Part shown: positions 1 through 64,000 of the stretch, piece after piece
How positions within the stretch are numbered: position 1 is the stretch's first letter
How the letters are laid out: each line of letters opens with the position of its first letter
Origin: a virus
Length of the DNA stretch: 64,000 nt
Direction: 5' to 3' (one strand)
Virus record (IMG/VR): IMGVR_UViG_3300018080_000015
Coordinates: 24,187 to 88,186 of that record
Notes under the pieces: model-generated
Seen by the model: the letters and a program-made list of their open reading frames with translations, nothing else
The model's database searches: none
Told to the model about the DNA's origin: nothing
Program-made: the position numbers and the translations under genes

Positions 1-10
1 CACGTTCCCA

Positions 11-1042
11 TCACAAGGCCTTCGTTGCAGTCGCTGCGGTGTTTTGGTGCACCACCCAAGGCGGAACGACCGGAGCGCCGAGCCCGGAGAGGATTCCCTG
101 TACAACCGAGGCCCACGCGTCGAACTGAGTCCAGTTAGCCTCATTTGCGGCGCCGAGAGCTACCGGATCTACTGCTCCGGCCCCGAGCTTGATCTCAGTG
201 CCAGCGAAGGTGATCGACCCTACGCACGTGAGCGTGACTGGAGAGGCGCCCATGGAGATCTGCGAGGCAGCGAGGTTGATCAGCGGGCCTTGAAGGGTGA
301 TTCCGGTCAGTGCCACCTCGACCTTCGCAAGCTCGATGAGACCAGTCGGGTCCTTCACTGCGAGGGTGATGTTTCCCAGGCCGCCGAGGGTCTCGAGTAG
401 GATGTCTGTGAGATACGTACGGAGCGAAAATCCGCTCATGAACGTAACAGCAGCTTCGCCTGTAGTACTGACCTTCGCGTCCCCGACGATGGCAGTGAGA
501 ACGCCGTTCAGCGCCTTCGTGCGGAGGAGCCCTAGGATCGTCTTGGTGACCCCGCCTTTGATCGTCTTCGTCTCTGACTTGGCTTCGACGGTGCGCGGCC
601 CGTTGGTCGTCTCTGAGGTGGATGCTGCGGTGCGCTCGAGCTTCCCTCGAGCTTCTTCTGTGATGTCCCGCGCCGTCGTCTTTTTCGCTCCCGAGAGCGT
701 ACGAACTTGCTTCCCGTCGACCGACTTCTCGTCGTCTCCTGCGATGTAGGCGTCGAGATTAGCGTTACGGACAGCTCGGTTGTTTTGGACGACTCCGACG
801 ACAGCAGGGTGGTCGGGGTGTCCGTTGAAAAACATGACACCGACTGTGTTCCCAACTTGAGGGGTTTTATTTTCACCACTCCCCTGTCCTCCGGTATCGT
901 AGAAGATACGTGCCCACGGCAGATTTGAGACTGGTTCGTCTTCACGCCACACCCCCGGGACGAAGACCCGCACGCGGTTTTCGTGTTCTGGATCATCGTT
1001 GTCGCGGACCACACCCTCGAAGAGCCCGTGCAGTTTATTCAT
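11..1042 (-). CDS. Baseplate central spike (gp5/VgrG-type OB-fold, gpV-like)
   Basis: N-terminal GVVRDNDDPEHENRVRVFVP...LPWARI...PQVGNTVGVMFFNGHPDHPAVVG is the gp5/gpV OB-fold signature, followed by Thr-rich beta-helix-like sequence; follows the hub gene. Confidence 0.85.
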   Translation of the reverse strand: MNKLHGLFEGVVRDNDDPEHENRVRVFVPGVWREDEPVSNLPWARIFYDTGGQGSGENKTPQVGNTVGVMFFNGHPDHPAVVGVVQNNRAVRNANLDAYIAGDDEKSVDGKQVRTLSGAKKTTARDITEEARGKLERTAASTSETTNGPRTVEAKSETKTIKGGVTKTILGLLRTKALNGVLTAIVGDAKVSTTGEAAVTFMSGFSLRTYLTDILLETLGGLGNITLAVKDPTGLIELAKVEVALTGITLQGPLINLAASQISMGASPVTLTCVGSITFAGTEIKLGAGAVDPVALGAANEANWTQFDAWASVVQGILSGLGAPVVPPWVVHQNTAATATKAL

Positions 1043-2963
1043 AGCGCACGCTCTCCCCGACGACATGGTAGCCGTCTGCCGTCACGTCGATCACGTCGGT
1101 TCCGATCTGTTTGGGCGGCTTGTACGGGTTGTGTGGGGGCGCTGTCCGGGCTTGTTTCGACGGTAGGTCCACAGTCGGCTTGTTGGGAGGCTTAGTCGAC
1201 TCAGCACTGCCTGTGAAAGTCGCGGAGATGTCCCCTCCGGAGCCGCGCACAGAGGTGCTATCTATGAGCCAAGGACCGACGACGTCTTCGTCCATCACAC
1301 CAACGATCTGTACGACATCACGCGGTCTCAGTAGCCGACCGGTTACAGTACCGGAGATCCGACGCTTGGCCCACCGTGAGAAGGTGGCCTGGTTGAAGTT
1401 ACGCACGGAAAGTGACCAAGCATCCTTCAGCGGAGAACCGGCGATGAAGCGCGCTCGAGCGCCCGCTCGTTTCTCTGCGTTGGGATCGATGAGCATCTGC
1501 CCTTTGACAGCCTCCAAAAGGGCCTCGCGCTGGGTGTCCCGAAACGAGATGGCCGATTGGATTTGAGCTTCCTGCTGTACGCTCCCCGGATCGGTCGTTG
1601 CTCGAGCGGCGCCGATCCGCGCGTCGGCTTCAGCGTTTATGAGACCCGCTGCAACGAGTATGGTACGTCTATCTGCCTCCGGAAGTGCTCCCACACCTTC
1701 GGGTAGCTGCAACTGGGAATGGAGACCGACCCGATCAGCGCGGTTGGCTGCGGTGCGGCCTATCACTCGATCGTCCTGGATGATGTCTCGCTCTCCCCCG
1801 TGCAAGATATGACCGGCCGTGCTCGTGGCAGAGAAGGTCTCATCGAGCACGAACGAGTCGTAGTCCCACTCGATCTCCTGATAGTCCTTCAAGGTCTTAC
1901 CGTCAGGACCGACACCTGACGATTTCGCGGCGAGCCCAGCAACGCGCGTGCGGGCCGAGTCTGTGATGGAGTAGTCGTTGAGAATGGGCGGAGACGTATC
2001 CCAGTCAGGTATGAACTCCTTTGCGTGGCACGCATAGTAGAGCTGAATGATGGGCGTGGCACCGACTTGTTTGAGAGAGTAGAGCTCAGGCTTCCGTTTG
2101 GCCTTGTGTCCGGTTGCAAGAAGAGTGGATAGGTCTTCAGATTCTGTTGGCTGTGTGGGCTGCAGTGATTCAGCGAGTTGGTTTTGGATTCCAGCGAGGC
2201 GATTTTGATTGCGAAACTTCGCGTCGTAGACGAGCGCCTCAAACTGATCGGGGGAAGCGGTCTCTAGGATTTCGGCCAGTTCTTTCTCGTAGAGCTGACC
2301 GGCGAGGAGCGAGCGCTTCATCGCGTACTTTCGGAGCTGCTCTTCTCTTCCGTTGCTCGACCACTTCATCTTGGGCAGCGACGGAGCGCCAGGCCTCGGC
2401 GTCGGTTTGAAGATGAGCGTCTTGCCATTGACAACCTGGAAGTCAAAGTCCTCGTCCTGAGCGAGGCCTTCCAGTAGCTCGCCAAGCGACGACGTGCCCG
2501 CAGATATCGTCGGGTACACGATAGCTGACTCGACGACGTCGGCCTCTAGACCGAGTGCTGCAGCAGCTGCAATCGCAACGTCTGAGGCTTTGGCGTTCGT
2601 GAACACCTGTTGAAAGCCCGTCTCCGAGAGCCCAACAGACTTGTCGACGGCTGTGAGCGTGAGTTTGAACATCCCACCCCCAGACGGAGCTCGCGTTCGG
2701 TCTTTGATGATGTAGGTGTCTTCTCTGTAGTCTCCGTCTTCGTAGCCGAAGACCCACGTGATCAGGCTGTTGCGCTTGAGCCTCGGGTCGTTGAAGATCT
2801 CGTCACTGTCGATGCCCTCGAAGGTCACCGAGAGCTGTCCAGGCTTCCCCCGCTTTTCGTTCAGCGAGACGGTCGTAGCGTCCACTCCAAGAATGTCGAC
2901 TGCTGGAGTGCGCTGCGGTCCGAGGTAGACCTGGTAGTATCCGGATCCGGGAACGAGAGGCAT
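1035..2963 (-). CDS. Baseplate hub / late control protein D (gpD/gp27-like)
   Basis: Motifs 'WVFGY', 'ASDVAIAAAAALGLEADV...LLEGLAQDEDFDFQV' and C-terminal 'LRPRDVVQIVGV...GPWLIDST'; lies between the LysM-like gene and the spike. Confidence 0.75.
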   Translation of the reverse strand: MPLVPGSGYYQVYLGPQRTPAVDILGVDATTVSLNEKRGKPGQLSVTFEGIDSDEIFNDPRLKRNSLITWVFGYEDGDYREDTYIIKDRTRAPSGGGMFKLTLTAVDKSVGLSETGFQQVFTNAKASDVAIAAAAALGLEADVVESAIVYPTISAGTSSLGELLEGLAQDEDFDFQVVNGKTLIFKPTPRPGAPSLPKMKWSSNGREEQLRKYAMKRSLLAGQLYEKELAEILETASPDQFEALVYDAKFRNQNRLAGIQNQLAESLQPTQPTESEDLSTLLATGHKAKRKPELYSLKQVGATPIIQLYYACHAKEFIPDWDTSPPILNDYSITDSARTRVAGLAAKSSGVGPDGKTLKDYQEIEWDYDSFVLDETFSATSTAGHILHGGERDIIQDDRVIGRTAANRADRVGLHSQLQLPEGVGALPEADRRTILVAAGLINAEADARIGAARATTDPGSVQQEAQIQSAISFRDTQREALLEAVKGQMLIDPNAEKRAGARARFIAGSPLKDAWSLSVRNFNQATFSRWAKRRISGTVTGRLLRPRDVVQIVGVMDEDVVGPWLIDSTSVRGSGGDISATFTGSAESTKPPNKPTVDLPSKQARTAPPHNPYKPPKQIGTDVIDVTADGYHVVGESVRYE

Positions 2964-3439
2964 TACGAAACCTGAAAGTCGACAGAGGCCTCTTCAAGAG
3001 ACCGCTCGTGGCGGGTGAGAACTACGCGCAGGGCGTCTTGCGCGGTCGGAACCACAGGAGCTGAGAGGCTCACGTCCAAGTCGACTTCTCCTGCGCCCGA
3101 CAGGTTGATGCGGCGAGCCCGTCGAATGAGCTCGAAGAGCACGTCATCAGTCAGGTATCGGATCTCGAACTGCTGCGGTAGATAGTACGTGTGGTTCCAC
3201 TGCGTCGGATTTGGGATCTTGTTCCACTCGGCGATGAGCCCCCACCGCAGACCGCTGTCTCCGTAGAGACGATGCGAAACCTCCCAGAGCCGCATCGGGA
3301 AGGGAAGACGAAACTTTCTGAAGAGTGGGGAGAACTCTGGCACGGGATACGGGCGTTGCACTGCAAACGCTGCCTCTCCGCGGCGAACGAACACCGCGCC
3401 GTTTGCTAGGTCTGAGATGCGCGTGAACTTCTGCGGCAT
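2963..3439 (-). CDS. LysM-like tail protein X / baseplate wedge adaptor
   Basis: 'LWEVSHRLYGDSGLRWGLIAEWNKIPNP' resembles the LysM/gpX motif; synteny. Confidence 0.7.
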   Translation of the reverse strand: MPQKFTRISDLANGAVFVRRGEAAFAVQRPYPVPEFSPLFRKFRLPFPMRLWEVSHRLYGDSGLRWGLIAEWNKIPNPTQWNHTYYLPQQFEIRYLTDDVLFELIRRARRINLSGAGEVDLDVSLSAPVVPTAQDALRVVLTRHERSLEEASVDFQVS

Positions 3440-4176
3440 TACAGCCCCCTATAGGCGTCAGACCACTCGAAGTCAGGCTCGAACTCCTCTCCAGGCTCCG
3501 GAGAGAACGGAAGCTCTCCCAAGTCTTCGAGCTGCAAATCGTCGTTCTCGATCTGATAGTAGGGCTCCAGCTCGTCCCACGCTGGATCCCAATCCGGATC
3601 AACGCCCACCGCAGGGTCGGCCGGAGGAACGGGATCCCAACTGCTGAGAAGGTTCCCTCCGGAGCGCACCGAGAGGGCATCGAGGATATCGGAGCCCTGC
3701 GCTTCTACAAAAGAGAGCGAGACCATTGCAACACGCGGGTGAAGCTCTTCTGTGGTGAAGCTCCCCCACACGACGTTCATGTCGCGGATGATGACAGGGA
3801 GCGAGAAGAGGCGCCCGAGGTTGAGCAACACAGGCGTGATTCGCTTCCGGCCGGTTGCCTCGTGCACGACCCTGGGGCACGACAGAGACGCGATCCAGTT
3901 GACTTGGCGCTTCACCCAGTCCGTGTTCTTTGTCTTTCGATCGACGGCGTAGAAACTGAGGTCGAAGGAGATGGTGCGGTCGCCACTGGCGTTGGCGCCG
4001 ATGCGCGGAGTAGAAAAGCCGGGGATGGGCACTGAGCGGACCACGGCGCTTCTTCGGTCGTTGATCTGCTTCGGCGCGTGCTGCATCTCGAGCGTGTCGC
4101 CGGCGTACAGATCCTTGATGAAACACAAGGAGCGCTGCATGACGTGTTCGCTGAGTCTCTCGTTGTTGATCGGCAT
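3439..4176 (-). CDS. Tail tube initiator / CIS tube-like baseplate protein
   Basis: Directly after tape measure; 'DRTISFDLSFYA...PVLLNLG...VIIRDMNVVW..F..ELHPRVAMVSLSFVE' pattern of tube-initiator proteins. Confidence 0.7.
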   Translation of the reverse strand: MPINNERLSEHVMQRSLCFIKDLYAGDTLEMQHAPKQINDRRSAVVRSVPIPGFSTPRIGANASGDRTISFDLSFYAVDRKTKNTDWVKRQVNWIASLSCPRVVHEATGRKRITPVLLNLGRLFSLPVIIRDMNVVWGSFTTEELHPRVAMVSLSFVEAQGSDILDALSVRSGGNLLSSWDPVPPADPAVGVDPDWDPAWDELEPYYQIENDDLQLEDLGELPFSPEPGEEFEPDFEWSDAYRGL

Positions 4177-4178
4177 CG

Positions 4179-7016
4179 CTACCTCATGCTGTTGTGGCCG
4201 CGATCAAGGTTGAGCTGTCCTGCCAGCGATTCGTGCCCTGAAGAGCCCGGTCCGCCCGAGCCCGGAATCTGCCGGATGAGGTCGTTCCCGTTTTCAGTCA
4301 GCCCCAACTGTTTCATCATGAGCTCATTGTTCTTCCTCGACTCCCCGAGCAGTTTGCGTAGTTCGTCGGTCGACTCTTTGTTCTGTTCGGCGACGTACTT
4401 TGAGAGCTTTTCGTTGTCCTCTGCTGTGGTTTCAGGGCCTTTACCTATCTCCTGTGCGCGCTTCCATGCTCTTTTGGATCCCCACGCGATTTCACCTCCA
4501 GCTTCTTCATCTCCTCCTGTGATCCAGTTGAGCGCCTTGTAGCCCGGGATCACCGTCTCGAAGAAAGTCTTCGCTGCGGAGCTTCCCATCTCAATCTTAT
4601 CGGTGAAGCTGTCCCACCAGGCAAATGCGCTACCGAGAGCCGTCTCGCTGAACCAGTCCCTGATGCTCTTACCGAGTGAATCAATGGATTCCCAGAGAGC
4701 GTCTGAGGTTTCCGAAATGACGGTAAATGCCTCAGCAACTTTGCCTAGCGAGCCTCCGGTGATCCACGTCACCTTTTCGAATAGCCAGGCGAAGGCACGA
4801 GCGATCATCGACACGCCCTGAGCGAGCTTTATGACGGGATCGAGCAATCGACGAACCACGCTCTCGACGAGAGACATTTCGCTGTCTGACGACCGGAGCA
4901 TATCGATCATCGGCCCGAAGTGCGACGTCAGGACGGTCCAGATTGAATCGAGAGCACCCCACGCGTTCTGAAGACCTTCCCAGAAGTCAGAAAAAGCCTT
5001 CCCGAGATGTTCGTATAGGATGGCTCCCACCTCCATCCCTACCTCGACGACAGCGCCCATGCCTTCTCGGATGATATCGAGCACCGGCTTGATGCGACTG
5101 TAGACCTCATTCGCGACGTTGAGCACCCTGGTGACGAAGCCCATGAACTGGGTCGCCTTCTCGATAATCCAATCGACTCCGGCCTTGGCGACTTCGACGG
5201 GGTCTGAAAGGTCTAGCCCTTCAAACATCCCGCCGAAGATGTTTTTCAGTCCACCGACCTGCATGTCGAAGATGTTTTGTATCGCCTCCAGAAGTGGGCT
5301 GAGCATCTTCGAGAAGGGCTCGATGAGCAGAGGTGCTTTGGTGCCAATGTACTCGAAGAGCTCTGTCGCGCCTTCTTTGATCTTTCCGAACCAGGAGCCG
5401 ATTTCGATCACGACGTCGAGCGTGCCATCTCGCCTGAGCTTGTCCGCAAGCTCAGAATCGATAGAGGCCATTCCATTCGAGAACGACGTGACTACCTGCC
5501 AGACGCCTTGTATCCCTCGCGTGAGCTTTCGTAGCTCTTCGCCGATACCTGAGAGGTTGTTCTCCCACGCGTAGTACAACCCGTATCCAGCCGCTGCGAG
5601 GAGACCCACAACGGCGAGGAGCCCACTGAAGCCTACAATCACGGGCAAGCTCGCGCTCATGATGCTCGGGAGCACCTGCACACCGAGCATGGCGAGGTTT
5701 GTCACAAGCCCCAACGACTTGCCTGCGCCGAGCGTCAACGCGGATGCAATGGTCGCGATGACGAAGCCGACCTCGACCAGTCTCGGGTGTTCGCGCGTGA
5801 GCTCGACGAAACGGTTCACCAGTTCGGTCGCCCGCAAACTTGCTCGGCCGATCATGGCACCCAGTCGCTCGAAGGAACCCCGCAGCTCTTCAACGAACTT
5901 CTTGTCCTCACTCATGCGGGTCAGCATGTCGAGGACGCCCGTCTTCTCGTCGTTCATGAGCGCTGGAGTGAGACCGGCGACGAGACCCTCACCGACGAGA
6001 CCAAGTAGGTTCTGCTTGATGTCACCGATGTTTTGCATCACCTGGTACCAGTTCTTCTCCGCAGCCTTCCCAGCTCCACCGTAGACGCGGGCGATAATGC
6101 CGAAGATGACATCTGCGCGCTCCTGAGCCGTCTTGGCGGCCTTGAACGCGCGGGTCTCCGCCTCGTTCTGCACCCCATCAAAGAGCGCGCGGAAGTTGCG
6201 CATTTGGCCCTGGATCGCCATCGGGAAGTGGCGGCCCATGATCATGTGGGGATCCTGCGCACTCTCCGCGAGAAGATCGTTCACCAGCTCCAGACCCGTG
6301 ATCTGGGTCTTCTGCATCTTCCCCGCGATGAGAGTCTCGACGTTGTACGTCTTCAGCGCGTCGGCTTGTTGGCGCTTGAACGTCGTGAAGAGATTCATCG
6401 CCTGGAGCGTGTCGAGCGACGTCTTCGCAGACACCTCCATGACTGTGGTCATCGCTTGACCGGCAGCCTCAGTGTCTCCCTTGAATACACGAGACATTGT
6501 GGTGCGTTGGCGCTGGAACTGCTGACCCAGATTCAGGATCCCAGTCAGGGCTCCACGCACGGAGTTCACCATGCGCTGTCCAGCCATCTCGATTCGCCCG
6601 GCCACCATCGAGAGGTTCTGCAGGGATAGAGCGTCCGCGGCTCGCCGTGCGTCGTCCGCGGTGCGATTGGTAGCGTTGGCAACCTGTTCGGAGCCCCTCA
6701 CGGCCCCATCTACAGAGGCCGGGTCGTAGAGATGCGGAGCTACGTGAACACCCGCGGCGCCTGTCTTAGGACCTATCGTGGCCCCTCCCGTGAGCGTTCT
6801 ACCCAGGCCGGGGACGATGGGCGCGGCTTTGTTGGCGAGCACCTTTTGGTACTTGCCCATCGTGGCCGAAAGGCGGTTGAAGGCTGCATCTGCGGCCTGA
6901 GCTCCGGCTCGCTGCTGTAGAAGGCCGCGTGTGATCGTCTGAATCGAGCGCGTCGTCTCTTGGGCCTTCTCCAGGACGAAGGCTGCACCCGCTACGAATG
7001 TGCTATCCGCTGGCAT
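4179..7016 (-). CDS. Tail tape measure protein
   Basis: 945 aa, helical, Ala/Gly-rich with hydrophobic segments and periodic W/F residues; downstream of tube and chaperone. Confidence 0.9.
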   Translation of the reverse strand: MPADSTFVAGAAFVLEKAQETTRSIQTITRGLLQQRAGAQAADAAFNRLSATMGKYQKVLANKAAPIVPGLGRTLTGGATIGPKTGAAGVHVAPHLYDPASVDGAVRGSEQVANATNRTADDARRAADALSLQNLSMVAGRIEMAGQRMVNSVRGALTGILNLGQQFQRQRTTMSRVFKGDTEAAGQAMTTVMEVSAKTSLDTLQAMNLFTTFKRQQADALKTYNVETLIAGKMQKTQITGLELVNDLLAESAQDPHMIMGRHFPMAIQGQMRNFRALFDGVQNEAETRAFKAAKTAQERADVIFGIIARVYGGAGKAAEKNWYQVMQNIGDIKQNLLGLVGEGLVAGLTPALMNDEKTGVLDMLTRMSEDKKFVEELRGSFERLGAMIGRASLRATELVNRFVELTREHPRLVEVGFVIATIASALTLGAGKSLGLVTNLAMLGVQVLPSIMSASLPVIVGFSGLLAVVGLLAAAGYGLYYAWENNLSGIGEELRKLTRGIQGVWQVVTSFSNGMASIDSELADKLRRDGTLDVVIEIGSWFGKIKEGATELFEYIGTKAPLLIEPFSKMLSPLLEAIQNIFDMQVGGLKNIFGGMFEGLDLSDPVEVAKAGVDWIIEKATQFMGFVTRVLNVANEVYSRIKPVLDIIREGMGAVVEVGMEVGAILYEHLGKAFSDFWEGLQNAWGALDSIWTVLTSHFGPMIDMLRSSDSEMSLVESVVRRLLDPVIKLAQGVSMIARAFAWLFEKVTWITGGSLGKVAEAFTVISETSDALWESIDSLGKSIRDWFSETALGSAFAWWDSFTDKIEMGSSAAKTFFETVIPGYKALNWITGGDEEAGGEIAWGSKRAWKRAQEIGKGPETTAEDNEKLSKYVAEQNKESTDELRKLLGESRKNNELMMKQLGLTENGNDLIRQIPGSGGPGSSGHESLAGQLNLDRGHNSMR

Positions 7017-7019
7017 ACC

Positions 7020-7220
7020 TCAGAGCTCCGTGCCCTTGTCCCTCTTTCGACCTTCAGCCACTCGTTTGAGTGCCTTGACGATATCTCTACGATAGACGCT
7101 GGGCATGGAGAGCACAAACTCGGGAGTGAGCCCAAATTCAGATGTGCACCAGAAGACAAACTCCCAGACGTCGACTACATCGCTTGCTTCAGGGGCAAGT
7201 AGAAGGTTCCCGCGAAAGGG
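7020..7220 (-). CDS. -1 frameshift extension of tail assembly chaperone (G-T type product)
   Basis: Slippery heptamer C CCT TTC at 7220-7214 in the chaperone frame; -1 frame stays open to 7020 and encodes 'VWEFVFWCTSEFGLTPEFVLSMPSVYRRDIVKALKR'. Confidence 0.65.
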   Translation of the reverse strand, partial: PFRGNLLLAPEASDVVDVWEFVFWCTSEFGLTPEFVLSMPSVYRRDIVKALKRVAEGRKRDKGTEL

Positions 7221-8098
7221 ATGAGCTGCCTCACTTGACGCTTGCACTTGTCGCACACGACGATCATGTTCTGGTTGATGCCGCCGTTTTGGCCCTCCAC
7301 CATGTTGAAGACGTCGACTGTGACCGCCGAGGGCCACTTTTTGATCTCCGCGCGCAAGTAGGCCGACTCCTGCTTGTCCTTGCCCTTCGTGAGGTCGATC
7401 TTTCTGGAAGGCCAGTAAATCCGCCGCACGATGTGCACCAGCAGCTGATACAGAGATTCTTCGTCCTGGTAGGCCTGGTATCGAGCGAGCGCGCGCTGCG
7501 CTGAGATACGCAATGGCTCACAGAAGATTTGGAAGTCCTGTCCAAACTTCTCACCGCTGTAGACGAGGTCTGGCGGGTAGTCCGAGAGGTGTCCTTCGGG
7601 GACGTCGACCCAGTGCTCGTTCATCCACGCGATGTTGTCGTGTCCCTTCTCTGGCACCTTCCGGAGCTCGGCGTTGATCTCGTGGCACGCACAGTCCGGA
7701 TTCGAGCACTCGTAGAGATAGCGCTTGCACTCGCGTAACTCGAGCTCTGGGTTGGTCGTCTCTTTGCACCGACAGGTCCAGGTGAAGGGCATCTTGGAGC
7801 CGTACGAGGCAACTCGGGCGAGGTAGTTGGCGTCCAGTTGCTCGTAGAGAAGCATGTTGTTGACGTCGAAGCCCTTGTGCTCTTCGACTGTGCCGGCGTG
7901 CACGTGCCGTTGCGTAATCCAGCATAGAGCATCTACGAGCTCTTCGGGGCTCTCGCTCTTCTCCGCGCTCAGATATCGAACGGTTGTCTTGTGGTCGAAT
8001 GGAATGCCGACGACGCGCCGCCCCGTGCAGGTGATGCCGGGCATGAGAGGAAGCAGATCGGCCCACTCGTTCGTGGGCACTACGATATTTTTCGCCAT
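7175..8098 (-). CDS. Tail assembly chaperone (Zn-binding, T4 gp26-like)
   Basis: Between tube and tape measure; 'LARVASYGSKMPFTWTCRC' and C-terminal 'VCDKC...IPFAGTFY'. Confidence 0.7.
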   Translation of the reverse strand: MAKNIVVPTNEWADLLPLMPGITCTGRRVVGIPFDHKTTVRYLSAEKSESPEELVDALCWITQRHVHAGTVEEHKGFDVNNMLLYEQLDANYLARVASYGSKMPFTWTCRCKETTNPELELRECKRYLYECSNPDCACHEINAELRKVPEKGHDNIAWMNEHWVDVPEGHLSDYPPDLVYSGEKFGQDFQIFCEPLRISAQRALARYQAYQDEESLYQLLVHIVRRIYWPSRKIDLTKGKDKQESAYLRAEIKKWPSAVTVDVFNMVEGQNGGINQNMIVVCDKCKRQVRQLIPFAGTFYLPLKQAM

Positions 8099-8215
8099 GG
8101 TTTCTTCCTGGTCCGCGGGGACAAGATGCCTTCAGCAGTGTGCACTCGGAGGTCCCTTCCGAGTGCGTGCTGAGTCCCGGTTAAGGCTCTTCACGCGGCT
8201 ATTGTAACTGAGTGA

Positions 8216-8689
8216 CTACGCGGGGAGAAGGTAGAACTTCGTGCAGGCGATCGTCAGGTTCTCGATGAGCTTGTCGGCCTTATTCGTGGCGTCGAAAGCC
8301 AGCCCTGGAATCTGTTTGACGAACGCGTCTTCGGCGACGTAGGTGGCCTGGGGCTCGTTCGCACCGTCGAGGCGCTCGAGCGTCAGCGTGCGGAAGTAGT
8401 CGGACGGAACTCCGCCGATGTTGGTCTGCGGATCGTAGGCCTGACGGAACCACTCCCACGCCCACTGATCGGCAGCGTCGCTCATGACGATCTTTTCGAG
8501 TTTGAGGTCCCCGCAGGTGTAACCGCCTGCGGTCTTGTGGTCGAAGCCCTCGCCCCCAGATGCGTGCTTCACCTCTTCGAGGTTCACATCTGCGATCGTG
8601 ACCTTCTCACACAGAGCCGTGTCCAGCCCGTTCACGAGGAGCCGGAACCGAAAGCCGAGCGCTGGATTGGGCGTTGACGTTGTTGGCAT
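8216..8689 (-). CDS. Tail tube protein (T4 gp19-like)
   Basis: 'NPALGFRFRLLVNG...KTAG...DLKLEK...WAWEWF...RTLTLERLD...IENLTIAC' tube family pattern; follows sheath. Confidence 0.9.
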   Translation of the reverse strand: MPTTSTPNPALGFRFRLLVNGLDTALCEKVTIADVNLEEVKHASGGEGFDHKTAGGYTCGDLKLEKIVMSDAADQWAWEWFRQAYDPQTNIGGVPSDYFRTLTLERLDGANEPQATYVAEDAFVKQIPGLAFDATNKADKLIENLTIACTKFYLLPA

Positions 8690-8737
8690 TTTCCTCTCCT
8701 TCTTTGCGAGGCTCAGGCTCGCGACTCGGCTTGGCTC

Positions 8738-10966
8738 TTACAGTTCGGTGTAGTTCACACCCGTGGAGTCCACGATCAGCAGGAAGTCGATCAGTTTGAC
8801 AGCTCCGACGGGCTTACATCGGAACAGGATGTGAAACTCCCCCGCGTCAACAACATCAGCGGTGTTGATCACGCCATCGGAGATGTTCTTTGCCTCCTGA
8901 TCGCAGTTGATGAAGTATCCTTCGCCCTCTCCGCCCTGGAAGGCCCGGCTCGCGGCGTAGCGGTCTGCTACGGTCTTGATTGCCCGGTACCCCTTGCGCC
9001 ACAGCAGCGTGTCGACCGGGTCGTCGAGTAGGTTGTCAAGGAGCGGCTTGACGTCGCGGCGGAACTGACAGAGGCAGCGCCGCACGTTGAGGAACATGGT
9101 CTTCTTCTGCTCTCGCAGGAGCGTGAGGTTTCCTCGAGCCCTGACGATGCCTTCGGCCTCTTCGAACCAGTTGATGCCCTGCTCGTCCATCGCGTCCTTT
9201 TCGTCGTCGGTGGACTGCACGAGAAGAGACACGGCTCGGGTCTTACCGCGGGCTTTGCCACTGGGAGCGAGCCACGGACCCGGGACGTTGTCGGAGTCGC
9301 CGACTACTAGTGCATCGTTGGTGGCAAGCACACCCGCCATCGCGCCTGAATTTTCGTAGAAGGCGGTCTCCCCCGACGCTGAGAGCTCATCGACGAACTC
9401 GAGCTCGCCCCAGTGCATGCAGGAGAAGCTCGAGTTGATCTCCGTGCCGCCAGCGTAGGCGCCGGTCTGCTTTCGGAAATCCTGGACGTCGGTCGGGCTC
9501 AATCCCGCAGGCACGGACTGGTGAGCGACAAGGTCCTTTGCCGTGGCCCAAGTGTCGAAGAGCCGCTGTTGGGTGTTCGCGGTGAGACCAGGCACGAAGG
9601 CGTCGATGAAATCGATGTTGGAGTTCAGTCCGTAGATGCCGGTCTTGAACGCTTCGACGCCGAGCCGAGTCGTGGCAGTCATGCCGGTCGCACCATCGGC
9701 ACCGCTCGCAAGAACGTAGGAGCCGTTCGCAGGACGGTTGTCGGGCGGTGTGTTGGGGGACGATTCGTCCGTGAAGAGCCAGTGCGCACTCACAAGACCT
9801 TCGACGTCAGTGATCGCGATGTTGTCGTAGGTCTCCGCGAGGATACCCAGAGACGTGTTCGCGCTGATCACCATCTTGAAGAGGTTTGCGTCGGACACGT
9901 CTGAGGCATCCGAGATGGTGATCGTCATCCCGTTGGCCCAGGAGCCCTCCTCTCGAGCGGTCACGGTCAGTGTGTCTTGACCGGCCGCGACGTCGCCTCC
10001 GTACGTACGCCCGGGAGCACCGTCGGTCCATCCCCACTGTGTCACGGGCACCGCGTCACCGTTGAATCCGAGGTACACGGCGGCGCCAGTCGCGTCGGTC
10101 GTGAGCGTGAGCGTGGGAGCCGAGTACGTTGGTGTGAGGCCAGCGATTGGATTCGCAACGAGGTAATCGTACAGATCCTCTGCGCTCACGTTCTTGATGT
10201 TGGGGAAGGTGTTCGGCCCTGCGGAAGCCTGCTCCGTGGTGGAGAAACCGAGGGCGGCGTTGGCAGTGCCGCCAACGACCTGGATGTATGAAGCGCTCCC
10301 TTGAGAATCGCTGATGAGCGTGACCTTCCCCGGGTTCGCCTCGACTGCATTGGCACCAGCCATCCGACCGTCGTTCAGAGCAATGCACACCTCAGCCGCT
10401 GTCGCGTTGGCCGGATCGACGAAGTCCCCCGCCAGGAGATCGACGTACTGAGTTCCACCCTGATCGACTTTGATCTGTAGCGCATAGCCTGCGACGGAGA
10501 AGTCATAAGTTTCTGCTCCAGATTCTACGGTCGCCGCCACGCCGTTGAAATCGACATCTGTCTCGACGCTGTTGACGTCGACAGTCACCTTGTCGCCGTT
10601 GTTGAACGACAGTCCTGTCTCTGCGGTGGTTTGCACGGCACCCGTGGCAGTCGTGCCGTTGTCTTCGATCGTCTTCGAAGCCGGTACAGACGTGCGGGTA
10701 TCGAAATCACCGACGTCTGTCATGTGCACCGACCGGGAGAAGCGAACGCGACAGCCCGCCTCGATGGCGCGGCGCACGAGCGCGACGGTGTTATCGTCGG
10801 CCAGTTCGGTGCCGATGCGGTACTTCATCTCGGGGACCGAACTCAGTAGCACATTTCCGCCGAGAGTGCCTTTCATGGCAGGCCCGGCGAAGGCCACAAT
10901 GGCTCCCTTCGCGAGTCGGATGGAGCTCTGGTCTACTTCGGTGAAACGGGTTTGCGCGCGTGCCAT
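8738..10966 (-). CDS. Contractile tail sheath protein
   Basis: 'AFAGPAMKG', 'GPWLAPSG..RG', 'GINWF...RGNLTL...FLNVRR', 'GEFHILFRCKPVGAVKLI' sheath motifs. Confidence 0.92.
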   Translation of the reverse strand: MARAQTRFTEVDQSSIRLAKGAIVAFAGPAMKGTLGGNVLLSSVPEMKYRIGTELADDNTVALVRRAIEAGCRVRFSRSVHMTDVGDFDTRTSVPASKTIEDNGTTATGAVQTTAETGLSFNNGDKVTVDVNSVETDVDFNGVAATVESGAETYDFSVAGYALQIKVDQGGTQYVDLLAGDFVDPANATAAEVCIALNDGRMAGANAVEANPGKVTLISDSQGSASYIQVVGGTANAALGFSTTEQASAGPNTFPNIKNVSAEDLYDYLVANPIAGLTPTYSAPTLTLTTDATGAAVYLGFNGDAVPVTQWGWTDGAPGRTYGGDVAAGQDTLTVTAREEGSWANGMTITISDASDVSDANLFKMVISANTSLGILAETYDNIAITDVEGLVSAHWLFTDESSPNTPPDNRPANGSYVLASGADGATGMTATTRLGVEAFKTGIYGLNSNIDFIDAFVPGLTANTQQRLFDTWATAKDLVAHQSVPAGLSPTDVQDFRKQTGAYAGGTEINSSFSCMHWGELEFVDELSASGETAFYENSGAMAGVLATNDALVVGDSDNVPGPWLAPSGKARGKTRAVSLLVQSTDDEKDAMDEQGINWFEEAEGIVRARGNLTLLREQKKTMFLNVRRCLCQFRRDVKPLLDNLLDDPVDTLLWRKGYRAIKTVADRYAASRAFQGGEGEGYFINCDQEAKNISDGVINTADVVDAGEFHILFRCKPVGAVKLIDFLLIVDSTGVNYTEL

Positions 10967-11039
10967 CTGTCAAACTCCTCGTGTCCAGACTCTATCAGGC
11001 GGACCCAGTGTACTGTTTTTTGTTGTCTGAGGCGAGAGC

Positions 11040-11471
11040 TCACGCACGAAACCCGGCAGCGCGAAAGCGTGCGGGGAGCGTGGGTAGTAGTCGCCTGAAT
11101 GCTGTGTCGATGTGGGGTCGTGGAGGCATGCGCGCTGTCCCGTATCGCAGCCACCGGTAAATCGTGTCCCAGGGTACGCCCGACGGGCCGTGTGTTCCGC
11201 TCGGGGGCAGTCCGGCGTAGTTGTGTGAGAACTCGCCTCCTGCCTTTCTCCCTTGAAAGCGCCCAAAGTGCTCAACGTACTGGGTGGTATCAACGAGGGT
11301 TATCCCCGCCTTCTTGGACGGAGGCTGTATCTCGTTGGCCATTACCTCTCGCTTGGCCTCCGCGACGACGTCGTCGAGGAACTGGTTCGTCACCTCGAGC
11401 AAGCGCTGATATGCTCTGCCCTCGAGCGACTCGAGCCAAGCCATAGCGGCATCCCAGTCACCAGTGAGCAT
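11040..11471 (-). CDS. Neck/tail completion protein (HK97 gp10 / virion morphogenesis-like)
   Basis: 'TLVDT', 'WLRYGTARMPPRPHI' motifs. Confidence 0.7.
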   Translation of the reverse strand: MLTGDWDAAMAWLESLEGRAYQRLLEVTNQFLDDVVAEAKREVMANEIQPPSKKAGITLVDTTQYVEHFGRFQGRKAGGEFSHNYAGLPPSGTHGPSGVPWDTIYRWLRYGTARMPPRPHIDTAFRRLLPTLPARFRAAGFRA

Positions 11472-11480
11472 GGGCTCCTC

Positions 11481-12224
11481 TTACGAGAGCTTGTTGTACC
11501 CCAGAGACCAACCGTCGCCGTCCCACTCGACGTTGGCCTCACCGTAATCAGCGTCGATTGCGATGGAGTCGTTGCCGTCGATCTGCCCGCCCTCGACAGC
11601 AGACGCGGTGAGCACTGCGGAGACCGCAAGATCTCCCGTCCCAACCAGTTCGATCTCGACGTCTTCGTAGGTGAACTCCTCACCGTAGTTGTCGCCTGTG
11701 AAGGTGGTGTCCGGTGCGGTACCGGCAACCGTGATGTCCTCCGCTGCGAGCGCTGCGATGGCGGCGGTCTCAAAGTCGTCGACCTCGTCGTTCAGCGTGG
11801 TGCTGGTGCACACGAGCTCTATATCGACGCCGTTGATCGTCGCTTTCATCTTGTCTCCGACTTCTGGTGTGCCGGAGAAGGTGAGGGTCAGAAGCTGCTT
11901 GCGCTGCCCGATGATGGAGATGTTGTTGGTGTCAGCGTCGCCCTTCTTGTCCTTGATGCGGTGACGCTGACCTTTCCCGGCACTGGCCGGAAGCTGCACC
12001 TCGGTGGCCGCTCCGACGGCTCTGTTCGCGTAGAAGGTCTCGTCGTAGGCGTTGAGTGCGAAAGCGGCTTCTGCGCCGGCTTCCTCGCGGATGTTGCCGC
12101 GCAGGATCGCTCCACCCTCTCGATGGTTGTCCGTGTCGAAGAACGGCGCAATGACACTGACGCCTTCCTCGTAGTTCATGTCGGACAGTCCGTCCGTGGT
12201 GCCGTGCTTGTTGATGACCGTCAT
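11481..12224 (-). CDS. Putative virion structural protein
   Basis: 'VQLPASAGKGQRHRIKDKKGDADTNNISI' beta-rich motif seen in phage structural proteins; position. Confidence 0.55.
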   Translation of the reverse strand: MTVINKHGTTDGLSDMNYEEGVSVIAPFFDTDNHREGGAILRGNIREEAGAEAAFALNAYDETFYANRAVGAATEVQLPASAGKGQRHRIKDKKGDADTNNISIIGQRKQLLTLTFSGTPEVGDKMKATINGVDIELVCTSTTLNDEVDDFETAAIAALAAEDITVAGTAPDTTFTGDNYGEEFTYEDVEIELVGTGDLAVSAVLTASAVEGGQIDGNDSIAIDADYGEANVEWDGDGWSLGYNKLS

Positions 12225-12369
12225 TGCTGGTTTCCTCCGCTCTTGGTTTTTTCAGGCGCTCTGACCTTCTTTGACCCGATTCGCTCGAACTTTAGAATCG
12301 CAGATTCCAAGAGCTCTCTTTCGGTGCGGGTGTCTTCCGGCTCAGGCTGCGCCGCAGTTGCGCTCATGC

Positions 12370-12681
12370 TCATACCTTCAACAGCGCCACTATGATTGAA
12401 GCAAGCGCAGCGATCAAGGCTACTATGATGCCTCCAGCGACGGCTATTTTCTGTGTTCGTGTTTCTTGTTCTTTCTTCTCCTGCTTCTCTCGCCACATCT
12501 TGAGGGAGACGATTGATGCCTCGGCTGTGCCTACGCGACCCTCAAGCTTCAGCAGTGCAATGGCGACGTCCCGGTGTCCGTCGGCAATCACTTCTATTTC
12601 CTGATCGCGTTTTTCGCACGGGATAGCATCGAGCTTCGTCTCGATCCGAACCAGTCTGGATTTTATGTCCTCTTCGTTCAT
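12370..12681 (-). CDS. Coiled-coil protein with C-terminal transmembrane helix (holin-like)
   Basis: Coiled coil followed by hydrophobic IAVAGGIIVALIAALASIIVALL. Confidence 0.55.
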   Translation of the reverse strand: MNEEDIKSRLVRIETKLDAIPCEKRDQEIEVIADGHRDVAIALLKLEGRVGTAEASIVSLKMWREKQEKKEQETRTQKIAVAGGIIVALIAALASIIVALLKV

Positions 12682-13040
12682 TTTGAGGCTGTACTCTGTA
12701 GCTGGATTACAAACGGCGAAATCAGCATCCGCCAGTCCTCAGTGGGCGGCTTGATCAGTACGTCTCCAACATAATCTCCGACGGCGATTGTTAGCTCTGC
12801 CGCCGTGAACGTGATCCGGGCCTTTCCGGGGTCAGTGCCCTGATCCAGCAGCTCGATTCCCGAGCCGACGGTCTTTTCCCATAGAAGCGTGTCGTCGTCC
12901 CCAGTACCGTCTCTGGCTGTGTGCTTGAGATCATAACCGGTCAACACCTGCAGCGCTCCGGCTGGGTCTCGAGCAGTGATGATGTAGTGGCCTTCGACGT
13001 TCTGATGGAGCTCAACGACGTCGCCGCAGCAATCCGACAT
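12678..13040 (-). CDS. BppU-like Ig-fold virion protein
   Basis: 'LTGYDLKHTAR...EKTVGSGIELLD...GKARITFTAAEL...GDYVGDV' resembles BppU N-terminal domains. Confidence 0.55.
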   Translation of the reverse strand: MSDCCGDVVELHQNVEGHYIITARDPAGALQVLTGYDLKHTARDGTGDDDTLLWEKTVGSGIELLDQGTDPGKARITFTAAELTIAVGDYVGDVLIKPPTEDWRMLISPFVIQLQSTASK

Positions 13041-13041
13041 T

Positions 13042-13353
13042 TCAGTCCTCCCCGCACGGAGTGAGAGCGCCCGAGAATCTTTCAGTCTCAAAAGAGCCGG
13101 AGAAGCGCTCGGCGCTCAGTGCTCCGTCATAGCCCTCTTGCTCTAGTGTAGCGGAGAAGTTTTCAGCTGCACATATGCCGGAATAGGCCTCGCGCGAAAG
13201 AGTACCAACCAGGCATTCCGGGACCGGATCGAGCGTGTTGATCCACGTCCACAGGAGCTGATCCCGTCGAGATTCCTCCAGCACCAGCCGAGAGCCTGGT
13301 GTGGGCTTGCTCAGCGGAATCAGGTTGGTCTGTACACCCTGATTGATGATCAT
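13042..13353 (-). CDS. Hypothetical protein
   Basis: ORF abutting or overlapping both neighbours. Confidence 0.5.
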   Translation of the reverse strand: MIINQGVQTNLIPLSKPTPGSRLVLEESRRDQLLWTWINTLDPVPECLVGTLSREAYSGICAAENFSATLEQEGYDGALSAERFSGSFETERFSGALTPCGED

Positions 13354-15542
13354 ACGACTTCAGGCACGGAGAGCCCGGTGGCTCCTACGTAAGTGTCTGG
13401 TCCGTTGGTGACGGTGGCGACCACGATGAGGAGTGTCCCCTCTTCAGGAAGCACGTCTATATGGTCGATGTACACGTCCCAGTACCCTTGCGCGTTCGGC
13501 GAGAGCCCGGAGACGGAGTGCACCACAGAGCCGTTCAGCAGTACGGAGAGGGCGAGCGTCGCCCCGGGCATCGGAGTGAACTGTCTTTCGAGCTCGACGC
13601 GTACAGCTCCGTACAGGCCTGCTGGTGCGGACGTTTTATCCACCCAGCTTTGAACCACCTGCTGCAAAGAGCCTTGCCAATCTCCAGAGCCGTGAGCAGC
13701 GGAGAGCTCCGTGTCCACGTCGGTCGGAGTATGACTCGACCGACTGGACACTGCGGTGTCGAGGTAATCCAGGAGCGCAGCTCGGATGCTTGTAAGGCCT
13801 TGAGCATCGAGGACTGCAGTGATATCAGCGCTCGAGAGATCGTTGAGCGCTGCGACGGCCGCGATGACTGCAGCGACTGCAGCTTGCGTAGTGCTGTGTG
13901 CTGCCTGCTGGAGCGATTCGTCCGCGGGATCTGAGGGGAGTCGCCCGTCAATCGCCGCAGTGTCCGTGAGGATATCGTCGAGCCGGTTTTGTGCCTCACC
14001 AGCACTATCCGGATCGGTGTGCGTGGTGATGTCCTCGTCCCAGACGGCCGATGCGATTGCAGCCGCCCCGCCAGCACCCTCCCAGCTCCCCGACCCGTGT
14101 TCAATCGAGAGCAAGATGTCCACGTCTGTCTGGCTGTGCGAGCTGCGACTACTGACCGCGGCGTCCAGAAAGTCGAGTAGCGCTGCTCGCACAGCGGTGT
14201 ATCCCTGAGCTGTCAGCGCCGCCTGGACGTCGGCTGAGCTCAGGTCGTTCAATGCGTTGATCGCTGCAACAGTCGCAGCATGCAGGGCAGCCAAATCGCT
14301 CTGATCGGCCGGATCGGCCGGCAGCCTCGAGTCGATCGCATCGGTATCTGCAAGGACATCCTGTAAGTCCCCTCCACCAGCAGGAGAGGCTTGAGATCCA
14401 ACGACTCCAAGCGCCCCGCGAATCTGTTCGCGCTCTGCACTCGTCCAGTCCTGTGCACTTGTACCTTCCCATGAACCACCCCCATGCGACGCTGAAAGTT
14501 CGGTGTCGACGTCGGCAGCTGAGTGACTAGAGCGGGAGCTAATCGCCGCGTCGAGAAAATCCAACAGGGCGGCTCGAACCGATGTGTAGCCTTGAGCCGT
14601 CATGGCGGACTGCACGTCCGCTTGAGACAAATCGTTGAGAGCAGCTATCGCTGCCTGCGTCGCCGCATGGGCCGCCTGCTGCAGAGACTCATCCGCAGGA
14701 TCCGAAGGCAGCCTCGTATCGATAGCGTCTGTGTCCGCCAGAATTGCCGCGATATCCGCCCCGTCGAACGGCGTCGAATCTGAGAGGATGGCATCTCGTA
14801 CGTCCGCAGCAGAATGAGAAGACCTGGAGGAGACGGTTGCGTCGAGGTTGTCGATCAGTGCTGCGCGGGCGACCGAGTAGCCTTGAGACGTCATCGCCGC
14901 TTGCACGTCCGCCTGTGAGAGATCGCTGAGCGCGGCAATGTCCGCAACGACAGACGAAATCGCGGCGTCCAAGTTGTCGAGTAGGGCCGCTCGAACAGTT
15001 GTGTATCCTTGGGCAGTAAGCGCGGACTGCACGTCTGCCTGAGAGAGGTTGTTCAAAGCGGCGATATCGGCCTGTGTTTGAGCATGCGCCGCTTGTTGGA
15101 GAGACTCGTCAGCAGGATCGGTCGGAAGACGGCTGTCGATGGCATCCGTATCCGCAAGAACAGCGTCGAGGTCTGCCGGCATGTTCGCCGCCGCGAGCTC
15201 ATCCAGGTATCCAGCCCGTGCGGCCGTGTACCCCGCAGCGCTCATCTCTTCGGCTACGGTAGACGCTACAAACAGGTCTGTGGCGCGCATGTGGTCGGGG
15301 CTTTCGGTCGTGTGCCCGCTGTCTGTATAGACGATGTACACCCCCACCACGTAATCCAGTGAGGGCATTGCATAGCCATCGTCGACGTAGAGGCCGTTTG
15401 CGACGTGAGACAGATCGCGCGTCGTGATGAGCGTGCCACTCGGATTGTAGAGCTCGCACTGCGGGTACATGCCCGTATCTCCGTCTTCGAGCTGGAGAGT
15501 AAGCGGAAGGTTGTCCCCGACTTGAAAGCGCACGTTGGGCAT
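13350..15542 (-). CDS. Repeat-rich fibre-like structural protein
   Basis: 730 aa with about four copies of 'LADTDAIDSRLPxDPADESLQQAAH...LNDLSQADVQ.ALTAQGYT.VRAALLD.LDAA.SSRSSH'. Confidence 0.7.
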   Translation of the reverse strand: MPNVRFQVGDNLPLTLQLEDGDTGMYPQCELYNPSGTLITTRDLSHVANGLYVDDGYAMPSLDYVVGVYIVYTDSGHTTESPDHMRATDLFVASTVAEEMSAAGYTAARAGYLDELAAANMPADLDAVLADTDAIDSRLPTDPADESLQQAAHAQTQADIAALNNLSQADVQSALTAQGYTTVRAALLDNLDAAISSVVADIAALSDLSQADVQAAMTSQGYSVARAALIDNLDATVSSRSSHSAADVRDAILSDSTPFDGADIAAILADTDAIDTRLPSDPADESLQQAAHAATQAAIAALNDLSQADVQSAMTAQGYTSVRAALLDFLDAAISSRSSHSAADVDTELSASHGGGSWEGTSAQDWTSAEREQIRGALGVVGSQASPAGGGDLQDVLADTDAIDSRLPADPADQSDLAALHAATVAAINALNDLSSADVQAALTAQGYTAVRAALLDFLDAAVSSRSSHSQTDVDILLSIEHGSGSWEGAGGAAAIASAVWDEDITTHTDPDSAGEAQNRLDDILTDTAAIDGRLPSDPADESLQQAAHSTTQAAVAAVIAAVAALNDLSSADITAVLDAQGLTSIRAALLDYLDTAVSSRSSHTPTDVDTELSAAHGSGDWQGSLQQVVQSWVDKTSAPAGLYGAVRVELERQFTPMPGATLALSVLLNGSVVHSVSGLSPNAQGYWDVYIDHIDVLPEEGTLLIVVATVTNGPDTYVGATGLSVPEVV

Positions 15543-15551
15543 GACTGTCTC

Positions 15552-15938
15552 TTACGGGTCGTAGGTGTCGATCTCCCCAGGCGGGATGAGGCCGACCGAA
15601 GAAAGGTACACGTACAGGGAAATCTCGATGTCCTCGAAGTAGTTGCTGTCGGGATCGATATCCGCTTTGAGCCACAGCCAGTAGTCCCCCGTCTCGGGAG
15701 TGCTATCTGAGAACTCAACGTGGATACCCGGCACTCCAGGCACCTCACAGGGGATCCCGTTGAAAAAGGCGCAGTACGCGAACCACGCTTCGAATTTACC
15801 CTCTTTGTTGAGGTAGGCTCTGGCGTGCTCGTGGCTGTGCTTGCACAGCTTCAGATGAGTGAGTGGGATGCCGGGGTCGACGCCTCCCGGCCACTCCGCG
15901 TCGATGGGCGTGTCGAGCTCCCAGATTTTCTGAGACAT
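15552..15938 (-). CDS. Hypothetical protein
   Basis: GGAGG-preceded ATG at 15938; overlaps the end of the glycosyltransferase gene. Confidence 0.55.
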   Translation of the reverse strand: MSQKIWELDTPIDAEWPGGVDPGIPLTHLKLCKHSHEHARAYLNKEGKFEAWFAYCAFFNGIPCEVPGVPGIHVEFSDSTPETGDYWLWLKADIDPDSNYFEDIEISLYVYLSSVGLIPPGEIDTYDP

Positions 15939-17122
15939 GCCTCGTATACCTCCAATGTCTGAGCTGCAGGACTGTCCCAAGAGTAGCGCTTTGCGGTCTC
16001 GAGCGCACGATCTACTCGACTCTGATCGGGCATCCAAGCTCGCAGGGCAGAAACCAGACCACCGACCGTCGGCTCGATGATAACGGCGTTGGTGTCATTG
16101 CAGAAAGAACCGAGACCGCCGACGCCCGTTGTGATCAGTGGCACAGAAGCTGCCATCCATTCGAGCGCCACGATACCAAAGGGCTCGTGCAGCGAGGGCA
16201 CGAGGCCGACCGTAGCCGATTTCAGTCGCGCCCACTTGGGGAGGCCAAAGTCCTCTTCGCGCGACCAGGTGACGTTGGGGGTTGCCGCAATGAGCCCATC
16301 CATGATAGGCACCATCTCCTCCAGCGAGGGCGAGATAGCCGCTTGGATGAGGAAGTCCCACTCTGGGAGCTCTTTTGCGGCATCAACGACCAGCTGCAGA
16401 CCCTTCGAGGGAACCAACCTACCGACGAAGGCAGCCAGAGGTCTGTCTGACTCTCGCCGTTCGGGCTTGACGGCCGCGAAAGCCTCCCAGTCCACCCCGT
16501 TTGGGATGACGCGAATCTTTTCGGGGGGAACCAGAAATGTCTCTTCGAGCATCTTCCGATAGGAAGGGCTTACAGCAATCACCCTGTTGGCTGTGTGGTA
16601 CGCGTGAAGTTCCGTCTCGCAGCCCCACTCATAGTTCGGAAGGCTATCCGGGTGCACCGACGTGTGACTGAGATGTGACGTCACAACGAGATGGGCTCGG
16701 TGCGCGAGACAGGCCACCTTGGCGACGGGCAAGAGATGGGTCTCGTGCATGTGAACCAGATCGAAGTGCTCGTGCGCGAAGAAGTGAGCCCAATTGCAGA
16801 CGAAGTTTTCGAACTTCACCACCTCGTGAGCCATGCCCTTGACCAGGTCCATGTTGTGCTCGTTGAGGTTTCGGATGTGAAGCAGCCGATAAGAACCGGT
16901 AGGAGCTCCGGCCCGCCACTCCGGCTCTGATACCTCCCGCGGCACCCCATCTTCGACGATCAACAGTCGCTGGTACTGGTCCTTGCCGATGCCCATCAGC
17001 GTGAGGTCGACGTGCTCGCACAGACGGCTGGCGATGGACAACACGTGTACTCCAAGACCTCCCTGTGGTTCGAAGGGACTCTCAAACAGCAGCATCAAGA
17101 CTCTAGGGCGTTCGCCAGACAC
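15851..17122 (-). CDS. Glycosyltransferase family 4 (GT-B)
   Basis: 'GGLGVHV', 'FDLVHMHE', 'VIPNGVD', 'FVGRLVPSKG', 'PSLHEPFGIVALEWMA...GVGGL'. Confidence 0.92.
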   Translation of the reverse strand: MSGERPRVLMLLFESPFEPQGGLGVHVLSIASRLCEHVDLTLMGIGKDQYQRLLIVEDGVPREVSEPEWRAGAPTGSYRLLHIRNLNEHNMDLVKGMAHEVVKFENFVCNWAHFFAHEHFDLVHMHETHLLPVAKVACLAHRAHLVVTSHLSHTSVHPDSLPNYEWGCETELHAYHTANRVIAVSPSYRKMLEETFLVPPEKIRVIPNGVDWEAFAAVKPERRESDRPLAAFVGRLVPSKGLQLVVDAAKELPEWDFLIQAAISPSLEEMVPIMDGLIAATPNVTWSREEDFGLPKWARLKSATVGLVPSLHEPFGIVALEWMAASVPLITTGVGGLGSFCNDTNAVIIEPTVGGLVSALRAWMPDQSRVDRALETAKRYSWDSPAAQTLEVYEACLRKSGSSTRPSTRSGREASTPASHSLI

Positions 17123-17612
17123 GGTACTCCACCTCCAGATCGACCCGAGCGGTGATGCCAGCACTCGGGTGCGTGTTCTTCATCTCAACCTTCAGGGTGT
17201 CCCCATCGATCCACGCACGGTTGATGAAGGTCCAGTAGTTCCCCGTTCCGGAGCCGGCCCCAAAGTTGAACGACGACAGCTTCCCATCGTCGGAGTACGA
17301 CCACCACTGCGTCCAGAAGTCGTAGCAGGTGTAGGCGATACCGCTGGGGTACCCCGGGATCGTCGTGTACTTGTCGTCGACAGACTGCGCCACGGAATCG
17401 GCGTCGCTCCGGGTTGCCAGGATAGCTGCTCCAATCCGCCGATGGTTCGGGGCAGCGTTGGGGATCCCCAAAAAGACAAGTGCGACGTCGTAGTCGTCTC
17501 GGTCGAGCTGAATCTCTACCGTGTACGTTCCACCAGCTCCCGAACACACTTCGTTGGAAACGCTCGCGCGGCCGCGTCTGAATCCGAACGGTAGGAGCCG
17601 GGAGAAGGCCAT
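17103..17612 (-). CDS. Hypothetical virion protein, paralog 2
   Basis: Colinear similarity to 17614-18114. Confidence 0.65.
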   Translation of the reverse strand: MAFSRLLPFGFRRGRASVSNEVCSGAGGTYTVEIQLDRDDYDVALVFLGIPNAAPNHRRIGAAILATRSDADSVAQSVDDKYTTIPGYPSGIAYTCYDFWTQWWSYSDDGKLSSFNFGAGSGTGNYWTFINRAWIDGDTLKVEMKNTHPSAGITARVDLEVEYRVWRTP

Positions 17613-17613
17613 G

Positions 17614-18114
17614 TCAGCTCCTCCAGACGCGCCATTCGGCCTCGAAGATCAGGTTGGCTGCGACGGTCGCGTGGCTGTTTGAAAAGGTGATCTCCAGGTT
17701 GGAGCCGTTGATGCGGCACGAGTCGATCCTAACTGGCGTGGCCGTGCCGCCCCCGCCGCCCCCGAAGTACCGCTCAGAAAGAAACGCGTCGTCCGAGTAG
17801 GAATACCAACTGTGCCGCCACACGGTGACGGTGTACGGAAGGCCACTGGGGTAGGATGGGATCGTGGTCCAGGCGAGTTTGGTTGCCTGACTCACCGCGT
17901 CGTCCGCGTCGTCCGTGAACAGGATTCCTGCGGTCACTCGTCGACGGCTAGTCAGAGACACTGTGTTCGGGAGGCCGAGAAACAGCATCCCGATGTTGTA
18001 GTCGCTACGGTCGAGCGAGACCTGGATGGTTTTGGTGCCTGCGGCCGGAATACTGTCCGAGATGGACGCGCGCCCACGTTGGAATGACAGTGCTTGGTAT
18101 TCCGACTTTGCCAT
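17614..18114 (-). CDS. Hypothetical virion protein, paralog 1
   Basis: Shares RGRAS, LDRxDY, FLGxPN, TTIPxYPSG, SYSDD and RVWR with 17103-17612. Confidence 0.65.
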   Translation of the reverse strand: MAKSEYQALSFQRGRASISDSIPAAGTKTIQVSLDRSDYNIGMLFLGLPNTVSLTSRRRVTAGILFTDDADDAVSQATKLAWTTIPSYPSGLPYTVTVWRHSWYSYSDDAFLSERYFGGGGGGTATPVRIDSCRINGSNLEITFSNSHATVAANLIFEAEWRVWRS

Positions 18115-18452
18115 CAGCCATTGATGATGTTGCGGAGCTTGTTTCTGCAGTTCTCGAGGGGATCGAGACAGCGGTGCACGCCCGCCACAAGGGCCTCTTG
18201 GATGTCCCCCACGGCGTCACTGTACTTGTACTTGCCGTGAGTCTTCTTCCTGAAAACCCCCCTGTAACTCCACGTCTCGTTTTCGGCATCCCAGATCGCT
18301 CGTACGCCCACGATCCCCAGTTTGGTCTTGGACAACACGAGCACATCGTCTGAGCCGCGCTTGGGAAGAGACACGGTCTTCTTCCCAGGCAACTGCCCGC
18401 CGAAGACGTTGAGGATTGCCGCGGACACTGCGATCTGTTCTGGGCTGAACAT
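18114..18452 (-). CDS. Hypothetical protein
   Basis: ORF coupled to the downstream gene. Confidence 0.55.
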   Translation of the reverse strand: MFSPEQIAVSAAILNVFGGQLPGKKTVSLPKRGSDDVLVLSKTKLGIVGVRAIWDAENETWSYRGVFRKKTHGKYKYSDAVGDIQEALVAGVHRCLDPLENCRNKLRNIING

Positions 18453-18546
18453 AGACGCCTCGGATCGATTGATCTGGTGAACCTCGAGGTCTTCTGGATC
18501 AGTTGGTGTGCTCCGAGCTCGAGCTCGGACAGATCAAACGATCTGC

Positions 18547-18927
18547 TTACGTGTCGGGCTCGGGAGCTGACGGGCAGATCGAAGGATCTCCGATGGCGAG
18601 ATAATCGAACTGGCCAACCGCCTCGATGGAGATGATGAGCAACAGGCAATGAACGGGCTCTTCCTTCTCGAGGTCGAGCGCAGTGTAGCGTGTCGTGATC
18701 TCCGTCGGGATGCCAAAGAGCTGAAGCTGTGATGTCGCCTCGATGTCGACTTGGTAGCCAGTCGTCTCGTCGGCGAATCGGGTGTTGAGCTCCACGTCCT
18801 GGAACTTCACGAAGAGCTCCGGATCGAGGTTGGCGTTACCCTGCGGACCACACCCGGCGAGCAACACGATCGCGAGGAACAGCGTGACAATTGCGATGTA
18901 GTAGAGAATGTTTGGCCTCCAGAACAT
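18547..18927 (-). CDS. Lipoprotein
   Basis: Signal peptide with lipobox LLAG-C. Confidence 0.7.
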   Translation of the reverse strand: MFWRPNILYYIAIVTLFLAIVLLAGCGPQGNANLDPELFVKFQDVELNTRFADETTGYQVDIEATSQLQLFGIPTEITTRYTALDLEKEEPVHCLLLIISIEAVGQFDYLAIGDPSICPSAPEPDT

Positions 18928-18936
18928 GTGATCCTC

Positions 18937-19518
18937 CTACGGTCGTTTCGGGATGATGTCCATATCGACATCTGCGCTCGACGCTCGGAAAGCAATCTTT
19001 GGGTAGGTACTGGGAGACGGGTTGCGGATGTAAACGAGCTCGTCTGCGATGAGCACAGCGTCATTCTCGTCGCCGTTGTCACCGACAGCCGAAACGGCCG
19101 CGGCATCGCCCGTATCCCCACCCGCAAGACCTGTGGTGGTCTCGTTGACGGTCTCCACTTGGAACGGCCCGCCTGAAGTGACCACGATGCGCGTGTGCGT
19201 CGCATCGATCGCCTCCAGGATGAGGCCGACAGCGCTCGAGGTGAGCCCGCGCAGGTAGTTCCCGACTGCGAAGAGCCCGTCATCGCCGGCTATCGCGCCG
19301 TGAGTCAGAACCACATCGGTGAAGCACCGAACCTCAGACGGATCCAGTGCAGCGCCGCCGATGCGCACATGGCACTCTTCTGTCGGCCGCACGCGGATGT
19401 GCGTCTTGTTCGTATCCGGCCAGTCGATCACAAGGCCGTCGGTCTTTGAGATGCCGGTGTGGCGCTGACAGGCCTGCTGGCTTTCGAGCGGCTCAACGAT
19501 TTCTGCTATTTCGGCCAC
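18937..19518 (-). CDS. Hypothetical virion protein
   Basis: ORF with GTG start and SD in the neck cluster. Confidence 0.55.
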   Translation of the reverse strand: MAEIAEIVEPLESQQACQRHTGISKTDGLVIDWPDTNKTHIRVRPTEECHVRIGGAALDPSEVRCFTDVVLTHGAIAGDDGLFAVGNYLRGLTSSAVGLILEAIDATHTRIVVTSGGPFQVETVNETTTGLAGGDTGDAAAVSAVGDNGDENDAVLIADELVYIRNPSPSTYPKIAFRASSADVDMDIIPKRP

Positions 19519-19527
19519 GACTGACTC

Positions 19528-20205
19528 CTACTCTTCTGTCAGGTCTACGACGTCGAGCACGTCACCGTCCAGGTTCTCAATCTGCGTGCGGATGAGCTTG
19601 CAAGTCTTTCCTTCGTACTGCTGCGAGCTCGCCGGCATGAGACGGGTCTGACCCTGCACCCGGTACACGGTCCGGAAATAGCGGGACTTCACCTCGTCCT
19701 GTCTGTCTGACATCCGACCCGCCCCTTGAAACACAAAGCGTACAGGAAAAGATATGGCTCCGATAGTGCTTCCGAGAGGCGCCGCGTCGATCACAGTGTC
19801 GTACACCGGACCGAAGTATCGGTCGATTTCTACTTCGATCTGCGTGAGCCATGTGTCGTGTGGGCTCCGTATGTCGAGCTGCCACTCGAGGTCGACGGGC
19901 CGGGGATAGGGAGCCTGAATCGCATTCTCGTTTGTTGGCACGTCGAGGTGATCCCAGATGCGAGCTCCGGTCGCGAGCGGGCGCGTCGTAGAGATCTCCG
20001 GTCGGTTCATGCGCTGGACGGCGCAAAAGGGGCGCGTGATTTGAGGCGCATCGAGGAGCTGCAGGTACTCACTCGCTCCGTAGCGCACGACGGTCATGGA
20101 GCTGTCTGGGGTGTAGCCGTTGTAAGTGTCCAGCGAGAACGACTCCTGGTAGACCGGTAGGGTGTCGAGGAGCTCAAACAGCTTGATTTCCGTCGCTAAG
20201 ATCAT
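19528..20205 (-). CDS. Tail terminator / completion protein (putative)
   Basis: 'PRPVDLEWQLDIRS...RYFRTVYRVQ' resembles tail-completion proteins; synteny. Confidence 0.55.
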   Translation of the reverse strand: MILATEIKLFELLDTLPVYQESFSLDTYNGYTPDSSMTVVRYGASEYLQLLDAPQITRPFCAVQRMNRPEISTTRPLATGARIWDHLDVPTNENAIQAPYPRPVDLEWQLDIRSPHDTWLTQIEVEIDRYFGPVYDTVIDAAPLGSTIGAISFPVRFVFQGAGRMSDRQDEVKSRYFRTVYRVQGQTRLMPASSQQYEGKTCKLIRTQIENLDGDVLDVVDLTEE

Positions 20206-20651
20206 TCGGGTACTTGCGTCCGTCGGGTCAAGTCGAGCCTGGTTGTGAACGTCTCGTGGCCCATCCCAAGCGCTCTGGTGTGTCCAAGGATGGTGTGCGG
20301 GACGGAGTCGACGGTGATCAGATCTCGGTTGGTGATCGAGTTGCTATCAAAGTCGGACGTGAGCACCCAGATAACGCGCGTCGAGCGCTCGTCTACGCCC
20401 CACGCTCTCTTTTCTTCTGGGGTGGGATCCGTGACAACGAGTGCGTCGAGCGGGGTCGCAGTGTCGTGGTTGGGCTTCGCGTCCCCCATCGCTCGGATGA
20501 CCTCAGCGTTCCCCAGGTACTTACGAAGCCGCACGTCATAGCCTACTTCACCATCCGCAGCACACTCGCTGTTGATGAGCTTCTTGAAGGCGCACGCTTT
20601 CATCTGGTTGTGGATGGCGCGCATTCGGTGCGTGATGTAGGGCGCTGGCAT
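20202..20651 (-). CDS. Head closure / stopper protein (putative)
   Basis: Size and position after the adaptor; 'ITNRDLITVD' pattern. Confidence 0.5.
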   Translation of the reverse strand: MPAPYITHRMRAIHNQMKACAFKKLINSECAADGEVGYDVRLRKYLGNAEVIRAMGDAKPNHDTATPLDALVVTDPTPEEKRAWGVDERSTRVIWVLTSDFDSNSITNRDLITVDSVPHTILGHTRALGMGHETFTTRLDLTRRTQVPE

Positions 20652-20655
20652 GGCT

Positions 20656-21354
20656 CTATCCTATGTGGATGGATTGACCGCGCCCGCTCTTCGACTCAGC
20701 CAGTTCGACCTCACGGGTGAACATGGTCTTCAACGTGTCCACCTGGATCGCAACTGACGAGCCTCCGATGGAGACGCTCGGGTGTCGACCCAGTTCTTCG
20801 ACAATGGCACGGGAGAGGTACGCCGCAAACAAGTGGCGCAGTGCCTGACGGTACTTCCGCGGGACGGCGTCGAACTGAGCAGCCGTATCGAGCGTCCACA
20901 TGTCGTGCGTCTTTAGGTAGAGCGTGCGCCCGGTTTCTGGCGTCGGAAGCACCTGCACCTTGTCGCCTGTGATCATGACCGAATCAATGCGGTAGCGCTC
21001 GAGGCGCTTCTGTGCAACTTCGGCCGCGACTTGCCCGCCGTGCAGGCCTTCGTAGTAGCCAAGCTCGGCGATGGAGTAGTCAGCACCGAGTAGGTTGGAG
21101 CCTGTGTGTATGGTCTGCCCGTCTACGGGACTCCAGTCCGTGACGTGCATGATCCCGGTGTCCGGGAAGTCATAGAGCGTCTGTCCCGCCACGAGTTGGA
21201 GCGTATGCTCTCCCAGCTGCGGATTCAGACGCGAAAAGTGCTCCACCACATCGTCCAGCACAAGGCTTCGGATCTCATCGTCCGTTATCGCAAGGTCGCA
21301 GACGCGGCCCACGATGACACGGGCGTATTTCAGGAGATCCGAAAGGAACGACAT
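20656..21354 (-). CDS. Head-tail adaptor (neck) protein (putative)
   Basis: 'LQLVAGQTLYDFP', 'VQVLPTP', 'VPRKYRQAL'; position after the capsid gene. Confidence 0.6.
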   Translation of the reverse strand: MSFLSDLLKYARVIVGRVCDLAITDDEIRSLVLDDVVEHFSRLNPQLGEHTLQLVAGQTLYDFPDTGIMHVTDWSPVDGQTIHTGSNLLGADYSIAELGYYEGLHGGQVAAEVAQKRLERYRIDSVMITGDKVQVLPTPETGRTLYLKTHDMWTLDTAAQFDAVPRKYRQALRHLFAAYLSRAIVEELGRHPSVSIGGSSVAIQVDTLKTMFTREVELAESKSGRGQSIHIG

Positions 21355-21360
21355 AGCGGA

Positions 21361-21951
21361 TTAGATCGAGGAGTGCCCTGGGATGATGATCGTCTTGCCC
21401 CTCGGGTCTCCCCGGAAGGCGATCAGTACGCGAGGGCGCAGCCGACCCCAGTTGGGAAAGAGCTTCTTCGAACAGATGGCGCCGCGAGGAATCTCGTAGG
21501 TCATCTGATCCGCACCCTCGAGCAGGACACTCTTCGCCCGGTTGTTGATGTTGATCAGGCACTCGTCGCGCTCGACCTTGTATGGCTTCCGACCAGAGAG
21601 CTTTTTCACGATCGGCCACTGAGCGGCAACCTCTTCCTCTGTAGCTCGAGCGAGAGCGCGACGTGCGAGCTCTTTCGACGCAGCCACATCCTCGGCGGCC
21701 TTGCGCTTGGCCTTTTCGACCGCGAGCTGCTTCTTGAGCTTTGCGATCTCTTTCTGGACCGCGGCGGAAGCTTCTTCGTCGGCCTCGGCCTCAGCAGAGG
21801 CAGCAGCCTCCTCTTTGGTCTCGGCTTTCTTCGCCGTGCTGGCCCTGTCCTCGAGAGCGGCCTCGAGTTCGGTGTCTTCTGCCTTGGTCTTCTTGGTCGT
21901 TTTCTTCGTCTTCTTTGACGAAGCCTTCTTTGTGCTGGTCTTCTTCGCCAT
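21361..21951 (-). CDS. Lys-rich hypothetical protein
   Basis: Histone-like N-terminus MAKKTSTKKASSKKTKK followed by coiled coil. Confidence 0.6.
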   Translation of the reverse strand: MAKKTSTKKASSKKTKKTTKKTKAEDTELEAALEDRASTAKKAETKEEAAASAEAEADEEASAAVQKEIAKLKKQLAVEKAKRKAAEDVAASKELARRALARATEEEVAAQWPIVKKLSGRKPYKVERDECLININNRAKSVLLEGADQMTYEIPRGAICSKKLFPNWGRLRPRVLIAFRGDPRGKTIIIPGHSSI

Positions 21952-21977
21952 GGTTTTTTCCTTCGGTCCCGTGTTGG

Positions 21978-22010
21978 AAAAACTGAGAGGCAGCGGTCCC
22001 GAGCCGCCTC
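21978..22010 (-). terminator. Intrinsic terminator after major capsid gene
   Basis: GAGGCGGC-loop-GCTGCCTC stem followed by a T-run on the minus strand. Confidence 0.6.
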
Positions 22011-22016
22011 AGACTG

Positions 22017-23615
22017 CTACGTGGTCACCGCCATCGTGGCGAACTGGGTATCATCAATCATGCGACGGCCAACTCGCGCCTGCGCCGCCTGTCCGCTCTC
22101 CAGGTTGAGGGTCTGGTTCCAGACTCTCGGGGTGATGAAGAACGGCATGAAGATGGTGATCACGTAGTTGCTGCGGAACGGATTGATCGCCGGCCACCCG
22201 AAGAAGCCCTGGGTGTCCGCAAGCCGCGGGCTCTGGTAGACGGTCCACCGGTCGCCGATGGTGCCGAGCAGAACGCGCTGCTGGATCTGCGCCCGAGTGT
22301 TGCTCTCGAGTCCAGCCTGCGCCTGCGGCGCCGCGGTGAACTCCTCGAGCTTCATCAGACGTGTGGTGATGCCCACGCCACCGACGAAGTAGGTCGGCCA
22401 CTGTCGATGCGTCGCAAAGAGGCTCTGCGAGGCTTCGATCATCTTGTGGTAGATCTTCTTGTCGTAGAAGTGACGCGCCTGGGACGTGGTGTCGCCGGGG
22501 AGGTAGCCGGAGGCGTCGAAGATCGCCTGGGTGCCACCGGCCTGGTTGAGGACCTGAGTGAGCACTGCGGCGTCGAACGCCTGGTAGAGCTCTTCGGACA
22601 GCATAGCCGGGTTCTCGGCCATCATGTTCAGCCTGTAGTAGGCTGCCGCGTCCTGCTCCGACTTCAGGCTCCAGATGTGCGCGAGGGTCATCTCCTCGCC
22701 AGTCACGTCCAGGAGCTCCATGGTGTACGTGACCTTGTTGGCCGCGTCGCTCTCCTGGCGCACATCGTAGGTGCACTCGATGACTGCACCGTCGGCGGGG
22801 GCTACGACGAGCAGGATCTGGTCCACGCCGCCTGCGCCTGTCCCATCCCCGATGGTGTAGTCGGTGGTGAGCGTCTGCTCCACACCGTCGACGTACACCA
22901 CGTGGTCGTAGGTCGGGTGCCGATCCAGATCGAAGTCGGTCTCGATCGCATCACCTTCGCCTACCTGCTCACCGTAGACGCGAGCGCCCGCGAAGTACGG
23001 ATCGAAGTTGGAGCCTGCGTACGGATGAATCTCGGTGTCCGCGGTGGCTCCGCCGACGACAGTGGTGTCGTACTTGCGCTTGTAGAAGGGCACCTTGACG
23101 TCGGGCTGCGTGACCGGAATGACCTGGAACAGGCTGCGGAACAGCATCGCGGGGATGAGCCGACGGGCCTGCGCCAGGGCGACGGTGACAAACGAAGCGA
23201 TGTTGCTGGTGGAAGTGTTCTCCATCAGGAACTCGATCGGATGCTGGTTCACGATATGCGGAGCGATGTCAGCGTACTGCCGACGAATCTCGGTCCACAC
23301 GTTGTCCAGAACGATCTCGGCGCCGCGACGCAGCAGAGCGTTCTTTCGGCCTTTGTAGGCCTCCGAGGTGAAGAGTGGAGCCCAGAACTGACGACGGCGC
23401 TCGTTCTCGTAGAGATACGCAGGCTGGTACTGGATCTCCCGCATCCGCTCGTCGAACTCGGACCCACGATCGACTGTCATGTTCGATAGCACGCTGCGCC
23501 CGATCTTTTCGCGGGTCTTGACGTCTGTGCTCTGCTGCTGGAAGGCGTTGAAGCTGTCTCCTTCGAAGAATGGCTTCAGACCTTCGATGTCCATGAGCAG
23601 GTTGTCTGCTGGCAT
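22017..23615 (-). CDS. Major capsid protein (T4 gp23-like) with inserted beta domain
   Basis: 'LMENTSTSNIA...RRLIPA...VIPVTQP', 'WSLKSEQDAAA...LSEELYQAFD', 'YVITIFMP' gp23-like motifs. Confidence 0.88.
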   Translation of the reverse strand: MPADNLLMDIEGLKPFFEGDSFNAFQQQSTDVKTREKIGRSVLSNMTVDRGSEFDERMREIQYQPAYLYENERRRQFWAPLFTSEAYKGRKNALLRRGAEIVLDNVWTEIRRQYADIAPHIVNQHPIEFLMENTSTSNIASFVTVALAQARRLIPAMLFRSLFQVIPVTQPDVKVPFYKRKYDTTVVGGATADTEIHPYAGSNFDPYFAGARVYGEQVGEGDAIETDFDLDRHPTYDHVVYVDGVEQTLTTDYTIGDGTGAGGVDQILLVVAPADGAVIECTYDVRQESDAANKVTYTMELLDVTGEEMTLAHIWSLKSEQDAAAYYRLNMMAENPAMLSEELYQAFDAAVLTQVLNQAGGTQAIFDASGYLPGDTTSQARHFYDKKIYHKMIEASQSLFATHRQWPTYFVGGVGITTRLMKLEEFTAAPQAQAGLESNTRAQIQQRVLLGTIGDRWTVYQSPRLADTQGFFGWPAINPFRSNYVITIFMPFFITPRVWNQTLNLESGQAAQARVGRRMIDDTQFATMAVTT

Positions 23616-23689
23616 TTTGAACCTCCCTTTTGGGTCTTTTTCTCCTGGTAGGACAAGCCCCCTATTCGGGGGCAGGTCTGAGTCCGCTC

Positions 23690-25846
23690 TCAGCTGAAGT
23701 AGAGATCCTCAGCTTCAGTGTCGCCGACCTTCTCGGCGAGATCGATGCGCTGCTCTTCCTCAGCCCGCACCGGGTCAGCGACGCGCCCGTTGCCCGCGGC
23801 CTTCTCGGGATTCAGGTTGATATCGCGAGCGCGCTTGGTGATCGCACCGACGAAACCTTCGACGATACTGACCCGCGACTCCATCACTTCGTCGTCGACA
23901 GGGACGTTGCTCTCGGTGATCACGAGAGGGAGCATGATATCAGCGAACTTGCTGTGCTTGCTCGCCTTCAGCTTCTCGATGATGGAGTTGCGCATCTCGT
24001 TGAAGTGGTTGACCGTCTGAAGACGCTCAACCTGCTCGCGCAGTTCCATCACCTCGGGATCGACCTCCACGAAAGCCTCCGGATACTGCTCCTGGAGCGC
24101 TTCGATAGACCCACCGAGCTCTTCGACCTGAGCGGCGAGCTCGGCCTTCTCGTTGGTGAGAGCCTCGATCTGCTCGGCCTGCTCCTCGACCAGTGTCGCG
24201 ATGGAAGCAAGCTTCTCGGTCAGGTCTTCCCCTTCCTCGATAAGACTCGCTTCGACGGCGGCCTCGGTCAGCACCTCGAGCTTGAGTTCGGCGAGCGCCT
24301 CGGCGTGCTGCTCGCGCAGTTCTTTCAGTGTCAGTGGCATGATGTCCTCCCTGTTGGGGATTTGGTCCGAGGACTCTGAAAGAACGGGAGTGTTGTCTAC
24401 CCCCTCGGACCTGGTTTCCTTTCTAGGATGAAAGATAGCGCCTTGTACACTCTGCCGTCCAGGGACATCATCCCATCCCTGAAACTGGAACTTCGAGATT
24501 ACCAGAAACGGCTTGGGCGGTTGAAGGTTTTCTGGGATTTCGACTGCGCCGCTCGCGCGGAGACGGAGCCGCTCGGTTGCGCGCCGGGCCTGCTCGTCTG
24601 GGTGCATCCCGACTTCGCCGAATTGACTCTTGTAGTAGGTCTCTGCGCGGACCTTACCCCGGGTGCGCGAAGATGTGGGCAGCGCTCCGCCTGCGGCGAG
24701 CACGACTGCTGCGTTTTGCCCCTCGGGCATAGTGTTAAGGATGTCGCGTACGACACCGACCTGCCCTGTGCTCTCGTTGTACGTCACGTCGCGGATGAGC
24801 CCGGAGACGTCTGACATCGCCGGCTCCTTCGGGATGGACGCCGGAGTCTTTCTCGCGGGATGTCCGCCGAGAGCAAATATCTCTCCACGATTCGCGGCTC
24901 TCGCTGCCTCACGCACGGCGAGAGGCATGTCGGCAGCCTCATAGACGCGTTGGTTGCGGTTCTTCTTCCCTGCGACCTGAGCTTCCTTGTACGTGATCCG
25001 CGCGAGCACGCCAGGCGGAAGATTCTTGCGCTTCTTTTTCAGCTGAACTTTTCTCTGATGAAAAGGCTCGATGTTGTCAGAAGACGTGTTTTCCGTCGCT
25101 TCGACCACGTGACCGCAGTTAGGACACGTCGTCCCGGAAAACACCGTACCGCATTTCGGGCAGCGAATACTGCGCCGCCGTCCCGCCCCGTGCGGACCTT
25201 TTCCGTCCTGAAGCCCTCCTCCGCGCGGTGTTTTTCCACAAGGTCCGACAGCCTCACACCAAAGCTCGAAGAAAACCTCAAGCTCGGCAGCGGGCACGCC
25301 TTCTCCGAGGAGCTCAACGAAACCATCCCAGGCTTCGGAGCGCGTCTTCTCCCTCATCGACTTGAAGCACTTCATCTGCTTCGCACGCTCAAGAATGCAC
25401 TGTCGAATCAGAGGCACTGACTCGCGGTGCTTCGTGGTTGAGCCGAGCCGTCCGAGAGCTGCACGCACGTGATCGCAATCGGGTACCGGGAAGGAGCGCT
25501 CTGGGCCACAGAAGGTTGCGGCCGGGAGAGCTTTGCGGGCCTTCGCAGTGAGAGCGCCCGAGCCGCTCTTCTTTTTGGAGAGCATCTCAGTCCACGACTC
25601 GTAGGCCTCGAACTCTTCCCAGTCGATGTCGTCCGGGTAATCATCCTCACAGCACAGCGGGGTGTCGGGGCCTTCGTGGAGCTGCTCTTCGAAGTCCTCA
25701 GCGAACTCGACCGTGAAGTCGCCGCCGCAGCTCTCCGTGAAGGTGACGTAGCCGTCTTCGTCCTGGTGCTTCTCGAGAATCTCCACCAGCTCCTCGAGAG
25801 AGTTGGTGGACTCGCACAAGACATCAAGATCTAGAACTCTAGGCAT
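23690..25846 (-). CDS. Prohead protease-scaffold fusion (gp21-like protease with coiled-coil core)
   Basis: 'NRNQRVY', 'GGHP', 'DILNT.PEG', 'SSRTRG', 'WDDV' protease motifs; acidic coiled-coil C-terminus. Confidence 0.82.
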   Translation of the reverse strand: MPRVLDLDVLCESTNSLEELVEILEKHQDEDGYVTFTESCGGDFTVEFAEDFEEQLHEGPDTPLCCEDDYPDDIDWEEFEAYESWTEMLSKKKSGSGALTAKARKALPAATFCGPERSFPVPDCDHVRAALGRLGSTTKHRESVPLIRQCILERAKQMKCFKSMREKTRSEAWDGFVELLGEGVPAAELEVFFELWCEAVGPCGKTPRGGGLQDGKGPHGAGRRRSIRCPKCGTVFSGTTCPNCGHVVEATENTSSDNIEPFHQRKVQLKKKRKNLPPGVLARITYKEAQVAGKKNRNQRVYEAADMPLAVREAARAANRGEIFALGGHPARKTPASIPKEPAMSDVSGLIRDVTYNESTGQVGVVRDILNTMPEGQNAAVVLAAGGALPTSSRTRGKVRAETYYKSQFGEVGMHPDEQARRATERLRLRASGAVEIPENLQPPKPFLVISKFQFQGWDDVPGRQSVQGAIFHPRKETRSEGVDNTPVLSESSDQIPNREDIMPLTLKELREQHAEALAELKLEVLTEAAVEASLIEEGEDLTEKLASIATLVEEQAEQIEALTNEKAELAAQVEELGGSIEALQEQYPEAFVEVDPEVMELREQVERLQTVNHFNEMRNSIIEKLKASKHSKFADIMLPLVITESNVPVDDEVMESRVSIVEGFVGAITKRARDINLNPEKAAGNGRVADPVRAEEEQRIDLAEKVGDTEAEDLYFS

Positions 25847-25856
25847 GATCCTACTC

Positions 25857-26216
25857 CTAGCGGCGGTTTCCTGGCCTACTTCGATCGGCGGCGGAACGTA
25901 GCTCTGTCACCTCCACGCTCAATCGCTTTCCGTCTTCCAGCCTTCCACTTTTGCCGAGCGCGCTTTTTTTTTTTGCTGCTTTTTCCTGCGCCTTGCGAGC
26001 GGCCGGATCGTATCTGTACTGTCCGGGCTTATCCTTGACGACGTTGGCTCGCTCTCCGGGGGACATGCCGCCCTGTTTATTGAGACGAGATTGCCATTGC
26101 TTCTGGCGTTTTTTTCCGGCGCGTCGCTCTTTTCCTGCTGCTCGCCTCGCGGCTTTCCACCTCCCGCCTGCCTCTTCAATTCGTTCCATGCTCTGAGCAA
26201 TGGCCTCGATTGACAT
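25857..26216 (-). CDS. Basic putative internal head protein
   Basis: Short acidic N-terminus then K/R-rich body; located in the head module. Confidence 0.55.
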   Translation of the reverse strand: MSIEAIAQSMERIEEAGGRWKAARRAAGKERRAGKKRQKQWQSRLNKQGGMSPGERANVVKDKPGQYRYDPAARKAQEKAAKKKSALGKSGRLEDGKRLSVEVTELRSAADRSRPGNRR

Positions 26217-26714
26217 CTACTTTCCTCCCAGCTTCGCGAGCGTTTGCTTTGCGTTGGCGATTGCCTTCTGGGCCATCTCCTTCTGCCGCTTCATGATCTT
26301 TTCCTTCTTTGCGGCTGTGCGACGAAGAAGCTTGGCTCGAATCAGTGCGATGGGCTTGGCGAAGGCCTCTTCTATCTCCTCTGGATTGTCCTCGATGTAC
26401 GTGTTGAGCTCGAAGGCAATCTCAGGGCCGTTCCGCCAACGAGAGACAACCACCCGATCCATCTCGTCCGCAGGACCTAGCTTCAACACCTTGTTGTTCT
26501 CGCGTTGAATCGCTCTGACTACAAGATCGACAAGCGAGTCTGCGAGCCGCTCACGGATGTCGTACTCGCCCTCAGAGAAGATTCGATCGGCGGCTTGTCC
26601 GATTGCGGAGAGGCTCTCGGGAGCTGTGAGCTTCTTTTTCTTGCGCTTCTTTTTCTTCTTCAAAGCTGCGCTGCCCATCCCCGCGCATTCGGTGGTCTCG
26701 ATGTCCTGTCCCAT
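26217..26714 (-). CDS. Hypothetical head-module protein
   Basis: ORF with SD and poly-Lys stretch. Confidence 0.55.
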   Translation of the reverse strand: MGQDIETTECAGMGSAALKKKKKRKKKKLTAPESLSAIGQAADRIFSEGEYDIRERLADSLVDLVVRAIQRENNKVLKLGPADEMDRVVVSRWRNGPEIAFELNTYIEDNPEEIEEAFAKPIALIRAKLLRRTAAKKEKIMKRQKEMAQKAIANAKQTLAKLGGK

Positions 26715-26773
26715 GTATCACCTCCCCGTGGTTCCGATTCAAGATACTGGTCTTCGTAGCTGTAAAGCAAGGC

Positions 26774-27586
26774 TCACTTGCGCGGGAGCACGATACTGGC
26801 GGGAGGAACAACGTATCGTTTCCCAGGTCTATGGAGCGGCATTCCACGGGCAGTGAACATCGACCGCAGTGTTCCTGCCCGCTCCGAGTGCACGACGAGA
26901 AAACACCGACAGTTCATCAAACACCGAGTTGACCCGTCTCGAGGTAGAGCTGGAAGGTCGACCTTCCGGTAGGGCGAGCCCGCTTCAAACCACAGACAGT
27001 CCTGACAGTGCTCGGCGGGAGTAGTGTGCCACGATATCCAGGTGTCGTCTCCCATGCCGGAGAGAACCCCGCCGAGGTACATCTGATCGAGCGCGTTGGC
27101 GTACATACCGGCTCGAGTGAAGTCCTTCATCCTGTGCACTCGAGGAGTGATTTCCTGTGCGCCTGCAGCCTGGTCTACCCAACGGCGGAAGTGCATGCGT
27201 TGCACGTCGAGGAAGCCGTGCATGTGGAGCCTGTCATTGGCGTTGAGCGGGCGGTCCTTGAGTGTGCGCACACCAGCTCGGTACGCTCCGTCGGCCGCGG
27301 CCCGCACGTACGTGCCGAACTGCTTGAGCGCCGCTGTGGGCTTCATGCGGCCGGCCCTGACCTTGGCAATCAACGCGAGCACCCCGATGCGGAACGAGTC
27401 CTTGTTGACCTGTCCGGTGCGGGAGCTTTGCGGGAGCGCCAGCGTGCGGGAGCCAGTGGCCTCTAGCAAAAACTCGGGGTCGAAGCCAATGATACAGCCG
27501 TACTCGTAGACAATCTCGTAGCGCTCGATTTCCTGGATAGTCCAACCGACACGAAGAGCCTCCAGTATTTGAAGGTGTGCATCCAC
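26774..27586 (-). CDS. MuF-like minor head protein
   Basis: 'RAGMYA', 'EHCQDC...P.DGST.CLMNCRCFL' Cys motif of MuF/SPP1 gp7. Confidence 0.75.
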   Translation of the reverse strand: MDAHLQILEALRVGWTIQEIERYEIVYEYGCIIGFDPEFLLEATGSRTLALPQSSRTGQVNKDSFRIGVLALIAKVRAGRMKPTAALKQFGTYVRAAADGAYRAGVRTLKDRPLNANDRLHMHGFLDVQRMHFRRWVDQAAGAQEITPRVHRMKDFTRAGMYANALDQMYLGGVLSGMGDDTWISWHTTPAEHCQDCLWFEAGSPYRKVDLPALPRDGSTRCLMNCRCFLVVHSERAGTLRSMFTARGMPLHRPGKRYVVPPASIVLPRK

Positions 27587-27587
27587 C

Positions 27588-27914
27588 CTACCCCTCGACC
27601 GATCGCACCAGAGCGCTGACCTCGGGAACCAGCGGGGGATTGACAACGCGCACTTGTTTGTGTCTGGGGTGCTTCAACCAAATTCCGATTGTACGCATGA
27701 GCCACACCCAGTTCCCGGGAGAAGGACCCGGGATCGAGTACCCAGCGCCCTCCTCCTCCTCGAGAATTAGATCTACCGGAAGTCGCATGAGCTGCTTCAC
27801 GAGTTTTGCCTCGGGACCCATCACCGAGGCTTTTCCTTTGTCCCAGCGCTCGTACTCGAATGTGACCGTCGTGTTTTGGTTCTGCTTGTTGGTGACAACA
27901 ACTCGCGCGATCAT
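27588..27914 (-). CDS. Hypothetical protein (possible partner of the upstream peptidase)
   Basis: Translationally coupled to 27911-29902. Confidence 0.5.
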   Translation of the reverse strand: MIARVVVTNKQNQNTTVTFEYERWDKGKASVMGPEAKLVKQLMRLPVDLILEEEEGAGYSIPGPSPGNWVWLMRTIGIWLKHPRHKQVRVVNPPLVPEVSALVRSVEG

Positions 27915-29902
27915 GGTCTATACCCCCACTCACCTGTGGTGACCCCATAGATGAGGACAAAGTGCTCTGGGTCGAAGTCGTAGAGTGACTTCATTCCTTG
28001 CGGTGTATCAAAGAACTGCATCCCCACAGAAATCACTTCAGAAGACCGATTTCCCTCGTAGAACCGTCCGACATAGGGACGGGCAAAGCCGTCTGGCATG
28101 CCGCGGTCTCTGTTCTTGTGGGTGGTAGCCTCTCGCAGCTGCCAACTGTTTAGCTCTTCAATATCCCAACCCGCCTTGAGAGCGACGCGCGCTATCTTCT
28201 GTCCGTATTTGAAGGTTTCATACTGCTTCGTCTCGGGGTCATAGATTTTGCCCTGCTGAGCACGGCCGAGCACGAAGTGCGTCGCTGCATCGGAGACGCG
28301 GCCGTTGCTATGCTCGAGCCAGTGCCCCATTTCATGGATTACGACATTCCTGCGGTTCGAGACAGTGATGTGGTTTGCCGTATAGGCAAAGGCGCCGCCC
28401 CCGTATTCGCTTGTCCCGCCACTGATAATCAACGGACCCTCGTCGTTACCGTAGGGCTGCTTGCCCCCAGGCATACAATCGCGGTGAACCAGACGTTGGA
28501 ACTGATCCACCCCGTCCATGACGGTGTCGCGTTTCCCGGTAACAGCGACTGGGATCGGCAGCTGATTCTTTTCCTTCGTGATTTCCTCTCGGAGCCGAGC
28601 GAAGTCGGCTTCTGTCGGATTTTTCCCAAGACGACGCTGCAGATCCTGGGACATGCGCTGGTGGGTGTCCTTGTACTCTTTTTCCTGCAGCTGGTATTTC
28701 AGCGACTCTGGTGTATCGATCTGCCGCGCCATGCGCTGCTTCGCCTTCATAACCTCAGCAGCATTGTTGAACTCCCGCTCCTCCGGAGTGGCCTCCCGCC
28801 CCCATTTCCGTACCTTGGCTGCTTCTTTGCTCGCCACCTCTTCCTGGCGCATGATCTCATCGTGCTTTTCGTTCGTGAAAGCCCGGTTGATACCAGCGCG
28901 CCCCATGTATTTGACGTCTCCGGGTTTGAGGTCTTGAAGCTCGACCTGCATTTGCCGTTCTGCCTCCGTCCCCCGCCTTGAGCCCCCGATTTGGAAGTTC
29001 TTGGGATCTGAAATCCCCGCGTAAGGCTCCCGAGGTGCGACCCTCTCAGATCGATCTGCCTCCTCTTTCTTGGCACCCTCCCCCTCTTTTTTCTTGGCCT
29101 CAGCTTTCTTCTTTTCTTCCTCGACTTCCCTCTTTTTCTTCGCCTCTTCTTCAGCCTTCCGCTTTTCCTCGGCTTCCCTCTTTTTCTTCGCCTCTTCAGC
29201 TCGCTTCTTGGCCTCCGCTTTTTTCTTCTCGTCAGCCTTCTTTTTGGCCTCTTCCTTCTTCTTCGCTTCGTCGGCCTTTCTCTTTTCTGCTTCGGCCTTC
29301 TTCTTGGCCTCTTCTTTCTTCTTCTTGTCTGCCTCGGCCTTCTTCTTTTTCTCGTCCGCAGCCCTCTTTTTCTTCTCCGCCGCTTCCTTCTTTTTGGCCT
29401 CAGTCTTCTTCTTGGCCTCTTCTTTTTTCCTCGCCGCCTCAGCCTTCTTCTTTGTCCGCTCCTTCGCCGCCTCTTTCTTCTTCGCAGGCTTCTTCTTGGT
29501 GGGCTTCTTTTTCGGCTCGGCTTTCTTCGAGGCCTTCTGAAGGAGCTCGATGCGCGCGGTTACTTTGGCCATGTCGTACCGCAACGCTCCCTGCTTGGTG
29601 ATCGGCGTGGTACTCAGCTTTCCCTCAAGCGCCCTCCTCTCACTTTGTGCGGCAGCAAGAGCCCTCTCCTTCCCCTCGGCGCTCTTGGGCACACCTTTTG
29701 GAAACAGATCCTTCTTCACGAAGCCCATCGAAGCCAGTGTCTGACCCTGACCTATTCGACACGTCTTAGCCGGAGAGATGTGCGATGCTCCGCAGGGTAT
29801 GCCCCCTCCCCTTCCGCGTCTTGCTTCGTTGATAATCTGCATCGACTCGGCGATTCGGGTGAGCTTGCTACGGGCAAGAATGCTCTTTCTGATGCACTCC
29901 AC
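27911..29902 (-). CDS. Head-associated protein with K/E/A-rich coiled coil and C-terminal zincin metallopeptidase
   Basis: HEMGH (HExxH) with downstream 'YVGRFY...SSEVISVG'; long KKKAEA-type repeats. Confidence 0.75.
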   Translation of the reverse strand: MECIRKSILARSKLTRIAESMQIINEARRGRGGGIPCGASHISPAKTCRIGQGQTLASMGFVKKDLFPKGVPKSAEGKERALAAAQSERRALEGKLSTTPITKQGALRYDMAKVTARIELLQKASKKAEPKKKPTKKKPAKKKEAAKERTKKKAEAARKKEEAKKKTEAKKKEAAEKKKRAADEKKKKAEADKKKKEEAKKKAEAEKRKADEAKKKEEAKKKADEKKKAEAKKRAEEAKKKREAEEKRKAEEEAKKKREVEEEKKKAEAKKKEGEGAKKEEADRSERVAPREPYAGISDPKNFQIGGSRRGTEAERQMQVELQDLKPGDVKYMGRAGINRAFTNEKHDEIMRQEEVASKEAAKVRKWGREATPEEREFNNAAEVMKAKQRMARQIDTPESLKYQLQEKEYKDTHQRMSQDLQRRLGKNPTEADFARLREEITKEKNQLPIPVAVTGKRDTVMDGVDQFQRLVHRDCMPGGKQPYGNDEGPLIISGGTSEYGGGAFAYTANHITVSNRRNVVIHEMGHWLEHSNGRVSDAATHFVLGRAQQGKIYDPETKQYETFKYGQKIARVALKAGWDIEELNSWQLREATTHKNRDRGMPDGFARPYVGRFYEGNRSSEVISVGMQFFDTPQGMKSLYDFDPEHFVLIYGVTTGEWGYRP

Positions 29903-30244
29903 GTTTCCAAATCCTCTCTATGTCTGCAGATAGACGACCGGTTCCCGGTACTTCAGCGAGCTTCGCTTGAATCGCTCGCAAGGTCACAAGAGCTAGGAAG
30001 TACTGCGTGGGGTCGCCTTTACGGGCGAGACTCCCGGCCTCCACGTCGCTGGTACCCATCCGGTGTCTCTCTCGAGGATGACATACGCTGTGGGCTCTCT
30101 TTGGGTGCGTGTGTGAGACAAACTTATTGTGTGAGCGCTCCATCCGTCCTCCGCCGCCGCCATCAGATAGAACTCGAGCTTGTTCCACGGCACCTTTTCC
30201 GCCTTGTACTCGTACAACATCTTATGTTTCTGCATGGTCGGCTC

Positions 30245-32029
30245 CTAAACCGATGGGATGTGGGGCACCGTGTTTGGGATCTGGTGGCTGCGAGAGATGT
30301 GCCCGAGCATCTCCTCGACGCAGAACTTGAGCTCGTCAAGATCCGCACGCAGCTCAGTGTCGTTGTCGGCGAGCCCGTAGAGCACCTCGCCCAGTTCCGA
30401 AGCGTAGTCGGAGAGAATCATACCCTCACGGGTACCAGCACGACCGAGCCGGGGCGTGGGCGGGTAGGGAGGCCTGCCGTTGCCCTGATCAGGTTGTGGT
30501 GGACCGGGAGGCTGTTGTCCTGGAGGCGGCCCGAAACGCTGCTGCATCTGCTGGGTGCGCTCCCGCTGCTTGAGCATCATCTCCAGCGTCTCTTTGACCT
30601 TATCGTCGTCGTAGCCGAGCGCTGCCTTCATGATGGCCTCGTCGGGCAGGAACATGACGCCCTTGTACTTCGCGGCCAGGTCTGCGCGGAGCATCTGCAT
30701 CCGCACATAGGCCTCGTCATCGTGGTGCGTCAGAGACGGCCATTCGAAGACGAGACGGCGCTCTCGCAGGAAGTCGATGGAGATGCCGTACGAGGCAAGG
30801 GCGTAGAAGTAGATCTCTGCCATGCCCGTCTCGAAGTAGCCTCGGATGCGGCGACACGCGCGCATGAAGCTGAGCACTTGCTCGTCGATCACGTTCCGAA
30901 TGTTCGGGCCTGTGAGACCGAGCCATGCCTCGGGGATGCGAACGCCTGCGAGGAGGTAGCGGTACTTGTGAGCGACATCCTGGATCTGCCCCACGGACGA
31001 GTCCCCCGGGATCTGAGCGATCTCGTTGTTCTTGTCCGTGAAGATGTCCTCCTCCTCCAGTATCGGGTTGCGCCCTTGCCGGGTCTGCCCGTTGTTCGGG
31101 TCGATCCAAGAGCGCTTGGTGAGGAGCTCTTTCTGCTTCTTGATGAAGGTCTCTTTGTCGTCCCCCATCAGCTTTCCGCACTCGAGCCGCCATAGGAGCC
31201 GACGGTGCGCCTTTGTGAGCCTGGCGATGGTGAGGCCTTGCTCGATGAGCTTGATCTCGTTGCACTGGGGCACCATCGAGACGAGCAGGGATTCCCCGTA
31301 GCCAGACTGGAGTTCGGATGCCATGCGGAAGTGTTGGATCTGCCAGGCGTCGAACGTGACCTCTCCGCCCTCTCCGACACCTCTGAGTGCGACGCTGCCA
31401 TACTCGGGGAGCTGGCTGTATGGTTTCTCCGGATCGAGCCGACCGTCGGGAAGCTGGTTGCGGAACATGTTGCGCTTCTCGAGGCGCTGCAGCCGCACCA
31501 TACCCTCGGGCATGAAGACCTTCTCGATCCAGTCTTCCCCGGCCCAACACATGTCGTAGACGATGTTCCAGGCGAAGCTCGGGAGCTTGAGCCTATCGTC
31601 GACCTCCTTGATCTCCTCCTTCAGCAGTTCGTCGTTGTCGCTGAAGTGGACCGAGTAGGTCTTCTTGTCGCCTTCTCCAGGCACTGGCTCGATGGCGGAA
31701 CCGCCCGCCACGTAGTCAGCATAGATCTCGATGGAGCGCTTGACGACCGAAAGCTCGAGACAGCCCTTGAAGGACTGAAGCCGTGCGCGTCGGGTGCGAC
31801 CGGGAGTGAGCGCCTCCTCGAGCTCTTGGTACTTCGAGACGAAACCTTGGTCTCGGATGTCCTTGAAGCGCTCCGAAGCTGTGTCGTGGCGGTGCTCGCC
31901 CTTCGTCAGCGGCGTTGGGTCGCCCCCGAAGAAGAGGTTTCGGATGGTGTCCACCAGCGCTTCGGAGAGCTCTTCGCCTTTAGGGATCTCCTCGGAGAGC
32001 GCTGTGCGGATTTCTTCGTTGGTTGGCAT
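30245..32029 (-). CDS. Portal protein (T4 gp20-like)
   Basis: 'QIQHFR...YGESLL', 'IARLTKA.RR', 'EEDIF', 'IQDV..KYRYLLAGVRIP'; follows TerL. Confidence 0.88.
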   Translation of the reverse strand: MPTNEEIRTALSEEIPKGEELSEALVDTIRNLFFGGDPTPLTKGEHRHDTASERFKDIRDQGFVSKYQELEEALTPGRTRRARLQSFKGCLELSVVKRSIEIYADYVAGGSAIEPVPGEGDKKTYSVHFSDNDELLKEEIKEVDDRLKLPSFAWNIVYDMCWAGEDWIEKVFMPEGMVRLQRLEKRNMFRNQLPDGRLDPEKPYSQLPEYGSVALRGVGEGGEVTFDAWQIQHFRMASELQSGYGESLLVSMVPQCNEIKLIEQGLTIARLTKAHRRLLWRLECGKLMGDDKETFIKKQKELLTKRSWIDPNNGQTRQGRNPILEEEDIFTDKNNEIAQIPGDSSVGQIQDVAHKYRYLLAGVRIPEAWLGLTGPNIRNVIDEQVLSFMRACRRIRGYFETGMAEIYFYALASYGISIDFLRERRLVFEWPSLTHHDDEAYVRMQMLRADLAAKYKGVMFLPDEAIMKAALGYDDDKVKETLEMMLKQRERTQQMQQRFGPPPGQQPPGPPQPDQGNGRPPYPPTPRLGRAGTREGMILSDYASELGEVLYGLADNDTELRADLDELKFCVEEMLGHISRSHQIPNTVPHIPSV

Positions 32030-32190
32030 CAGCTTTTACCTTGGACCTTGCGAATGCGCTTCACTGACTTGCGGAGCCGTTTCATCTTCGGTTCTCGAGC
32101 TGCCCTGTAGTCTGGGCGCTTCCCAGATGCGAAGGACGTTCTCTCGTATTTCCACGTGCCTACCTCCTGGTGGGACCTAGCTTAGAGCGC

Positions 32191-32538
32191 TCACGGTCTC
32201 CGGTCCAGCGTGAGCCCGCGCAAATCGACGTAGCTCTGGAAGGTGCGGATTGGTGGGCACCGGCTGGCAATGAGCTCGGGCGGTCCGTTGACGAAACAGT
32301 GCTTGTGTCTGCCCTCGAAGTTCTCAAGGAGCTTGAGCGCGAGCTCTTCCTGATTCGACTTCTCGGGCACGGGCCAATCGTAGAAGAGCCAGACCGATTG
32401 ACCGCAGCCGTGACAGCACAGCTCTAGGACGATGAAGCCGAGCCGTTTGACGTCTTCGTCGCAAAGGAAACAGTGGCGATGCACGTGCGGGGAGCGCGCG
32501 TTGCACTTCGTCACGTAAAATCGCTCTGGCTCGGACAT
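32191..32538 (-). CDS. Cys/His-rich hypothetical protein
   Basis: Several CxxC-like motifs; coupled to the TerL stop codon. Confidence 0.5.
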   Translation of the reverse strand: MSEPERFYVTKCNARSPHVHRHCFLCDEDVKRLGFIVLELCCHGCGQSVWLFYDWPVPEKSNQEELALKLLENFEGRHKHCFVNGPPELIASRCPPIRTFQSYVDLRGLTLDRRP

Positions 32539-34703
32539 CACAGATTGAAGTTGAAGTCTGCGAAGGGATCGGTGTTGACGTTCTCAGGAGCGCTACCGCC
32601 CATGATCTTGAGGAGCTGGCGTTCGGCCGAGTTGGCGATGTCCAGCTTCTCCATCTCCCCGAGGGTAAACGGCACCGGCTTCCTGATCACGTGAAAATCG
32701 CGAGCGATGTGCGCATGAACCGCAGCCACGCAGTCTGCCACGTCCTTGGTTCCGAGTGTGCCGTCCGCACGAGTCGCAGTGCAGTTGATCTTGTCGAGCT
32801 CGGTGTCGTACTCGAGCGAGCTGCAGTCCATGAAGAAAGGCTCGTAGGCGTAGAAGCTCGTGCGCCTGTCGATCATTGACTGTCGAAGGTACTCGTACGG
32901 TGCTGTGGTGCGCTCGAGGGAGAGAAGCTCGGCCTCGATGCCCACTGCTTCGAAGGCGTCGATGGAATCGGCCGATTGGAACTGGTCGAAGGAAACCCGC
33001 TCGAAGCCAGGATACTCGCCGAAGGCGTAGCACGCCCAGATGATATCCCTCAGACGACGGGGCTCGAGCTTGCCCCCGGGCGGAGCGTAGAACCTGCACA
33101 TCACGTCGATGATGGTGATCGGGCGCTCTTCGACGAAGAAGATCCAGCCCCCTTCAACCTCTTCGTTCTCTTCCTTTACGATGCGCTGCTTGTAGCCGCC
33201 GAAGTGACCGATGGCGAAAGCAGCCCCGCACTTCGTCCGTGCAAGGTCGCCGTGGACGTAGCGGGTCCTGTGCGGGTTGACCTTGGGGTACTTGGCGAAG
33301 TTCTCCGCAGTCTTGTGGTGGTCGTAGCGGGTCGGGTCGAACAGCTCGCCCTTCGAGTTGAGGAGCTGGGTCGGGAACTTCGAGCGAAGAATCTGGGATG
33401 CAGAGATGCCTTGAGGCTCCGGGAGCTTGAACGGGTGCTCCCTGGGGATGTCTCCGCAATCCTCGAGCCCCACACAGCCCCTGTAGATCGACGTCTCCTC
33501 CATGAACGGATTGCGGGCCAGGATGGACCAGCCCGAGATGTCCTTGATGGCTTTGTGCAGGTTGTCGATGTAGAGGTCTTTGAGCTTGTGTGGAACAGCC
33601 TGGATGCGACACCCGGCCGGCATGCGATCAGCGAGCTTCTTCAGGTCTGCTTTTTCGACTTGGTCGTCGTCCCCAAGCATACGAGACGGGTTCGCAGCGT
33701 TGCCAAGGAAGATGTAGAAGCGCTTGGTCCCGTACTTGTGGTCTGGACGGGACATCTTGGGGAGCCACTGGGGGTAGTCCAAGACGGCGACGCGGGGATT
33801 GCCCTTCGAGGTTTCGATTCTGCGCTCGAGAAAGTCGCCGGGGAACTGCTTCGAGGAGATCATGTAGAGCCGGGCGAGTACGAAGTCCTCTTCAGTGACG
33901 TAGCGGGATGCTTGGCGGCCCGCGAAGGCGTCGAAAAGCACCTTGGCCTGGTCATACTCTCCGGCGAGTTTGGAGTGGCGGGATTGTGCAGCTCCGACCA
34001 TGAAGTTGAGCTCGTCGAGACAGCCCCCGATGACGTTCTCGCCCAGGATGGAGCTCTCGCGGGAGTTGCCCGCCATCCAGACGACGTTCTGCTTCGGCCA
34101 CCAAAGCATGTCCTTGCCCGTGGGCCTGAACAGCTCGTGGTTTTGGAAGAGAGGTGAGGCCATCAGCGCATCGGTGACGTAGTTCCACATGACGTCGTGG
34201 GCACTGCGGCCGTCGACGGAAAGTGTGGCGAAGACGATGCGGGAGTCTGGAGCGTTGTCGAAGATACTTTGCGGGTTCTTCCGACAGAGCGTGTGATAGA
34301 GCTCGTAGGAGATCCCCATGTGCGCAGCGTAGTTCTTTCCCCACCCAATAGCCCCCGTCAGGATGACCTGCTTGATGAAGGGATTGTTCAGGATACGACA
34401 AAGACGGTCGAGCAGCAGCGGGTGTAGGTTGCGCCCCCGGTGCCCCATGTAGTCGTTGTCGAGAAAGAACTGCCGCGGAGAGACGGGCGGGATGTAGAAG
34501 TGCTCAGAGTCGAGCGCGTTGCGCGTTGGGGTCTTGGCCGCGTTGGTCTTTCTCTGCTTGACGCGCTCTTGGAGCTCTCGGATGAGAATGCCGCGTTGGA
34601 CTGGCGAGAATCGGTTGAGGCGCTCGATGATCGGAGGAGGAGATGGGATCTGTTCCCATCCCCCGAGCCCCTCTACCAGATGCTGGCCAATGTCAGCGCC
34701 CAT
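32538..34703 (-). CDS. Terminase large subunit
   Basis: Walker A GAIGWGKN, Walker B CLDE, nuclease motifs HGDLA, FDQFQS and KDVAD. Confidence 0.92.
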   Translation of the reverse strand: MGADIGQHLVEGLGGWEQIPSPPPIIERLNRFSPVQRGILIRELQERVKQRKTNAAKTPTRNALDSEHFYIPPVSPRQFFLDNDYMGHRGRNLHPLLLDRLCRILNNPFIKQVILTGAIGWGKNYAAHMGISYELYHTLCRKNPQSIFDNAPDSRIVFATLSVDGRSAHDVMWNYVTDALMASPLFQNHELFRPTGKDMLWWPKQNVVWMAGNSRESSILGENVIGGCLDELNFMVGAAQSRHSKLAGEYDQAKVLFDAFAGRQASRYVTEEDFVLARLYMISSKQFPGDFLERRIETSKGNPRVAVLDYPQWLPKMSRPDHKYGTKRFYIFLGNAANPSRMLGDDDQVEKADLKKLADRMPAGCRIQAVPHKLKDLYIDNLHKAIKDISGWSILARNPFMEETSIYRGCVGLEDCGDIPREHPFKLPEPQGISASQILRSKFPTQLLNSKGELFDPTRYDHHKTAENFAKYPKVNPHRTRYVHGDLARTKCGAAFAIGHFGGYKQRIVKEENEEVEGGWIFFVEERPITIIDVMCRFYAPPGGKLEPRRLRDIIWACYAFGEYPGFERVSFDQFQSADSIDAFEAVGIEAELLSLERTTAPYEYLRQSMIDRRTSFYAYEPFFMDCSSLEYDTELDKINCTATRADGTLGTKDVADCVAAVHAHIARDFHVIRKPVPFTLGEMEKLDIANSAERQLLKIMGGSAPENVNTDPFADFNFNL

Positions 34704-34708
34704 GCTGC

Positions 34709-36240
34709 TCAGCCGTGGATATCAAACTCATCGTCGGCCTCTGTAAGGTAAACGCCGCGCGCCGCAAGATCGTTTCGAGCCATGAGCTCAGCGGTGGATC
34801 GGTCGTGGCCTTTGGCCCTGTACGACTCGATGAGCCTGGCGAGCGTGATCGGCTCACCGGTGGAACTTTCGAGCCAGGCCTCAGAACGGGTTTGTTTTGT
34901 CGTCATGATCGTCCCTCTCCGGGCAGTGCTCGATGTGATGATCCCACATTTCGAGCTTGAGTTGTCGCCAGCGTCCAAGGACACTGTGACGCCTTTTGTA
35001 CCGCCAGTCTACAGGATCATCGCTCGAGCTCCACATCATCCACCAGACGTCGCGGTAGGTGCAGCCCGTGCGAAAGGTATCGTAATCCAACCCGCAGTGA
35101 GGGCACCGCTCGGACATATCCGCCATCGTGCACCTCAGAAGTGGCCAGGGGAGGGGAGAGCTCCCCCGGCCTGTGGTGCAAACGCGCCCCCGTAAGCACG
35201 TGTGGTCTTGCACCGAGCTGGTTGTGATCATAGCACCTCGTGCAAACGATTCACCAGAGGCGATAGACGCCCCAAGGTCGACGAGACTCAGACAACGACA
35301 ACTCCTCCAGATGCCGCACATAGGCCCATGCGGTAGCTGTGGGATCTGGAAGCACCTGTGAGGCTAGTAGATACTCGAAAACCACCGTCTGCATCTGCCA
35401 CAGCCGACAACCCCATTTCCTAGTTCCTTTACACGTATCCGATCCATAACAGTCTTGGTGTCTCGCGCGCGCGCGAGCGTCGAGCCAAGTCCAGCGTTCA
35501 TGCGGGATCGCTCGGATCGCCCTTGACGAAGTTAGCGTCATCCAGCATCGCACAAAGCTTCGTTTTGCCCCTCACCCTCAACTCGTTCATGTGCTCACGC
35601 TGAATATCCTCGACTATCATGGCCACTTCGAACGGGTGGTAGAAGCCCTTGTACCGAACCACCGTGCCGATAGGCTCTGAAAGCTGCTTTCGCGCCTCCG
35701 CGAGTGTCCGCTTCCTAGACCAGTAATGCTTGCCGAAGACGAGAACGTTTCCTGCGTCGTCGTAGACGGTCCAAATGCGCCCGTAGGCCGACATGGTTCT
35801 GAACACGTGGACCTTCATGCTATCGCCTGAGAGGTCCGTGCAGCTTTTCTTCAGGAACTGCGTACGGGCCTGTGGTGCTTTTGTGCCCATTGCTACCTCC
35901 TAGTAGGCTTTACACATATCTGATTCCAAGGGAGAATTTCACGTCCCTAAGATTCTCGGGGGAAAAGCTGCACGCAGTCAATGCGTTAAAGCTCCTCCCC
36001 GAGAGCCTCAGCTGCGTCTCGGATGAGCCCCATGTGATACCAATCCTCCCGCAGAAACTTGTTGGCATCGTTGTACAGCGACACGATGTTGTCCTGGTTG
36101 CTTCGTGGGGCGCCCATGACATCGCAGAGCTGCCTGAGTCTCCCGGCAGCGAGCGCGAGCTTGTAGAGCTGCTTGCAGTGACACGGAAAGTTCTCAGGCA
36201 GGGCTCCTGAGTTGTGAGGACAATGGGGTAGGTGCTTCAT
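34709..36240 (-). other. Cluster of small hypothetical ORFs (34709-34906, 34881-35126, 35498-35890, 35986-36240)
   Basis: Short minus-strand ORFs, several with SD-like sequences; 34881-35126 has CPHC and a W-rich body. Confidence 0.5.
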
Positions 36241-36341
36241 TTTTTACGTCCTGGAAATAACGCCGACTTCAAAACGAGGCAAAGACCTGATGGTGCTCGG
36301 CGTGGTAGATGACCTTTGAAGACGAGAACGCGGGAGCTGGC

Positions 36342-36959
36342 TCAATCGCTTTTACGGAGTAGAACAGTTTGCTTCACGTTGTAGCCGTGCTCGAGCCAAA
36401 CCTTCCACCTCAGCAACTCCTCTACGGCGGGGGACTTGAAGGGCTCCTTCAGCATGTCGATGGGGCGGAAGCCTCCCGGCTCGCAATCGGTGTTCTCCTT
36501 GAGCACCCTGTGTCGGGAGTCTTCGACGGTGTTCGTCACCAGGATGGCAGAGCTCTCCTCGAAGTAGAGGGTGAGCATGCGGAGGCACTCCCACAGAGGC
36601 CAATGCTGAAGCACGTCCTTGACGATGATGAGGTCTGCGCGGACGGTGAAGTCCCGGATGTCGGCACAGACGAAAGCGATATTGCGCTTTGCGAAGCGGG
36701 CGGAGAGCTTTCTGATTAGAGGCTCGACAACGTCCACGCCGAGGTAGTCGACGTTGCCCCAGTCGACGTGCCGGGAGAATGTCCAATCTCCGCAGCCGAG
36801 ATCCAGGACCGTCTTGATGCCGCGCTCCGCGATGAGAGCCTCCAGGAGCTCTCTGTAGGGCTTCGTGGCCGTGAGGGTAGAGCCGCAGCCGCTGATGGGG
36901 TCGTGGGGCGAGACGGCCCATTCTCGCTGCTCGTAGATACGGGTGAATGTCTGCCTCAT
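36342..36959 (-). CDS. Class I SAM-dependent methyltransferase
   Basis: 'VLDLGCGD', 'YLGVDVV', 'DLIIVKDVLQHW'. Confidence 0.88.
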   Translation of the reverse strand: MRQTFTRIYEQREWAVSPHDPISGCGSTLTATKPYRELLEALIAERGIKTVLDLGCGDWTFSRHVDWGNVDYLGVDVVEPLIRKLSARFAKRNIAFVCADIRDFTVRADLIIVKDVLQHWPLWECLRMLTLYFEESSAILVTNTVEDSRHRVLKENTDCEPGGFRPIDMLKEPFKSPAVEELLRWKVWLEHGYNVKQTVLLRKSD

Positions 36960-37374
36960 GGCTTCACCGGGTCTGGGGTAAAGTAGAGTGGGATGTACGG
37001 ATACAGCCGCAGTCGATTCTTACATCGGGAGCAGATATCCACAAACCGACCCCCTTCTTCAGAAATACAGACACCAAAGTGCTCGGCGGGATACATCTCG
37101 CAGAGCTCGCAGTGAATGACATCTCCGCACTCGTCCTTCCTGTGCTTGCTCATGTGTCCTCTCGAGGAAATGTCTTCGATAGCTGCTCGAAGAAGCTCCG
37201 CGTCTTCTCGTCGTAGGGGATCAGTGCCCCCGCAAAGTCGCCCGATGACTTGTAGGCGTACTGCCTGTTGCAACGGTGACAGCGGACGAGCAAGCTCTGC
37301 CCACTGAGCGCCCGCTCGAAGACGAGTTGGTGGCCAAAGACGAGACAGATCAGGCGCCGGAAGAGAAGAATCAT
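36956..37374 (-). other. Two small Cys-rich ORFs (36956-37153, 37150-37374)
   Basis: Overlapping start/stop codons; CxxC motifs. Confidence 0.5.
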
Positions 37375-37503
37375 TCTTCAGGCTCCTCATTCGGATCTGG
37401 CATGGGAACAATCCAAGTGGGCTGGTTGAAGTGCACTGTAGCCTCCTTGAGTAGAGCGGTGCTTGCCCCCTTCAGCTTTTTGATGTTTTCCTCGGTCTTG
37501 GAG

Positions 37504-39636
37504 TCATCCCTCGAAGTCCTCATCACTGAAGCGAAGAGCGTGGCAAATGTAGTATTCGCGCTTCTTCGCGAACTGCTTGAAGGGACGCACCTTCACGATC
37601 ACCCCTTCCATTTTCGAGCCGTCTGGACCAAAGCCCTTGGCGTTGCCCTCGATGAGCAGGATCCCCTCGCCTTTTTCAAACCGCTGAGTGTGCTTGTTGG
37701 GCATAGCATCCCATACGTCCTGCGGAATACCAGACGTGTGCCCGAGAGTCCCGAGGCACAGCGTGATGTGGTTGCCGTCTCGCTTCTTCCCGTTGCCAAC
37801 CACGACCACATCACCAGGCCGAATGCGTTTCCTCACGTACTCAAGTCCAGAATCGTTCGGAAGTTGGTTGATATCGAACACCCGCCGATCTGTGTGCGGC
37901 TTCCGGTTCGGGTGCTCCTTCGTCGGGCCCCAGTTCTTCCCCTCGCCGTCGAGCCAATCTTGAATGCGGGCTGTCGAGGCGAGAGCGAGCTGCCGGATGC
38001 GCTTGTTGAGGCGCCCCCCGAAGCATGCTGCCACGAACGCGCCGCACCAAGCTGACTGGCCGTTGCGCGCGTACCGATCAAGCCAGTGCCAGTACATCCC
38101 CAGCTCGTCACGGATGAAGCCGTCGATCTCCCCACAGTTCTCGCCCGGAGGTTCGTGAATGCCCTTGCGCCAGAACCCCAGCGCGCAATCGAGCGTCTGC
38201 CGAGTATACCTCTCCGCCTTTGGTACGATGGTGCCCGTGATCTCGACTGGGACCACCATCTCGCTCATCGAGAAGTCCCGCCTCGTGCGCCTGAGCTCAT
38301 CAACGGACCGCTTCACGAGCCGATCCAGTGCTCTCTCGGTAAGTACTTCCGCGAACGCGGGAGCCCCGTCGAAAAAGGCTGCGAGAGCCTCTACTGTCTT
38401 CGGCCCGTAAATGCCATCGATTTCTCCCACGTATTCATTGTACAAGAGACGCTGTATCGCCTTCACCGTGTGACTCTTGTTGCCCCGCACAGCGACGTTT
38501 TCGTTATCCAGTTTTGTCATGGTCCCGCTCCTTCGAAAAACAACCCCGCAGGGCTGCGTGATGGGCATGCCGTCGTCCACCTCCACCGTCGCGATTTCGA
38601 TCCGTGCCCATTCAGGCTTTGTTCCGTCGACTCGGATAACGTCGCGAGTGTAGGCGAGAGCGTCTGCGGAGACGCTGGTAGGAGCTCGACCGATAAACTC
38701 CTCCATGCTTTGAATGAGCTCCCAGCGCTCAAGGTGGTCGTATAGATTTTCATCACAGTAGGCGGTTTCAAGGATCTTGGTCTCCATGTAGTCGTTTCCT
38801 ACGATCTCGATGGCCTCATTGATGATCGAGCGCATTCCGCCAGCGCCGCGTGAGTTGGTCAGGCGAATGAGCCCGGCGAGGCTCGTCGCGAACACCCAGT
38901 CATACTGCGCCATCATCTCGAGCCCAGGAGGCGAATAGCTGGCCAGCCACTCGCGCACACAGAGCTTCACGATATCTGGATGCTGCGCGATCTCCCACCA
39001 ACCCGAGAGCAGCCAGTCGTAGCGCTCCTTGTAGGGCTCCTTGCCGCGTTGGATGTGGATGTTGGAGCGAATCCAGTTCTCGTTGACCATCAGGCCTGCA
39101 GCCTCTTCGCCCCAGGCCCACTTGGCGAGCTTGGGAGCCTCTTGCGCAATGGTCGCCAGGAGTTTTGGTGCTGTGTCGCTCCACCAGTGGGCGATGCCGA
39201 TGGAGAGCTCGTCCAGCGAGATCCAGGAGTCGGGGCTCCGGGAGAAGGTCACGTCTTTCCAGCCCGAGACGAGCAAGCACAGCCCGGCCTCGAAAGTGCC
39301 CGTGCTCGTGGTCTCCTCCCACGCAGGGCACTTTTGCCTGTAGACGTTGGGGCAGTGGTCGTAGCCCCACATCTCCTCTGGCGGAGGCACGACGTGCTTC
39401 GGCGGGAAGGGTGATTCGGTCAGACCGGGGCTTGAGCGCATCGCTTGGTAGGTGGCCGGGCCGATCTTGCCGTCGGCGTCTAGGTCGTTCGCCTTCTGCC
39501 AGCAGGTAACAGCTTCGACGGTGTCCGGCCCCCAGTAGCCGTCGAGCTCGACGCCCACGAGTCCCTGGAGCTCCAATGTCTCGTTTTTGTCGTAGCGAGC
39601 TTTGTTGTAGTCGATGGCTGCTTGGATTGTGCTCAT
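37504..39636 (-). CDS. Multidomain endolysin (PG-binding domains, possible lysozyme-like domain, CHAP-like peptidase)
   Basis: Repeated DGxxGPxT peptidoglycan-binding motifs; C-terminal WCGAFV...NHITL...IEGN CHAP motifs. Confidence 0.8.
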   Translation of the reverse strand: MSTIQAAIDYNKARYDKNETLELQGLVGVELDGYWGPDTVEAVTCWQKANDLDADGKIGPATYQAMRSSPGLTESPFPPKHVVPPPEEMWGYDHCPNVYRQKCPAWEETTSTGTFEAGLCLLVSGWKDVTFSRSPDSWISLDELSIGIAHWWSDTAPKLLATIAQEAPKLAKWAWGEEAAGLMVNENWIRSNIHIQRGKEPYKERYDWLLSGWWEIAQHPDIVKLCVREWLASYSPPGLEMMAQYDWVFATSLAGLIRLTNSRGAGGMRSIINEAIEIVGNDYMETKILETAYCDENLYDHLERWELIQSMEEFIGRAPTSVSADALAYTRDVIRVDGTKPEWARIEIATVEVDDGMPITQPCGVVFRRSGTMTKLDNENVAVRGNKSHTVKAIQRLLYNEYVGEIDGIYGPKTVEALAAFFDGAPAFAEVLTERALDRLVKRSVDELRRTRRDFSMSEMVVPVEITGTIVPKAERYTRQTLDCALGFWRKGIHEPPGENCGEIDGFIRDELGMYWHWLDRYARNGQSAWCGAFVAACFGGRLNKRIRQLALASTARIQDWLDGEGKNWGPTKEHPNRKPHTDRRVFDINQLPNDSGLEYVRKRIRPGDVVVVGNGKKRDGNHITLCLGTLGHTSGIPQDVWDAMPNKHTQRFEKGEGILLIEGNAKGFGPDGSKMEGVIVKVRPFKQFAKKREYYICHALRFSDEDFEG

Positions 39637-39686
39637 TTCGGTAGTCTCCTTCGGCTAACGCGATCACCTTGCGACCGCCGATGCCG

Positions 39687-40244
39687 TTACTCTTCTCTGT
39701 TTTCTCTTCGCTCACGTTGTTTCTCCATTTTCAGGGCTCGTTGGTGTAGATACTCCTCGACCCGGGACAGGGAAGGCTCATCGAAGCGGAGCTGCTCGTT
39801 GCTCAGTACGATATCATCCACCCTGGTTACGAGGAACTTCACAAGCTCTGCGGGCGGAGGCACCTGAACCAGCACTCGCTGTCTCTCCCAGAGCCGAGGA
39901 AACATTGTCAAGTCCAGATCACGCACGAAGTGCAACTCCCGGTTCTCGATCTGGTGGTCGTCAACGAGGCGGCGCCACTGTAGCGCGCTCGTTGGTGTCA
40001 TGGTGCTCACGTACTGCCCGGAGCGTAGCAGCTTCCATCCGGGCGCCAGGAAACCAATCTTGGTGCCGGAGTGGCTTGAGATCACCTTCAGCTCCACGCA
40101 GTGCACGCCCGAACGGACGACGTCAAACGTCCGCACACAGGCGCGAGCGTTATCCCGCCCCGCTCGCGCCTCGAGCTCTTTGTCGGCTGGCTCGAGCTCA
40201 AGGAGACGCCTCCTGCGCTCCGGACTGTCAATTGGCCGCACCAC
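39687..40244 (-). CDS. Hypothetical protein
   Basis: ORF with SD overlapping its neighbour. Confidence 0.5.
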   Translation of the reverse strand: MVRPIDSPERRRRLLELEPADKELEARAGRDNARACVRTFDVVRSGVHCVELKVISSHSGTKIGFLAPGWKLLRSGQYVSTMTPTSALQWRRLVDDHQIENRELHFVRDLDLTMFPRLWERQRVLVQVPPPAELVKFLVTRVDDIVLSNEQLRFDEPSLSRVEEYLHQRALKMEKQRERRENREE

Positions 40245-40710
40245 CTTCCTCCTCCTGGCACCTACCGTCTTTCTTGCGCTCCGGAAAGTGTCCTGTCTCT
40301 ATGAAGGTGTTCTTGCAGTCCATACAGACCAGGATCCCACCAGTGCGCCTCCGTTCGCGGCTCGGCTGTCTGCACCACTCACAGAGAAAATCCTCACGAA
40401 CTCGCTCGTTGCAGATTCTACAACGTGGGTAGTCAAGAGCGTCCGGATACACCCCCGCGTCGTGTTTGCAGTCCGAGTGGTTCTCGTAGTTGGGCGCATC
40501 CGGATCTGGCCCTAAAGGGTCCTCCTCCACGAGCTTTGCAGACGCAAGATAGTTGAGCGCTGCCGAGAGATCTCTAATACAGTCAGCCAAGTGACCCACA
40601 TCATCGGCGGTCAGCTGCTCGACCACATCAACGATCTCATGCGCGGCGCGCAAGAGCTTATCGTGCTGCTCTTTGTTCACGGTGCCTCCCTTACTTGCTT
40701 TTGGGGACAC
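40228..40710 (-). CDS. Zn-finger hypothetical protein
   Basis: CRIC, CEWC and CMDC motifs. Confidence 0.5.
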   Translation of the reverse strand: MSPKASKGGTVNKEQHDKLLRAAHEIVDVVEQLTADDVGHLADCIRDLSAALNYLASAKLVEEDPLGPDPDAPNYENHSDCKHDAGVYPDALDYPRCRICNERVREDFLCEWCRQPSRERRRTGGILVCMDCKNTFIETGHFPERKKDGRCQEEEGGAAN

Positions 40711-40809
40711 TACCGAGAACGCAGAAACGATCTCAATCGTTTTCTTCGGGGATCGGAGCCCAGGAAGCTACCTTGGCCGCGAGCTCGAGTTCGTGAAACC
40801 GTGCGTAGC

Positions 40810-41415
40810 TCATACTGTTTCCACCCCCATACCTTGCAGGATTGCGATGCACTGTCTCGAGGACTCACTTACAACGCCTCCGCGGCGGATGATGTGCGTG
40901 GAGGATAAGAGGTACTGGCGCACAAAGACAATGTCAGCTGGAGAGCACTTGTAGACTTCGAGCCTCTGAGCCAGCAGTCGGGGCTCCATGAGCTGCCCGT
41001 GGAGGAACCAGTGGAGCTCCATGTTGCACCGGAGCGCCTCGGCCTCGTAGCGAGCCCTGTGTGTCGAGCTCGAGAGGTACTTCCAGGTGTACTCCATCCC
41101 GAGCGTCTCGTACTGGACGATGTGCTGGAACTCGTGAGCGCAGCATCGAATCTGGGAGTCGAGCTCACGTGCGAAGTAATCCCCAGGCTTGAACGGGAGT
41201 GCCATGCGACGAAAGTAGGTCGTGGCGAACCTGGTCATGAACTTGTCGGAGTCCATGATGCCCATGAACTGGAGAAAGCGTCCGGCCGCTTGCATCTCCT
41301 TCGCAGAGCTCTTGTCTAGAATCTTGGTCTTGTGTTTGGCGGCCATCTGAGAGTAGAGGCTTGCGACGATAGCACCGCGGTCGGCGGGCTTCAGTTCGTG
41401 GAATCCGGTTGCCAT
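40810..41415 (-). CDS. Zincin-like metallopeptidase
   Basis: 'AHEFQHIVQ...YEAEA' HExxH plus distal E. Confidence 0.7.
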   Translation of the reverse strand: MATGFHELKPADRGAIVASLYSQMAAKHKTKILDKSSAKEMQAAGRFLQFMGIMDSDKFMTRFATTYFRRMALPFKPGDYFARELDSQIRCCAHEFQHIVQYETLGMEYTWKYLSSSTHRARYEAEALRCNMELHWFLHGQLMEPRLLAQRLEVYKCSPADIVFVRQYLLSSTHIIRRGGVVSESSRQCIAILQGMGVETV

Positions 41416-42045
41416 ATTATGCTTCCCCTTCGGGCTCAGACATCATGAGATCGACGATCGCGCACCTGTTCTCGGGCTCCACGTCGGCAAGTATTTCCTT
41501 GAAGGCGTCTTCCTGCTTCTTGCGACCCCACTCCATCCCAAGCTCAAGGAAACAGTCAAACAAAAGCAAGACTCCGATCGTGCTTCATGTGGACGAGAAC
41601 ACAGACCTACTCCGGATCGTTTTCGGGCTCAAAGCGCACGCCAAGCTCGGCCTGGATCTCTTCGTCCGAGAGCCCACACAGCCGCAGAAACTTCTCGGCG
41701 ACCTCCGGGGTTGAGAACCGGATCCAGGTCGGCTTGGCCTTGCACTTGTGGTACAAATCGTTGGAGACCTGCACCATCTTCTCGTAGAGCTTGCGGTCGA
41801 ACTGCTCGCTCACGCGGCCCTCCCGCACTGACACATCTCGGAAAGAGACTCGGCCAGCGCCTCGGCGTACCAGCGCTCCTCGCACGCGGTGGAGATGGCT
41901 GGAATGTGCATCGAGCTCTTTCGACCGCAGGCTGAGCACTGGACGGTCAGAAGCGAATCCGTCTCAGAAAGGTACTCTGCCTGCATTGGTGGCCGCAGCT
42001 CGTACTTGACGGCGCCGCCACATACACAGATGGATACTTTGGTGC

Positions 42046-42366
42046 TCATGGTCCCTGCCCCTGTTTCTCTGGCACGCACGTGTGAGAGGTGTAGGGCTCC
42101 GTATCTGGAGTCTCCTCTGTGTACTCGACGCACACCCACGTGCCGTCCAGCTCGTTACAATCGGTCACAACGACCCACTGTCCCATTGGGTCACACACTT
42201 GTGCCTCATTCGCGTTGCACCTGGTGTTGTGTGTCGTGCACTCCCTCGGAGGCGGAGCCGTGCAGGAGTAGAGAAAATGCCCGCCCACGAGAACGAACAT
42301 CACGATCAGTAGTATCACGAGCATGTCCTCTATGATCCCCCAACGCTTTGAACTGACCTGCAGCAT
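42046..42366 (-). CDS. Cys-rich membrane-anchored protein or lipoprotein (possible o-spanin)
   Basis: Hydrophobic segment then 'LYSC'; follows a TM plus coiled-coil gene. Confidence 0.45.
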   Translation of the reverse strand: MLQVSSKRWGIIEDMLVILLIVMFVLVGGHFLYSCTAPPPRECTTHNTRCNANEAQVCDPMGQWVVVTDCNELDGTWVCVEYTEETPDTEPYTSHTCVPEKQGQGP

Positions 42367-42417
42367 ACACCCCCTCCTTGGTTCCACTGTACGCGCCCGA
42401 GGCCCGTATTCAAAACC

Positions 42418-42873
42418 TTACTCTTTGAACTGTACCTTTCCAGTGCATTGCACCTTATCAGATTTTGGTGTGGGAAGAGGCCTGGAGCGAGCTTGATCAG
42501 CCACGACCTTCTTCATTTTCACATCCATCTTCTCCAGGAACGCAGGCTCCGCACTTTTCGTGAGCCTCGCGCGCAGGAAGACCACCTCCGCCTCGAGCGC
42601 CTCTATCCGGGCCGCGAGAATGGCTGAGGAGTCCTGGACAGCTCCTCGAGCATCCTGAACAGCTTCCTGGGCGTCCCCAGTTTCGTCGTCCACCTCTTCG
42701 ATCTGCTCCTGCGTCTCCCGGAGCTCGGCCCGAATCTCGGCGTACCAGCCTGCGAGCACCTTTCCCGTGAAGCCCAAGATGAGCAGGCACGCAGCGACGA
42801 TCGCCACGCGCTTGGCCCATTTATTCTGAAAGGCTCTGGCTATCGCTCCTTGCGGGGTCGTCGGGGTGCTCAT
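42418..42873 (-). CDS. TM plus coiled-coil protein (possible i-spanin)
   Basis: N-terminal TM helix then long coiled coil. Confidence 0.5.
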   Translation of the reverse strand: MSTPTTPQGAIARAFQNKWAKRVAIVAACLLILGFTGKVLAGWYAEIRAELRETQEQIEEVDDETGDAQEAVQDARGAVQDSSAILAARIEALEAEVVFLRARLTKSAEPAFLEKMDVKMKKVVADQARSRPLPTPKSDKVQCTGKVQFKE

Positions 42874-43253
42874 AGGGGATCTCCTGCTGTTCGGCCAACA
42901 AGGACTTGAGTCCCTTGAGCTCTTTCACCGAGTTGGCCATGAGCGACTGCTCAATCATCCAAAGGCGTTCTCGAGCGCTGATGTTCTTCTCCCAATCTTC
43001 TGACGCGGCCATCTCCTCTCCTGTGTCTACGCATCGATAGCGTGCCGAGCAATCGCGCCATAGACGGAGAAACACCTCCCAGGGGGACCACAACGTCCTT
43101 CCCACAGCGTGAGCACCATACCCGAAGGCACGGGTGCCTCACGTCCCCAGCGTACGGCTCCTCGGCGTACGCGAGTGGCTGCCCGCAGCTACAAGCCTCC
43201 GCATAGAGACCGCGATCGGCTAATGACACATCTACCTCCGCTTGTCTGTCCGA

Positions 43254-43859
43254 CTATTCGGTGTCGGATGGCGTTTCCTTCATCAAGAACGCCAGGCCCG
43301 AGATTTCCGCTTCTTTCTCGAGAGCGTCCATGACTTGAATCAGAGCCTCCCGAGCTTGTGCGTCGTCGGCCACCTCGGTGATGCCGGAGGCCTGAGCCAC
43401 GACAGCCGGGTCGATACCTTTGTTCTTCAGCACGTGGAGAAGAGCCGGGATGAACTGGATAAGCAGCGTCTCGGTGGGGAGCACCTGCTGCTGGGTCACT
43501 CGGCGCCGGATGGCTGTGACCATCTGCTTGCCCGTTTCCGGGTCGATGGTCTGCGGGTCGATGGTCTGGTCGATGGTCGTCGTGGTGACGGTTGTCTTCC
43601 CGCTGAGCCGCTCGAGCAGCGCCCGGAACACCTCTTGGATGATGTCGTCCTCGTCCCTGATAGAGATGTTCTTGAAGTAATGGATGGCGTCATCAGTGAG
43701 AATCCGGAACTCCTCGTGACGCTTGCGCCAGTTGTAGTAGGTCTGCGGGCTGATCCCGACGGCCTCGCACGCGGCCTTTGCCTCGCCACAGCGCCTCAGC
43801 ACGTGCGCGACCTTCCCGATGTTCTCTGGCGTGTACATACTTACTCCGCGAGCAGCCAT
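43254..43859 (-). CDS. Terminase small subunit (putative)
   Basis: N-terminal HTH 'YTPE...ACEAVGISPQTYYNWRKRHEEFR' and 'ALLERLSG..TVT' TerS-like pattern. Confidence 0.75.
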   Translation of the reverse strand: MAARGVSMYTPENIGKVAHVLRRCGEAKAACEAVGISPQTYYNWRKRHEEFRILTDDAIHYFKNISIRDEDDIIQEVFRALLERLSGKTTVTTTTIDQTIDPQTIDPETGKQMVTAIRRRVTQQQVLPTETLLIQFIPALLHVLKNKGIDPAVVAQASGITEVADDAQAREALIQVMDALEKEAEISGLAFLMKETPSDTE

Positions 43860-43903
43860 GATTCCTCCTGAGCTTGCGTGTCCCTGTAACATATCAGGAG
43901 AGT

Positions 43904-43951
43904 GAAAACGAAAAAAGGCCGAGCCCGAAGGCCCAGCCTTTTTTCGTTTTC
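43904..43951. terminator. Bidirectional intrinsic terminator
   Basis: GAAAACGAAAAAAGGC...GCCTTTTTTCGTTTTC inverted repeat. Confidence 0.75.
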
Positions 43952-43964
43952 CCGGATGATCCGC

Positions 43965-44219
43965 TTATCGCGGGCCGCCCCTCATGGGGATGCCTAGTCG
44001 TGCACCTCCCGCTCCGGCGAGCCCGGCCATGTTGGTTGCTCCCTGCCGCGCCAGGTTCTGGGCTTTCGCTCGCTGCGCGACGCGACGTTCACGTCGCCGC
44101 AACTCTGCCCGAGCGACGCCAATCCTCCCGCGCCGGCCAGTAGCCGGTGCCATCCCGGCCGCCGCTCGCGCCGCCTGCCACTGCGCCCTCTGCCGCAGCA
44201 AATCTCTTCCCCTTCCCAT
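43965..44219 (-). CDS. Small Arg/Ala/Gly-rich basic protein
   Basis: Strong SD (AGGGAGGT) and followed directly by the terminator. Confidence 0.6.
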   Translation of the reverse strand: MGRGRDLLRQRAQWQAARAAAGMAPATGRRGRIGVARAELRRRERRVAQRAKAQNLARQGATNMAGLAGAGGARLGIPMRGGPR

Positions 44220-44234
44220 GATCTACCTCCCTAA

Positions 44235-44529
44235 TCGAACTGCGTTTGGTTCGACCGGGAGCTTGCAGTAGGACTCCCGGCCTAGAGCCTCAAGGCTCGG
44301 TCAGTCACCTCCATCGTCAGACGGTCTCGCATAGGCTAGACGGTTACAGTATCCCGTCGCCCGTCGCGTGGACGGGAGAAGGGATGTCTGCAGCCGTCTG
44401 ACTACACAAGACACCTTGCGGATGCGTCGGTGGAAAGTCCTGAGACCTACCCGAAACACCATCAAGGCCCGTCTTGAGATGGATGTCCTTACTGCGGACA
44501 TGTAGTCCTCCTTCGGTGCACTACGCACC
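44235..44529 (-). ncRNA. Candidate structured RNA
   Basis: Dense nested stems, a possible pseudoknot and an alternative pairing (see findings). Confidence 0.5.
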
Positions 44530-44573
44530 AGACGTACCCAAGATACTACCCGGCGCGGCGGAAGTCCAGGACG

Positions 44574-44993
44574 TCACTCTTTTTTTGCAGCCCTCCCTTT
44601 CATCTTCTCCCGCTTTTTGCGGTCTGCCTCTGCCCGGGCCTTCGCCCTCTTTTTTGCCTTAGCAGCCTTCTTCTTCACGTCCTGCGCGAGCGACCTCTTC
44701 TTCTTCTTCAGCTTCGGCAGATAGTAGATCTTGTAGTGCCGGTTCAGAAAGTCAGAGATGTATTCGCAGTCGTCCATGACCAGCTCCCCATCCCTGGTAA
44801 GGAGAGCTCCTGCGCCTTTGCACTTCTTGCACGTCGATCCGTCCTCGAGCAGACCAGTCTCCTCGCAGTGCTCACACGGAAGCTCGAGAGGCATATCTGT
44901 GCTCTCGACGACCTCTCCTGACCCAGCGCATACCGGGCATACAATGGATTTTAGTTCCTGCTCTTCCGACTTCTTTGTTTTCTTTTTAGCCAC
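44574..44993 (-). CDS. DnaJ-type Zn-finger protein
   Basis: CPVCAGSG, CEHCEETG and CKKCKGAG repeats. Confidence 0.7.
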   Translation of the reverse strand: MAKKKTKKSEEQELKSIVCPVCAGSGEVVESTDMPLELPCEHCEETGLLEDGSTCKKCKGAGALLTRDGELVMDDCEYISDFLNRHYKIYYLPKLKKKKRSLAQDVKKKAAKAKKRAKARAEADRKKREKMKGRAAKKE

Positions 44994-45005
44994 TGAAGTG
45001 TCCTC

Positions 45006-45917
45006 CTACTTCTTCTTCCTGGTCTTGCGCTTCTTTGGTTTCTCCTCCGACGGAGCAGGTGGAGGCACATAGTGCGGGAGACACAGCTCCAACAGGCGGT
45101 CAGCCGCCTTCTCCTCTCCGAGGACCTGCCGCACCACGTCGGCGTCCTCCCCATCGAAGTACAGACGGATGTTGAGGGAGTTGGTCTCCCTGCGGATCAT
45201 CTCGCGCTCTTCTTTATTCTTGGCCTCTCTGATTCGCTTCTCTTGCTCACGAAGACGATCGGAAGCCTCAGCGGTCATCGCTGTGGGCGCTCGGTGCGCC
45301 TCGCCCACACTCGTCCCCATATCCTTCTGAGGCAACCACGCTTCATTGAACTCGTCGCCGGCGAGGGCCGCCGCGGCTGTCGCGTCTTCGAGGAGCCGAT
45401 CCATCTCGTCCTCGTCGATCATGAGGCTGTCCATGGCGTGGTCGAGAGCACCGAGCTCACGCAGGTCTTCGAACACCCCAACCATTAGTTCGTGGTCCTC
45501 TGAGCCGCGAGCGCGGTTGTGCCGAAGAGTGGCAATGCGCATCTGTTCGTCGGTCATGTCCGTGATGACCACAGGAATCTGCGGCATATCGAGAGCCCGA
45601 CCAGCTCGCCAACGGTGCTCACCATCGACAATCACGAGCTGTCCCTTGAGCTTACCCTTCTTCTCCTTCCGTACGACGACGGGCTGAGTGAACCCGTCTT
45701 CCATGATAGAACGGAGCAGAAGCTCAAAGTCATGATCGGTTTGGCGGTTCGGGTTGTACTTGTTCGGGTTGAGCTCATCTGTGTCGACGTAGGTGATCTC
45801 GAGCTTCTTCAGACGCTTTGCCTTCTTCGCGATCTCCTTCTTCGACCTGCGCATCAGGTTCGCGAGAACCTTCTTCTCATGCGTTTTGAACGTGTCTGTT
45901 GTCGTCGACTTTGCCAT
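45006..45917 (-). CDS. ParB/Srx-domain protein, IbrB-like
   Basis: 'YNPN...GFTQPVVV...IVDGEHRW...ATLRHNRARGS'. Confidence 0.85.
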   Translation of the reverse strand: MAKSTTTDTFKTHEKKVLANLMRRSKKEIAKKAKRLKKLEITYVDTDELNPNKYNPNRQTDHDFELLLRSIMEDGFTQPVVVRKEKKGKLKGQLVIVDGEHRWRAGRALDMPQIPVVITDMTDEQMRIATLRHNRARGSEDHELMVGVFEDLRELGALDHAMDSLMIDEDEMDRLLEDATAAAALAGDEFNEAWLPQKDMGTSVGEAHRAPTAMTAEASDRLREQEKRIREAKNKEEREMIRRETNSLNIRLYFDGEDADVVRQVLGEEKAADRLLELCLPHYVPPPAPSEEKPKKRKTRKKK

Positions 45918-45920
45918 CGA

Positions 45921-47060
45921 TCACTCCTCGTGGAATAGCCCACCTGGGCGAAAATCTTCTGGGTCCATTGGGGGGAGCACGGACTCCTGAACCTTTACTA
46001 AGAGCACCAACGGATCTCCGCTCCACATCTTGTGAGCTGCTTCTTTCCACGATGGAAGGATGGTGCATAGTCCGCAGTTCTTAGCCTGCGGTAGCTCTCC
46101 GGATGAATGACGTGCGTGCTGTGCTAGCGCCGCTTCAATCACTCCCGCGGATCGAAGAGCAATCCAGTCCGGAGCTTCCTCTACACACTCACGCCAAAAG
46201 CACTCTTCCCAGCTCTCGTTGAGCTTCCTACGAGGCTGAACGAGCTTCTTACCAAAACGCGCGGCATTCCTGGTACCCGGACAGCGCACACATAGCCTAT
46301 CGAACCACCGAGGCCAGGCCTTCGCGGCCGCCTCGAGCATGTCCGCCCCCTGTGGCACTGTTGTTACTGGTCCGATCCGCATGCGTGCGGCCTTGAAACC
46401 GAGCTTGTACAGAACGTCATAGGCCTTGTTGTAGTCCCACTTGAACTTAGCCATCGCCAGCCACACGTCCTTGTCGCGCCAATCATAGATCGGCTTCGCA
46501 GTGCGTATGCGATCGTGTGGCTTGGAGAGGAAGCCCTTCGACGAGTAAATGGACATCATCCTGTACCGAGACTCATCGATGCGAATACCGATGACCTGCA
46601 CAAGATGCTTTCCTGGAGCCGGAGGAAAGTTGTCGAGCCTGGACAACGTCTGCTGGTTGCACGCGTGCGAGTCAAACTGTGCAAAAACTGGTGGCTTCCG
46701 CATCCACTTGTCCGGATCCATCTCTGGGTCGAAGGTCCAATACCACGGGTTGGATCGATTCCAGATGTTCGGCTGTGCCATGTACGAGTAGTACCAATGA
46801 AAGTTTACGTCAGGCCGAGCCGCCACGCGCTCACAGTAGTCGAAGGTGCCGGGGAGGCAAATCTCTTCGTCCCGGTGCACCACCTCAACTGGTAGTCTTC
46901 CGGTGCGCTTCGCCGCCTCCAGGCATACGTGTAGGACACACGTGGAGTCTTTGCCGCCACTAAAGGAGACCACGACGCGGTGACCAGCCCGGTAGACCGC
47001 CTCCATGCGAGCAACGGCCTCTTCCCAGACGTTCTTTCCGAGCATTTTGCGGCGGCCCAT
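45921..47060 (-). CDS. PAPS-reductase family PP-loop protein, IbrA-like
   Basis: 'VSFSGGKDST', 'GIRIDESRYR', 'PIYDWRDKDVW...YNKAYD...MRIG'. Confidence 0.88.
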   Translation of the reverse strand: MGRRKMLGKNVWEEAVARMEAVYRAGHRVVVSFSGGKDSTCVLHVCLEAAKRTGRLPVEVVHRDEEICLPGTFDYCERVAARPDVNFHWYYSYMAQPNIWNRSNPWYWTFDPEMDPDKWMRKPPVFAQFDSHACNQQTLSRLDNFPPAPGKHLVQVIGIRIDESRYRMMSIYSSKGFLSKPHDRIRTAKPIYDWRDKDVWLAMAKFKWDYNKAYDVLYKLGFKAARMRIGPVTTVPQGADMLEAAAKAWPRWFDRLCVRCPGTRNAARFGKKLVQPRRKLNESWEECFWRECVEEAPDWIALRSAGVIEAALAQHARHSSGELPQAKNCGLCTILPSWKEAAHKMWSGDPLVLLVKVQESVLPPMDPEDFRPGGLFHEE

Positions 47061-47788
47061 CAGTTCTCCTCCCAGTACTCAATCAGGAAGATGAGGGCAG
47101 CGGCGTCGGTTTCGAGGCCCTGCTCGTTCATGATGGTATCGAACGTCTCCTCGACCCGCTCATGCTCCGCTGGAGAGAAAAAAAGAGTGAGGCGCTTGAT
47201 TGAGCCGTCCACGGTCGGCCCTGCGTCCGAGCTCGTGTGTGCGGCCCCCTCGAGCTCTGTGTCCCCCGGGTCTTGCTCCCCACCCTCGTCGTCGTCTTCC
47301 TCAGACTCGTCTTCCTCCTCGTCCTCCTCAGATTCGTCTTCCTCCTCGTCCTCCTCGCAGAAGTACTGCTCGATGAGAGCATCCACTTCGTCCTGATCGA
47401 ATCCTGTGCCCTCGACCGAGCCCGCGATCTCATCCAGCTCCCGCAACATGTCCGCGAGGAGCTCACCGTCATAGGTCGCATGATCAGAGGTCTTGTTGTC
47501 GGCCAAGAGCAACCGACGCTGCATCGCTTCCGGCAGGTCCACGTACTGCACAGGCAGACGCGAATAGCCGAGCTCGACCGCTGCACGGAAGCGGGTGTTG
47601 CCGATTAGGACCGTTCCCAGGTCCGTCGGCTTCTTTCCCTTTTGAACGATGAGACTGCCCCAGAACCCATTCTCAGCGATGGACTCTTTGGTCCGCCGCA
47701 GGTCGCCGCGCCGAGGATTTCTCGGGTGGGTCTGCAGTCGATCCACCGCAACCATGTTCACCTGAGCCTTTGTCACGAACTCACTCAT
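47060..47788 (-). CDS. ParB N-terminal domain protein with acidic linker
   Basis: 'HPRNPR...SIAENGF...LIGNTRFRAA..LG...LADNKT'. Confidence 0.85.
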   Translation of the reverse strand: MSEFVTKAQVNMVAVDRLQTHPRNPRRGDLRRTKESIAENGFWGSLIVQKGKKPTDLGTVLIGNTRFRAAVELGYSRLPVQYVDLPEAMQRRLLLADNKTSDHATYDGELLADMLRELDEIAGSVEGTGFDQDEVDALIEQYFCEEDEEEDESEEDEEEDESEEDDDEGGEQDPGDTELEGAAHTSSDAGPTVDGSIKRLTLFFSPAEHERVEETFDTIMNEQGLETDAAALIFLIEYWEEN

Positions 47789-48434
47789 ATGCTTTCTCCT
47801 GCCACTTGATATACGACCACTCAGCATCGAGGTCGCCGATGATTTGGTATGCACGACTGAGCGGGATTCCCGTCTCTCGATTCAGCGCGTAGAGATTGCG
47901 TTTCTCGGCGCGGAGCATATCAGTCATCACCATCGCGTGCTCGAGCCCACACTCCCACGCCGCCTGGTAGAGCTTCTCGACGAGCTCTACCTCTGCCGTG
48001 AGACGCTCGGGCGAAAACGATCTTGAAGACCAGTCCAACGCGTCGAGCCACACGTCGGTAGACGCAGGCTGTATCTCAACCCACTCCCCGTCGGTGCCGC
48101 GCGTGCACTGTGAGAAGAGATCCGCCCGGTCCGCGGGACGGACTGAGAGCCACCTGTAGATGGAGATGACCTTGTTGCGGAGGCTTTGCAAGACCAGATC
48201 CTCGAGCTCCTCTAGAGGTAAGTCAGCCCCATAGTAGCTCAGGACACGAACAATCGTCTCGAGCCCGACGGATCTGAGGTCGTCGTAGCTCATGAATGGG
48301 TTTCCGTCGCTGTATCCGCGACTGAATCTACGAGCGCTATGCTCTACAAGCTTAATCAGCCTCCTCATGAGGCTCGGTTTCGCGTACACATTCACCTCCC
48401 TGGGCGATAAGACCACACGCCCGGTGTACACCAA
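47781..48434 (-). CDS. Sigma-70-like transcription factor (putative)
   Basis: Region-2-like 'LVEHSARRF...YDDLRSVGL...LRNKVISIYR' and C-terminal HTH 'LNRETGIPLSRAYQI'. Confidence 0.6.
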   Translation of the reverse strand: MVYTGRVVLSPREVNVYAKPSLMRRLIKLVEHSARRFSRGYSDGNPFMSYDDLRSVGLETIVRVLSYYGADLPLEELEDLVLQSLRNKVISIYRWLSVRPADRADLFSQCTRGTDGEWVEIQPASTDVWLDALDWSSRSFSPERLTAEVELVEKLYQAAWECGLEHAMVMTDMLRAEKRNLYALNRETGIPLSRAYQIIGDLDAEWSYIKWQEKAYE

Positions 48435-48876
48435 GGTTTTTCTCCTCGTCAGTCTCGAGGAGTTCGTTGCACTGCGTACAACGAAGTTGAATGATGCGGA
48501 CCACGACTCTGGGCCGCCACTTCCACGGGTTGAGAATCACGTCTGCGAGCATTCTTGTCACCGTGGTATCTACCACAGCGTCCACCTTCACGCCGAACTC
48601 GTCGACGACTCCCAGTGGGACGAACTCTTCGGGGTGCTCGTTCCACTGCCCCTTTGGACCCTCGTATGTGCTCACTAGACGCTGACCACCTACGGTATAG
48701 AAAAGACACACAAGCTGACCGTCAGTGCTCGCGCCGAACTCCACGATGATGACCCCATTGTGCCTGAGCGGATCGAACACGCCGTCGAAGACAGACTTCG
48801 CGGGCTCGACTCGAGCTTGCTCGGACGTAGGGTACTGGACACCGTCGATTTCAAGATCGGCGAAGCGACTGCTCAT
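48352..48876 (-). CDS. Hypothetical protein
   Basis: ORF with SD; C-terminal CxxC. Confidence 0.5.
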   Translation of the reverse strand: MSSRFADLEIDGVQYPTSEQARVEPAKSVFDGVFDPLRHNGVIIVEFGASTDGQLVCLFYTVGGQRLVSTYEGPKGQWNEHPEEFVPLGVVDEFGVKVDAVVDTTVTRMLADVILNPWKWRPRVVVRIIQLRCTQCNELLETDEEKNLGVHRACGLIAQGGECVRETEPHEEAD

Positions 48877-48881
48877 CTCTT

Positions 48882-49592
48882 TTATCCTCCCGATACCTTT
48901 GATCCTACTTCATTCGGATCAGTGCTGTCAACCGCATTATTGCTTGATTTGCGCGTTTTTTGATAGGCTCTGAAGCCCTCTTTCGCAAGGACTGCGAGCG
49001 CCCGATCCGTCTTCCGAATCTGCGTTTTTGGTTTGCGCTTGCCGGGGAGATACAGGCTCCACGGTTTGCGGACACTCTCCCGACCCAGCTTCGCCACGAG
49101 GCGGCCATCGAGCTCGAGCTTGATCCACTGCTTCGTTTTGGTGAGCTTGGCCCCCGTCAGCTTTCGCCAAATCGTGAAGATACGGGCTGCCCGTTTCGGC
49201 GACTCCTCCAGGCAGGCCTTCCAGACGTCCTCTACGAACTCCGGCGTGGCGTAGACTGTCCCCTCCCGGCGCACGCCACCCTCCGCGGGAGCGAACTCGA
49301 GCCGCAGCGCCCCATCGGCCACGAGCGTCACGAGGTACAGGTTCTGCGGGCTCGGCCCGGAGCGTCGGGTCGTCCAGTTCTGGATGGTGTTCGTGCCCCC
49401 AGCCTTCCCCTCATCTCGAGCGTACCAGTCGAGCGCCTGACACAGCTCCACGTAGGTGCAATAGCGCCTCGTCCAGTGCTCGCTCTTCGGCCCGGTGATC
49501 CGGTGCACCGCATCCAGTGCGGCCCTGCGGTCGGTTTCTCGCTGGGCCTGTTCACGCTCCTGAAGGAGCTCTGAGACTAGCTGGTCAAGCAT
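48882..49592 (-). CDS. Hypothetical protein, possible HTH
   Basis: Strong SD; 'TIQNWTTRRSGPS' resembles an Xre-type HTH. Confidence 0.55.
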   Translation of the reverse strand: MLDQLVSELLQEREQAQRETDRRAALDAVHRITGPKSEHWTRRYCTYVELCQALDWYARDEGKAGGTNTIQNWTTRRSGPSPQNLYLVTLVADGALRLEFAPAEGGVRREGTVYATPEFVEDVWKACLEESPKRAARIFTIWRKLTGAKLTKTKQWIKLELDGRLVAKLGRESVRKPWSLYLPGKRKPKTQIRKTDRALAVLAKEGFRAYQKTRKSSNNAVDSTDPNEVGSKVSGG

Positions 49593-49611
49593 GATTTTCC
49601 TCCTCTCCTGG

Positions 49612-49643
49612 AATCGCTACCACATGCCTCCGGTGCGTGTCAA
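49612..49643 (-). promoter_or_regulatory. Possible sigma70-type promoter
   Basis: TTGACA-18 nt-TAGCGA between the terminator and the SD of 48882-49592; -10 element non-canonical. Confidence 0.3.
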
Positions 49644-49658
49644 GATCACATGCATCTG

Positions 49659-49706
49659 AAAAATGAAAAGCCCCCAAGGAACGTCCCTGTCCCCTGGGGG
49701 CTTTTC
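49659..49706 (-). terminator. Intrinsic terminator closing the early-gene array
   Basis: GAAAAGCCCCCA...TGGGGGCTTTTC stem with T-run on the minus strand. Confidence 0.8.
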
Positions 49707-49726
49707 CCGCGTGGAGGCACACACGG

Positions 49727-50422
49727 TCACTCGATGTCCTTGAGCCTGGTGATTCGACACCGCTTCCACCCGCGCGGCTCGACCCTGAACCTCGTGGTCT
49801 GAACACCCGACACCTTAGCGGATGCGCTGATCACCCTCTCGGCTTCGGCGACGGTGCAATCGTCGCATTCGATCGCCTCGCCTACCTGGATGGTCTCTGC
49901 GCCGCAAGGAGACACATAAGGCCAAAGGCTCGTGCTCCCTGTCAAGAGGTAGAGCGTCGTCGGCAGCTCGTCAACGTCCCTATAGAAAGCATCCCCACAG
50001 GAACCAATCAGCCGTCCATCTGTCGTTTTGCCCGTAACCGTAATCATCTCGCCACACACAGTGCAAACCTCGTGCGGCCCGTCCCACACCCTGATGGTGT
50101 GGTGCCCCTCCGCGTCGATCCACACCTCCACTGGAGTGGTGAGGTTCGAGCACGTGTTCACGTTCTGAATCGCTGTCATGAACACGTCTCGAAGATCGGG
50201 CAAGTCCTCCTGTATCTCCCCTCCCGCGTATTCTCCGGGCTTGAGAAACGACTGCAGGAAGCAACTTGCCACGAGCTCCCGGTACTCGTCGTCTGGCATG
50301 ACCGAAAGGGCCATCCACACTGAGTAGGGTCGCTCCTTCTCCTCGTCTGTGTACTCGTCGCGGTCGTAGGGCTCTCCCTCGGCGAAGAAGAACTCTGGTG
50401 AGAACGATAGTTCAAAACTCAT
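49727..50422 (-). CDS. Hypothetical early protein
   Basis: GGGAGG SD; last gene before the terminator. Confidence 0.65.
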   Translation of the reverse strand: MSFELSFSPEFFFAEGEPYDRDEYTDEEKERPYSVWMALSVMPDDEYRELVASCFLQSFLKPGEYAGGEIQEDLPDLRDVFMTAIQNVNTCSNLTTPVEVWIDAEGHHTIRVWDGPHEVCTVCGEMITVTGKTTDGRLIGSCGDAFYRDVDELPTTLYLLTGSTSLWPYVSPCGAETIQVGEAIECDDCTVAEAERVISASAKVSGVQTTRFRVEPRGWKRCRITRLKDIE

Positions 50423-50439
50423 CGTTTCCTCCCTGTTGT

Positions 50440-50847
50440 TCGCTATGCTCTCGGTGACGCGCTCCGGCTACTGGTTAGATGATTCGGCTAAAGCCGACGC
50501 TCCTGATGACGTCTTCGATCGGAGTCTTGGCGTCCACGGTCTCACCCTGACGGTCCGAGCCCAAGAGAACGCCGTTGCCGGCGAAGAAATCCTGGTGGGC
50601 GCCTTCGAGCGTGAAGCCGTAGCGGACTGGCTTCAAGAGCCCCTCGTCGTCGACGTACACGGTATCCCTGTTGGGGAACATGTGCGCCAATGCGACGCAA
50701 CTAAACTTGCCCGCTCCGTAGATGTGCCTGATGTCGCTGTCGGGAAATGAAGTCTCCACGACCCTCTGGTTCTTGGCATCGATGATAATTGCTCTGATAC
50801 TCATGGTGTGCATCCTTGGTTGGAGCGCGCCACTGAGAGCATAGCGA
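50440..50847. repeat. Gene-flanking inverted repeat A (arms 50440-50465 / 50822-50847)
   Basis: tcgctatgctctcggtgacgcgctcc versus reverse complement tcgctatgctctcagtggcgcgctcc, 24/26. Confidence 0.95.
50475..50804 (-). CDS. DUF3846-like early protein
   Basis: 'VYVDDEGLLK...FAGNGVLLG.D..GET'. Confidence 0.65.
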   Translation of the reverse strand: MSIRAIIIDAKNQRVVETSFPDSDIRHIYGAGKFSCVALAHMFPNRDTVYVDDEGLLKPVRYGFTLEGAHQDFFAGNGVLLGSDRQGETVDAKTPIEDVIRSVGFSRII

Positions 50848-50855
50848 GGTTTGGT

Positions 50856-51601
50856 GTTGTACGCACAACCACGGCGGCCACTGTTTCTACTTAATAGTCA
50901 AAATGTGAGTAGGTCGACGCCTCGCACTCCCCGGCACAATCTGTACCGCAATGCGGGCACACCCACTCCTGCTCTTCCGCGAAGATCGCGTCTTGGCACT
51001 TCTGGCAACACCCGCTGATGCGGTACTCCTGCCTGGAGATCTCGTCCTTGAACTCCGTCGCCAGCCCGCCACACCACGTGCACAAATCCTTTCGGATCTG
51101 CCCGCGGCGAGACTTGCCAATCACGAAGTCGAGGAACTGTTCGACTCCTTCGCTCTTCTTACTTGGTTCTGCCACGACCCCTCCACACATTGAAGTATGA
51201 GAACTGCTTGGTTCCGCACGTGCACGGGTGTGGTGGGACGATTGTCCCGTCACTGAAGAGACACCATCGCGAGTGTTTTTTCACTCGGACTGTCTCCTCT
51301 CCCGGACGCCGGAGCAAAACGGCCTGTTTCTTCGTCATATCACGAGCACTCTGACGCCCCCACTCATGTGAGGGACGAGCGGCACCCAAATGCCGTCAAT
51401 GCGGACTTCCGCATCGTCTGAGAGCACCACCTCATCGCCGCCGATTCCGAAGCACGGCACTGGCCGCACGTAGTAGCGACGCTTTCCGTCGATCTCCTCG
51501 AAATCTGCTCGAGCGCTTAGAACGTCCACGAGTCTGTCTGTTGATCCTATCCATCCCATGTTTGCCTCCACTGTGGTGGCCGCCGTGGGTGTACGTACAA
51601 C
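50856..51601. repeat. Gene-flanking inverted repeat B (50856-50881 / 51576-51601)
   Basis: gttgtacgcacaaccacggcggccac versus gttgtacgtacacccacggcggccac, 24/26. Confidence 0.95.
50891..51559 (-). other. Three small overlapping early ORFs (50891-51175, 51159-51338, 51335-51559)
   Basis: SDs and overlapping starts/stops; 50891-51175 has CTWC and CQKC motifs. Confidence 0.6.
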
Positions 51602-51662
51602 TACTGTTGATGACATCCGGTGCGGTACCTCTCACGAGAACGTGGTCCCCGTGGAGACCGTT

Positions 51663-52090
51663 TTATATCACGAACACCTCTGCGCTTGTGGCCTCGGACC
51701 AATCGCTCTGTTCATCCCAATAGATCTCATTAGCGATGTTGTCGAGCGCCTGGATCAATGAGCCTTTCCAAACCGCTTTACCGTCATCATCGAAGAACTG
51801 CACCTCAAGCTCATTGAGCTCCGCGACTATGTCGCTGAGGACTGCAACACGAGCTGACATACTCCAACTCATACTGCGGCCCTGATCGCTTCCTTGAGCG
51901 TCTTGAAGCGGCCTTTCTGAACTGCGGGAGCGGCGTCGGGATCGTTGGAGCCTGGTGTGAGCCAAAGCACCTTATAGAGATTCCACACCCACAGTCCCTT
52001 GCGCACGAACCATTTACGATTCGGCGACACGTACGAACCTCTCCTGCTTTTCGTCCACCCGTATCGGATGGTCTCTTTCTGTTCCGTCAT
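51663..52090 (-). other. Two small coupled early ORFs (51663-51872, 51869-52090)
   Basis: SD AGGAGG at 52090; ATGA overlap. Confidence 0.6.
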
Positions 52091-52105
52091 GATGCCTCCT
52101 ATGCA

Positions 52106-52628
52106 TCGAGGGCACGACGCAAAGCACGAGCCTGTTTTACTCTACTTGCCTGTTGGCATGCGGAGCCGGCGAAGCGTCGTCAACTGTGCCTCCCTATCTA
52201 GTAGGAACCACAAAGCCGACCGATAAGCCGCCTCCTGGGTTGAGGGAGGACCATCGAGAACGTGGTCCACCACGTCAACCACCGTCTCCACGCACTGTGC
52301 CATCGTGGCCGTCTTGAAGAACTCCTCAAGACCGCTGAAGGTCCCTCCTTCGTCAAGCGAATCGATGAGCCTCTGCATGCTCGCGTCAAACCACGGGCGC
52401 TCCCCTATCTCGAATCCGCGACCGTGTTTCTTTCTGGAGCGAAGCCATCGAAACTTGTCCGCAAGCCCCTCTGGTATTCCTCCCGGTTTGGGTCCTACCG
52501 GGAGAGAGTGCCCGAGCTGAGTCGGAATCTCCCGGTTGAATACTACTGACTTGTGAGTAATCTTCTCTTCCATGTTACCTCCCTTGGTACTGTAACGGGG
52601 AGGCTCGTGCTTTGCGGCGCGCCCTCGA
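52106..52628. repeat. Gene-flanking inverted repeat D, nested in C (52106-52133 / 52601-52628)
   Basis: tcgagggcacgacgcaaagcacgagcct versus tcgagggcgcgccgcaaagcacgagcct, 26/28. Confidence 0.95.
52142..52573 (-). CDS. Hypothetical early protein
   Basis: SD AGGGAGGT. Confidence 0.65.
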   Translation of the reverse strand: MEEKITHKSVVFNREIPTQLGHSLPVGPKPGGIPEGLADKFRWLRSRKKHGRGFEIGERPWFDASMQRLIDSLDEGGTFSGLEEFFKTATMAQCVETVVDVVDHVLDGPPSTQEAAYRSALWFLLDREAQLTTLRRLRMPTGK

Positions 52629-52698
52629 CTGAATCGTCAGTGAGAGGCACCGCACTGGATGTCATCGGATGTGCTTCCGCTTGGGACCGCGAGCGGTT

Positions 52699-53145
52699 TT
52701 ACATTTTCGCTCGCTCTGTTCTGAGATGTCGAATGTCTTCGATGATTGATTCCCTGTCCGACTCTACAAGATGCAAAGCCGAACCAACCCTGCGCACCCA
52801 CTCTTGTCCTCGAATCACGTCCCGCTCTGGAGTATGCGGATGCCCCATAAAGAGGTCCGCTGTGTGCTGAACACCCCTCATTGCGGCCTCACGCTGTGTC
52901 GTCGAACCGAACGTTGAAGCTCGCGCCGTGAGATTCCCTTTCCGGAGATAAACGTATGTCCACCCACCGAGATAAGGCTGAACCACAAGCGCCAAGATGT
53001 CCCCAATTCCTCGGACGATCAATAGATTGTCTGAGGAGTCGAGCTTGTAGAGCTCCACGGCGGCCTGACTAAGTGCTGCCTCGCGGGCGAGTTTGAGCGT
53101 CCTGTCTTTTTTCACGATCGGGCCGATTCTGAATTCCCGTGCCAT
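52699..53145 (-). CDS. Hypothetical early protein
   Basis: SD GGAGGT. Confidence 0.6.
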   Translation of the reverse strand: MAREFRIGPIVKKDRTLKLAREAALSQAAVELYKLDSSDNLLIVRGIGDILALVVQPYLGGWTYVYLRKGNLTARASTFGSTTQREAAMRGVQHTADLFMGHPHTPERDVIRGQEWVRRVGSALHLVESDRESIIEDIRHLRTERAKM

Positions 53146-53161
53146 AGTTACCTCCACTCTT

Positions 53162-53589
53162 GATGTGAACATCACTGTGGCCACCACGATTTCTAGTCTA
53201 GCGCAACATCCCCCGCGCGGGAGGATCACTGCGCTTCGTACGGCGAAAAGCCTCACCCTTGAGCCATCCTGTGGTCTCGTATCGATCGGAGAGTAGATAC
53301 CTCCGCGCACGCGCAACTGCCTCGTTTTTGTCCACGCACGCCACCACGAACCGAACCGGATTGAATCTGAGGTTCGTCTTTGCGAGCGCATTCGCAAACT
53401 CTTGCGCGATACAATGCCTGATGTCGAACGCTATCCCCTCCTCGTCGGATAGATCGTCCCACTGTTCCAAGTGAGCGCGAACGATCGTTTCGAGGGGGAG
53501 AGACGCTATCACTCTGGCGATTAGATCGAAGTGTTTCTTTGTCATCGTCTGTGCCTCCTTTTTGTGGTGGCCACAACGATGCTCACATC
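53162..53589. repeat. Gene-flanking inverted repeat F, nested in E (53162-53187 / 53564-53589)
   Basis: gatgtgaacatcactgtggccaccac versus gatgtgagcatcgttgtggccaccac, 23/26; all three differences are G-U pairs in the mRNA. Confidence 0.95.
53198..53545 (-). CDS. Hypothetical early protein (MTKKHF...NLRFNPVRFVVAC)
   Basis: SD AAGGAGG; motif resembles small phage early proteins. Confidence 0.65.
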   Translation of the reverse strand: MTKKHFDLIARVIASLPLETIVRAHLEQWDDLSDEEGIAFDIRHCIAQEFANALAKTNLRFNPVRFVVACVDKNEAVARARRYLLSDRYETTGWLKGEAFRRTKRSDPPARGMLR

Positions 53590-53672
53590 CACTGGGGCTC
53601 GCGGCCCCAAGTGGAAGCACATCCTTCGGTTAGCTCGCCAAGCTGTGCGCCCGTCCGGGCGCGAGCGAAGGG

Positions 53673-55007
53673 CTACTTCTTGCCCTTCTTGCTGGTCTTC
53701 TTCTTCCCTCCTTTCTTGGTCTTCTTACTGGTCTTCTTCTCTCCCTTCTTGGCCTTCGCGGGCTGCTCCGCGATCTCCCCGGCGATAGCCCTATTCCCGA
53801 CCTCCACGGGCTGCTCGACGTTGACGTTTCCGCCCGGAACCTGTCTGAGCGGCTTGAGCTGCACGAGCCCATAGTTCTTGGACGCGCTATGCCGCGCGAG
53901 GAAAATCGCTGCGGCTTGCCCGCCCATGAGGACATCCTTGCCTGCCTTGGTGGGAATCCACCCCATGTTGCACTTCGTGCAATCGAGCATCCTGAGTACA
54001 TCTTCGTCCGGAGAATCCGGGAGAAGCTTGTATCCCTCGCACTCTGTGCACGGCACCTCGAGCGGATCTGAGAAGGCTGCCGTGGAACGCTCATACTCAT
54101 CGCGGAGAGTCTTGAGCTGTTTCTGGGCCTTTTTGAGCTCCCGCTCAAAAATCCGCCCCTCCTTGGTCTTGGCTGCCTTGAGGTTTCCCTTCTCGGTGTA
54201 GAACTCGCTGGTCTTCTTCTTCTTGCCCTTGGACGTCTTGTCCTTCTCTGCGCTCTTGGACTTCTTGGGCTTGAGGCCCTCATCATCCTTGGCCAGAGCT
54301 TCGTCGAGGGCGACCTTGAGCCGCCGACACTTGGCCTGCTGATCGTCGGTCTTGAGCCTGGCGAGCTTCGCCTCTTGCTCTGCCTTCGACCATTCCTTGT
54401 AGACCTTGGTCCGCTTGCTCTTGCCTTCTGCCTTCTCGGCCAATTTCTCGGCCTGGGCCTTGGCCTCCTTGGCCGTCTTCACGAGAGCTCTGAGCTCCGC
54501 ACGTTCGTCCTCGAGCTCCTGCTCGAGTTCCTTGACGGATTTCTCGGGTTCGGAAGCCTCTGCCTCTTCCTCGGACTCTTCGTCCTCGTCATCTGGCTCG
54601 TCTTCTTCTTCCTCCTCCTCCGCTTCTGCGTCCTCGAAGTCCGACTCGTCGTCATCATCCTGCTCTTCGTCTTCTTCCTCCTCCTCGAAGTCTTCTGATT
54701 CCTCCTCGTCATCGTCGTCCCACTCGAAGCTGTCGTCCTCTTCGTCTTCGTACTCCAGCCAATGCTCGAGAAGAGCCTCGAGCGGCTCGCCCTTGGAGAT
54801 CTGAGCTTGGGTGTAGAGCCCAATCTCATCTCCCTCCTGGTCGAGCGCTGCGATCTTGCCCTTCGTCGTCTTGCTGGGGACCAACATGCCGAGTTCATCG
54901 TTGTCTTCCTCGGGAAGGACGACTCTGTAGCCTTTGATGCTCTTGTCGGGCACCACGTGGACCACTGAACCGAGAACCTTGCGCTTGATCACTTTCTTCT
55001 TCGCCAT
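53673..55007 (-). CDS. Acidic/basic low-complexity protein with Zn finger
   Basis: Long D/E tract, coiled coil, CTEC/CTKC and Lys-rich tail. Confidence 0.7.
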   Translation of the reverse strand: MAKKKVIKRKVLGSVVHVVPDKSIKGYRVVLPEEDNDELGMLVPSKTTKGKIAALDQEGDEIGLYTQAQISKGEPLEALLEHWLEYEDEEDDSFEWDDDDEEESEDFEEEEEDEEQDDDDESDFEDAEAEEEEEEDEPDDEDEESEEEAEASEPEKSVKELEQELEDERAELRALVKTAKEAKAQAEKLAEKAEGKSKRTKVYKEWSKAEQEAKLARLKTDDQQAKCRRLKVALDEALAKDDEGLKPKKSKSAEKDKTSKGKKKKTSEFYTEKGNLKAAKTKEGRIFERELKKAQKQLKTLRDEYERSTAAFSDPLEVPCTECEGYKLLPDSPDEDVLRMLDCTKCNMGWIPTKAGKDVLMGGQAAAIFLARHSASKNYGLVQLKPLRQVPGGNVNVEQPVEVGNRAIAGEIAEQPAKAKKGEKKTSKKTKKGGKKKTSKKGKK

Positions 55008-55049
55008 GCTGTGTACCTCCCTTACGGGTTCACGAACGACCCACCCACT

Positions 55050-55764
55050 GCGGGTCGACACCGCGCAAGCCATCACCTGCGCTGCCTCCTACCGCGGAGG
55101 CAATCCTCGAGCGGCACGACGTCTCTCCTGATCGTAGTCGGTGTCACGAGCTGCACCCGGCAACTGCTCCACCATTTTCTCGACCAAGGCCTGAGAGTCG
55201 CACCGCACGAAGAAGTTGCGTCCTTTGGCCTCGAACCACAACTTCTGAATGCACCAACCGTGACCGCACTCGCACTCACCGTATTCCCTGCGGACGACGA
55301 CCTCGACGGTCGAGATATCGGCATCCTCTGGGTCTTCGGCGTCCACATCATAGATGTAGTAGCGAGCGCGGACGTCTGGCTCATCGCCATGGTCCGCTTC
55401 GCATGCAACACACTGCCACATATGCTTTCTCCGGGACATCACCATCCTCCGTTCTCGCCTGAGAGGAACATCTCCCACACTTTCTGAGGCTCACCGCCCA
55501 AGCACGGGATCGTGCCTGGGTCGCCTCTATCTTCTTCGGTGGCTTCGAGAGCCTGCTGGAGCGTGAGCTCCATGCATTCCTCGTCGCCCTCCTGAGCGAA
55601 GTAGATAGCCTCTTGAAAGAGGTAGAGGCTCTCATAGCGATCTGCGTGGAATTGAACGTCGTCCGGATTGAGCTGTTTCATGCGCTCGAAGAGCTTGGAC
55701 ATCACGTACCCCCATTGTAAGGCCCGGACTGAGCCGGGCGGTTGATGGATTGCGCGGTGCCCGC
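55050..55764. repeat. Gene-flanking inverted repeat H, nested in G (55050-55080 / 55738-55764)
   Basis: gcggg[tcga]caccgcgcaagccatcacctgc versus gcgggcaccgcgcaatccatcaaccgc; 4-nt bulge. Confidence 0.8.
55089..55702 (-). other. Two coupled early ORFs (55089-55439, 55439-55702)
   Basis: TGATG overlap and SDs. Confidence 0.6.
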
Positions 55765-55821
55765 GAACTGTGCTCGGATGGACGCACAACTTGGCGAACT
55801 AACCTGGTCGCTTGCTTCACA

Positions 55822-56201
55822 CACTTGCCGTGTCGCGCGCACCCAACCACTACCTGTTAGGGTAGTCGTTCATGGGAAACGCGCGGTTATCACGATTCCC
55901 GACGCACTCTGTCATGGGAGCGACGTTCATGGACCCACAAACGAGGCACACGAACAACTGCTTCCCACTCGGAGAGCATCGATGAATCGGGACATACTGA
56001 CCCGGATGCGGATCCGATGGGCTATCCTCGAAAGGAACCGTCGCCCTGGGGACGAGCAAGCCCCGACGGGCCAATCCGTCCACGATTTTAGCTACGAGCT
56101 GCGGCTCGCGTTCACAAAACTCCGGGTCCGCAAACCTTCTGATGTCGAGCTTCATTTGACTCATGACGTCCTCCTGTTGGGTGAGCACGACATGGCAAGT
56201 G
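55822..56201. repeat. Gene-flanking inverted repeat I (55822-55847 / 56176-56201)
   Basis: cacttgccgtgtcgcgcgcacccaac versus cacttgccatgtcgtgctcacccaac, 23/26. Confidence 0.93.
55850..56164 (-). CDS. Hypothetical early protein
   Basis: SD AGGAGG. Confidence 0.6.
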   Translation of the reverse strand: MSQMKLDIRRFADPEFCEREPQLVAKIVDGLARRGLLVPRATVPFEDSPSDPHPGQYVPIHRCSPSGKQLFVCLVCGSMNVAPMTECVGNRDNRAFPMNDYPNR

Positions 56202-56204
56202 GCT

Positions 56205-56593
56205 GGTTGAACTCCTTTCGTGTGCGCTCTCTATGCTGTTATCTCATGTCCTGTTCGAAACCTTGCGCGATGGCGGACTGTTCGAATTCTTCGAGTTTGT
56301 CCCACCAATGACGCGCCTTGTCATCGTTCTGGAGCGACCGTCGCCCACAAGGGTACTCGACGGTGCCGTTACTGCCATCTCCTCCCAACGGAGTCGGGTT
56401 CTTGGATTCTGCAAGAATCCTCCAAAGCTTGGAATAGAGCTCACGCCACGACTTTCCTTCTGGCATGAACCTTTCGTAATCCACGCACTCTGCGACTTCA
56501 TCCGCTGTCCAATACTCAAGCCCTTCTGGCATTTTCACGCTCATAACTCACCTCCCTACTGCACTCGAGAGCGCACACGGGAGGAGTTCAACC
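56205..56593. repeat. Gene-flanking inverted repeat J (56205-56231 / 56567-56593)
   Basis: ggttgaactcctttcgtgtgcgctctc versus ggttgaactcctcccgtgtgcgctctc, 25/27. Confidence 0.95.
56239..56544 (-). CDS. Hypothetical early protein
   Basis: SD GGGAGGTG. Confidence 0.65.
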   Translation of the reverse strand: MSVKMPEGLEYWTADEVAECVDYERFMPEGKSWRELYSKLWRILAESKNPTPLGGDGSNGTVEYPCGRRSLQNDDKARHWWDKLEEFEQSAIAQGFEQDMR

Positions 56594-56605
56594 TGCTTGC
56601 TTCGC

Positions 56606-56927
56606 TTGACAACAACGCACCCTCCGCGCCCCTTACTGACGCGGTGACCGCTAGATGAAACCGAGAAGCATCATCCAACTGGGCACTCCATGCTCACACA
56701 CGCCGTCTGGTTCTACCCAACACCCGCAAGAAGTGTAGCAACCCGACTCCCTTGCCCACGCTTCGAGCTGTTCGATGTCCGGCTTCGGCTCGACGATATC
56801 GACCCGACGCTGTTTCCCGCCCATTCGAAGAATGATGAAATCGGCGTGACTGGCGTCCTCTGCGAAAGTACTCATGCTGTTCCTCCGTCCTGTTGATTAA
56901 GGGGTCCGGAGGATGCGCTGTTGTCAA
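56606..56927. repeat. Gene-flanking inverted repeat K (56606-56635 / 56898-56927)
   Basis: ttgacaacaacgcaccctccgcgcccctta versus ttgacaacagcgcatcctccggacccctta, 26/30. Confidence 0.93.
56651..56875 (-). CDS. Small Cys-rich phage protein (C..VEPDG.C.HG.PSW)
   Basis: Motif recurrent in small phage proteins; SD GGAGG. Confidence 0.7.
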   Translation of the reverse strand: MSTFAEDASHADFIILRMGGKQRRVDIVEPKPDIEQLEAWARESGCYTSCGCWVEPDGVCEHGVPSWMMLLGFI

Positions 56928-57524
56928 AGACACGTCACAAGGCGCGAGGCTAGGATTATAGTGAAATAACCGAGCCCGACCTGGGCTCGGTCGGGACTAG
57001 CGCTTCAAGCTCCGCGGGGATTCGAATCTGACTCAACACTTCCCATCGAAGCGCGGTAGGCATCGCCGCCCAAAGCTCACTGCGGTAGTGATGCTCGGAA
57101 TCCATCGGAGCGCAATCACTGATGTAGAAATCCACGTAGTGATAGACGGCGAGCCACATCTGCTTTCTGCGTAGAAACGTGGCTCGAGAGCGACTCACCT
57201 CCTGGTTCTTTTCGCTCTCGAGTGTCCACACTCCACACGGTCCGACTGAGTAATACGGCTCGTCTTCCGTCGTTTCAAGCTGCTCTTCAAGCAACCCATC
57301 CACCGCGGCCCCCTTGACGAGATCCTGGATGCTTTCCACCATCCATTGGTGTTCCTCGTCTGTGAGCTTGAACGCCCGGTCGCGCACGTTCCTGATCTTG
57401 TATCGGACATGCGCGATGTAGACGCCATCGCCCTGGAATTCCGTGGTGTCGGGAAATTCTCGTTTCAATGTTGGTCTGGTCATAGTGCCTCCACAAAACT
57501 CGCGCCTTGTGAGCTGCCTTTGAC
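56923..57524. repeat. Gene-flanking inverted repeat L (56923-56948 / 57499-57524)
   Basis: gtcaaagacacgtcacaaggcgcgag versus gtcaaaggcagctcacaaggcgcgag, 23/26. Confidence 0.92.
56956..57483 (-). CDS. Hypothetical early protein
   Basis: SD GGAGG. Confidence 0.65.
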   Translation of the reverse strand: MTRPTLKREFPDTTEFQGDGVYIAHVRYKIRNVRDRAFKLTDEEHQWMVESIQDLVKGAAVDGLLEEQLETTEDEPYYSVGPCGVWTLESEKNQEVSRSRATFLRRKQMWLAVYHYVDFYISDCAPMDSEHHYRSELWAAMPTALRWEVLSQIRIPAELEALVPTEPRSGSVISL

Positions 57525-57527
57525 CTC

Positions 57528-57867
57528 TGGTTGGCTCCTTTGCTCGCGCCACAAGTCGAGCTTGTGACGGAGGTTAACGAAAGTCTTTCGGACTGGGACC
57601 GAATCCTCCGATCCTACCGGGACAATTCGGCGCGTAGGATCGTGAGATGGTACGGCCCGCTTTGATAGAATCAAAGCGGGCTGCGCCGTCTCCGTACACC
57701 CGACACGATTCCTCAACCCCAGCCCATACACACGCGTTGACAATAGCACCCGATACTTCGGGCACTATCCAACGCGCTTCGCGCGCCTTCGCGCGCCTTC
57801 GACGCTTGCGCTTGCGTTTCGCCATGCTTTCTCCTTGGTTTGTGGAGCGAGCGAAGCAAGCCAACCA
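57528..57867. repeat. Gene-flanking inverted repeat M (57528-57554 / 57839-57867)
   Basis: tggttggctcctttgctcgcgccacaa versus tggttggcttgcttcgctcgctccacaa with internal loop. Confidence 0.85.
57574..57825 (-). CDS. Arg-rich hypothetical early protein
   Basis: SD AAGGAG; first gene of the array. Confidence 0.55.
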   Translation of the reverse strand: MAKRKRKRRRRAKAREARWIVPEVSGAIVNACVWAGVEESCRVYGDGAARFDSIKAGRTISRSYAPNCPGRIGGFGPSPKDFR

Positions 57868-58401
57868 TATCTCGTATACACTCCGATCCTACTACCCACC
57901 AAAGGGGAGGATACTCGGAGCTACGTTTGTCAAATATGCGGTCAAACGGTGCACAACGTGAGGGAAGCACTAGGGGAGCGCTAGCGGCTTTCGAGAGGCG
58001 CCCCTCAAGCATCCCATTGCGACCACCATACGGGGAGGGAGACTTAAAGCCTTACCAACCTTGCGCGCCCGAAGCACGCCGCTCAACTTCCATGTCGCGG
58101 CTCGCGCGAAGCCTTGTCTCTCCACGCCACCTTGATATTGGTTAGCTCTACTAATCGCTAGATGTACCCTAAGATGTCAACGTTGTGCGGCTCTAACCGT
58201 GTGCTCGCACGGTCGCCCCCCTCCGAGGGGAACACGAGCCCCGTCGCGGGTAGTATCCCGCTCCCAAGCGGTTACTTGGGACCCGATCGTTGATCCACGA
58301 TCCGTGCCGATTACACACATTCGGTGCATGAAAAGCACCAAGTCAAGCAATGGTGCGGGTTTGCGCGTACCTCGCGAGGCTTTTCACGCATCGAATGTAT
58401 G

Positions 58402-58523
58402 ACAAGGTGTCACGGTTTTTCGACCCCACTTGTAAACGCGCGTTCACACGCCGATTTCAAGGCCCCACAAGGCCCACAAGGCGCTTGACACGAATGCGGA
58501 GGATGACAAGGGACAAGGCCTTG
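58402..58523. repeat. Cluster of short ACAAGG direct repeats in non-coding gap
   Basis: ACAAGG at 58402, 58467, 58476, 58506 and 58513, plus TCAAGG at 58457. Confidence 0.55.
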
Positions 58524-58605
58524 CTCGCGGTCTCGGAGCGTGCGAGAGACCTTGCCGGCCATGCCCACCCGCACCCGCGCACCCACGCACCCGCGAGGCG
58601 CTGAG

Positions 58606-59559
58606 CTACCGACGGCGAGCGAGCCAGCTCGAGAACACGCTCCCGCTCTCGCGCGGGGCACTGGAGAGGAGCTCGTCGTAGGTGTACTCAGTCGCACGCT
58701 CGACCCTCCGGCGTAGGTCAGGCACGGAGTCGGGGTCTTCGTCCCCAGTGAAGTGCACGATGCGTACCCGCTTGCCGACCTCCAGGAGCGCGAGCGCGAG
58801 CTTGCGGGCCTCCTGGGTAGCATCACCGTCGTAGGCGACATACAGGAGCTCCTGTGGCGCTCCTACGAGGCGCTCGAGCTGGGGCTCGGAGAAGCTCTTG
58901 CCGAACGTGGCGACAGCCTGGGGACCGAGCGCACACGCGGCGGGGATTCCCTCAGCGATGAAGATGTAATCGTTGGCCGGAGAGAGCGCCTTGTCAGCGT
59001 TGAAGAGGAGGCTCTTGCGGCGGGTGCCGGGAGCAGACATCCAGCGCTTGGACTTCTCCGTGGCGTCCATGTAGCGGGCCTGATAGCCCTTGTAGCCACC
59101 GTCGTATAGCGGGAAGATGGCTGAACGACGGAGACGCACGTACTTCTTTGTAGTGCCTACGTCCCGCCCGGTGCCGTCCACCACAGTGAGGAAGACGGAG
59201 CCTTCGTAGTTCGAGCCGCAGACGCCGAACTCTCGGATTTGCTCTGCAGTGAACCCGCGTCGGACGAGGTATCTGAATGGGGCGCTGTTGGGCCTCAATG
59301 GGGAAGCCTCAATCTGCTCGAGCGTGGGCGGGAGCCACGAGAGCTCTTGCTTAGGCCCGACGCTCGGGATGTAGCCGATTTGCGCGAGGCGGAACACTGA
59401 GCCCTTGTACTGGCACCTCATGCAGTAGAAAGCACCAGACTGCGCGTTGACGTAGAGCTTCGGAGCCCCACACTCGCCGCAGTGAAAGAGCATCTCGCGC
59501 GGGTCGGTGTTGAGCGCCCGCCCGAAGAGCTCCACTGCGATGTCACGCGCGCGACTCAT
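58606..59559 (-). CDS. DNA primase (Zn ribbon + TOPRIM)
   Basis: CGEC...CMRC; 'YQAR'; TOPRIM 'IAEG', 'VAYDGD', 'DPD'. Confidence 0.88.
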   Translation of the reverse strand: MSRARDIAVELFGRALNTDPREMLFHCGECGAPKLYVNAQSGAFYCMRCQYKGSVFRLAQIGYIPSVGPKQELSWLPPTLEQIEASPLRPNSAPFRYLVRRGFTAEQIREFGVCGSNYEGSVFLTVVDGTGRDVGTTKKYVRLRRSAIFPLYDGGYKGYQARYMDATEKSKRWMSAPGTRRKSLLFNADKALSPANDYIFIAEGIPAACALGPQAVATFGKSFSEPQLERLVGAPQELLYVAYDGDATQEARKLALALLEVGKRVRIVHFTGDEDPDSVPDLRRRVERATEYTYDELLSSAPRESGSVFSSWLARRR

Positions 59560-59770
59560 GCTCTCCCGGTCTCGCACACACTGGACAATAGCAGCCTGGT
59601 CCCATCAGTATCGCGAAGAGCCCAATGATGTACCCCCAACCGTGATCTGCGTGGGCTTTCTCGCACGCACGCAACTCCGGCGCAGCTCCACGACCGACGT
59701 GAAGCTCAAGAGTACAACCACAGCTGTCGCACTCCAACGTGGCATGCTGCTTCTTCATCGTAACCGGCAT
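59543..59770 (-). CDS. Small Zn-ribbon protein
   Basis: CDSC...CPVC; SD. Confidence 0.5.
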   Translation of the reverse strand: MPVTMKKQHATLECDSCGCTLELHVGRGAAPELRACEKAHADHGWGYIIGLFAILMGPGCYCPVCARPGEHESRA

Positions 59771-59793
59771 ATTCCTTCTCCTGTTTTCGGGGA

Positions 59794-60003
59794 TGCGACC
59801 GGAACTTACTCAGCTTTGCGAGCCATGCACGATCGTATTTTGGCTTTTGCGAAGCAGGGAGCAACCGAAGCTTGCGACCCTTTTTCGCCCAGCGAAAAAT
59901 AACAAAGATAGGATCGTGCAACTCCCAGGACGTTGGGTGTGTCCTGGAAGGGACGAGCAATTCACACGCACGGCGTATCGCCGCACCTAAGCTACCGGTC
60001 GCA
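59794..60003 (-). ncRNA. Candidate structured RNA immediately 3' of the tRNA-like element
   Basis: Closing stem 59794-59808 / 59988-60003 enclosing several internal stems. Confidence 0.45.
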
Positions 60004-60004
60004 A

Positions 60005-60077
60005 AGCGAGGGATGGGAATCGAACCCACAAACCGCCAGGGAGGTTGATTGAGACGGCGCACCTTTGCTTCCCTCGC
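60005..60077 (-). tRNA. tRNA-like element with non-canonical D arm and anticodon loop
   Basis: GCGAGGG/CCCTCGC acceptor stem, canonical GTGGG-TTCGATT-CCCAT T arm, 3-bp D stem, 5-bp anticodon stem with 15-nt loop. Confidence 0.65.
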
Positions 60078-60246
60078 AAGCTGGGTGGTTCCAATCGGAG
60101 TGAGGCCCACCCAATACATCCGACTCGAGCGGGAGCCGGATTGGCTCATACTACATCGTCCTGCCCTCCATCGTTTGAGCATTTTTCGTCCTAAAAACTG
60201 TCCCGGACCACCTCGGCGTGGTCTCTTCTCTCTTCTACGGGAACGC

Positions 60247-60612
60247 CTACTCTGCGGAAACCGTTTCGCGCCACTCGATCCCAAGCTCGAGCAGCGTTAC
60301 TCCGAGCATAGCCTCGATTCTACCCAGCCGCTCCTCGACGCGATCCCAGGCATCCGCCTCGTGCTCGAAGCACAATGCAGTCGCCACGGACCATCCGTCT
60401 TCGTGCATCTCCGGATCACGCTCCCGTATCAAGGAAAGGCGCTTGCGGCACGCCTCTCCACTGACAGCAATATCGCGCGAGGCCATCCACCCGGCCACCG
60501 CGCTCCACCAGTCCGCCTTCTTGCCGAAGGTCTCACGCAGATCCACGAGGCACTCCACGGCCTCCAACAGAACCTGCTCGTCCTCATCCGTCCACGAGTG
60601 TCTCGTCGCCAC
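60247..60612 (-). CDS. Myb/SANT-like (RsfA-type) DNA-binding protein
   Basis: 'SWTDEDEQVLLEAV...WSAVA....SGEACRKR'. Confidence 0.6.
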   Translation of the reverse strand: MATRHSWTDEDEQVLLEAVECLVDLRETFGKKADWWSAVAGWMASRDIAVSGEACRKRLSLIRERDPEMHEDGWSVATALCFEHEADAWDRVEERLGRIEAMLGVTLLELGIEWRETVSAE

Positions 60613-60771
60613 TGTCTACCTCCTTTCGTCGCAGCCTCGACGCGCACAGACGAAATGCCTGCGCAAGCGCCACCCATTGTCGTCTGTCCCAATACTCCAC
60701 GAGAGAGCCGCCCCTATCAGCCTCGACAGCCCACTCGTCGAACTCCCGAGCAATGACCTCCAACTGCTTTA

Positions 60772-60972
60772 TCACCTCAGCCCCTTCGCCTTCGCGATCC
60801 ACTCAGTCACCTCAAGTGTACCGACGTCGTTCTTGTGCTCGATGTCTGTCTCCCCATACACGATTTGTGAGCGAGGAAACCAGACCTCTTCTCCGTCGGG
60901 CATCTCGACCAGAAGCGCACGCTCTGTAGATGCGACGACCATGCAATCGTAGAACGTCACTGTGTCACTCAT
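60772..60972 (-). CDS. Small phage protein
   Basis: 'STERALLV...EEVWFPRSQI...VTEWIAKAKGL' motif recurrent in small phage proteins. Confidence 0.65.
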   Translation of the reverse strand: MSDTVTFYDCMVVASTERALLVEMPDGEEVWFPRSQIVYGETDIEHKNDVGTLEVTEWIAKAKGLR

Positions 60973-62281
60973 CGTCTTCGTCCTCCAGATCGAAATCGAG
61001 AGAGAATCCGTCTCCCTCCCAGGGGGAGACGATCATGTTGGTACACCCCATGTCCACGCCGAACATGAGCAGTCTGCGGGGTGGTCCCCACCGATTCTTC
61101 ATCCCGAAGATTCCAAACTGGCCCTCGGTCTCGAGCTTGTTCTTCTCGAGATGAATCGACCAGAAGCCGTCCAGGGCGTTCGACTTGCCTCCGGAGCCCT
61201 CGACCTGACCGAACTGCTCGATACCCTCCCATTGGCCCTTACCGGGCTGCGTGGCACCCCAACCGACGCATCCCATCTCTTCGATGATGCCGTGGAACTG
61301 AGCGTAGAGCCGAGCTTGGTCGACCCAGTAGTTGCCAGAGCCGGAGATGTCCGTGATGTTGAGCAGCTCGAAGTAGTCGAGGAACACGACGTCAGGCTTC
61401 GGGTCCAGCGAGCGGAGATAGGCGCCGACCTGGGTGATATCCATCGAGTAGGGGTAGAACTTCACGCAGAAGAGGTTGCCGCCCGCGCGCTCGATAGCCT
61501 TTCGAGCTCGCGCCAGTGATCTCTTGCCTTTGTCGGTCTTGAGCTCCCAGAGCGGGAGCCCGGTCGTGATCATGTCCGTCCTGGCGAAGATGGAGGCCTT
61601 CTTCATCTCGTAGCTGAGATAGACCACGTAGGCGCCTTGCTTCATCGCGTTCACTGCGAGGTTGTTCATCATGCGGGTCTTGCCAGCACCCTGCCCACCG
61701 ACAATCACCTCGAGCTCGCCGACAGCTGGGCCTCCGTCCGTCAACGCGTCCCAATCGTCGTAGCCTGTTAGCCAGCGGCGCCCGCGACCCATCGGGTCGT
61801 CCTTGTAGCGCTCGTCTGCATCCTCATCGAGCCATGTACCGTCGTCGACCGCAGACGAGGTTGTCTGCGCCCGAGAGACCGCCTTCATCGCCGCACCGCG
61901 GTCTCCTGCGTTCACAAGGTCCATCGCCTCGGCGATACACTTCTGAGCGTGCGCGAGCTCGATGAGATCCTTCAGTTCGTCCCCGTAGATCTTCTGCACT
62001 TCGTCTGTCGGGAGCTTGAAGGCGCGCTTGGCGAACTTCACACAGCGCTTTGCGTTGGCCTTGTGTTCGCTCCCGAGCTCTGTGACGAACGTGCGCTTGG
62101 ACGGTACGCGCCCCAGTTTGTCGAAGAGTCGGAGGAGGGTTCGCGTGCACCGCACAGCCGTCGGTGCCGCGAAGATATCCTCCGACACCATGGACCTGTG
62201 TTTCGAGAGAACGTCTGAGATAAGTAAGGCTGCGAAGAGCCGAAGTTGAAGGTGTAGCTCAACCTGAGCATCATCACTCAT
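60965..62281 (-). CDS. Replicative DNA helicase (DnaB/gp41-like)
   Basis: Walker A GGQGAGKT, 'YLSYEM', 'FLDY', 'ATQ', 'KNRWG'. Confidence 0.9.
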   Translation of the reverse strand: MSDDAQVELHLQLRLFAALLISDVLSKHRSMVSEDIFAAPTAVRCTRTLLRLFDKLGRVPSKRTFVTELGSEHKANAKRCVKFAKRAFKLPTDEVQKIYGDELKDLIELAHAQKCIAEAMDLVNAGDRGAAMKAVSRAQTTSSAVDDGTWLDEDADERYKDDPMGRGRRWLTGYDDWDALTDGGPAVGELEVIVGGQGAGKTRMMNNLAVNAMKQGAYVVYLSYEMKKASIFARTDMITTGLPLWELKTDKGKRSLARARKAIERAGGNLFCVKFYPYSMDITQVGAYLRSLDPKPDVVFLDYFELLNITDISGSGNYWVDQARLYAQFHGIIEEMGCVGWGATQPGKGQWEGIEQFGQVEGSGGKSNALDGFWSIHLEKNKLETEGQFGIFGMKNRWGPPRRLLMFGVDMGCTNMIVSPWEGDGFSLDFDLEDEDDE

Positions 62282-62463
62282 CGCCCTCCTCCTCCTCTCG
62301 CTCGTCCCTGAGCTCATCGAGGATTTGGTTGTTCAGTTCTTCTACGAGCGCCTCATAGATGCCAGATATTGACATCAACTCCCCGGGCGACATGCGCTCG
62401 AGTAGCTCCATCAGTTTCGCGTCGAACATTTCGTTTGTGACCCATGAATAGTCCTGACTCACC
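62274..62463 (-). CDS. Small hypothetical protein
   Basis: Coupled ORF between the two helicases. Confidence 0.5.
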
Positions 62464-62466
62464 TTT

Positions 62467-63993
62467 CTACCTCCCCTTGGTTCGGATAGTCTGCATCGGA
62501 GCGCCCCACTTGAGGTGTTCCTCGTCAAGTAACGTGAGAAGCCCAGAAAGCGATGTGGTCGTGTAGGTTGTGATGGCCTTGTCAGACTTCCAAATCACGA
62601 GCCGCCTGTTCGCCTGGCCCGTGCCGAAGCGAACCATGTCCGCGAAGTCAACCAGCACGAGGTGACGCCGGGACGACTTGCCGAATCGCATCCCCCGGCC
62701 GAGAATCTGCGGGCTTCGTACGTGGGTAGTTTGTTTTCCTATCGGACCTGCGATGATGATGGCCGAGATGGCGTCCTCAGACACACCAACCTCGAAGACG
62801 TTCGACCCGACGAGAAACTCGATCCGCCGCTGAGCAAAGAGACGCATCACTTGCTTGCGCTCTTTCGGCTGCTGCGGGCCGTAGTAGAGCATCGCCGTGC
62901 CATACTTCTTCAGCATCCGCACAAGAGTCTTCGCGTGCGGGTTCACGCTCCCAGTCGAGATCACTACTCGATGTCCGTACGCCCGCGAGAGCTGCACGGC
63001 GACTCTGACCACTTCTTCGTTGCGCTCCTTCGAGGCGACAATGTGGTCGTGAAACTGCCTGTAGCTCTTCGGATCAAACTTCCGATATTGTCGTCTGTAC
63101 ATGAAGACGTGCGGCTCGGCCGAGTAACCGTGTTTCACCAGATATGAGTTGGTGACTCGGTAGATCACAGGCCCGAAGCACCCTACTGTCACAGCATCGT
63201 AGCCCGAATCCTTCCGGAAAGGCTCGCCAGACATCCCGAGGCGCGCCCACGCCCACATGTTGTCGTAGAGACGCTGCTCCGCGGGCGTGTGCTCGTGACA
63301 CTCGTCCTTGATCAGTACACCGAACGTGTTGAGCCAATTGAGAGTTTGTCTGCGGTTTTGTCGAAGCCGGGCGAGAAGCGTGGACACGGCAGCCCACACG
63401 ATCCGCTCGCCGGAAAGCTCGGAGCCCTTCACCAGCCCCACATCCCGCAGCCGCATGTCGTACCGCATCGCATCATAGCCCTGAACCGCAAGGAAGCTCC
63501 GCTTGTAGGGCACTGTGATGAGTATTCGTTCGTTTGGGAAGCGCTCACAAAGCATCCCAGCCATGTAGGTCTTGCCCGCGTTCACGGCGCACCGCCAGAT
63601 TCCACGCGGGATCTTCTCAAACACATCGACCCCCTTCACCTGGTGGGGGCGATAGTCAATGTCGAGCGACCTATCGGCCGAGCGAGACAGCCCACACATC
63701 CGTCGGAGAAGCCGATTGATCGTCGGATTCACTTCTGCCTCGGTGACTATCTCGGCCACGAGCTTCAAGACCGGAACCGTGGAGCCGTGCTTCTTCTCGA
63801 TGTACACGCACACAGGAAGGCGGTTGTGCTTGAACCACCACTTGAGCACTGCCCACACAAGCCCCGTCCGGAACGTACCGTCTTTGTGAATCAGCTTGAT
63901 CTTGCCGCCACTCACCATTCGGTGGAGTCTACGGTCGTAGTACTTCGTCGGCCTCTCGAACTCAGCGATGAGAGAGCGCACTTGCCCTTCCAC
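62467..63993 (-). CDS. Superfamily 2 DNA helicase (UvsW-like), probably 5'-truncated by the window edge
   Basis: 'VNAGKT', 'DECH', 'GMSG', 'QILGRGMR'. Confidence 0.88.
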   Translation of the reverse strand: MEGQVRSLIAEFERPTKYYDRRLHRMVSGGKIKLIHKDGTFRTGLVWAVLKWWFKHNRLPVCVYIEKKHGSTVPVLKLVAEIVTEAEVNPTINRLLRRMCGLSRSADRSLDIDYRPHQVKGVDVFEKIPRGIWRCAVNAGKTYMAGMLCERFPNERILITVPYKRSFLAVQGYDAMRYDMRLRDVGLVKGSELSGERIVWAAVSTLLARLRQNRRQTLNWLNTFGVLIKDECHEHTPAEQRLYDNMWAWARLGMSGEPFRKDSGYDAVTVGCFGPVIYRVTNSYLVKHGYSAEPHVFMYRRQYRKFDPKSYRQFHDHIVASKERNEEVVRVAVQLSRAYGHRVVISTGSVNPHAKTLVRMLKKYGTAMLYYGPQQPKERKQVMRLFAQRRIEFLVGSNVFEVGVSEDAISAIIIAGPIGKQTTHVRSPQILGRGMRFGKSSRRHLVLVDFADMVRFGTGQANRRLVIWKSDKAITTYTTTSLSGLLTLLDEEHLKWGAPMQTIRTKGR

Positions 63994-64000
63994 CGACGAA

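Follow-up and report, generated by a model that had tools for sequence, protein, structure and literature searches.

Long-range processing helices are a textbook feature of rRNA, as local RNase III hairpins are of bacteriophage T7. Dunn and Studier reportedly placed the RNase III sites of T7 early RNA between genes (R0.3 to R1.3) in 1983; retained hairpins stabilise the T7 early mRNA products, and the early RNA of SPO1/SP82 also has such sites. In rrn operons, RNase III cuts the leader-trailer helices flanking 16S and 23S rRNA (PMC6582327; PMC3074117), and internal loops at RNase III sites modulate cleavage (PMC3074117). The locus analysed here, from an uncultured phage, carries long-range inverted repeats around small protein-coding genes, arranged in series along one strand.

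Thirteen inverted-repeat pairs were recovered between positions 50440 and 57866 of the window (the whole stretch of 64,000 nucleotides that was analysed), repeat finding and our own x-drop search both returning the coordinates at which a sequence-only reading had listed pairs A to M. Eleven pairs are strong (score ≥15), being 26-30 nt long and 87-93% complementary with an inter-arm distance of 262-2117 nt, and two are weaker: H (81% complementarity) and M, which is gapped (-43.1 kcal/mol). As the same reading had noted, the arm sequence is unique to each of the 13 pairs. Its pair G of 35 bp with six differences was close to what we found, an extension to 33 nt at 85%.

The proposed confinement to the array was borne out, since all pairs of this kind in the complete genome (88,186 bp) fall there, within 7.4 kb. 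At 60-4000 nt spacing, the whole-genome search returned one further pair, a 15-bp match of chance size; with no limit on distance, the complete genome added to the array only a 66-bp pair whose arms are 26.5 kb apart and coding sequence for acidic repeats on opposite strands. Unlike the window, Markov shuffles of it (n = 20) were practically free of pairs, with none in 19 and a single pair in one (~0.05 per 64 kb). Three complete genomes of distant kin contained 0, 0 and 2 pairs, and an array of such pairs was absent from all three. The 9 kb recur without a single difference in an independent Logan contig, which comes from the same run; no RNA run was found to contain the sequence.

All the enclosed genes are ORFans on the minus strand, where the region from ~58.6 kb to 49.66 kb forms one apparent transcription unit, in which 18 small genes stand between a structured leader and a strong terminator. 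The intrinsic terminator reported for the end of the unit was found as an 18-bp minus-strand stem with a T-run behind it. The "early" timing attached to the array was a guess: it lies downstream of helicase and primase genes, and no promoter for it was identified. The top-level units number ten, with one to three genes apiece, and in 3/10 a second, nested helix surrounds the first gene or the first two genes. In the junction map, the stop codon is separated by 2-27 nt from the 3' arm and this by 0-17 nt from the next 5' arm, after which 8-30 nt with the SD lead to the ATG; no arm overlaps coding sequence, in agreement with the earlier description of whole ORFs enclosed by arms that take up nearly all of the intergenic space. 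The features are as follows, in apparent order of transcription.

57867-58605, minus strand: highly structured, non-coding leader between the first stem and a primase-like gene (58606-59577)
58314-58401: local hairpin in the leader
57530-57866, minus strand: unit M, 5' arm 57840-57866, 3' arm 57530-57556
57825 to 57574: unit M gene, 83-aa ORF with an arginine-rich N-terminus, SD AAGGAG
56923-57524, minus strand: unit L, arms 57499-57524 and 56923-56948 (26 nt, 23 matches)
57483 to 56956: unit L gene, 175 aa, SD GGAGG
56606-56927, minus strand: unit K, arms 56898-56927 and 56606-56635 (30 nt, 26 matches, 28 pairs including G:U)
56875 to 56651: unit K gene, 74 aa
56205-56593, minus strand: unit J, arms 56567-56593 and 56205-56231 (27 nt, 25 matches)
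56544 to 56239: unit J gene, 101 aa
55822-56201, minus strand: unit I, arms 56176-56201 and 55822-55847 (26 nt, 23 matches)
56164 to 55850: unit I gene, 104 aa
53628-55804, minus strand: unit G, outer arms 55775-55804 and 53628-53657 (30-33 nt, 2117 nt apart)
55733-55759 and 55059-85: weak pair H, nested in G, enclosing genes 55702 to 55439 and 55445 to 55089
55007 to 53673: last gene of unit G, 444 aa, between the 3' arms of H and G
52667-53624, minus strand: unit E, outer arms 53597-53624 and 52667-52694 (28 nt, 26 matches)
53564-53589 and 53162-53187: pair F, nested in E, enclosing a 115-aa gene (53545 to 53198)
53145 to 52699: second gene of unit E, 148 aa, after pair F
51609-52666, minus strand: unit C, outer arms 52640-52666 and 51609-51635 (27 nt, 25 matches)
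52601-52628 and 52106-52133: pair D, nested in C (28 nt, 26 matches), enclosing a 143-aa gene (52573 to 52142)
52090 to 51869 and 51872 to 51663: further genes of unit C, after pair D
50856-51601, minus strand: unit B, arms 51576-51601 and 50856-50881 (26 nt, 24 matches)
51559 to 51335, 51338 to 51159 and 51175 to 50891: three coupled genes of unit B
50440-50847, minus strand: unit A, arms 50822-50847 and 50440-50465 (26 nt, 24 matches)
50813 to 50475: unit A gene, 112 aa, DUF3846-like
49655-50422, minus strand: region of the last cistron (50422 to 49727), 231 aa, outside any stem
49706-49665, minus strand: intrinsic terminator, 18-bp stem and T-run, after the last cistron

The leader contains no ORF with a coding GC3 pattern, and its predicted fold (57867-58420) has z = -3.57, none of 100 shuffles being equally stable. 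The coding status of the unit M ORF is less certain on account of its GC3 of 0.56.

The pairs are predicted to form helices of 26-33 bp (-43 to -62 kcal/mol), with a base-pair probability of ~0.9-1.0 in the unit folds except for H. In both MFE and ensemble predictions, these exceed the helix of about two turns (at least ~20-22 bp) that makes an RNase III substrate, in keeping with the earlier estimate of stem size. In unit L, for example, 24 of 26 pairs form in the MFE structure (base-pair probability 0.92), and in the MFE of the 2257-nt unit G, pair G forms 29 of 30 pairs and pair H none. Pairing is orthogonal, cognate arm duplexes having a mean of -48.5 kcal/mol versus -16.4 for non-cognate ones. 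A T7-type intercistronic hairpin was rejected because arms adjacent in a spacer are non-complementary (mean -16 kcal/mol) and their partners lie 262-2117 nt apart.

The helices are also polar in composition, with 52% GC in the outer 10 bp and 74% in the inner 10 bp (11/12 stems, Wilcoxon p = 0.0015), and a GC-rich inner half is what would be expected if that half must stay stable alone after a central cut. Mismatches are concentrated at the helix centre (median position 14, permutation p = 0.0007), with none within 6 bp of the outer end; such central mismatches could equally suppress DNA recombination or block cleavage.

With each gene or small gene group set between its own complementary pair, the long transcript would most likely adopt 13 helices resembling those that bracket rRNAs for cutting. 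We assign roughly even odds (about 0.5) to the reading that these are rRNA-style processing helices cut by host RNase III, which would yield messages with clamped ends; the enzyme is assumed, and no RNase III is encoded in the phage genome. With both arms on one transcript, as we infer, the 13 sequence-unique arm pairs would form long-range helices looping out the ten top-level units, much as leader-trailer helices do around 16S and 23S rRNA. Host RNase III would most likely cleave the helices around their mismatched centres. The outer, AU-richer halves would be lost as short spacer fragments, while the GC-rich inner halves would stay base-paired, clamping every released message at its 5' and 3' ends; in nested units, a splint RNA of ~38 nt would bridge the ends. 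Ends clamped in this way should protect the message from end-dependent RNases.

Cut ends held adjacent in a duplex might in principle be ligated, making each unit a circular mRNA, and archaeal rRNA precursors flanked by processing stems, which are circularised, offer a precedent. We consider this extremely improbable. No RtcB or RNA ligase family was found in the phage genome, which leaves the earlier suggestion of ligated circles unsupported; RNase III leaves duplex ends with a 2-nt 3' overhang rather than a nick; archaeal circularisation uses a bulge-helix-bulge motif, which is absent; and proteome composition excludes a haloarchaeal virus.

Bacterial RNase III generally accepts duplexes of 26-33 bp as substrates, and the inner/outer GC polarity is not predicted for a helix that remains whole; both points weigh against a reading that we regard as somewhat unlikely, in which the helices form in the mRNA and stay uncut, acting as clamps or insulators against exonucleases, RNase E/J scanning or Rho loading, as a kinetic gate that opens the ribosome-binding site only once a unit has been transcribed in full, or by drawing stop and start codons together for ribosome recycling. 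This reading draws on the same geometry and stability evidence; moreover, some internal loops permit RNase III binding yet block cleavage (PMC3074117), and a 14-bp pairing of the 5'-UTR with the 3'-UTR modulates RNase action on the hbs mRNA of Bacillus subtilis (PMC5737220).

The borders between coding sequence and arms bear on both the processing and the uncut reading. Stop codons preceding a 3' arm are TAA or TAG in 13/13 cases, whereas in the rest of the genome TGA makes up 52-57% of stops (p about 2e-5), and it accounts for 4/5 other stops of the same operon. UGA is the leakiest stop codon, so its avoidance before 3' arms may keep ribosomes out of the helix. Upstream of the genes, segments comprising the 5' arm and leader fold locally via arm:SD pairing in 4/10 units (z ≤ -3.5); no 3' segment has a comparable local fold (z ≤ -3.5). 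The 5' arm of K contains the anti-SD UCCUCC (arm and leader, z = -3.69) and that of J the anti-SD CUCCUCCC (z = -3.54); for unit E, the local MFE fold has the 5' arm paired to the F gene's SD (z = -3.86), and unit C combines a local C5'/D5' hairpin with D anti-SD:SD pairing (z = -4.78). Two points count against this feature: anti-SD pairing is clear in only 4/10 units, and pairing with the SD is frequent for shuffled arms too.

In the processing reading, the 5' arm of at least four units would pair first with the downstream ribosome-binding site, so that translation may be delayed until the 3' arm is transcribed. The alternative arm:SD pairings suit uncut helices as well, as does TGA avoidance if it stops ribosomes from melting the helix, but gating is seen in only a minority of units, and nascent RNA would be left open to Rho while translation is delayed.

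Stop-codon choice, anti-SD content and GC polarity point to minus-sense mRNA over DNA. Duplex energies are about equal in plus and minus sense, and the balance of G:U and A:C mismatches (15 versus 9) weakly favours the minus sense without being significant. The sequence-only reading had named a DNA-level role as its alternative, the arms marking mobile or exchangeable cassettes (integron-like, with a split-hairpin site) or mediating inversion of single units. Each unit is indeed a cassette that is complete, lacks a promoter and brings its own SD, and the repeats match as well on one strand as on the other. We nevertheless find such a role quite improbable: the complete genome has no tyrosine (PF00589) or serine (PF00239) recombinase match, direct-repeat families among the arms are absent, and no core is shared among them, GTTRRRY occurring in only 2/13 pairs and at differing positions. 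An integron/attC array was rejected on the missing PF00589 match and this scarcity of GTTRRRY. An invertible segment of the Hin/Gin/Cin or shufflon type was likewise rejected, as there is no resolvase/invertase, the pair sequences all differ, and perfect identity runs span 8-16 bp, which makes them poor substrates for homologous recombination. Inversion would also make genes antisense to the sole apparent transcription direction, the stop-codon bias and arm:SD pairing would have no meaning for DNA, and the contigs show a single arrangement, although this is weak evidence.

That all the enclosed genes are ORFans is consistent with recent acquisition, and the repeats might be a functionless by-product, for instance of template-switch mutation or of the route of gene acquisition. 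The placement of 13 independent pairs precisely between stop and SD, together with their common polarity, central mismatches, orthogonality and stop-codon bias, argues against this, and we judge it very improbable.

No description of a chain of thirteen gene-enclosing helices on protein-coding genes was found in the literature searched. We tentatively suggest, at a little under even odds, that the array represents an undescribed but recurrent phage operon design ("gene-in-a-loop"), in which each cistron or small group sits inside its own orthogonal helix cut by a host dsRNase, with clamped or splinted ends and with translation tuned by 5'-arm anti-SD sequences and non-UGA stops. If true, this would be a natural modular route from one transcript to many separately stabilised messages, would bear on phage control of early gene dosage and evasion of host RNases, and could provide orthogonal insulator parts for synthetic operons. 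GC polarity, central mismatches, pre-helix TGA avoidance and 5'-arm anti-SD content make predictions testable by mutation.

Compared with known systems, the array shares with T7, SPO1 and SP82 the proposed cutting of a phage polycistronic message between cistrons by a host enzyme, at stems with internal loops. Their sites, however, are local hairpins within one spacer, whereas the arms of the array flank a gene on opposite sides and neighbouring sequences within a spacer belong to different helices. As in the B. subtilis hbs mRNA, mRNA ends would pair in a manner that controls ribonuclease access, but the hbs pairing concerns a single gene, spans 14 bp and modulates RNase Y, being neither an array nor a helix of dsRNase size (PMC5737220). 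Integron arrays are similar in their serial, promoter-less and mostly single-gene cassettes split by imperfect inverted repeats; attC, however, is a local hairpin at the cassette 3' end with conserved R/L boxes that needs the IntI integrase, whereas in the array each repeat is divided by the gene, with no common core and no integrase. Identity with an rrn processing stalk was rejected, as no Rfam rRNA or other family was found in 49000-61000 and matches resembling the boxA antitermination signal were at chance level, the one inside the array being on the non-transcribed strand; the array would nonetheless work like such a stalk. Both have complementary stretches, separated by hundreds to thousands of nucleotides, that can form helices of roughly 26-44 bp; the helices are arranged in series, each surrounds one entire functional unit of the polycistronic precursor, and imperfections sit inside them. 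For rRNA there is no counterpart to the array's stop-codon bias or anti-SD content, and the array's helices, thirteen in a row with three nested pairs, enclose protein-coding genes with ribosome-binding sites.

A repeat finder and an independent x-drop search both recovered, at the positions where the sequence-only reading had placed them, the 13 inverted-repeat pairs (A to M) whose complementary arms bracket genes of the array, all within window positions 50440-57866. Eleven of them measure 26-30 nt, with 87-93% complementarity and 262-2117 nt between the arms. Pair H is weaker (81% complementary), and pair M, also weak, is gapped (57840-57866 with 57530-57556, -43 kcal/mol). Their suspected confinement to this region was borne out, the whole genome containing only one other pair at spacings of 60-4000 nt, a 15-bp match. 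Shuffled controls agreed, with one pair in total from 20 Markov shuffles; that the repeats have no function is very unlikely. At any distance, the genome's other pairs comprised only opposite-strand acidic-repeat coding sequence and a 66-bp inverted repeat with 64/66 positions matching and its copies 26.5 kb apart, one at window 18445-18510 and the other ahead of the window at genome 16090-16155. The genome yielded no match to an invertase family. No outermost stem around the whole operon was found. The array is absent from three complete genomes of distant kin, in which 0, 0 and 2 pairs were counted. The region itself recurs without differences in a Logan contig of the same run.

The window derives from an IMG/VR virus record of 88,186 bp that is complete and bears direct terminal repeats. 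The phage is a novel tailed one, with a sheath and a T4-like portal as well as a DnaB-type helicase and a primase-like gene. Its closest protein kin are exclusively metagenomic and located on Logan contigs (helicase at most 50% identical, portal at most 42%), and no cultured relative was found. No related loci emerged from viral and genome contigs, whether the query was a helicase alignment or one of three proteins (444-aa, 175-aa and PAPS-reductase-like); one metagenome relative (helicase 49% identical) stops exactly at the helicase, the region syntenic to the array being missing, and shows no long-range pairs as far as its sequence goes. Among the sequencing runs found to contain the array sequence, no RNA run was listed; one DNA run, probably the source sample, contains it, and its contigs revealed neither variants nor joints at the arms. 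Blastn matches of the phage were limited to a low-complexity acidic-repeat coding stretch. Long Asp/Glu-rich stretches of this kind occur in two unrelated-looking proteins, followed in both by a Lys-rich run and Cys motifs:

Window 54529-54755, within gene 55007 to 53673 of unit G: acidic stretch 1, 444-aa protein
Genome 7736-9406, plus strand: 556-aa protein, with acidic stretch 2

The acidic repeat accounts for spurious blastn matches to hundreds of phages and for extra metagenome depth. Ahead of the window, at genome positions 1 to ~16000, genes lie on the plus strand, among them a PolA-like polymerase C-terminus, so the genome has two divergent arms; the array lies ~6-14 kb into the minus-strand one.

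The array, whose early expression is only presumed, shares its strand with the helicase and primase genes and follows them downstream; all its genes are on the minus strand. It comprises 18 ORFs, each with a Shine-Dalgarno (SD) sequence and, in all except the first (unit M; GC3 0.56), a GC3 > GC2 coding pattern, the status of that first ORF as a gene being less certain. Its features, in transcript order, are as follows:

58605-57867, minus strand: structured non-coding leader of ~740 nt, without a convincing ORF
58314-58401, minus strand: 23-bp hairpin in the leader
Minus strand: ten top-level units (gene or genes bracketed by one pair), in the order M, L, K, J, I, G, E, C, B, A
50422 to 49727, minus strand: unenclosed gene after unit A
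49706-49665, minus strand: strong intrinsic terminator, ending the apparent transcription unit as already proposed from the sequence

Part of the leader (57867-58420) is predicted to fold more stably than its shuffles (z = -3.57), and the leader contains several TTGAC(A/T) boxes without a clear -10 element; no promoter for the array was identified. Promoters inside the arms were considered and discarded: the TTGACA-like outer end of K has no -10 element, and scanning the arms for promoters gave none on the minus strand. Directly upstream of the leader, a 323-aa gene (window 58606-59577, minus strand) has, by eye, the look of a zinc-finger and Toprim primase (CxxC...CxxC, then an acidic Toprim-like motif), with no Pfam match at E <= 0.001.

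Every spacer follows one order: stop codon, 2-27 nt, the 3' arm of one unit, 0-17 nt, the 5' arm of the next, 8-30 nt with the SD, and ATG. No arm overlaps coding sequence, and the adjoining arms of L and K overlap by 5 nt. Genes of multi-gene units are coupled through ATGA-type overlaps with no arms between them. The three units with the longest loops, C, E and G, contain the nested inner pairs D, F and H, respectively. In each, the two 5' arms stand one right behind the other, the outer one first, and the inner pair encloses just the first gene (D and F) or the first two genes (H).

The array proteins are ORFans without informative homologues. The first ORF (window 57574-57825, minus strand) starts MAKRKRKRRRRAKAREARW, and its arginine-rich N-terminus is reminiscent of the RNA-binding motifs of lambda-N-type antiterminators; it also contains a local 23-bp hairpin (57644-57692). 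The most enriched 5-mer in the array (50400-57900, minus strand) is AACAG, observed 25 times where the remainder of the genome would predict 4.2. Nine copies fall within the spacers, which total ~1 kb, and many of these read CAACAGG(A/G)GG right before the SD. As a lead it was set aside, being largely codon and SD context, with the remaining copies mostly GAA-CAG codon pairs. A sub-threshold Rfam match to Sulfolobus sRNA133 at the overlap between two array genes (51831-51904, minus strand; 32.5 bits against a gathering score of 44, E = 0.004) is probably due to chance.

As RNA with flanks, the cognate pairs have predicted energies of -43 to -62 kcal/mol, and every cognate helix but H, which is missing from the predicted fold of unit G, appears in the minimum-energy fold of its whole unit at base-pair probabilities of 0.9-1.0. 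Each pair does have its own sequence, as first noticed, with cognate duplexes averaging -48.5 kcal/mol vs -16.4 for non-cognate ones and no direct-repeat families among the arms. The helices are polar, with a GC content of 52% in the outer 10 bp vs 74% in the inner 10 bp (11/12 stems; Wilcoxon p = 0.0015). The mismatches, 34 in all, keep a distance of 7 bp or more from the outer end (median position 14) and cluster at the centre (p = 0.0007, permutation test allowing for end-trimming).

Complementarity by itself is strand-symmetric, and the mismatches are little help: 15 G:U vs 9 A:C in the minus sense, a non-significant difference, with similar energies in both senses. Strand-specific, translation-linked information is carried by stop-codon choice, 5' local folds and GC polarity. 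All 13 stops directly before a 3' arm are TAA or TAG (binomial p ~2e-5), while TGA is the commonest stop elsewhere (45/87 long ORFs; 28/49 ORFs with a spacer after them) and ends four of the five remaining genes of the array operon. Since UGA is the stop most prone to read-through, this suggests selection against ribosomes entering the helix. Four of the ten segments made up of 5' arm and leader (K, J, E/F and C/D) form local folds with z of -3.5 to -4.8, matched in stability by 0/200 shuffles, in which a CCUCC-type arm stretch pairs with the SD of the next gene; none of the ten 3' segments folds locally so strongly. Shuffled arms often pair with the SD too, and arm:SD pairing is therefore limited to a minority of units. 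We consider selected pairing of the arms within the mRNA likely (roughly three chances in four). Cassette mobility, with the arms acting in DNA, is improbable: the complete genome encodes no tyrosine or serine recombinase, the arms have no common core site (GTTRRRY occurs in 2/13 pairs, at differing positions), perfect identity runs span just 8-16 bp, and inversion would leave genes opposed to the sole apparent direction of transcription.

Duplexes of 26-33 bp are RNase III substrates in the bacterial cell. No RNase III, dsRBD, RtcB or RNA ligase encoded by the phage was found, a single 14-bit sub-threshold Ribonuclease_3 match in an unrelated acidic protein being judged spurious; the cutting enzyme would thus be the host's, as it is in T7. 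On the favoured reading, drawn from the geometry and put at about even odds, each paired helix would be cut near the centre by host RNase III, and GC polarity would be expected if the inner half must then hold alone. Such cutting would give messages whose two ends the GC-rich inner half of the helix still clamps together, 26-43-nt pieces of spacer bearing the AU-richer outer halves and, from nested units, a ~38-nt fragment able to splint both ends of the downstream message. Internal loops at RNase III sites can restrict or block cleavage (PMC3074117), and the main rival to cutting, that the helix stays uncut as a clamp, insulator or translational gate, is less probable, yet the most serious. 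Circular mRNAs are extremely unlikely in a phage without RtcB or RNA ligase; a haloarchaeal virus with bulge-helix-bulge circularisation was rejected because the helices contain no 3-nt bulges and the composition of the proteome does not fit.

Within an incomplete coverage of the full-text literature, no account was found of phage protein-coding genes arrayed in this way. No hammerhead precedes the array. In the proposed scheme, its mode of action would resemble that of the leader-trailer helices in rrn operons (PMC6582327, PMC3074117), although it falls outside that class of processing helices because rRNA, boxA and Rfam matches are all absent from it. T7-type sites differ in being local hairpins, and the array's likeness to integron arrays is superficial only, whereas the logic of end pairing is common to the array and the hbs mRNA (PMC5737220).

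Follow-up and report, generated by a model that had tools for sequence, protein, structure and literature searches.

In the 88-kb genome of an uncultured sediment phage, a block of genes is set, unit after unit, between complementary sequences. The block lies at positions 50440-57867 of the window, the 64,000-nt stretch of this genome that we analyzed, and it raises the question of what such an arrangement would do, and whether it would act in the DNA, in the messenger or in translation.

Inverted repeats bracket the genes of one minus-strand block

The block contains 13 inverted-repeat pairs (A-M) of 26-31 nt, each with a unique sequence. Between the arms lie 17 minus-strand genes, divided into 10 units that follow one another directly, and three of these units carry an inner nested stem (D in C, F in E and H in G). 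An earlier note on this DNA had listed these pairs, and all 13 were recovered at the same positions: a repeat search returned ten (A-F, H, J, K and L; 26-30 nt, 81-93% complementary, H being the weakest at 81%), duplex folding of the spacers returned G, I and M, and an independent 8-mer-seeded scan recovered A-G and I-L. From the leader to the terminator, the features are as follows.

57867..58605, minus strand: leader without genes, ~740 nt, reaching from the primase gene (59577-58606) to the first stem
57529..57866, minus strand: unit M; 5' arm 57866-57840, 3' arm 57554-57529, one bulge; encloses ORF 57825-57574 (83 aa, Arg/Lys-rich N-terminus, flat GC1/2/3)
56923..57524, minus strand: unit L; 5' arm 57524-57499, 3' arm 56948-56923; encloses gene 57483-56956 (175 aa)
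56605..56928, minus strand: unit K; 5' arm 56928-56898, 3' arm 56635-56605; encloses gene 56875-56651 (74 aa)
56202..56596, minus strand: unit J; 5' arm 56596-56567, 3' arm 56231-56202; encloses gene 56544-56239 (101 aa)
55822..56201, minus strand: unit I; 5' arm 56201-56176, 3' arm 55847-55822; encloses gene 56164-55850 (104 aa)
53628..55804, minus strand: unit G (outer); 5' arm 55804-55775, 3' arm 53657-53628, 2117-nt loop; encloses H and gene 55007-53673 (444 aa)
55058..55760, minus strand: unit H (nested in G); 5' arm 55760-55733, 3' arm 55085-55058; overlapping genes 55702-55439 and 55439-55089
52667..53624, minus strand: unit E (outer); 5' arm 53624-53597, 3' arm 52694-52667; encloses F and gene 53145-52699 (148 aa)
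53162..53589, minus strand: unit F (nested in E); 5' arm 53589-53564, 3' arm 53187-53162; gene 53545-53198 (115 aa)
51609..52666, minus strand: unit C (outer); 5' arm 52666-52640, 3' arm 51635-51609; encloses D and overlapping genes 52090-51869 and 51872-51663
52105..52629, minus strand: unit D (nested in C); 5' arm 52629-52601, 3' arm 52133-52105; gene 52573-52142 (143 aa)
50856..51601, minus strand: unit B; 5' arm 51601-51576, 3' arm 50881-50856; overlapping genes 51559-51335, 51338-51159 and 51175-50891
50440..50847, minus strand: unit A; 5' arm 50847-50822, 3' arm 50465-50440; gene 50804-50475 (109 aa, DUF3846)
50422-49727, minus strand: last gene of the transcription unit (231 aa), with no enclosing stem
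49706-49665, minus strand: strong intrinsic terminator, 18-bp stem and U tail

Every pair occupies the spacers before and after its unit, and all 13 lie in one transcription unit. None of the 713 arm bases overlaps coding sequence in a block of which only 16.1% is non-coding, and the arms occupy 59.5% of these non-coding bases. Each inter-unit spacer is tiled with arms of unique pairs, neighbouring arms of adjacent pairs being -6 to 17 nt apart; the K 5' arm and the L 3' arm share 6 nt, and the 5' arms of I and C directly adjoin the 3' arms of J and E, respectively, with zero gap. The arms in one spacer belong to different pairs, and the best duplexes run across genes. Stem-separated units have spacers of 51-147 nt, compared with a median of 11 nt in the rest of the genome as judged from crude ORF calls; where no stem lies between gene neighbours, the genes overlap by 1-17 nt. 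A direct-repeat search found no arm that recurs as a direct repeat, and thus no shared protein recognition site is evident.

The loops measure 262-2117 nt and hold one gene in eight of the 13 stems, three in B, C and G, and two in E and H; the earlier description of the units as monocistronic is therefore only partly right. In the 10 innermost stems the 5' arm ends 11-30 nt before the start codon, so that the SD lies outside every arm, in agreement with the earlier view that it is left unpaired, and the arm-to-SD contexts quoted for I, L and F read as described there. The last stop codon is followed by the 3' arm within 2-27 nt in all units: 9 nt in A and B, 27 in C, 8 in D, 4 in E, 10 in F, 15 in G, 3 in H, 2 in I, 7 in J, 15 in K, 7 in L and 19 in M. 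Eleven of these distances are identical to those given before, while G and H had been put at 10 and 8 nt because weak terminal pairs were counted differently.

The pattern far exceeds chance expectation

We scanned all 88 kb for pairs of at least 22 nt with at least 80% Watson-Crick complementarity and arms 60-3000 nt apart. The scan gave 12 matches, 11 of which are pairs of the array (23-26 matching positions each). The twelfth is a marginal match of 22 nt with 18 matching positions inside coding sequence, and beyond it the scan returned no comparable pair from the rest of the genome. The genome was also shuffled 30 times with its dinucleotides preserved: each shuffle gave 0-3 matches, with at most 22 matching positions, and 80 unrelated IMG/VR phage loci (431,872 nt) gave 16 matches, with at most two per locus. 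The inverted-repeat pattern is thus far above chance expectation.

A block of orphan genes between one leader and one terminator

No strong minus-strand terminator was found inside the array, the one strong terminator being that after the last gene. The leader is presumably the location of the operon promoter. A search with the E. coli boxA consensus, which may differ from that of the host, gave 43 matches window-wide at up to three mismatches, against 26.8 expected. One of these, with three mismatches, falls in the leader at 58441-58430, and another falls inside the array at 56932-56921, where the L 3' and K 5' arms lie.

The enclosed genes are orphans, as is typical of exchangeable accessory cargo, and are probably early genes. 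Pfam and PHROG searches of the 17 enclosed genes and the gene after the array revealed no recombinase or transposase. The phage encodes an SbcCD-like nuclease and no RNase III or dsRBD. We found no relatives in IMG/VR, JGI metagenomes or GTDB genomes; homologues of its primase (P0004-P0006, 41-53% identity) were found only in Logan/ENA. The only sequencing run found to hold the phage is the source DNA metagenome, and no RNA run holding it was found.

The stems dominate the predicted fold of the sense RNA

In the minimum-energy fold (MFE) of the 7.5-kb sense RNA, 12 of the 13 stems are present and H is absent; stem M retains 24/27 of its pairs, G 29/30 and F 26/26. Arm-only duplexes have energies of -41 to -59 kcal/mol. 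Folded by themselves, units I (z = -5.53) and K (z = -4.79) show the closing stem in both the MFE and the centroid. The 12 ungapped stems contain 22-27 Watson-Crick pairs and 0-3 G:U pairs each, and no stem is free of true mismatches in the sense RNA. The central part of every stem contains mismatches or wobbles, whereas the terminal 7-8 bp are perfect.

Of the two strands, we infer that it is the sense RNA in which the stems form. The duplex is more stable in the sense RNA for nine of the 13 pairs, in the antisense for three and equally stable for one. The non-Watson-Crick positions of the 12 ungapped stems (18 G:U versus 9 A.C) lean towards the sense strand, but this bias is not significant (two-sided binomial p = 0.12).

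Putative leader-trailer helices and RNase III

The array helices match the 16S and 23S leader-trailer helices of rRNA in size and layout, which suggests cutting by RNase III. With slightly better than even confidence, we propose jointly that the orphan accessory genes of the minus-strand block 57867-49665 are transcribed together into a single long polycistronic RNA, and that its stems are leader-trailer-type RNA helices that are cut by the host RNase III to yield insulated messages with paired ends. Translational units here are either lone genes or sets of overlapping genes with coupled translation; around each unit, the preceding and the following spacer would pair in a helix of 26-31 bp that closes the unit into a loop. 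The double-strand-specific host enzyme would cut these helices and free each unit as its own message, in which the inner half of the stem could still pair the 5' and 3' ends. The paired ends might then shield the message from end-dependent RNases and insulate it from the folding and decay of its neighbours. In the nested modules, the junction of inner and outer stems would close a second sub-unit, and after cutting a short piece carrying the two adjacent 5' arms could bridge the ends of that sub-unit. The earlier note had offered end-protected units and ribosome recycling as two options; the former appears the better choice and would fit known RNase III biology. Stabilization is not a given, since cutting of a 5'-3' duplex by RNase III destabilizes the icaR mRNA (PMC3868564).

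The helices might also remain uncut and act as structural insulators in the RNA, a reading that we regard as unlikely though not negligible. They could then provide a constant RBS context, hide the spacers from Rho loading or from RNase E/Y entry, or block exonucleases between units. The folds, energies and z-scores speak for this reading exactly as they do for cutting by RNase III, and the central mismatches and wobbles between perfect terminal pairs might limit cleavage. RNase III, however, needs a duplex of roughly two helical turns (~20 bp), and the stems of 26-31 bp are longer than this. Their length is also covered by the 10-36 bp of substrates mapped in vivo (PMC11780869), so that escape from cleavage would require antideterminants.

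Alternative roles in translation or in the DNA

The earlier note placed the weight on translation. In a reading of this kind, the helix would hold the stop codon beside the SD of the same cistron, so that terminating ribosomes or 30S subunits re-initiate there and more protein is made per mRNA, possibly jointly with trimming by RNase III. If the stems form, the geometry in the innermost units is indeed as claimed, with stop and start of the 10 innermost units joined across the helix base by 13-37 nt of unpaired RNA (the sum of the stop-to-arm and arm-to-start gaps); the position of the SD outside every arm agrees with this, and the ends of the second sub-unit in nested modules also meet, at a three-way junction. 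The argument from spacing was not upheld, since arms that fill ~60% of short spacers are expected to lie close to stop and start codons anyway, and no computation gives support to recycling or re-initiation. Where the stop codon is 2-10 nt away from an arm, the terminating ribosome must melt inner base pairs of the helix, and in the five stems with two or three genes the last stop adjoins the first start rather than its own. In our literature search on bacterial closed loops and ribosome recycling we found only the icaR paper, in which the 5'-3' pairing represses translation (PMC3868564). We therefore consider re-initiation on the same cistron improbable, and hold it equally improbable that the trimmed unit is a bacterial closed-loop messenger, in which the residual helix or the bridging fragment keeps the stop 13-37 nt from its own RBS. 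Translational repression of the icaR type was rejected because the SD lies between arm and start, unpaired with 3' sequence.

A role in the DNA appears very unlikely. In that case the repeats might serve as recombination handles through which cassettes are exchanged or inverted, might form hairpins while replicating DNA is single-stranded, or might be left over from the insertion of the genes. Watson-Crick complementarity is strand-symmetric and the G:U bias is not significant, the orphan genes resemble exchangeable cargo, and the phage has an SbcCD-like nuclease, a class of enzymes that acts on DNA hairpins. On the other hand, each pair has its own sequence with no common core site, the array proteins and the following gene include no recombinase or transposase in the Pfam and PHROG searches, inversion would set genes against the sole transcription direction of the operon, and cruciforms are disfavoured when loops measure 262-2117 nt. 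The arms also lie fully outside coding sequence and are confined to one transcription unit. Terminal repeats of transposons or MITEs and invertible segments were rejected because the pairs are unique, arms at -6 to 17 nt leave no room for target-site duplications, and no transposase or recombinase domain is found in the array. An integron cassette array (attC) was rejected as well, since the arms in one spacer pair across genes and not with each other. An Rfam scan of 44000-64000 (E<=1) found no ribozymes at the unit boundaries and only two sub-threshold matches, both unrelated to ribozymes; an operon processed by self-cleaving ribozymes was rejected on this ground.

Implications

Our literature search found no published description of a stem-bracketed gene layout in phages. 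If the stems are cut by RNase III as proposed, the phage would apply the trick of the rRNA operon wholesale to protein-coding genes, and 17 genes would be served by one promoter and one terminator, with an end-clamp for each unit. Such a natural design would insulate and stabilize the cistrons of an operon, and would be relevant to phage early expression and to synthetic operon design. Since a gene would take its arms along, it would also account for the exchange of orphan accessory genes among phages with their expression still predictable. A closed-loop messenger, if real, would allow a burst of early-gene protein from few transcripts, as an RNA-only counterpart of the eukaryotic closed loop. 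The array itself provides 13 independent natural substrates in one 7.4-kb fragment, usable for questions of long-range RNase III recognition, mRNA end protection and closed-loop re-initiation.

Comparison with known systems

In the eukaryotic closed-loop mRNA, the ends are joined through cap-eIF4E/4G-PABP-poly(A), and ribosome recycling has been proposed as a benefit. That loop is bridged by protein, and those of the array would be bridged by RNA. The likeness is an analogy only; we know of no bacterial counterpart. In phage T7, the early polycistronic transcript is cut by the host RNase III into discrete, stable messages, and the array as we read it would likewise have a phage early transcript divided by the host enzyme. 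The T7 sites are local hairpins within one spacer, whereas the array arms flank the gene and would tie both ends of the message. Intercistronic hairpins of the T7 type were rejected for the array because the arms sharing a spacer belong to different pairs.

In the icaR mRNA of Staphylococcus aureus, pairing between the 5'-UTR and the 3'-UTR makes an RNase III substrate; the SD itself is caught in the pairing with the 3'-UTR, initiation is blocked and the message decays faster (PMC3868564). The array would resemble icaR in the pairing between bacterial mRNA ends and differs in that its SD is outside every arm. Long-range duplexes of 10-36 bp within single B. subtilis mRNAs are cut by RNase III at sites up to 505 nt apart, which shows that such pairing forms in translated bacterial messages; these duplexes span hundreds of nucleotides like those of the array and are cut with a 2-bp stagger, but their sites are single and scattered in host mRNAs and do not bracket each unit of an operon (PMC11780869). 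Five loops of the array are longer than this 505-nt distance documented for mRNAs, the longest being 2117 nt; rRNA helices span more.

Another close system is the rRNA operon. No convincing boxA was found in the leader of the array, as judged with the E. coli consensus, which may not be that of the host. The array encloses translated genes and not stable RNAs, and has 13 helices, three of them nested, compared with two or three in rrn. The rrn leader-trailer helices cut by RNase III measure 25-40 bp (16S) and 27 bp (23S), the length class of the 26-31 bp array stems, and are formed by complementary sequences directly before and after the enclosed RNA (PMC10250234). As in the array, they close loops of hundreds to thousands of nucleotides, with several helices arranged serially on one long transcript.

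Thirteen long-range inverted repeats bracket the genes of a minus-strand block

Every gene in the window between 49,700 and 64,000 lies on the minus strand, and the repeat pairs that the earlier note had described in this region were confirmed, giving 13 arm pairs (A to M) with three nested modules. The features of the region are as follows (window coordinates).

59577-58606 (-): primase gene upstream of the array
57867-58605: gene-free leader of ~740 nt between the primase gene and stem M
57866-50440 (-): array of arm pairs A to M
57825-57574 (-): first ORF of the array, 83 aa
53673-55007 (-): gene for the 444-aa protein, in unit G
50891-51175 (-): gene matching a phage protein family
49706-49665 (-): intrinsic terminator

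Within 57,866-50,440, 17 genes of 59-444 aa with GGAGG-type ribosome-binding sites were called, and 16 of the 17 have the coding-like order GC1>GC2<GC3; the exception is the first ORF, which is flat. The repeat search detected ten long-range inverted repeats in the block, 26-30 nt in length and 81-93% complementary, and duplex folding of all spacers against each other added three more pairs (G, I and M). In this folding, the best partner of each spacer is always another one, located across a single gene or a group of genes. At the top level, the stems form ten units placed back to back (M, L, K, J, I, G, E, C, B and A). A further stem is nested in three of them, around the first gene or genes: H in G, F in E and D in C. 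One gene lies inside each of eight of the 13 stems, two genes inside each of two stems, and three genes inside each of three stems.

Gene junctions without a stem overlap by 1-17 nt, and the spacers between units measure 51-147 nt. Because the adjoining arms of different units are only -6 to 17 nt apart, a spacer essentially consists of an arm, a short linker, another arm and the SD. None of the 713 arm bases falls in coding sequence, with the non-coding share of the block being just 16.1%. No arm sequence is present a second time as a direct repeat, and the families of direct repeats that the block does contain are low-complexity Glu/Asp/Lys tracts of the 444-aa gene. In the neighboring stems E, F and C (52640-53624), the outer ends start with identical 4-5 letters in the sense RNA, and the three nested modules are alike in geometry, the gap between the outer and the inner 5' arm being 7-14 nt. 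The common letters and the common geometry hint that the nested modules may have arisen by duplication.

Several readings of the repeats at the DNA level were considered, and none agreed with the defining features examined. As mobile-element ends, the arms lack a common sequence and room for target duplications, and the array contains no recombinase domain. Inversion of the segments clashes with the single direction of transcription, and the arms again share no sequence. Integron-like cassettes were set aside in that the two arms within one spacer do not pair mutually.

The long inverted repeats exceed chance expectation

The 88-kb genome was scanned with a fixed criterion of at least 22 nt, at least 80% Watson-Crick pairing and arms 60-3000 nt apart. 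It yielded 12 matches, of which 11 are array pairs with 23-26 matched positions and one is marginal and located inside coding sequence. Dinucleotide shuffles of the genome (n = 30) gave 0-3 matches apiece with at most 22 matched positions, and 80 unrelated IMG/VR loci (431,872 nt) gave 16 matches, at most two per locus. Among the matches listed in the window-wide repeat search, all pairs above 80% other than local hairpins fall in the array. We also noticed perfect 22-23-nt inverted repeats ~115 nt apart in several of the unrelated loci (L070-L073, 137-299; L059, 897-1054; L019, 347-505); the enclosed segments may be small structured RNAs or very short ORFs.

Predicted pairing in the sense RNA

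The strand on which the stems might act was assessed by counting pairs over 12 stems, excluding M for its bulge. These stems contain 295 Watson-Crick pairs. Of the remaining positions, 18 are G:U in the sense RNA, 9 are A.C (G:U if the antisense RNA were the one that pairs) and 11 are mismatches of other kinds. The 18:9 ratio leans to the sense strand but falls short of significance (two-sided binomial p = 0.12). Arm-only duplexes are stronger in the sense than in the antisense RNA for nine of the 13 pairs, equal for one and weaker for three, and the summed energies are -666.6 and -643.2 kcal/mol, respectively. The strand test leans in the expected direction and decides nothing. Support for an RNA role rests on the context, in that the arms are confined to one transcription unit and entirely avoid coding sequence, the SDs are free and the boundaries are placed at translational units.

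Each stem contains 2-6 non-Watson-Crick positions, which are central and flanked by 7-8 perfect pairs at both ends, partly as an effect of how the arm ends were defined. When the whole 7.5-kb sense RNA was folded with a pair span of up to 2400 nt, the MFE structure contained 12 of the 13 stems with 19-29 pairs each; the missing stem was H. Units K and I folded alone gave z-scores of -4.79 and -5.53 (100 shuffles each), and for both units the MFE and centroid structures include the closing stem. The accessibility of the SDs within the MFE structure was mixed and is given no weight.

The transcription unit

In the leader upstream of stem M, we found no recognized promoter, Rfam family or leader-trailer partner; this region could hold an early promoter or a replication origin. 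A sigma-70 scan returned 4 promoter-like sites against 2.8 expected, none of them on the minus strand upstream of the array, and the promoter type of the host may differ. The sole strong minus-strand intrinsic terminator (49706-49665) directly follows the 231-aa gene, which comes next after unit A and lies outside any stem, and inside the array only four weak 5-6-bp terminator matches were present, all in coding sequence. Pairing of the leader with the trailer or the last spacer, as expected of an outermost helix around the whole array, was no better than in shuffled controls.

The first ORF begins with an Arg/Lys run and has no Pfam match; an Arg-rich gene in first position of an early operon is reminiscent of lambda-N-type antiterminators. 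No convincing boxA copy was found near the array with the E. coli consensus, which may not be that of the host. A 12-mer at 56921-56932 (-) with three mismatches to the E. coli consensus, a single weak match, lies exactly at the overlap of the L 3' arm and the K 5' arm. The first ORF also contains a local hairpin (57644-57692) of 23 bp, 83% complementary, with a 3-nt loop. Because it has no U tail, this hairpin does not look terminator-like; RNase III might cut it locally, or it might have a regulatory role.

Array proteins and their relatives

Apart from three cases, informative matches in PHROGs or Pfam were lacking for the enclosed proteins (17) and for the 231-aa protein. The 109-aa protein of unit A matches DUF3846 at 27.1 bits, slightly below the 27.5-bit cut-off; the gene at 50891-51175 matches phrog_19722, a family without known function; and a weak match to an Anti-TRAP/DnaJ-like zinc finger was obtained for the 444-aa protein. 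This last protein carries an Asp/Glu tract of ~90 residues and Lys-rich ends, the acidic tract drawing many unrelated low-complexity matches; it might act early as a DNA mimic or in a chaperone-like manner. For the 175-aa protein of unit L and the 109-aa protein, a search of 5.8 billion clusters returned no close relatives, only the phage's own copies. The array genes look like typical fast-evolving accessory genes.

Searches of viral contigs with the 444-aa protein, the primase and the DNA polymerase found no usable relative, the sole match having 26% identity in a 4.8-kb contig (L001). The primase, used as a single sequence and as an alignment (A1), had no match in metagenome, viral or genome contigs, and three homologues with 41-53% identity, on contigs of 26-137 kb, were found only in Logan/ENA. 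An exhaustive HMMER search identified 1164 DUF3846 relatives of the 109-aa protein; 50 of the 150 relatives listed were aligned, and 80 IMG/VR loci were compared. Among these 80 loci, with 36 repeat pairs compared by eye, none had both arms close outside the homologue. Bracketing is therefore a trait of the operon in this phage rather than of the DUF3846 family.

The phage genome

The record is a single 88,186-bp contig with a 123-bp overlap between its ends, of which the window is the final 64 kb, and IMG/VR lists it as viral, with direct terminal repeats, while CheckV gives a completeness of 100%. Pfam matches in the genome include an SbcCD-like nuclease, a family A DNA polymerase fused to a UDG domain, a RecA-like protein, a 5'-3' exonuclease, a DnaB-like helicase, two ParB-like proteins and a PAPS-reductase-like protein; the primase was identified by PHROGs. 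At genome positions 624-6888 (+) (locus L002, 624-3740 and 3766-6888), a 1038-aa fusion of SbcC and an SbcD-like nuclease adjoins the 1040-aa family A DNA polymerase, which has an N-terminal uracil-DNA-glycosylase-superfamily domain.

The complete genome has no match to RNase III (PF14622), dsRBD (PF00035), RtcB (PF01139) or the RNA ligase profiles PF09414 and PF09511. The T7-type RNA polymerase profile PF00940 also had no match in the complete genome, but the control for this profile matched nothing either, and this negative carries no information. ARAGORN found no tRNA, and the Rfam scan returned nothing relevant; neither a hammerhead nor any other ribozyme was seen ahead of the array. Nucleotide and protein searches of a phage collection found no cultured relative (the best helicase match had 24% identity), and other matches there were low-complexity only, to the acidic tract. 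The sole sequencing run containing the region is a sediment DNA metagenome (X1), probably its source, and no RNA run containing the phage was listed. Among the X1 contigs, compared at 80% likeness, there was one identical contig and no arm variant.

Stop and start codons at the base of the helices

The earlier note had suggested a possible closed loop, in which the helix sets the stop codon beside the start and ribosomes recycle or re-initiate. The three arm-to-SD contexts it quoted are exact, as are 11 of its 13 stop-to-arm distances, while those for G and H differ only by the counting of weak end pairs. Across the base of the innermost helices, stop and start are joined by 13-37 nt of unpaired RNA, and in the nested modules the ends of the second sub-unit also meet, at the junction. 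However, such spacing is expected anyway from arms squeezed into minimal spacers, in five stems the last stop sits beside the start of another gene, and we found no bacterial precedent in the literature searched. Ribosome recycling is unsupported, and we regard it as the boldest reading and an improbable one.

Comparison with known processing helices

RNase III cuts the leader-trailer helices around 16S (25-40 bp) and 23S (27 bp) rRNA (PMC10250234), and the array helices are like these in size and topology. The in vivo RNase III substrates described for B. subtilis include long-range intramolecular mRNA duplexes of 10-36 bp with cuts at most 505 nt apart (PMC11780869), and the array helix lengths lie inside this range. 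Because of these two matches, we propose that host RNase III would cut each helix; the phage lacks RNase III, dsRBD, RtcB and RNA ligase, so the cutting enzyme would be that of the host. With RtcB and RNA ligase absent, nothing in the phage supports RNA circularization. The cuts would release unit-length messages, with the inner half-stem keeping both ends paired. Since 5'-end-dependent RNases and 3' exonucleases require single-stranded ends, these messages would be stable and independent of their neighbors. The end-protected units that the earlier note had offered as another interpretation are plausible in view of the rRNA and B. subtilis helices.

A message can also be destabilized when RNase III cuts its 5'-3' duplex, as described for icaR (PMC3868564), where the SD lies within the duplex, whereas in the array it lies outside. 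In the openly accessible literature searched, we did not find gene-bracketing long-range helices described for phage operons. The array may be best filed as rRNA-style long-range processing helices placed on every unit of a phage accessory-gene operon.

Follow-up and report, generated by a model that had tools for sequence, protein, structure and literature searches.

Which role could be played by a phage-encoded element that has the acceptor stem and the T arm of a tRNA, but no anticodon loop? The question is raised by 73 nt in the genome of an uncultured phage, an IMG/VR virus record of 88,186 bp that has direct terminal repeats and is rated 100% complete. The window, i.e., the whole stretch of 64,000 nt that was analyzed, comprises bases 24187–88186 of this record. 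The element lies on the minus strand at 60005..60077 of the window, corresponding to bases 84191–84263 of the record, and all coordinates below are those of the window. An earlier note on this DNA had proposed three roles for the element, namely an RNase P/Z processing signal, a decoy for tRNA-targeting defenses, or an anti-SD-bearing regulator.

Anatomy of the tRNA-like element

On the minus strand, from 60077 to 60005, the element reads GCGAGGG AA GCA-AAGG-TGC G CCGTC-TCAATCAACCTCCCT-GGCGG TTT GTGGG-TTCGATT-CCCAT CCCTCGC T, which is exactly the 73-nt sequence and the parse given in the earlier note. Position p of the element corresponds to coordinate 60078-p, with the discriminator U73 at 60005. 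The 5′ strand of the acceptor stem (GCGAGGG, positions 1–7, 60071..60077) forms seven of seven possible Watson–Crick pairs with the 3′ strand (CCCUCGC, positions 66–72, 60012..60006). The latter is followed by U73 and by the trailer UUG, i.e., by U74 and U75, and no CCA is encoded. The T arm (GUGGG-UUCGAUU-CCCAU, positions 49–65, 60013..60029) consists of a 5-bp stem and a canonical loop, and it contains GGTTCGATTCC. The element thus has the top half of a canonical tRNA, in which an acceptor stem of 7 bp directly adjoins a T stem of 5 bp that carries a UUCRANY-type loop, and the earlier claim that the acceptor stem and the T arm are intact holds. The leader upstream of the element ends with ...AGCUU immediately before G1, so that a U is present at position -1.

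The remaining parts do not resemble those of a tRNA. The site of the D arm is occupied by the hairpin GCA-AAGG-UGC (positions 10–19, 60059..60068), which has 3 bp and the 4-nt loop AAGG. The site of the anticodon arm is occupied by a hairpin of 25 nt (60033..60057) with the 5-bp stem CCGUC/GGCGG and the 15-nt loop UCAAUCAACCUCCCU (60052..60038), which contains CCUCC. Position 8 is an A, and with A8 and the AAGG loop the element lacks the D arm of canonical tRNAs, which is characterized by U8 and a GG-containing loop of 7–11 nt. A 7-nt loop with U33 and a purine at position 37 on a 5-bp stem was not found, and the only stable hairpin is the one with the 15-nt loop. When the element was threaded onto the standard tRNA numbering, by reasoning on the sequence, no paired anticodon stem resulted. 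The earlier description, i.e., no 7-nt anticodon loop, no U8, and no encoded CCA, was therefore correct in all three points.

The tRNA callers also rejected the element. ARAGORN and Rfam, which the earlier note had named as checks, yielded the following results. With default settings, ARAGORN found neither a tRNA nor a tmRNA in the window, and the same result was obtained for the complete genome, with default settings as well as with the intron option (-i). A tmRNA identity of the element was thereby rejected. Only at the very lax setting -ps70 was the element listed, among 503 mostly spurious calls. No match at Rfam gathering scores occurred in the window, and the general tRNA model RF00005 had no match at E<=10 in the genome. 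The best Rfam match of the element was to tRNA-Sec, with 22.5 bits, while the gathering score is 47; E was 0.19 when 2 kb were searched and 0.045 when the search was limited to the surrounding gap of 476 nt. An Rfam family for this gap was ruled out as well, because apart from the sub-threshold tRNA-Sec match only a 13-bit DnaX match was obtained. The earlier verdict that this is not a decoding tRNA is thus borne out by the lack of a 7-nt anticodon loop, of a U33 context, and of U8, and by the tRNA callers.

Only the top half exceeds chance

Folding with RNAfold yielded the cloverleaf as the MFE structure of the element (-28.7 kcal/mol, z -2.28, 6 of 200 shuffles as good), and the cloverleaf was retained when the whole gap of 476 nt was folded. 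The inner 41 nt, which include the hairpins at the D-arm and anticodon-arm sites, had a z of -0.31, and 73 of 200 shuffles folded as well; each of the two hairpins is no better than expected by chance. The top half was analyzed by scanning the whole genome for a T loop TTCRANY on a 5-bp T stem with an abutting 7-bp acceptor stem, with first-order shuffles as the comparison. The genome contained a single match, which was the element, while the shuffles had a mean of 0.08 matches, and at least one match was found in 13 of 200. When the exact loop TTCGATT was demanded, none of 200 shuffles contained a match. In summary, the inner hairpins are possible structures without statistical weight, only the acceptor stem and the T arm are beyond chance, and the resemblance to tRNAs is confined to the top half.

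Genomic setting and the downstream folded domain

All nearby genes are encoded on the minus strand, and the element has the sense orientation with respect to its neighbors. In the direction of the genes, the order is a 508-aa SF2 helicase, an 84-aa ORF, a 450-aa DnaB-like helicase, a Myb/SANT-like protein, the gap, a 75-aa ORF, and a primase-like protein. The Myb/SANT-like DNA-binding protein (121 aa, 60247..60612), upstream of the element, matched PF13837 with an E of 8.8e-6, just under the curated cut-off. Its stop codon is followed by the non-coding gap of 476 nt (60246..59771), which contains the element and has no coding signature. The gap begins with a leader of 169 nt (60078..60246), the folding of which is unremarkable (z -0.38). 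Downstream of the gap, the 75-aa ORF (59543..59770) contains CxxC motifs and is preceded by the SD motif AGGAGAAGG, and its coding signal is weak. The primase-like gene (323 aa, 58606..59577) has a weak Toprim match; its relatives carry primase annotations.

Directly 3′ of the element, a folded domain of about 210 nt was found (59794..60003, inverted repeat I7). It is closed by a 9-bp stem, UGCGACCGG/CCGGUCGCA, which begins 2 nt past the discriminator U73. The domain has a folding energy of -92.1 kcal/mol and a z of -5.81, and none of 200 shuffles was as good. The opposite (plus) strand folds less well (-83.0, z -4.12), and therefore an RNA of the gene-sense strand is mildly favored. This domain may serve as a leader for the downstream ORF and the primase gene, or it may be a separate RNA.

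Two open reading frames in this region were considered and ruled out as genes, because neither has a coding signature. One is a minus-strand ORF of 192 aa that crosses the element; its GC1/2/3 values are.56/.57/.53 and its codon score is negative, while GC3 is.75 to.81 in three long genes. The other is a plus-strand ORF of 235 aa, the SD motif of which would be the complement of the loop of the element. The anatomy of the element, its orientation, its non-coding status, and the absence of decoding features are thus direct observations.

Repeats of the gap or of the element were not found elsewhere in the genome, and the element is present in a single copy. It is the only tRNA-like unit in the complete 88-kb genome. 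Searches of the complete genome for a tyrosine integrase (PF00589) and a resolvase-type recombinase (PF00239) yielded no match, with positive controls, and neither a CCA-adding enzyme nor an RNA ligase was found. In the light of these results, and because no other tRNA is encoded, an att site or a tRNA-repair module is unlikely.

A putative processing signal

Among the three roles that had been proposed, that of an RNase P/Z processing signal appears to fit the anatomy best. We tentatively propose that the element is a tRNA-derived top half that may act in cis as such a signal in the transcript of the replication genes. This proposal has a good chance of being right without being probable, and it rests on the anatomy and on the known specificities of the enzymes. 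The acceptor stem would be stacked on the T arm, with non-decoding filler in between. Host RNase P would cut between U-1 and G1, and host RNase Z would cut after U73 or within 1–2 nt of it; cuts at this site would be expected from the lack of an encoded CCA and the presence of U74 and U75. The two cuts would separate the helicase/Myb-like message from the downstream part and would leave the folded domain of about 210 nt with a defined 5′ end 1–2 nt before its closing helix. They would also release a tRNA-shaped by-product of 73 nt. Three steps are inferred at this locus, i.e., the transcription of the element, its cleavage, and an effect on the expression of the primase region.

The enzyme specificities are taken from the literature. 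Hairpins composed of an acceptor stem, a T stem, and a T loop are described as efficient substrates of RNase P in a review (PMC11143913), and RNase Z is reported to cut CCA-less precursors directly after the discriminator (PMC8549757). For RNase Z of B. subtilis, a stimulation of about 200-fold by a U that is located at most 2 nt downstream of the discriminator has been described (PMC10100781). Application of the B. subtilis rule to the element would be an extrapolation, since the primase relatives and the SD usage give no more than a hint of a host from the Bacillota.

The distribution of the tRNA-like features is in line with the proposed processing signal, because a perfect top half together with featureless inner 41 nt is expected if nothing is kept but the part that RNase P and RNase Z recognize. 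The ends of the element, with U at position -1, U74 and U75 behind the discriminator, and no CCA, would suit both enzymes. The sense orientation between replication genes and the stable domain that follows immediately are further reasons to read the element as a processing signal. Three points reduce the weight of these arguments. Chance alone is likely to place a U at position -1, and likewise a U at one of the two positions after the discriminator. A recent replacement of the middle of a tRNA gene would leave a perfect top half just as well. Lastly, many other gene junctions of this phage are without such an element, and thus the need for tRNA-type processing at this site is not obvious.

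A top half identical to that of tRNA-Leu(GAG) genes

The origin of the top half was analyzed with the 21-mer GGTTCGATTCCCATCCCTCGC, which had exact matches in 5 of the species genomes scanned. Four of the matches are in tRNA-Leu genes. The fifth, in a Udaeobacter MAG, is an isolated tRNA 3′ fragment that is followed by T and CCA, and a full tRNA behind this fragment was not found in that MAG. A blastn search with the 73 nt alone matched only the T arms and 3′ ends of ordinary tRNAs, and the top match (H1) was an unannotated tRNA-Ser. In an alignment with three tRNA-Leu(GAG) genes, two from Christensenellaceae MAGs and one from a Clostridia MAG (L003, L005, and L007), the element shared both strands of the acceptor stem and the whole T arm, with 31 of 31 identical bases. 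In contrast, the inner part of the element had at most a marginal similarity to the inner parts of tRNA-Leu (z -1.05 to 2.44 in five comparisons, uncorrected; 22 of 1000 shuffles in the best case). The three tRNA-Leu(GAG) are class II tRNAs of 86–87 nt including an encoded CCA, and their genes are called by ARAGORN. The element, which is not called, has 73 nt up to the discriminator and no CCA, and it lacks the long D loop, the anticodon loop, and the variable arm. A further difference is the discriminator, which is U73 in the element and A in all four matching tRNA-Leu genes; A73 is listed as an acceptor-branch determinant for bacterial leucine (Table 1, PMC9976931).

The identity with real tRNA-Leu(GAG) genes could also be explained if the element were a tRNA gene, most likely a captured one of the tRNA-Leu type, that had been broken recently, its D, anticodon, and variable arms having been replaced or deleted by illegitimate recombination; it would then be functionless and not yet decayed. 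This explanation is less likely than not, but it is the second choice after the processing signal and accounts just as well for the flawless top half and the featureless middle. It agrees with an inner part that folds like shuffled sequences and has at most a marginal similarity to that of tRNA-Leu, with the rejection of the element by the tRNA callers, and with its single copy in the genome. On the other hand, uniform decay cannot produce 31 flawless bases in the top half beside an unrecognizable middle, and therefore the break would have to be recent. The U at the discriminator position requires at least one further change, and this at a key identity base. In addition, the phage is compact, with 88 kb and no other tRNA, and the gap that contains the element is long, non-coding, and structured also outside the element. 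If it were merely a broken tRNA, the element would be ordinary and mainly a hint of a Clostridia-like host.

Acceptor identity and a possible trans-acting product

With U73, another identity set is complete. The bacterial acceptor-branch set for glycine is given as U73, G1-C72, C2-G71, and G3-C70 (Table 1, PMC9976931), and the element carries all four. This would be of importance if the element acted in trans, either as an excised and CCA-tailed tRNA mimic of 73 nt that occupies a tRNA-binding factor of the host, such as a defense nuclease, a synthetase, or a modification enzyme, or as a short and atypical relative of RNAs of the T5 RNA1 type. Apart from the glycine set, the triplets ACC, UCC, and CCC in the large loop and the existence of annotated stable phage RNAs that have acceptor and T arms without an anticodon arm (T5 RNA1 and RNA2, T4 rnaC) speak for such a product. 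Nevertheless, we regard it as unlikely. The element shares the acceptor identity set with bacterial tRNA-Gly (PMC9976931), but it has no 7-nt anticodon loop to accommodate C35 and C36, and neither the D arm nor the anticodon arm is tRNA-Gly-like. A class-I-sized cellular tRNA with the acceptor stem of the element and U73 was not found in the 401 Clostridia-class genomes searched; the pattern had 8 matches in these genomes, about as many as a reversed control pattern, and none of them was a tRNA. The known phage RNAs are larger and reside in tRNA clusters, while the element stands alone among replication genes, and a long GG-containing D loop is kept in T5 RNA1 and in a candidate from SPP1, while the element has only GCA-AAGG-UGC. 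A phage gene for CCA addition or RNA repair was not found in the genome.

The CCUCC-containing loop

The loop of the element contains ACCTCCCT at 60045..60038, and its 8-mer complement AGGGAGGT occurs in 9 copies in the genome, 7 on the minus strand and 2 on the plus strand, one of the latter being the complement of the loop itself. Seven of the 9 copies precede, by 4–8 nt, the start codons of ORFs with a minimum length of 50 aa. They include the starts at 44219, 52573, 55007, and 56544, for which the complementarity between the loop and the SD motifs had been noted before; it was found again at the proper SD distance. The element could thus be a regulator, the loop sequence ACCUCCCU of which pairs with SD motifs of the AGGGAGGU type, or with a GGAGGG located 100 nt upstream in the leader, and which would thereby modulate translation, with the tRNA frame as a stabilizing scaffold. 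The probability that a 15-nt loop contains CCTCC by chance is about 1%, based on 86 copies on the minus (gene-sense) strand of the 88-kb genome. The presence of CCUCC is noteworthy, yet it was noticed post hoc and does not single out a target: SD motifs of the GGAGG type are generic in this phage, with 82 candidate sites of SD plus start codon, all of which also fit the 16S rRNA. Furthermore, the hairpin that would present the loop is no better than chance, and a literature search yielded no paper on a tRNA-shaped anti-SD RNA. A regulator of this kind is therefore very unlikely.

The loop and the acceptor could also be combined in a trans-acting RNA of an undescribed kind, which would be tRNA-shaped, excised by the tRNA enzymes of the host, supplied with CCA, and equipped with an acceptor of the glycine set. 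Its loop would represent the CCUCC core of the 16S anti-SD, extended to match AGGGAGGU, and it could dock on ribosome-binding sites of the phage or on a factor that recognizes the 3′ end of the 16S rRNA, while the cell would take it for a tRNA. We consider this highly improbable. That the element is an attP which includes a portion of a tRNA gene of the host, or that it resembles a tRNA purely by chance, is extremely improbable: phage att sites often copy the 3′ ends of tRNAs, and the 21-mer is also present as the isolated 3′ fragment in Udaeobacter, but an att core needs no 5′ acceptor strand, which the element has, the genome is devoid of matches to both recombinase families, and the shuffles yielded no unit with the canonical T loop, T stem, and abutting acceptor stem.

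Relatives and host

Related loci were searched for on several levels. An exact 24-mer from the 3′ half of the element had no match in viral contigs. Protein-guided scans of viral contigs, for which the primase and the helicase were used singly and as alignments, yielded one distant locus, which is without a tRNA-like unit. A metagenome scan yielded 7 loci, and the only close one (49% identity) ends inside the helicase gene, before the syntenic gap. Neither ARAGORN nor the top-half scan found a tRNA in these 8 relative loci. Closer relatives are present in the protein database (P0001/P0005, which are on one contig of 26,311 bp, P0002, P0006, which is on a contig of 137,216 bp, and P0007, which is on one of 33,554 bp). 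A blastn search with the neighborhood of 4.5 kb had no match in GenBank phages. The contigs of a single DNA run, probably that of the source sample, revealed neither variants nor joints or ends.

A tblastn search with the primase matched 43 GenBank phage records, which, tallied by the first organism words, belong to Enterococcus (32), Brochothrix (4), Staphylococcus (4), Bacillus (2), and Streptococcus (1); the identity was at most 29% among the matches listed. In the four genomes with matching tRNA-Leu genes, the helicase profile found only weak matches to cellular proteins of the DnaB/RecA type. Taken together, the relatives of the primase, the strong usage of GGAGG, and the identity with tRNA-Leu genes of Clostridia suggest a host from the Bacillota.

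Comparison with known systems

The anticodon-less RNAs of phages are one group with which the element can be compared. T5 RNA1 and RNA2 (AY543070, 30501-30644 and 32959-33083) and the species 1 RNA of T4 (rnaC, NC_000866, 70908-71046) are the only annotated examples, and they have no known function. Like the element, they are phage-encoded and have acceptor and T arms of the tRNA type without an anticodon arm. They differ from it in that they are 119–144 nt long, are located inside tRNA gene clusters, and contain large structured inserts, while the element, of 73 nt, is solitary, belongs to a replication operon, and bears a hairpin of 10 nt where the D arm would be. A D arm of the tRNA-Leu type, i.e., a 3-bp stem with a long GG-containing loop, is present in T5 RNA1 (GCCGGAATTGGTAGACGG) and in the SPP1 candidate (GGCGGAATAGGTAGACGC), the acceptor stem of which resisted parsing, and is absent from the element (GCAAAGGTGC). 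Because this D arm is missing, the element was not filed with the anticodon-less phage RNAs of tRNA-Leu shape, in spite of its tRNA-Leu-like acceptor stem and T arm. It would add a very short and solitary case to the anticodon-less tRNA-shaped RNAs of phages.

With respect to the proposed processing signal, the closest described analogues are the t-elements of plant mitochondria. [quoted passage not shown] 2007, PMC1920247). The size, the non-canonical cloverleaf with T arm and acceptor stem, and the lack of a decoding function are shared by the element, which contains the corresponding feature, an acceptor/T-arm minihelix with GGTTCGATTCC, in sense orientation in a non-coding gap. A literature search retrieved no paper on a tRNA-type processing signal of this kind in a phage. 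The t-elements come from organelles, and experiments have mapped where they are cleaved, whereas the element is from a bacteriophage and has no sequence homology to them. The likeness would thus be one of working and not of family membership. If the element is indeed a processing signal, the phage would borrow the 5′ and 3′ tRNA maturases of its host to cut a transcript of replication genes and to set the end of a folded RNA, and the t-elements of plant mitochondria would have a counterpart in a bacteriophage.

RNA structures around the tRNA-like element

Directly 3' of the 73-nt tRNA-like element, a domain of about 210 nt on the minus strand (window 59794-60003) was predicted to fold extremely stably. 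Its folding energy was -92.1 kcal/mol (z -5.81), and none of 200 shuffled sequences was equally stable (0/200). The opposite strand folded less well than the sense strand. The predicted shape is a multi-branch structure closed by a 9-bp stem (UGCGACCGG/CCGGUCGCA), and a search of the domain against Rfam gave no match.

The flanks of the element, in turn, could take part in pairings other than those of the tRNA-like fold (window 59999-60082, with complements at 59813-59877). The 5' flank is CTTGCGA, which overlaps G1-A4 of the element, and the 3' flank is CTTTGCGA. Both flanks have perfect 9-nt complements downstream (inverted repeats I8 and I9, in addition to the imperfect repeat I2), in a search in which the number of 9-mers was close to the chance level for a 1.2-kb region. 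Judged by complementarity, these pairings offer alternatives that would open the acceptor stem of the element.

The leader also contains a start-stop mini-ORF, roughly 75 nt 5' of the element (window 60151-60169, minus strand). Its SD motif is strong: GGAGGG is followed by 7 nt, an ATG, and, immediately thereafter, a TAG. The GGAGG of the mini-ORF could pair with the CCUCC in the 15-nt loop of the element.

At the other end, a 75-aa CxxC ORF (window 59543-59770, minus strand) lies between the non-coding gap and the primase-like gene. It has a good SD motif, yet its coding signature is weak: the codon score is negative, and GC1/2/3 are.62/.54/.62. Because of this weak signature, the non-coding region may extend as far as the start of the primase gene.

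Comparison with other genomes

Neither a tRNA gene nor an integrase was found in the complete 88-kb phage genome. A search of 5.8 billion clustered proteins recovered only three or four relatives of its replication proteins at E<=1e-5, and the lineage of this phage is very sparsely sampled.

In Bacillus phage SPP1 (NC_004166), genes 10 and 11 are separated by an unannotated stretch (L035 6640-6810) in which a D arm of the tRNA-Leu type (GGCGGAATAGGTAGACGC) lies about 120 nt from a T-arm-like sequence (GGGTTCAATTCCC); an acceptor stem was sought for this tRNA-like candidate and none could be placed. An isolated tRNA 3' fragment is present in the Udaeobacter MAG contig DATKEV010000082.1 (L006 170-260). 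No 5' half lies nearby, and a search of the same MAG did not reveal an intact partner. The fragment consists of a T arm and an acceptor 3' strand that exactly match the 21-mer shared by the phage element and tRNA-Leu genes, followed by T and CCA. In this arrangement it resembles a remnant of an element that integrated into a tRNA gene.
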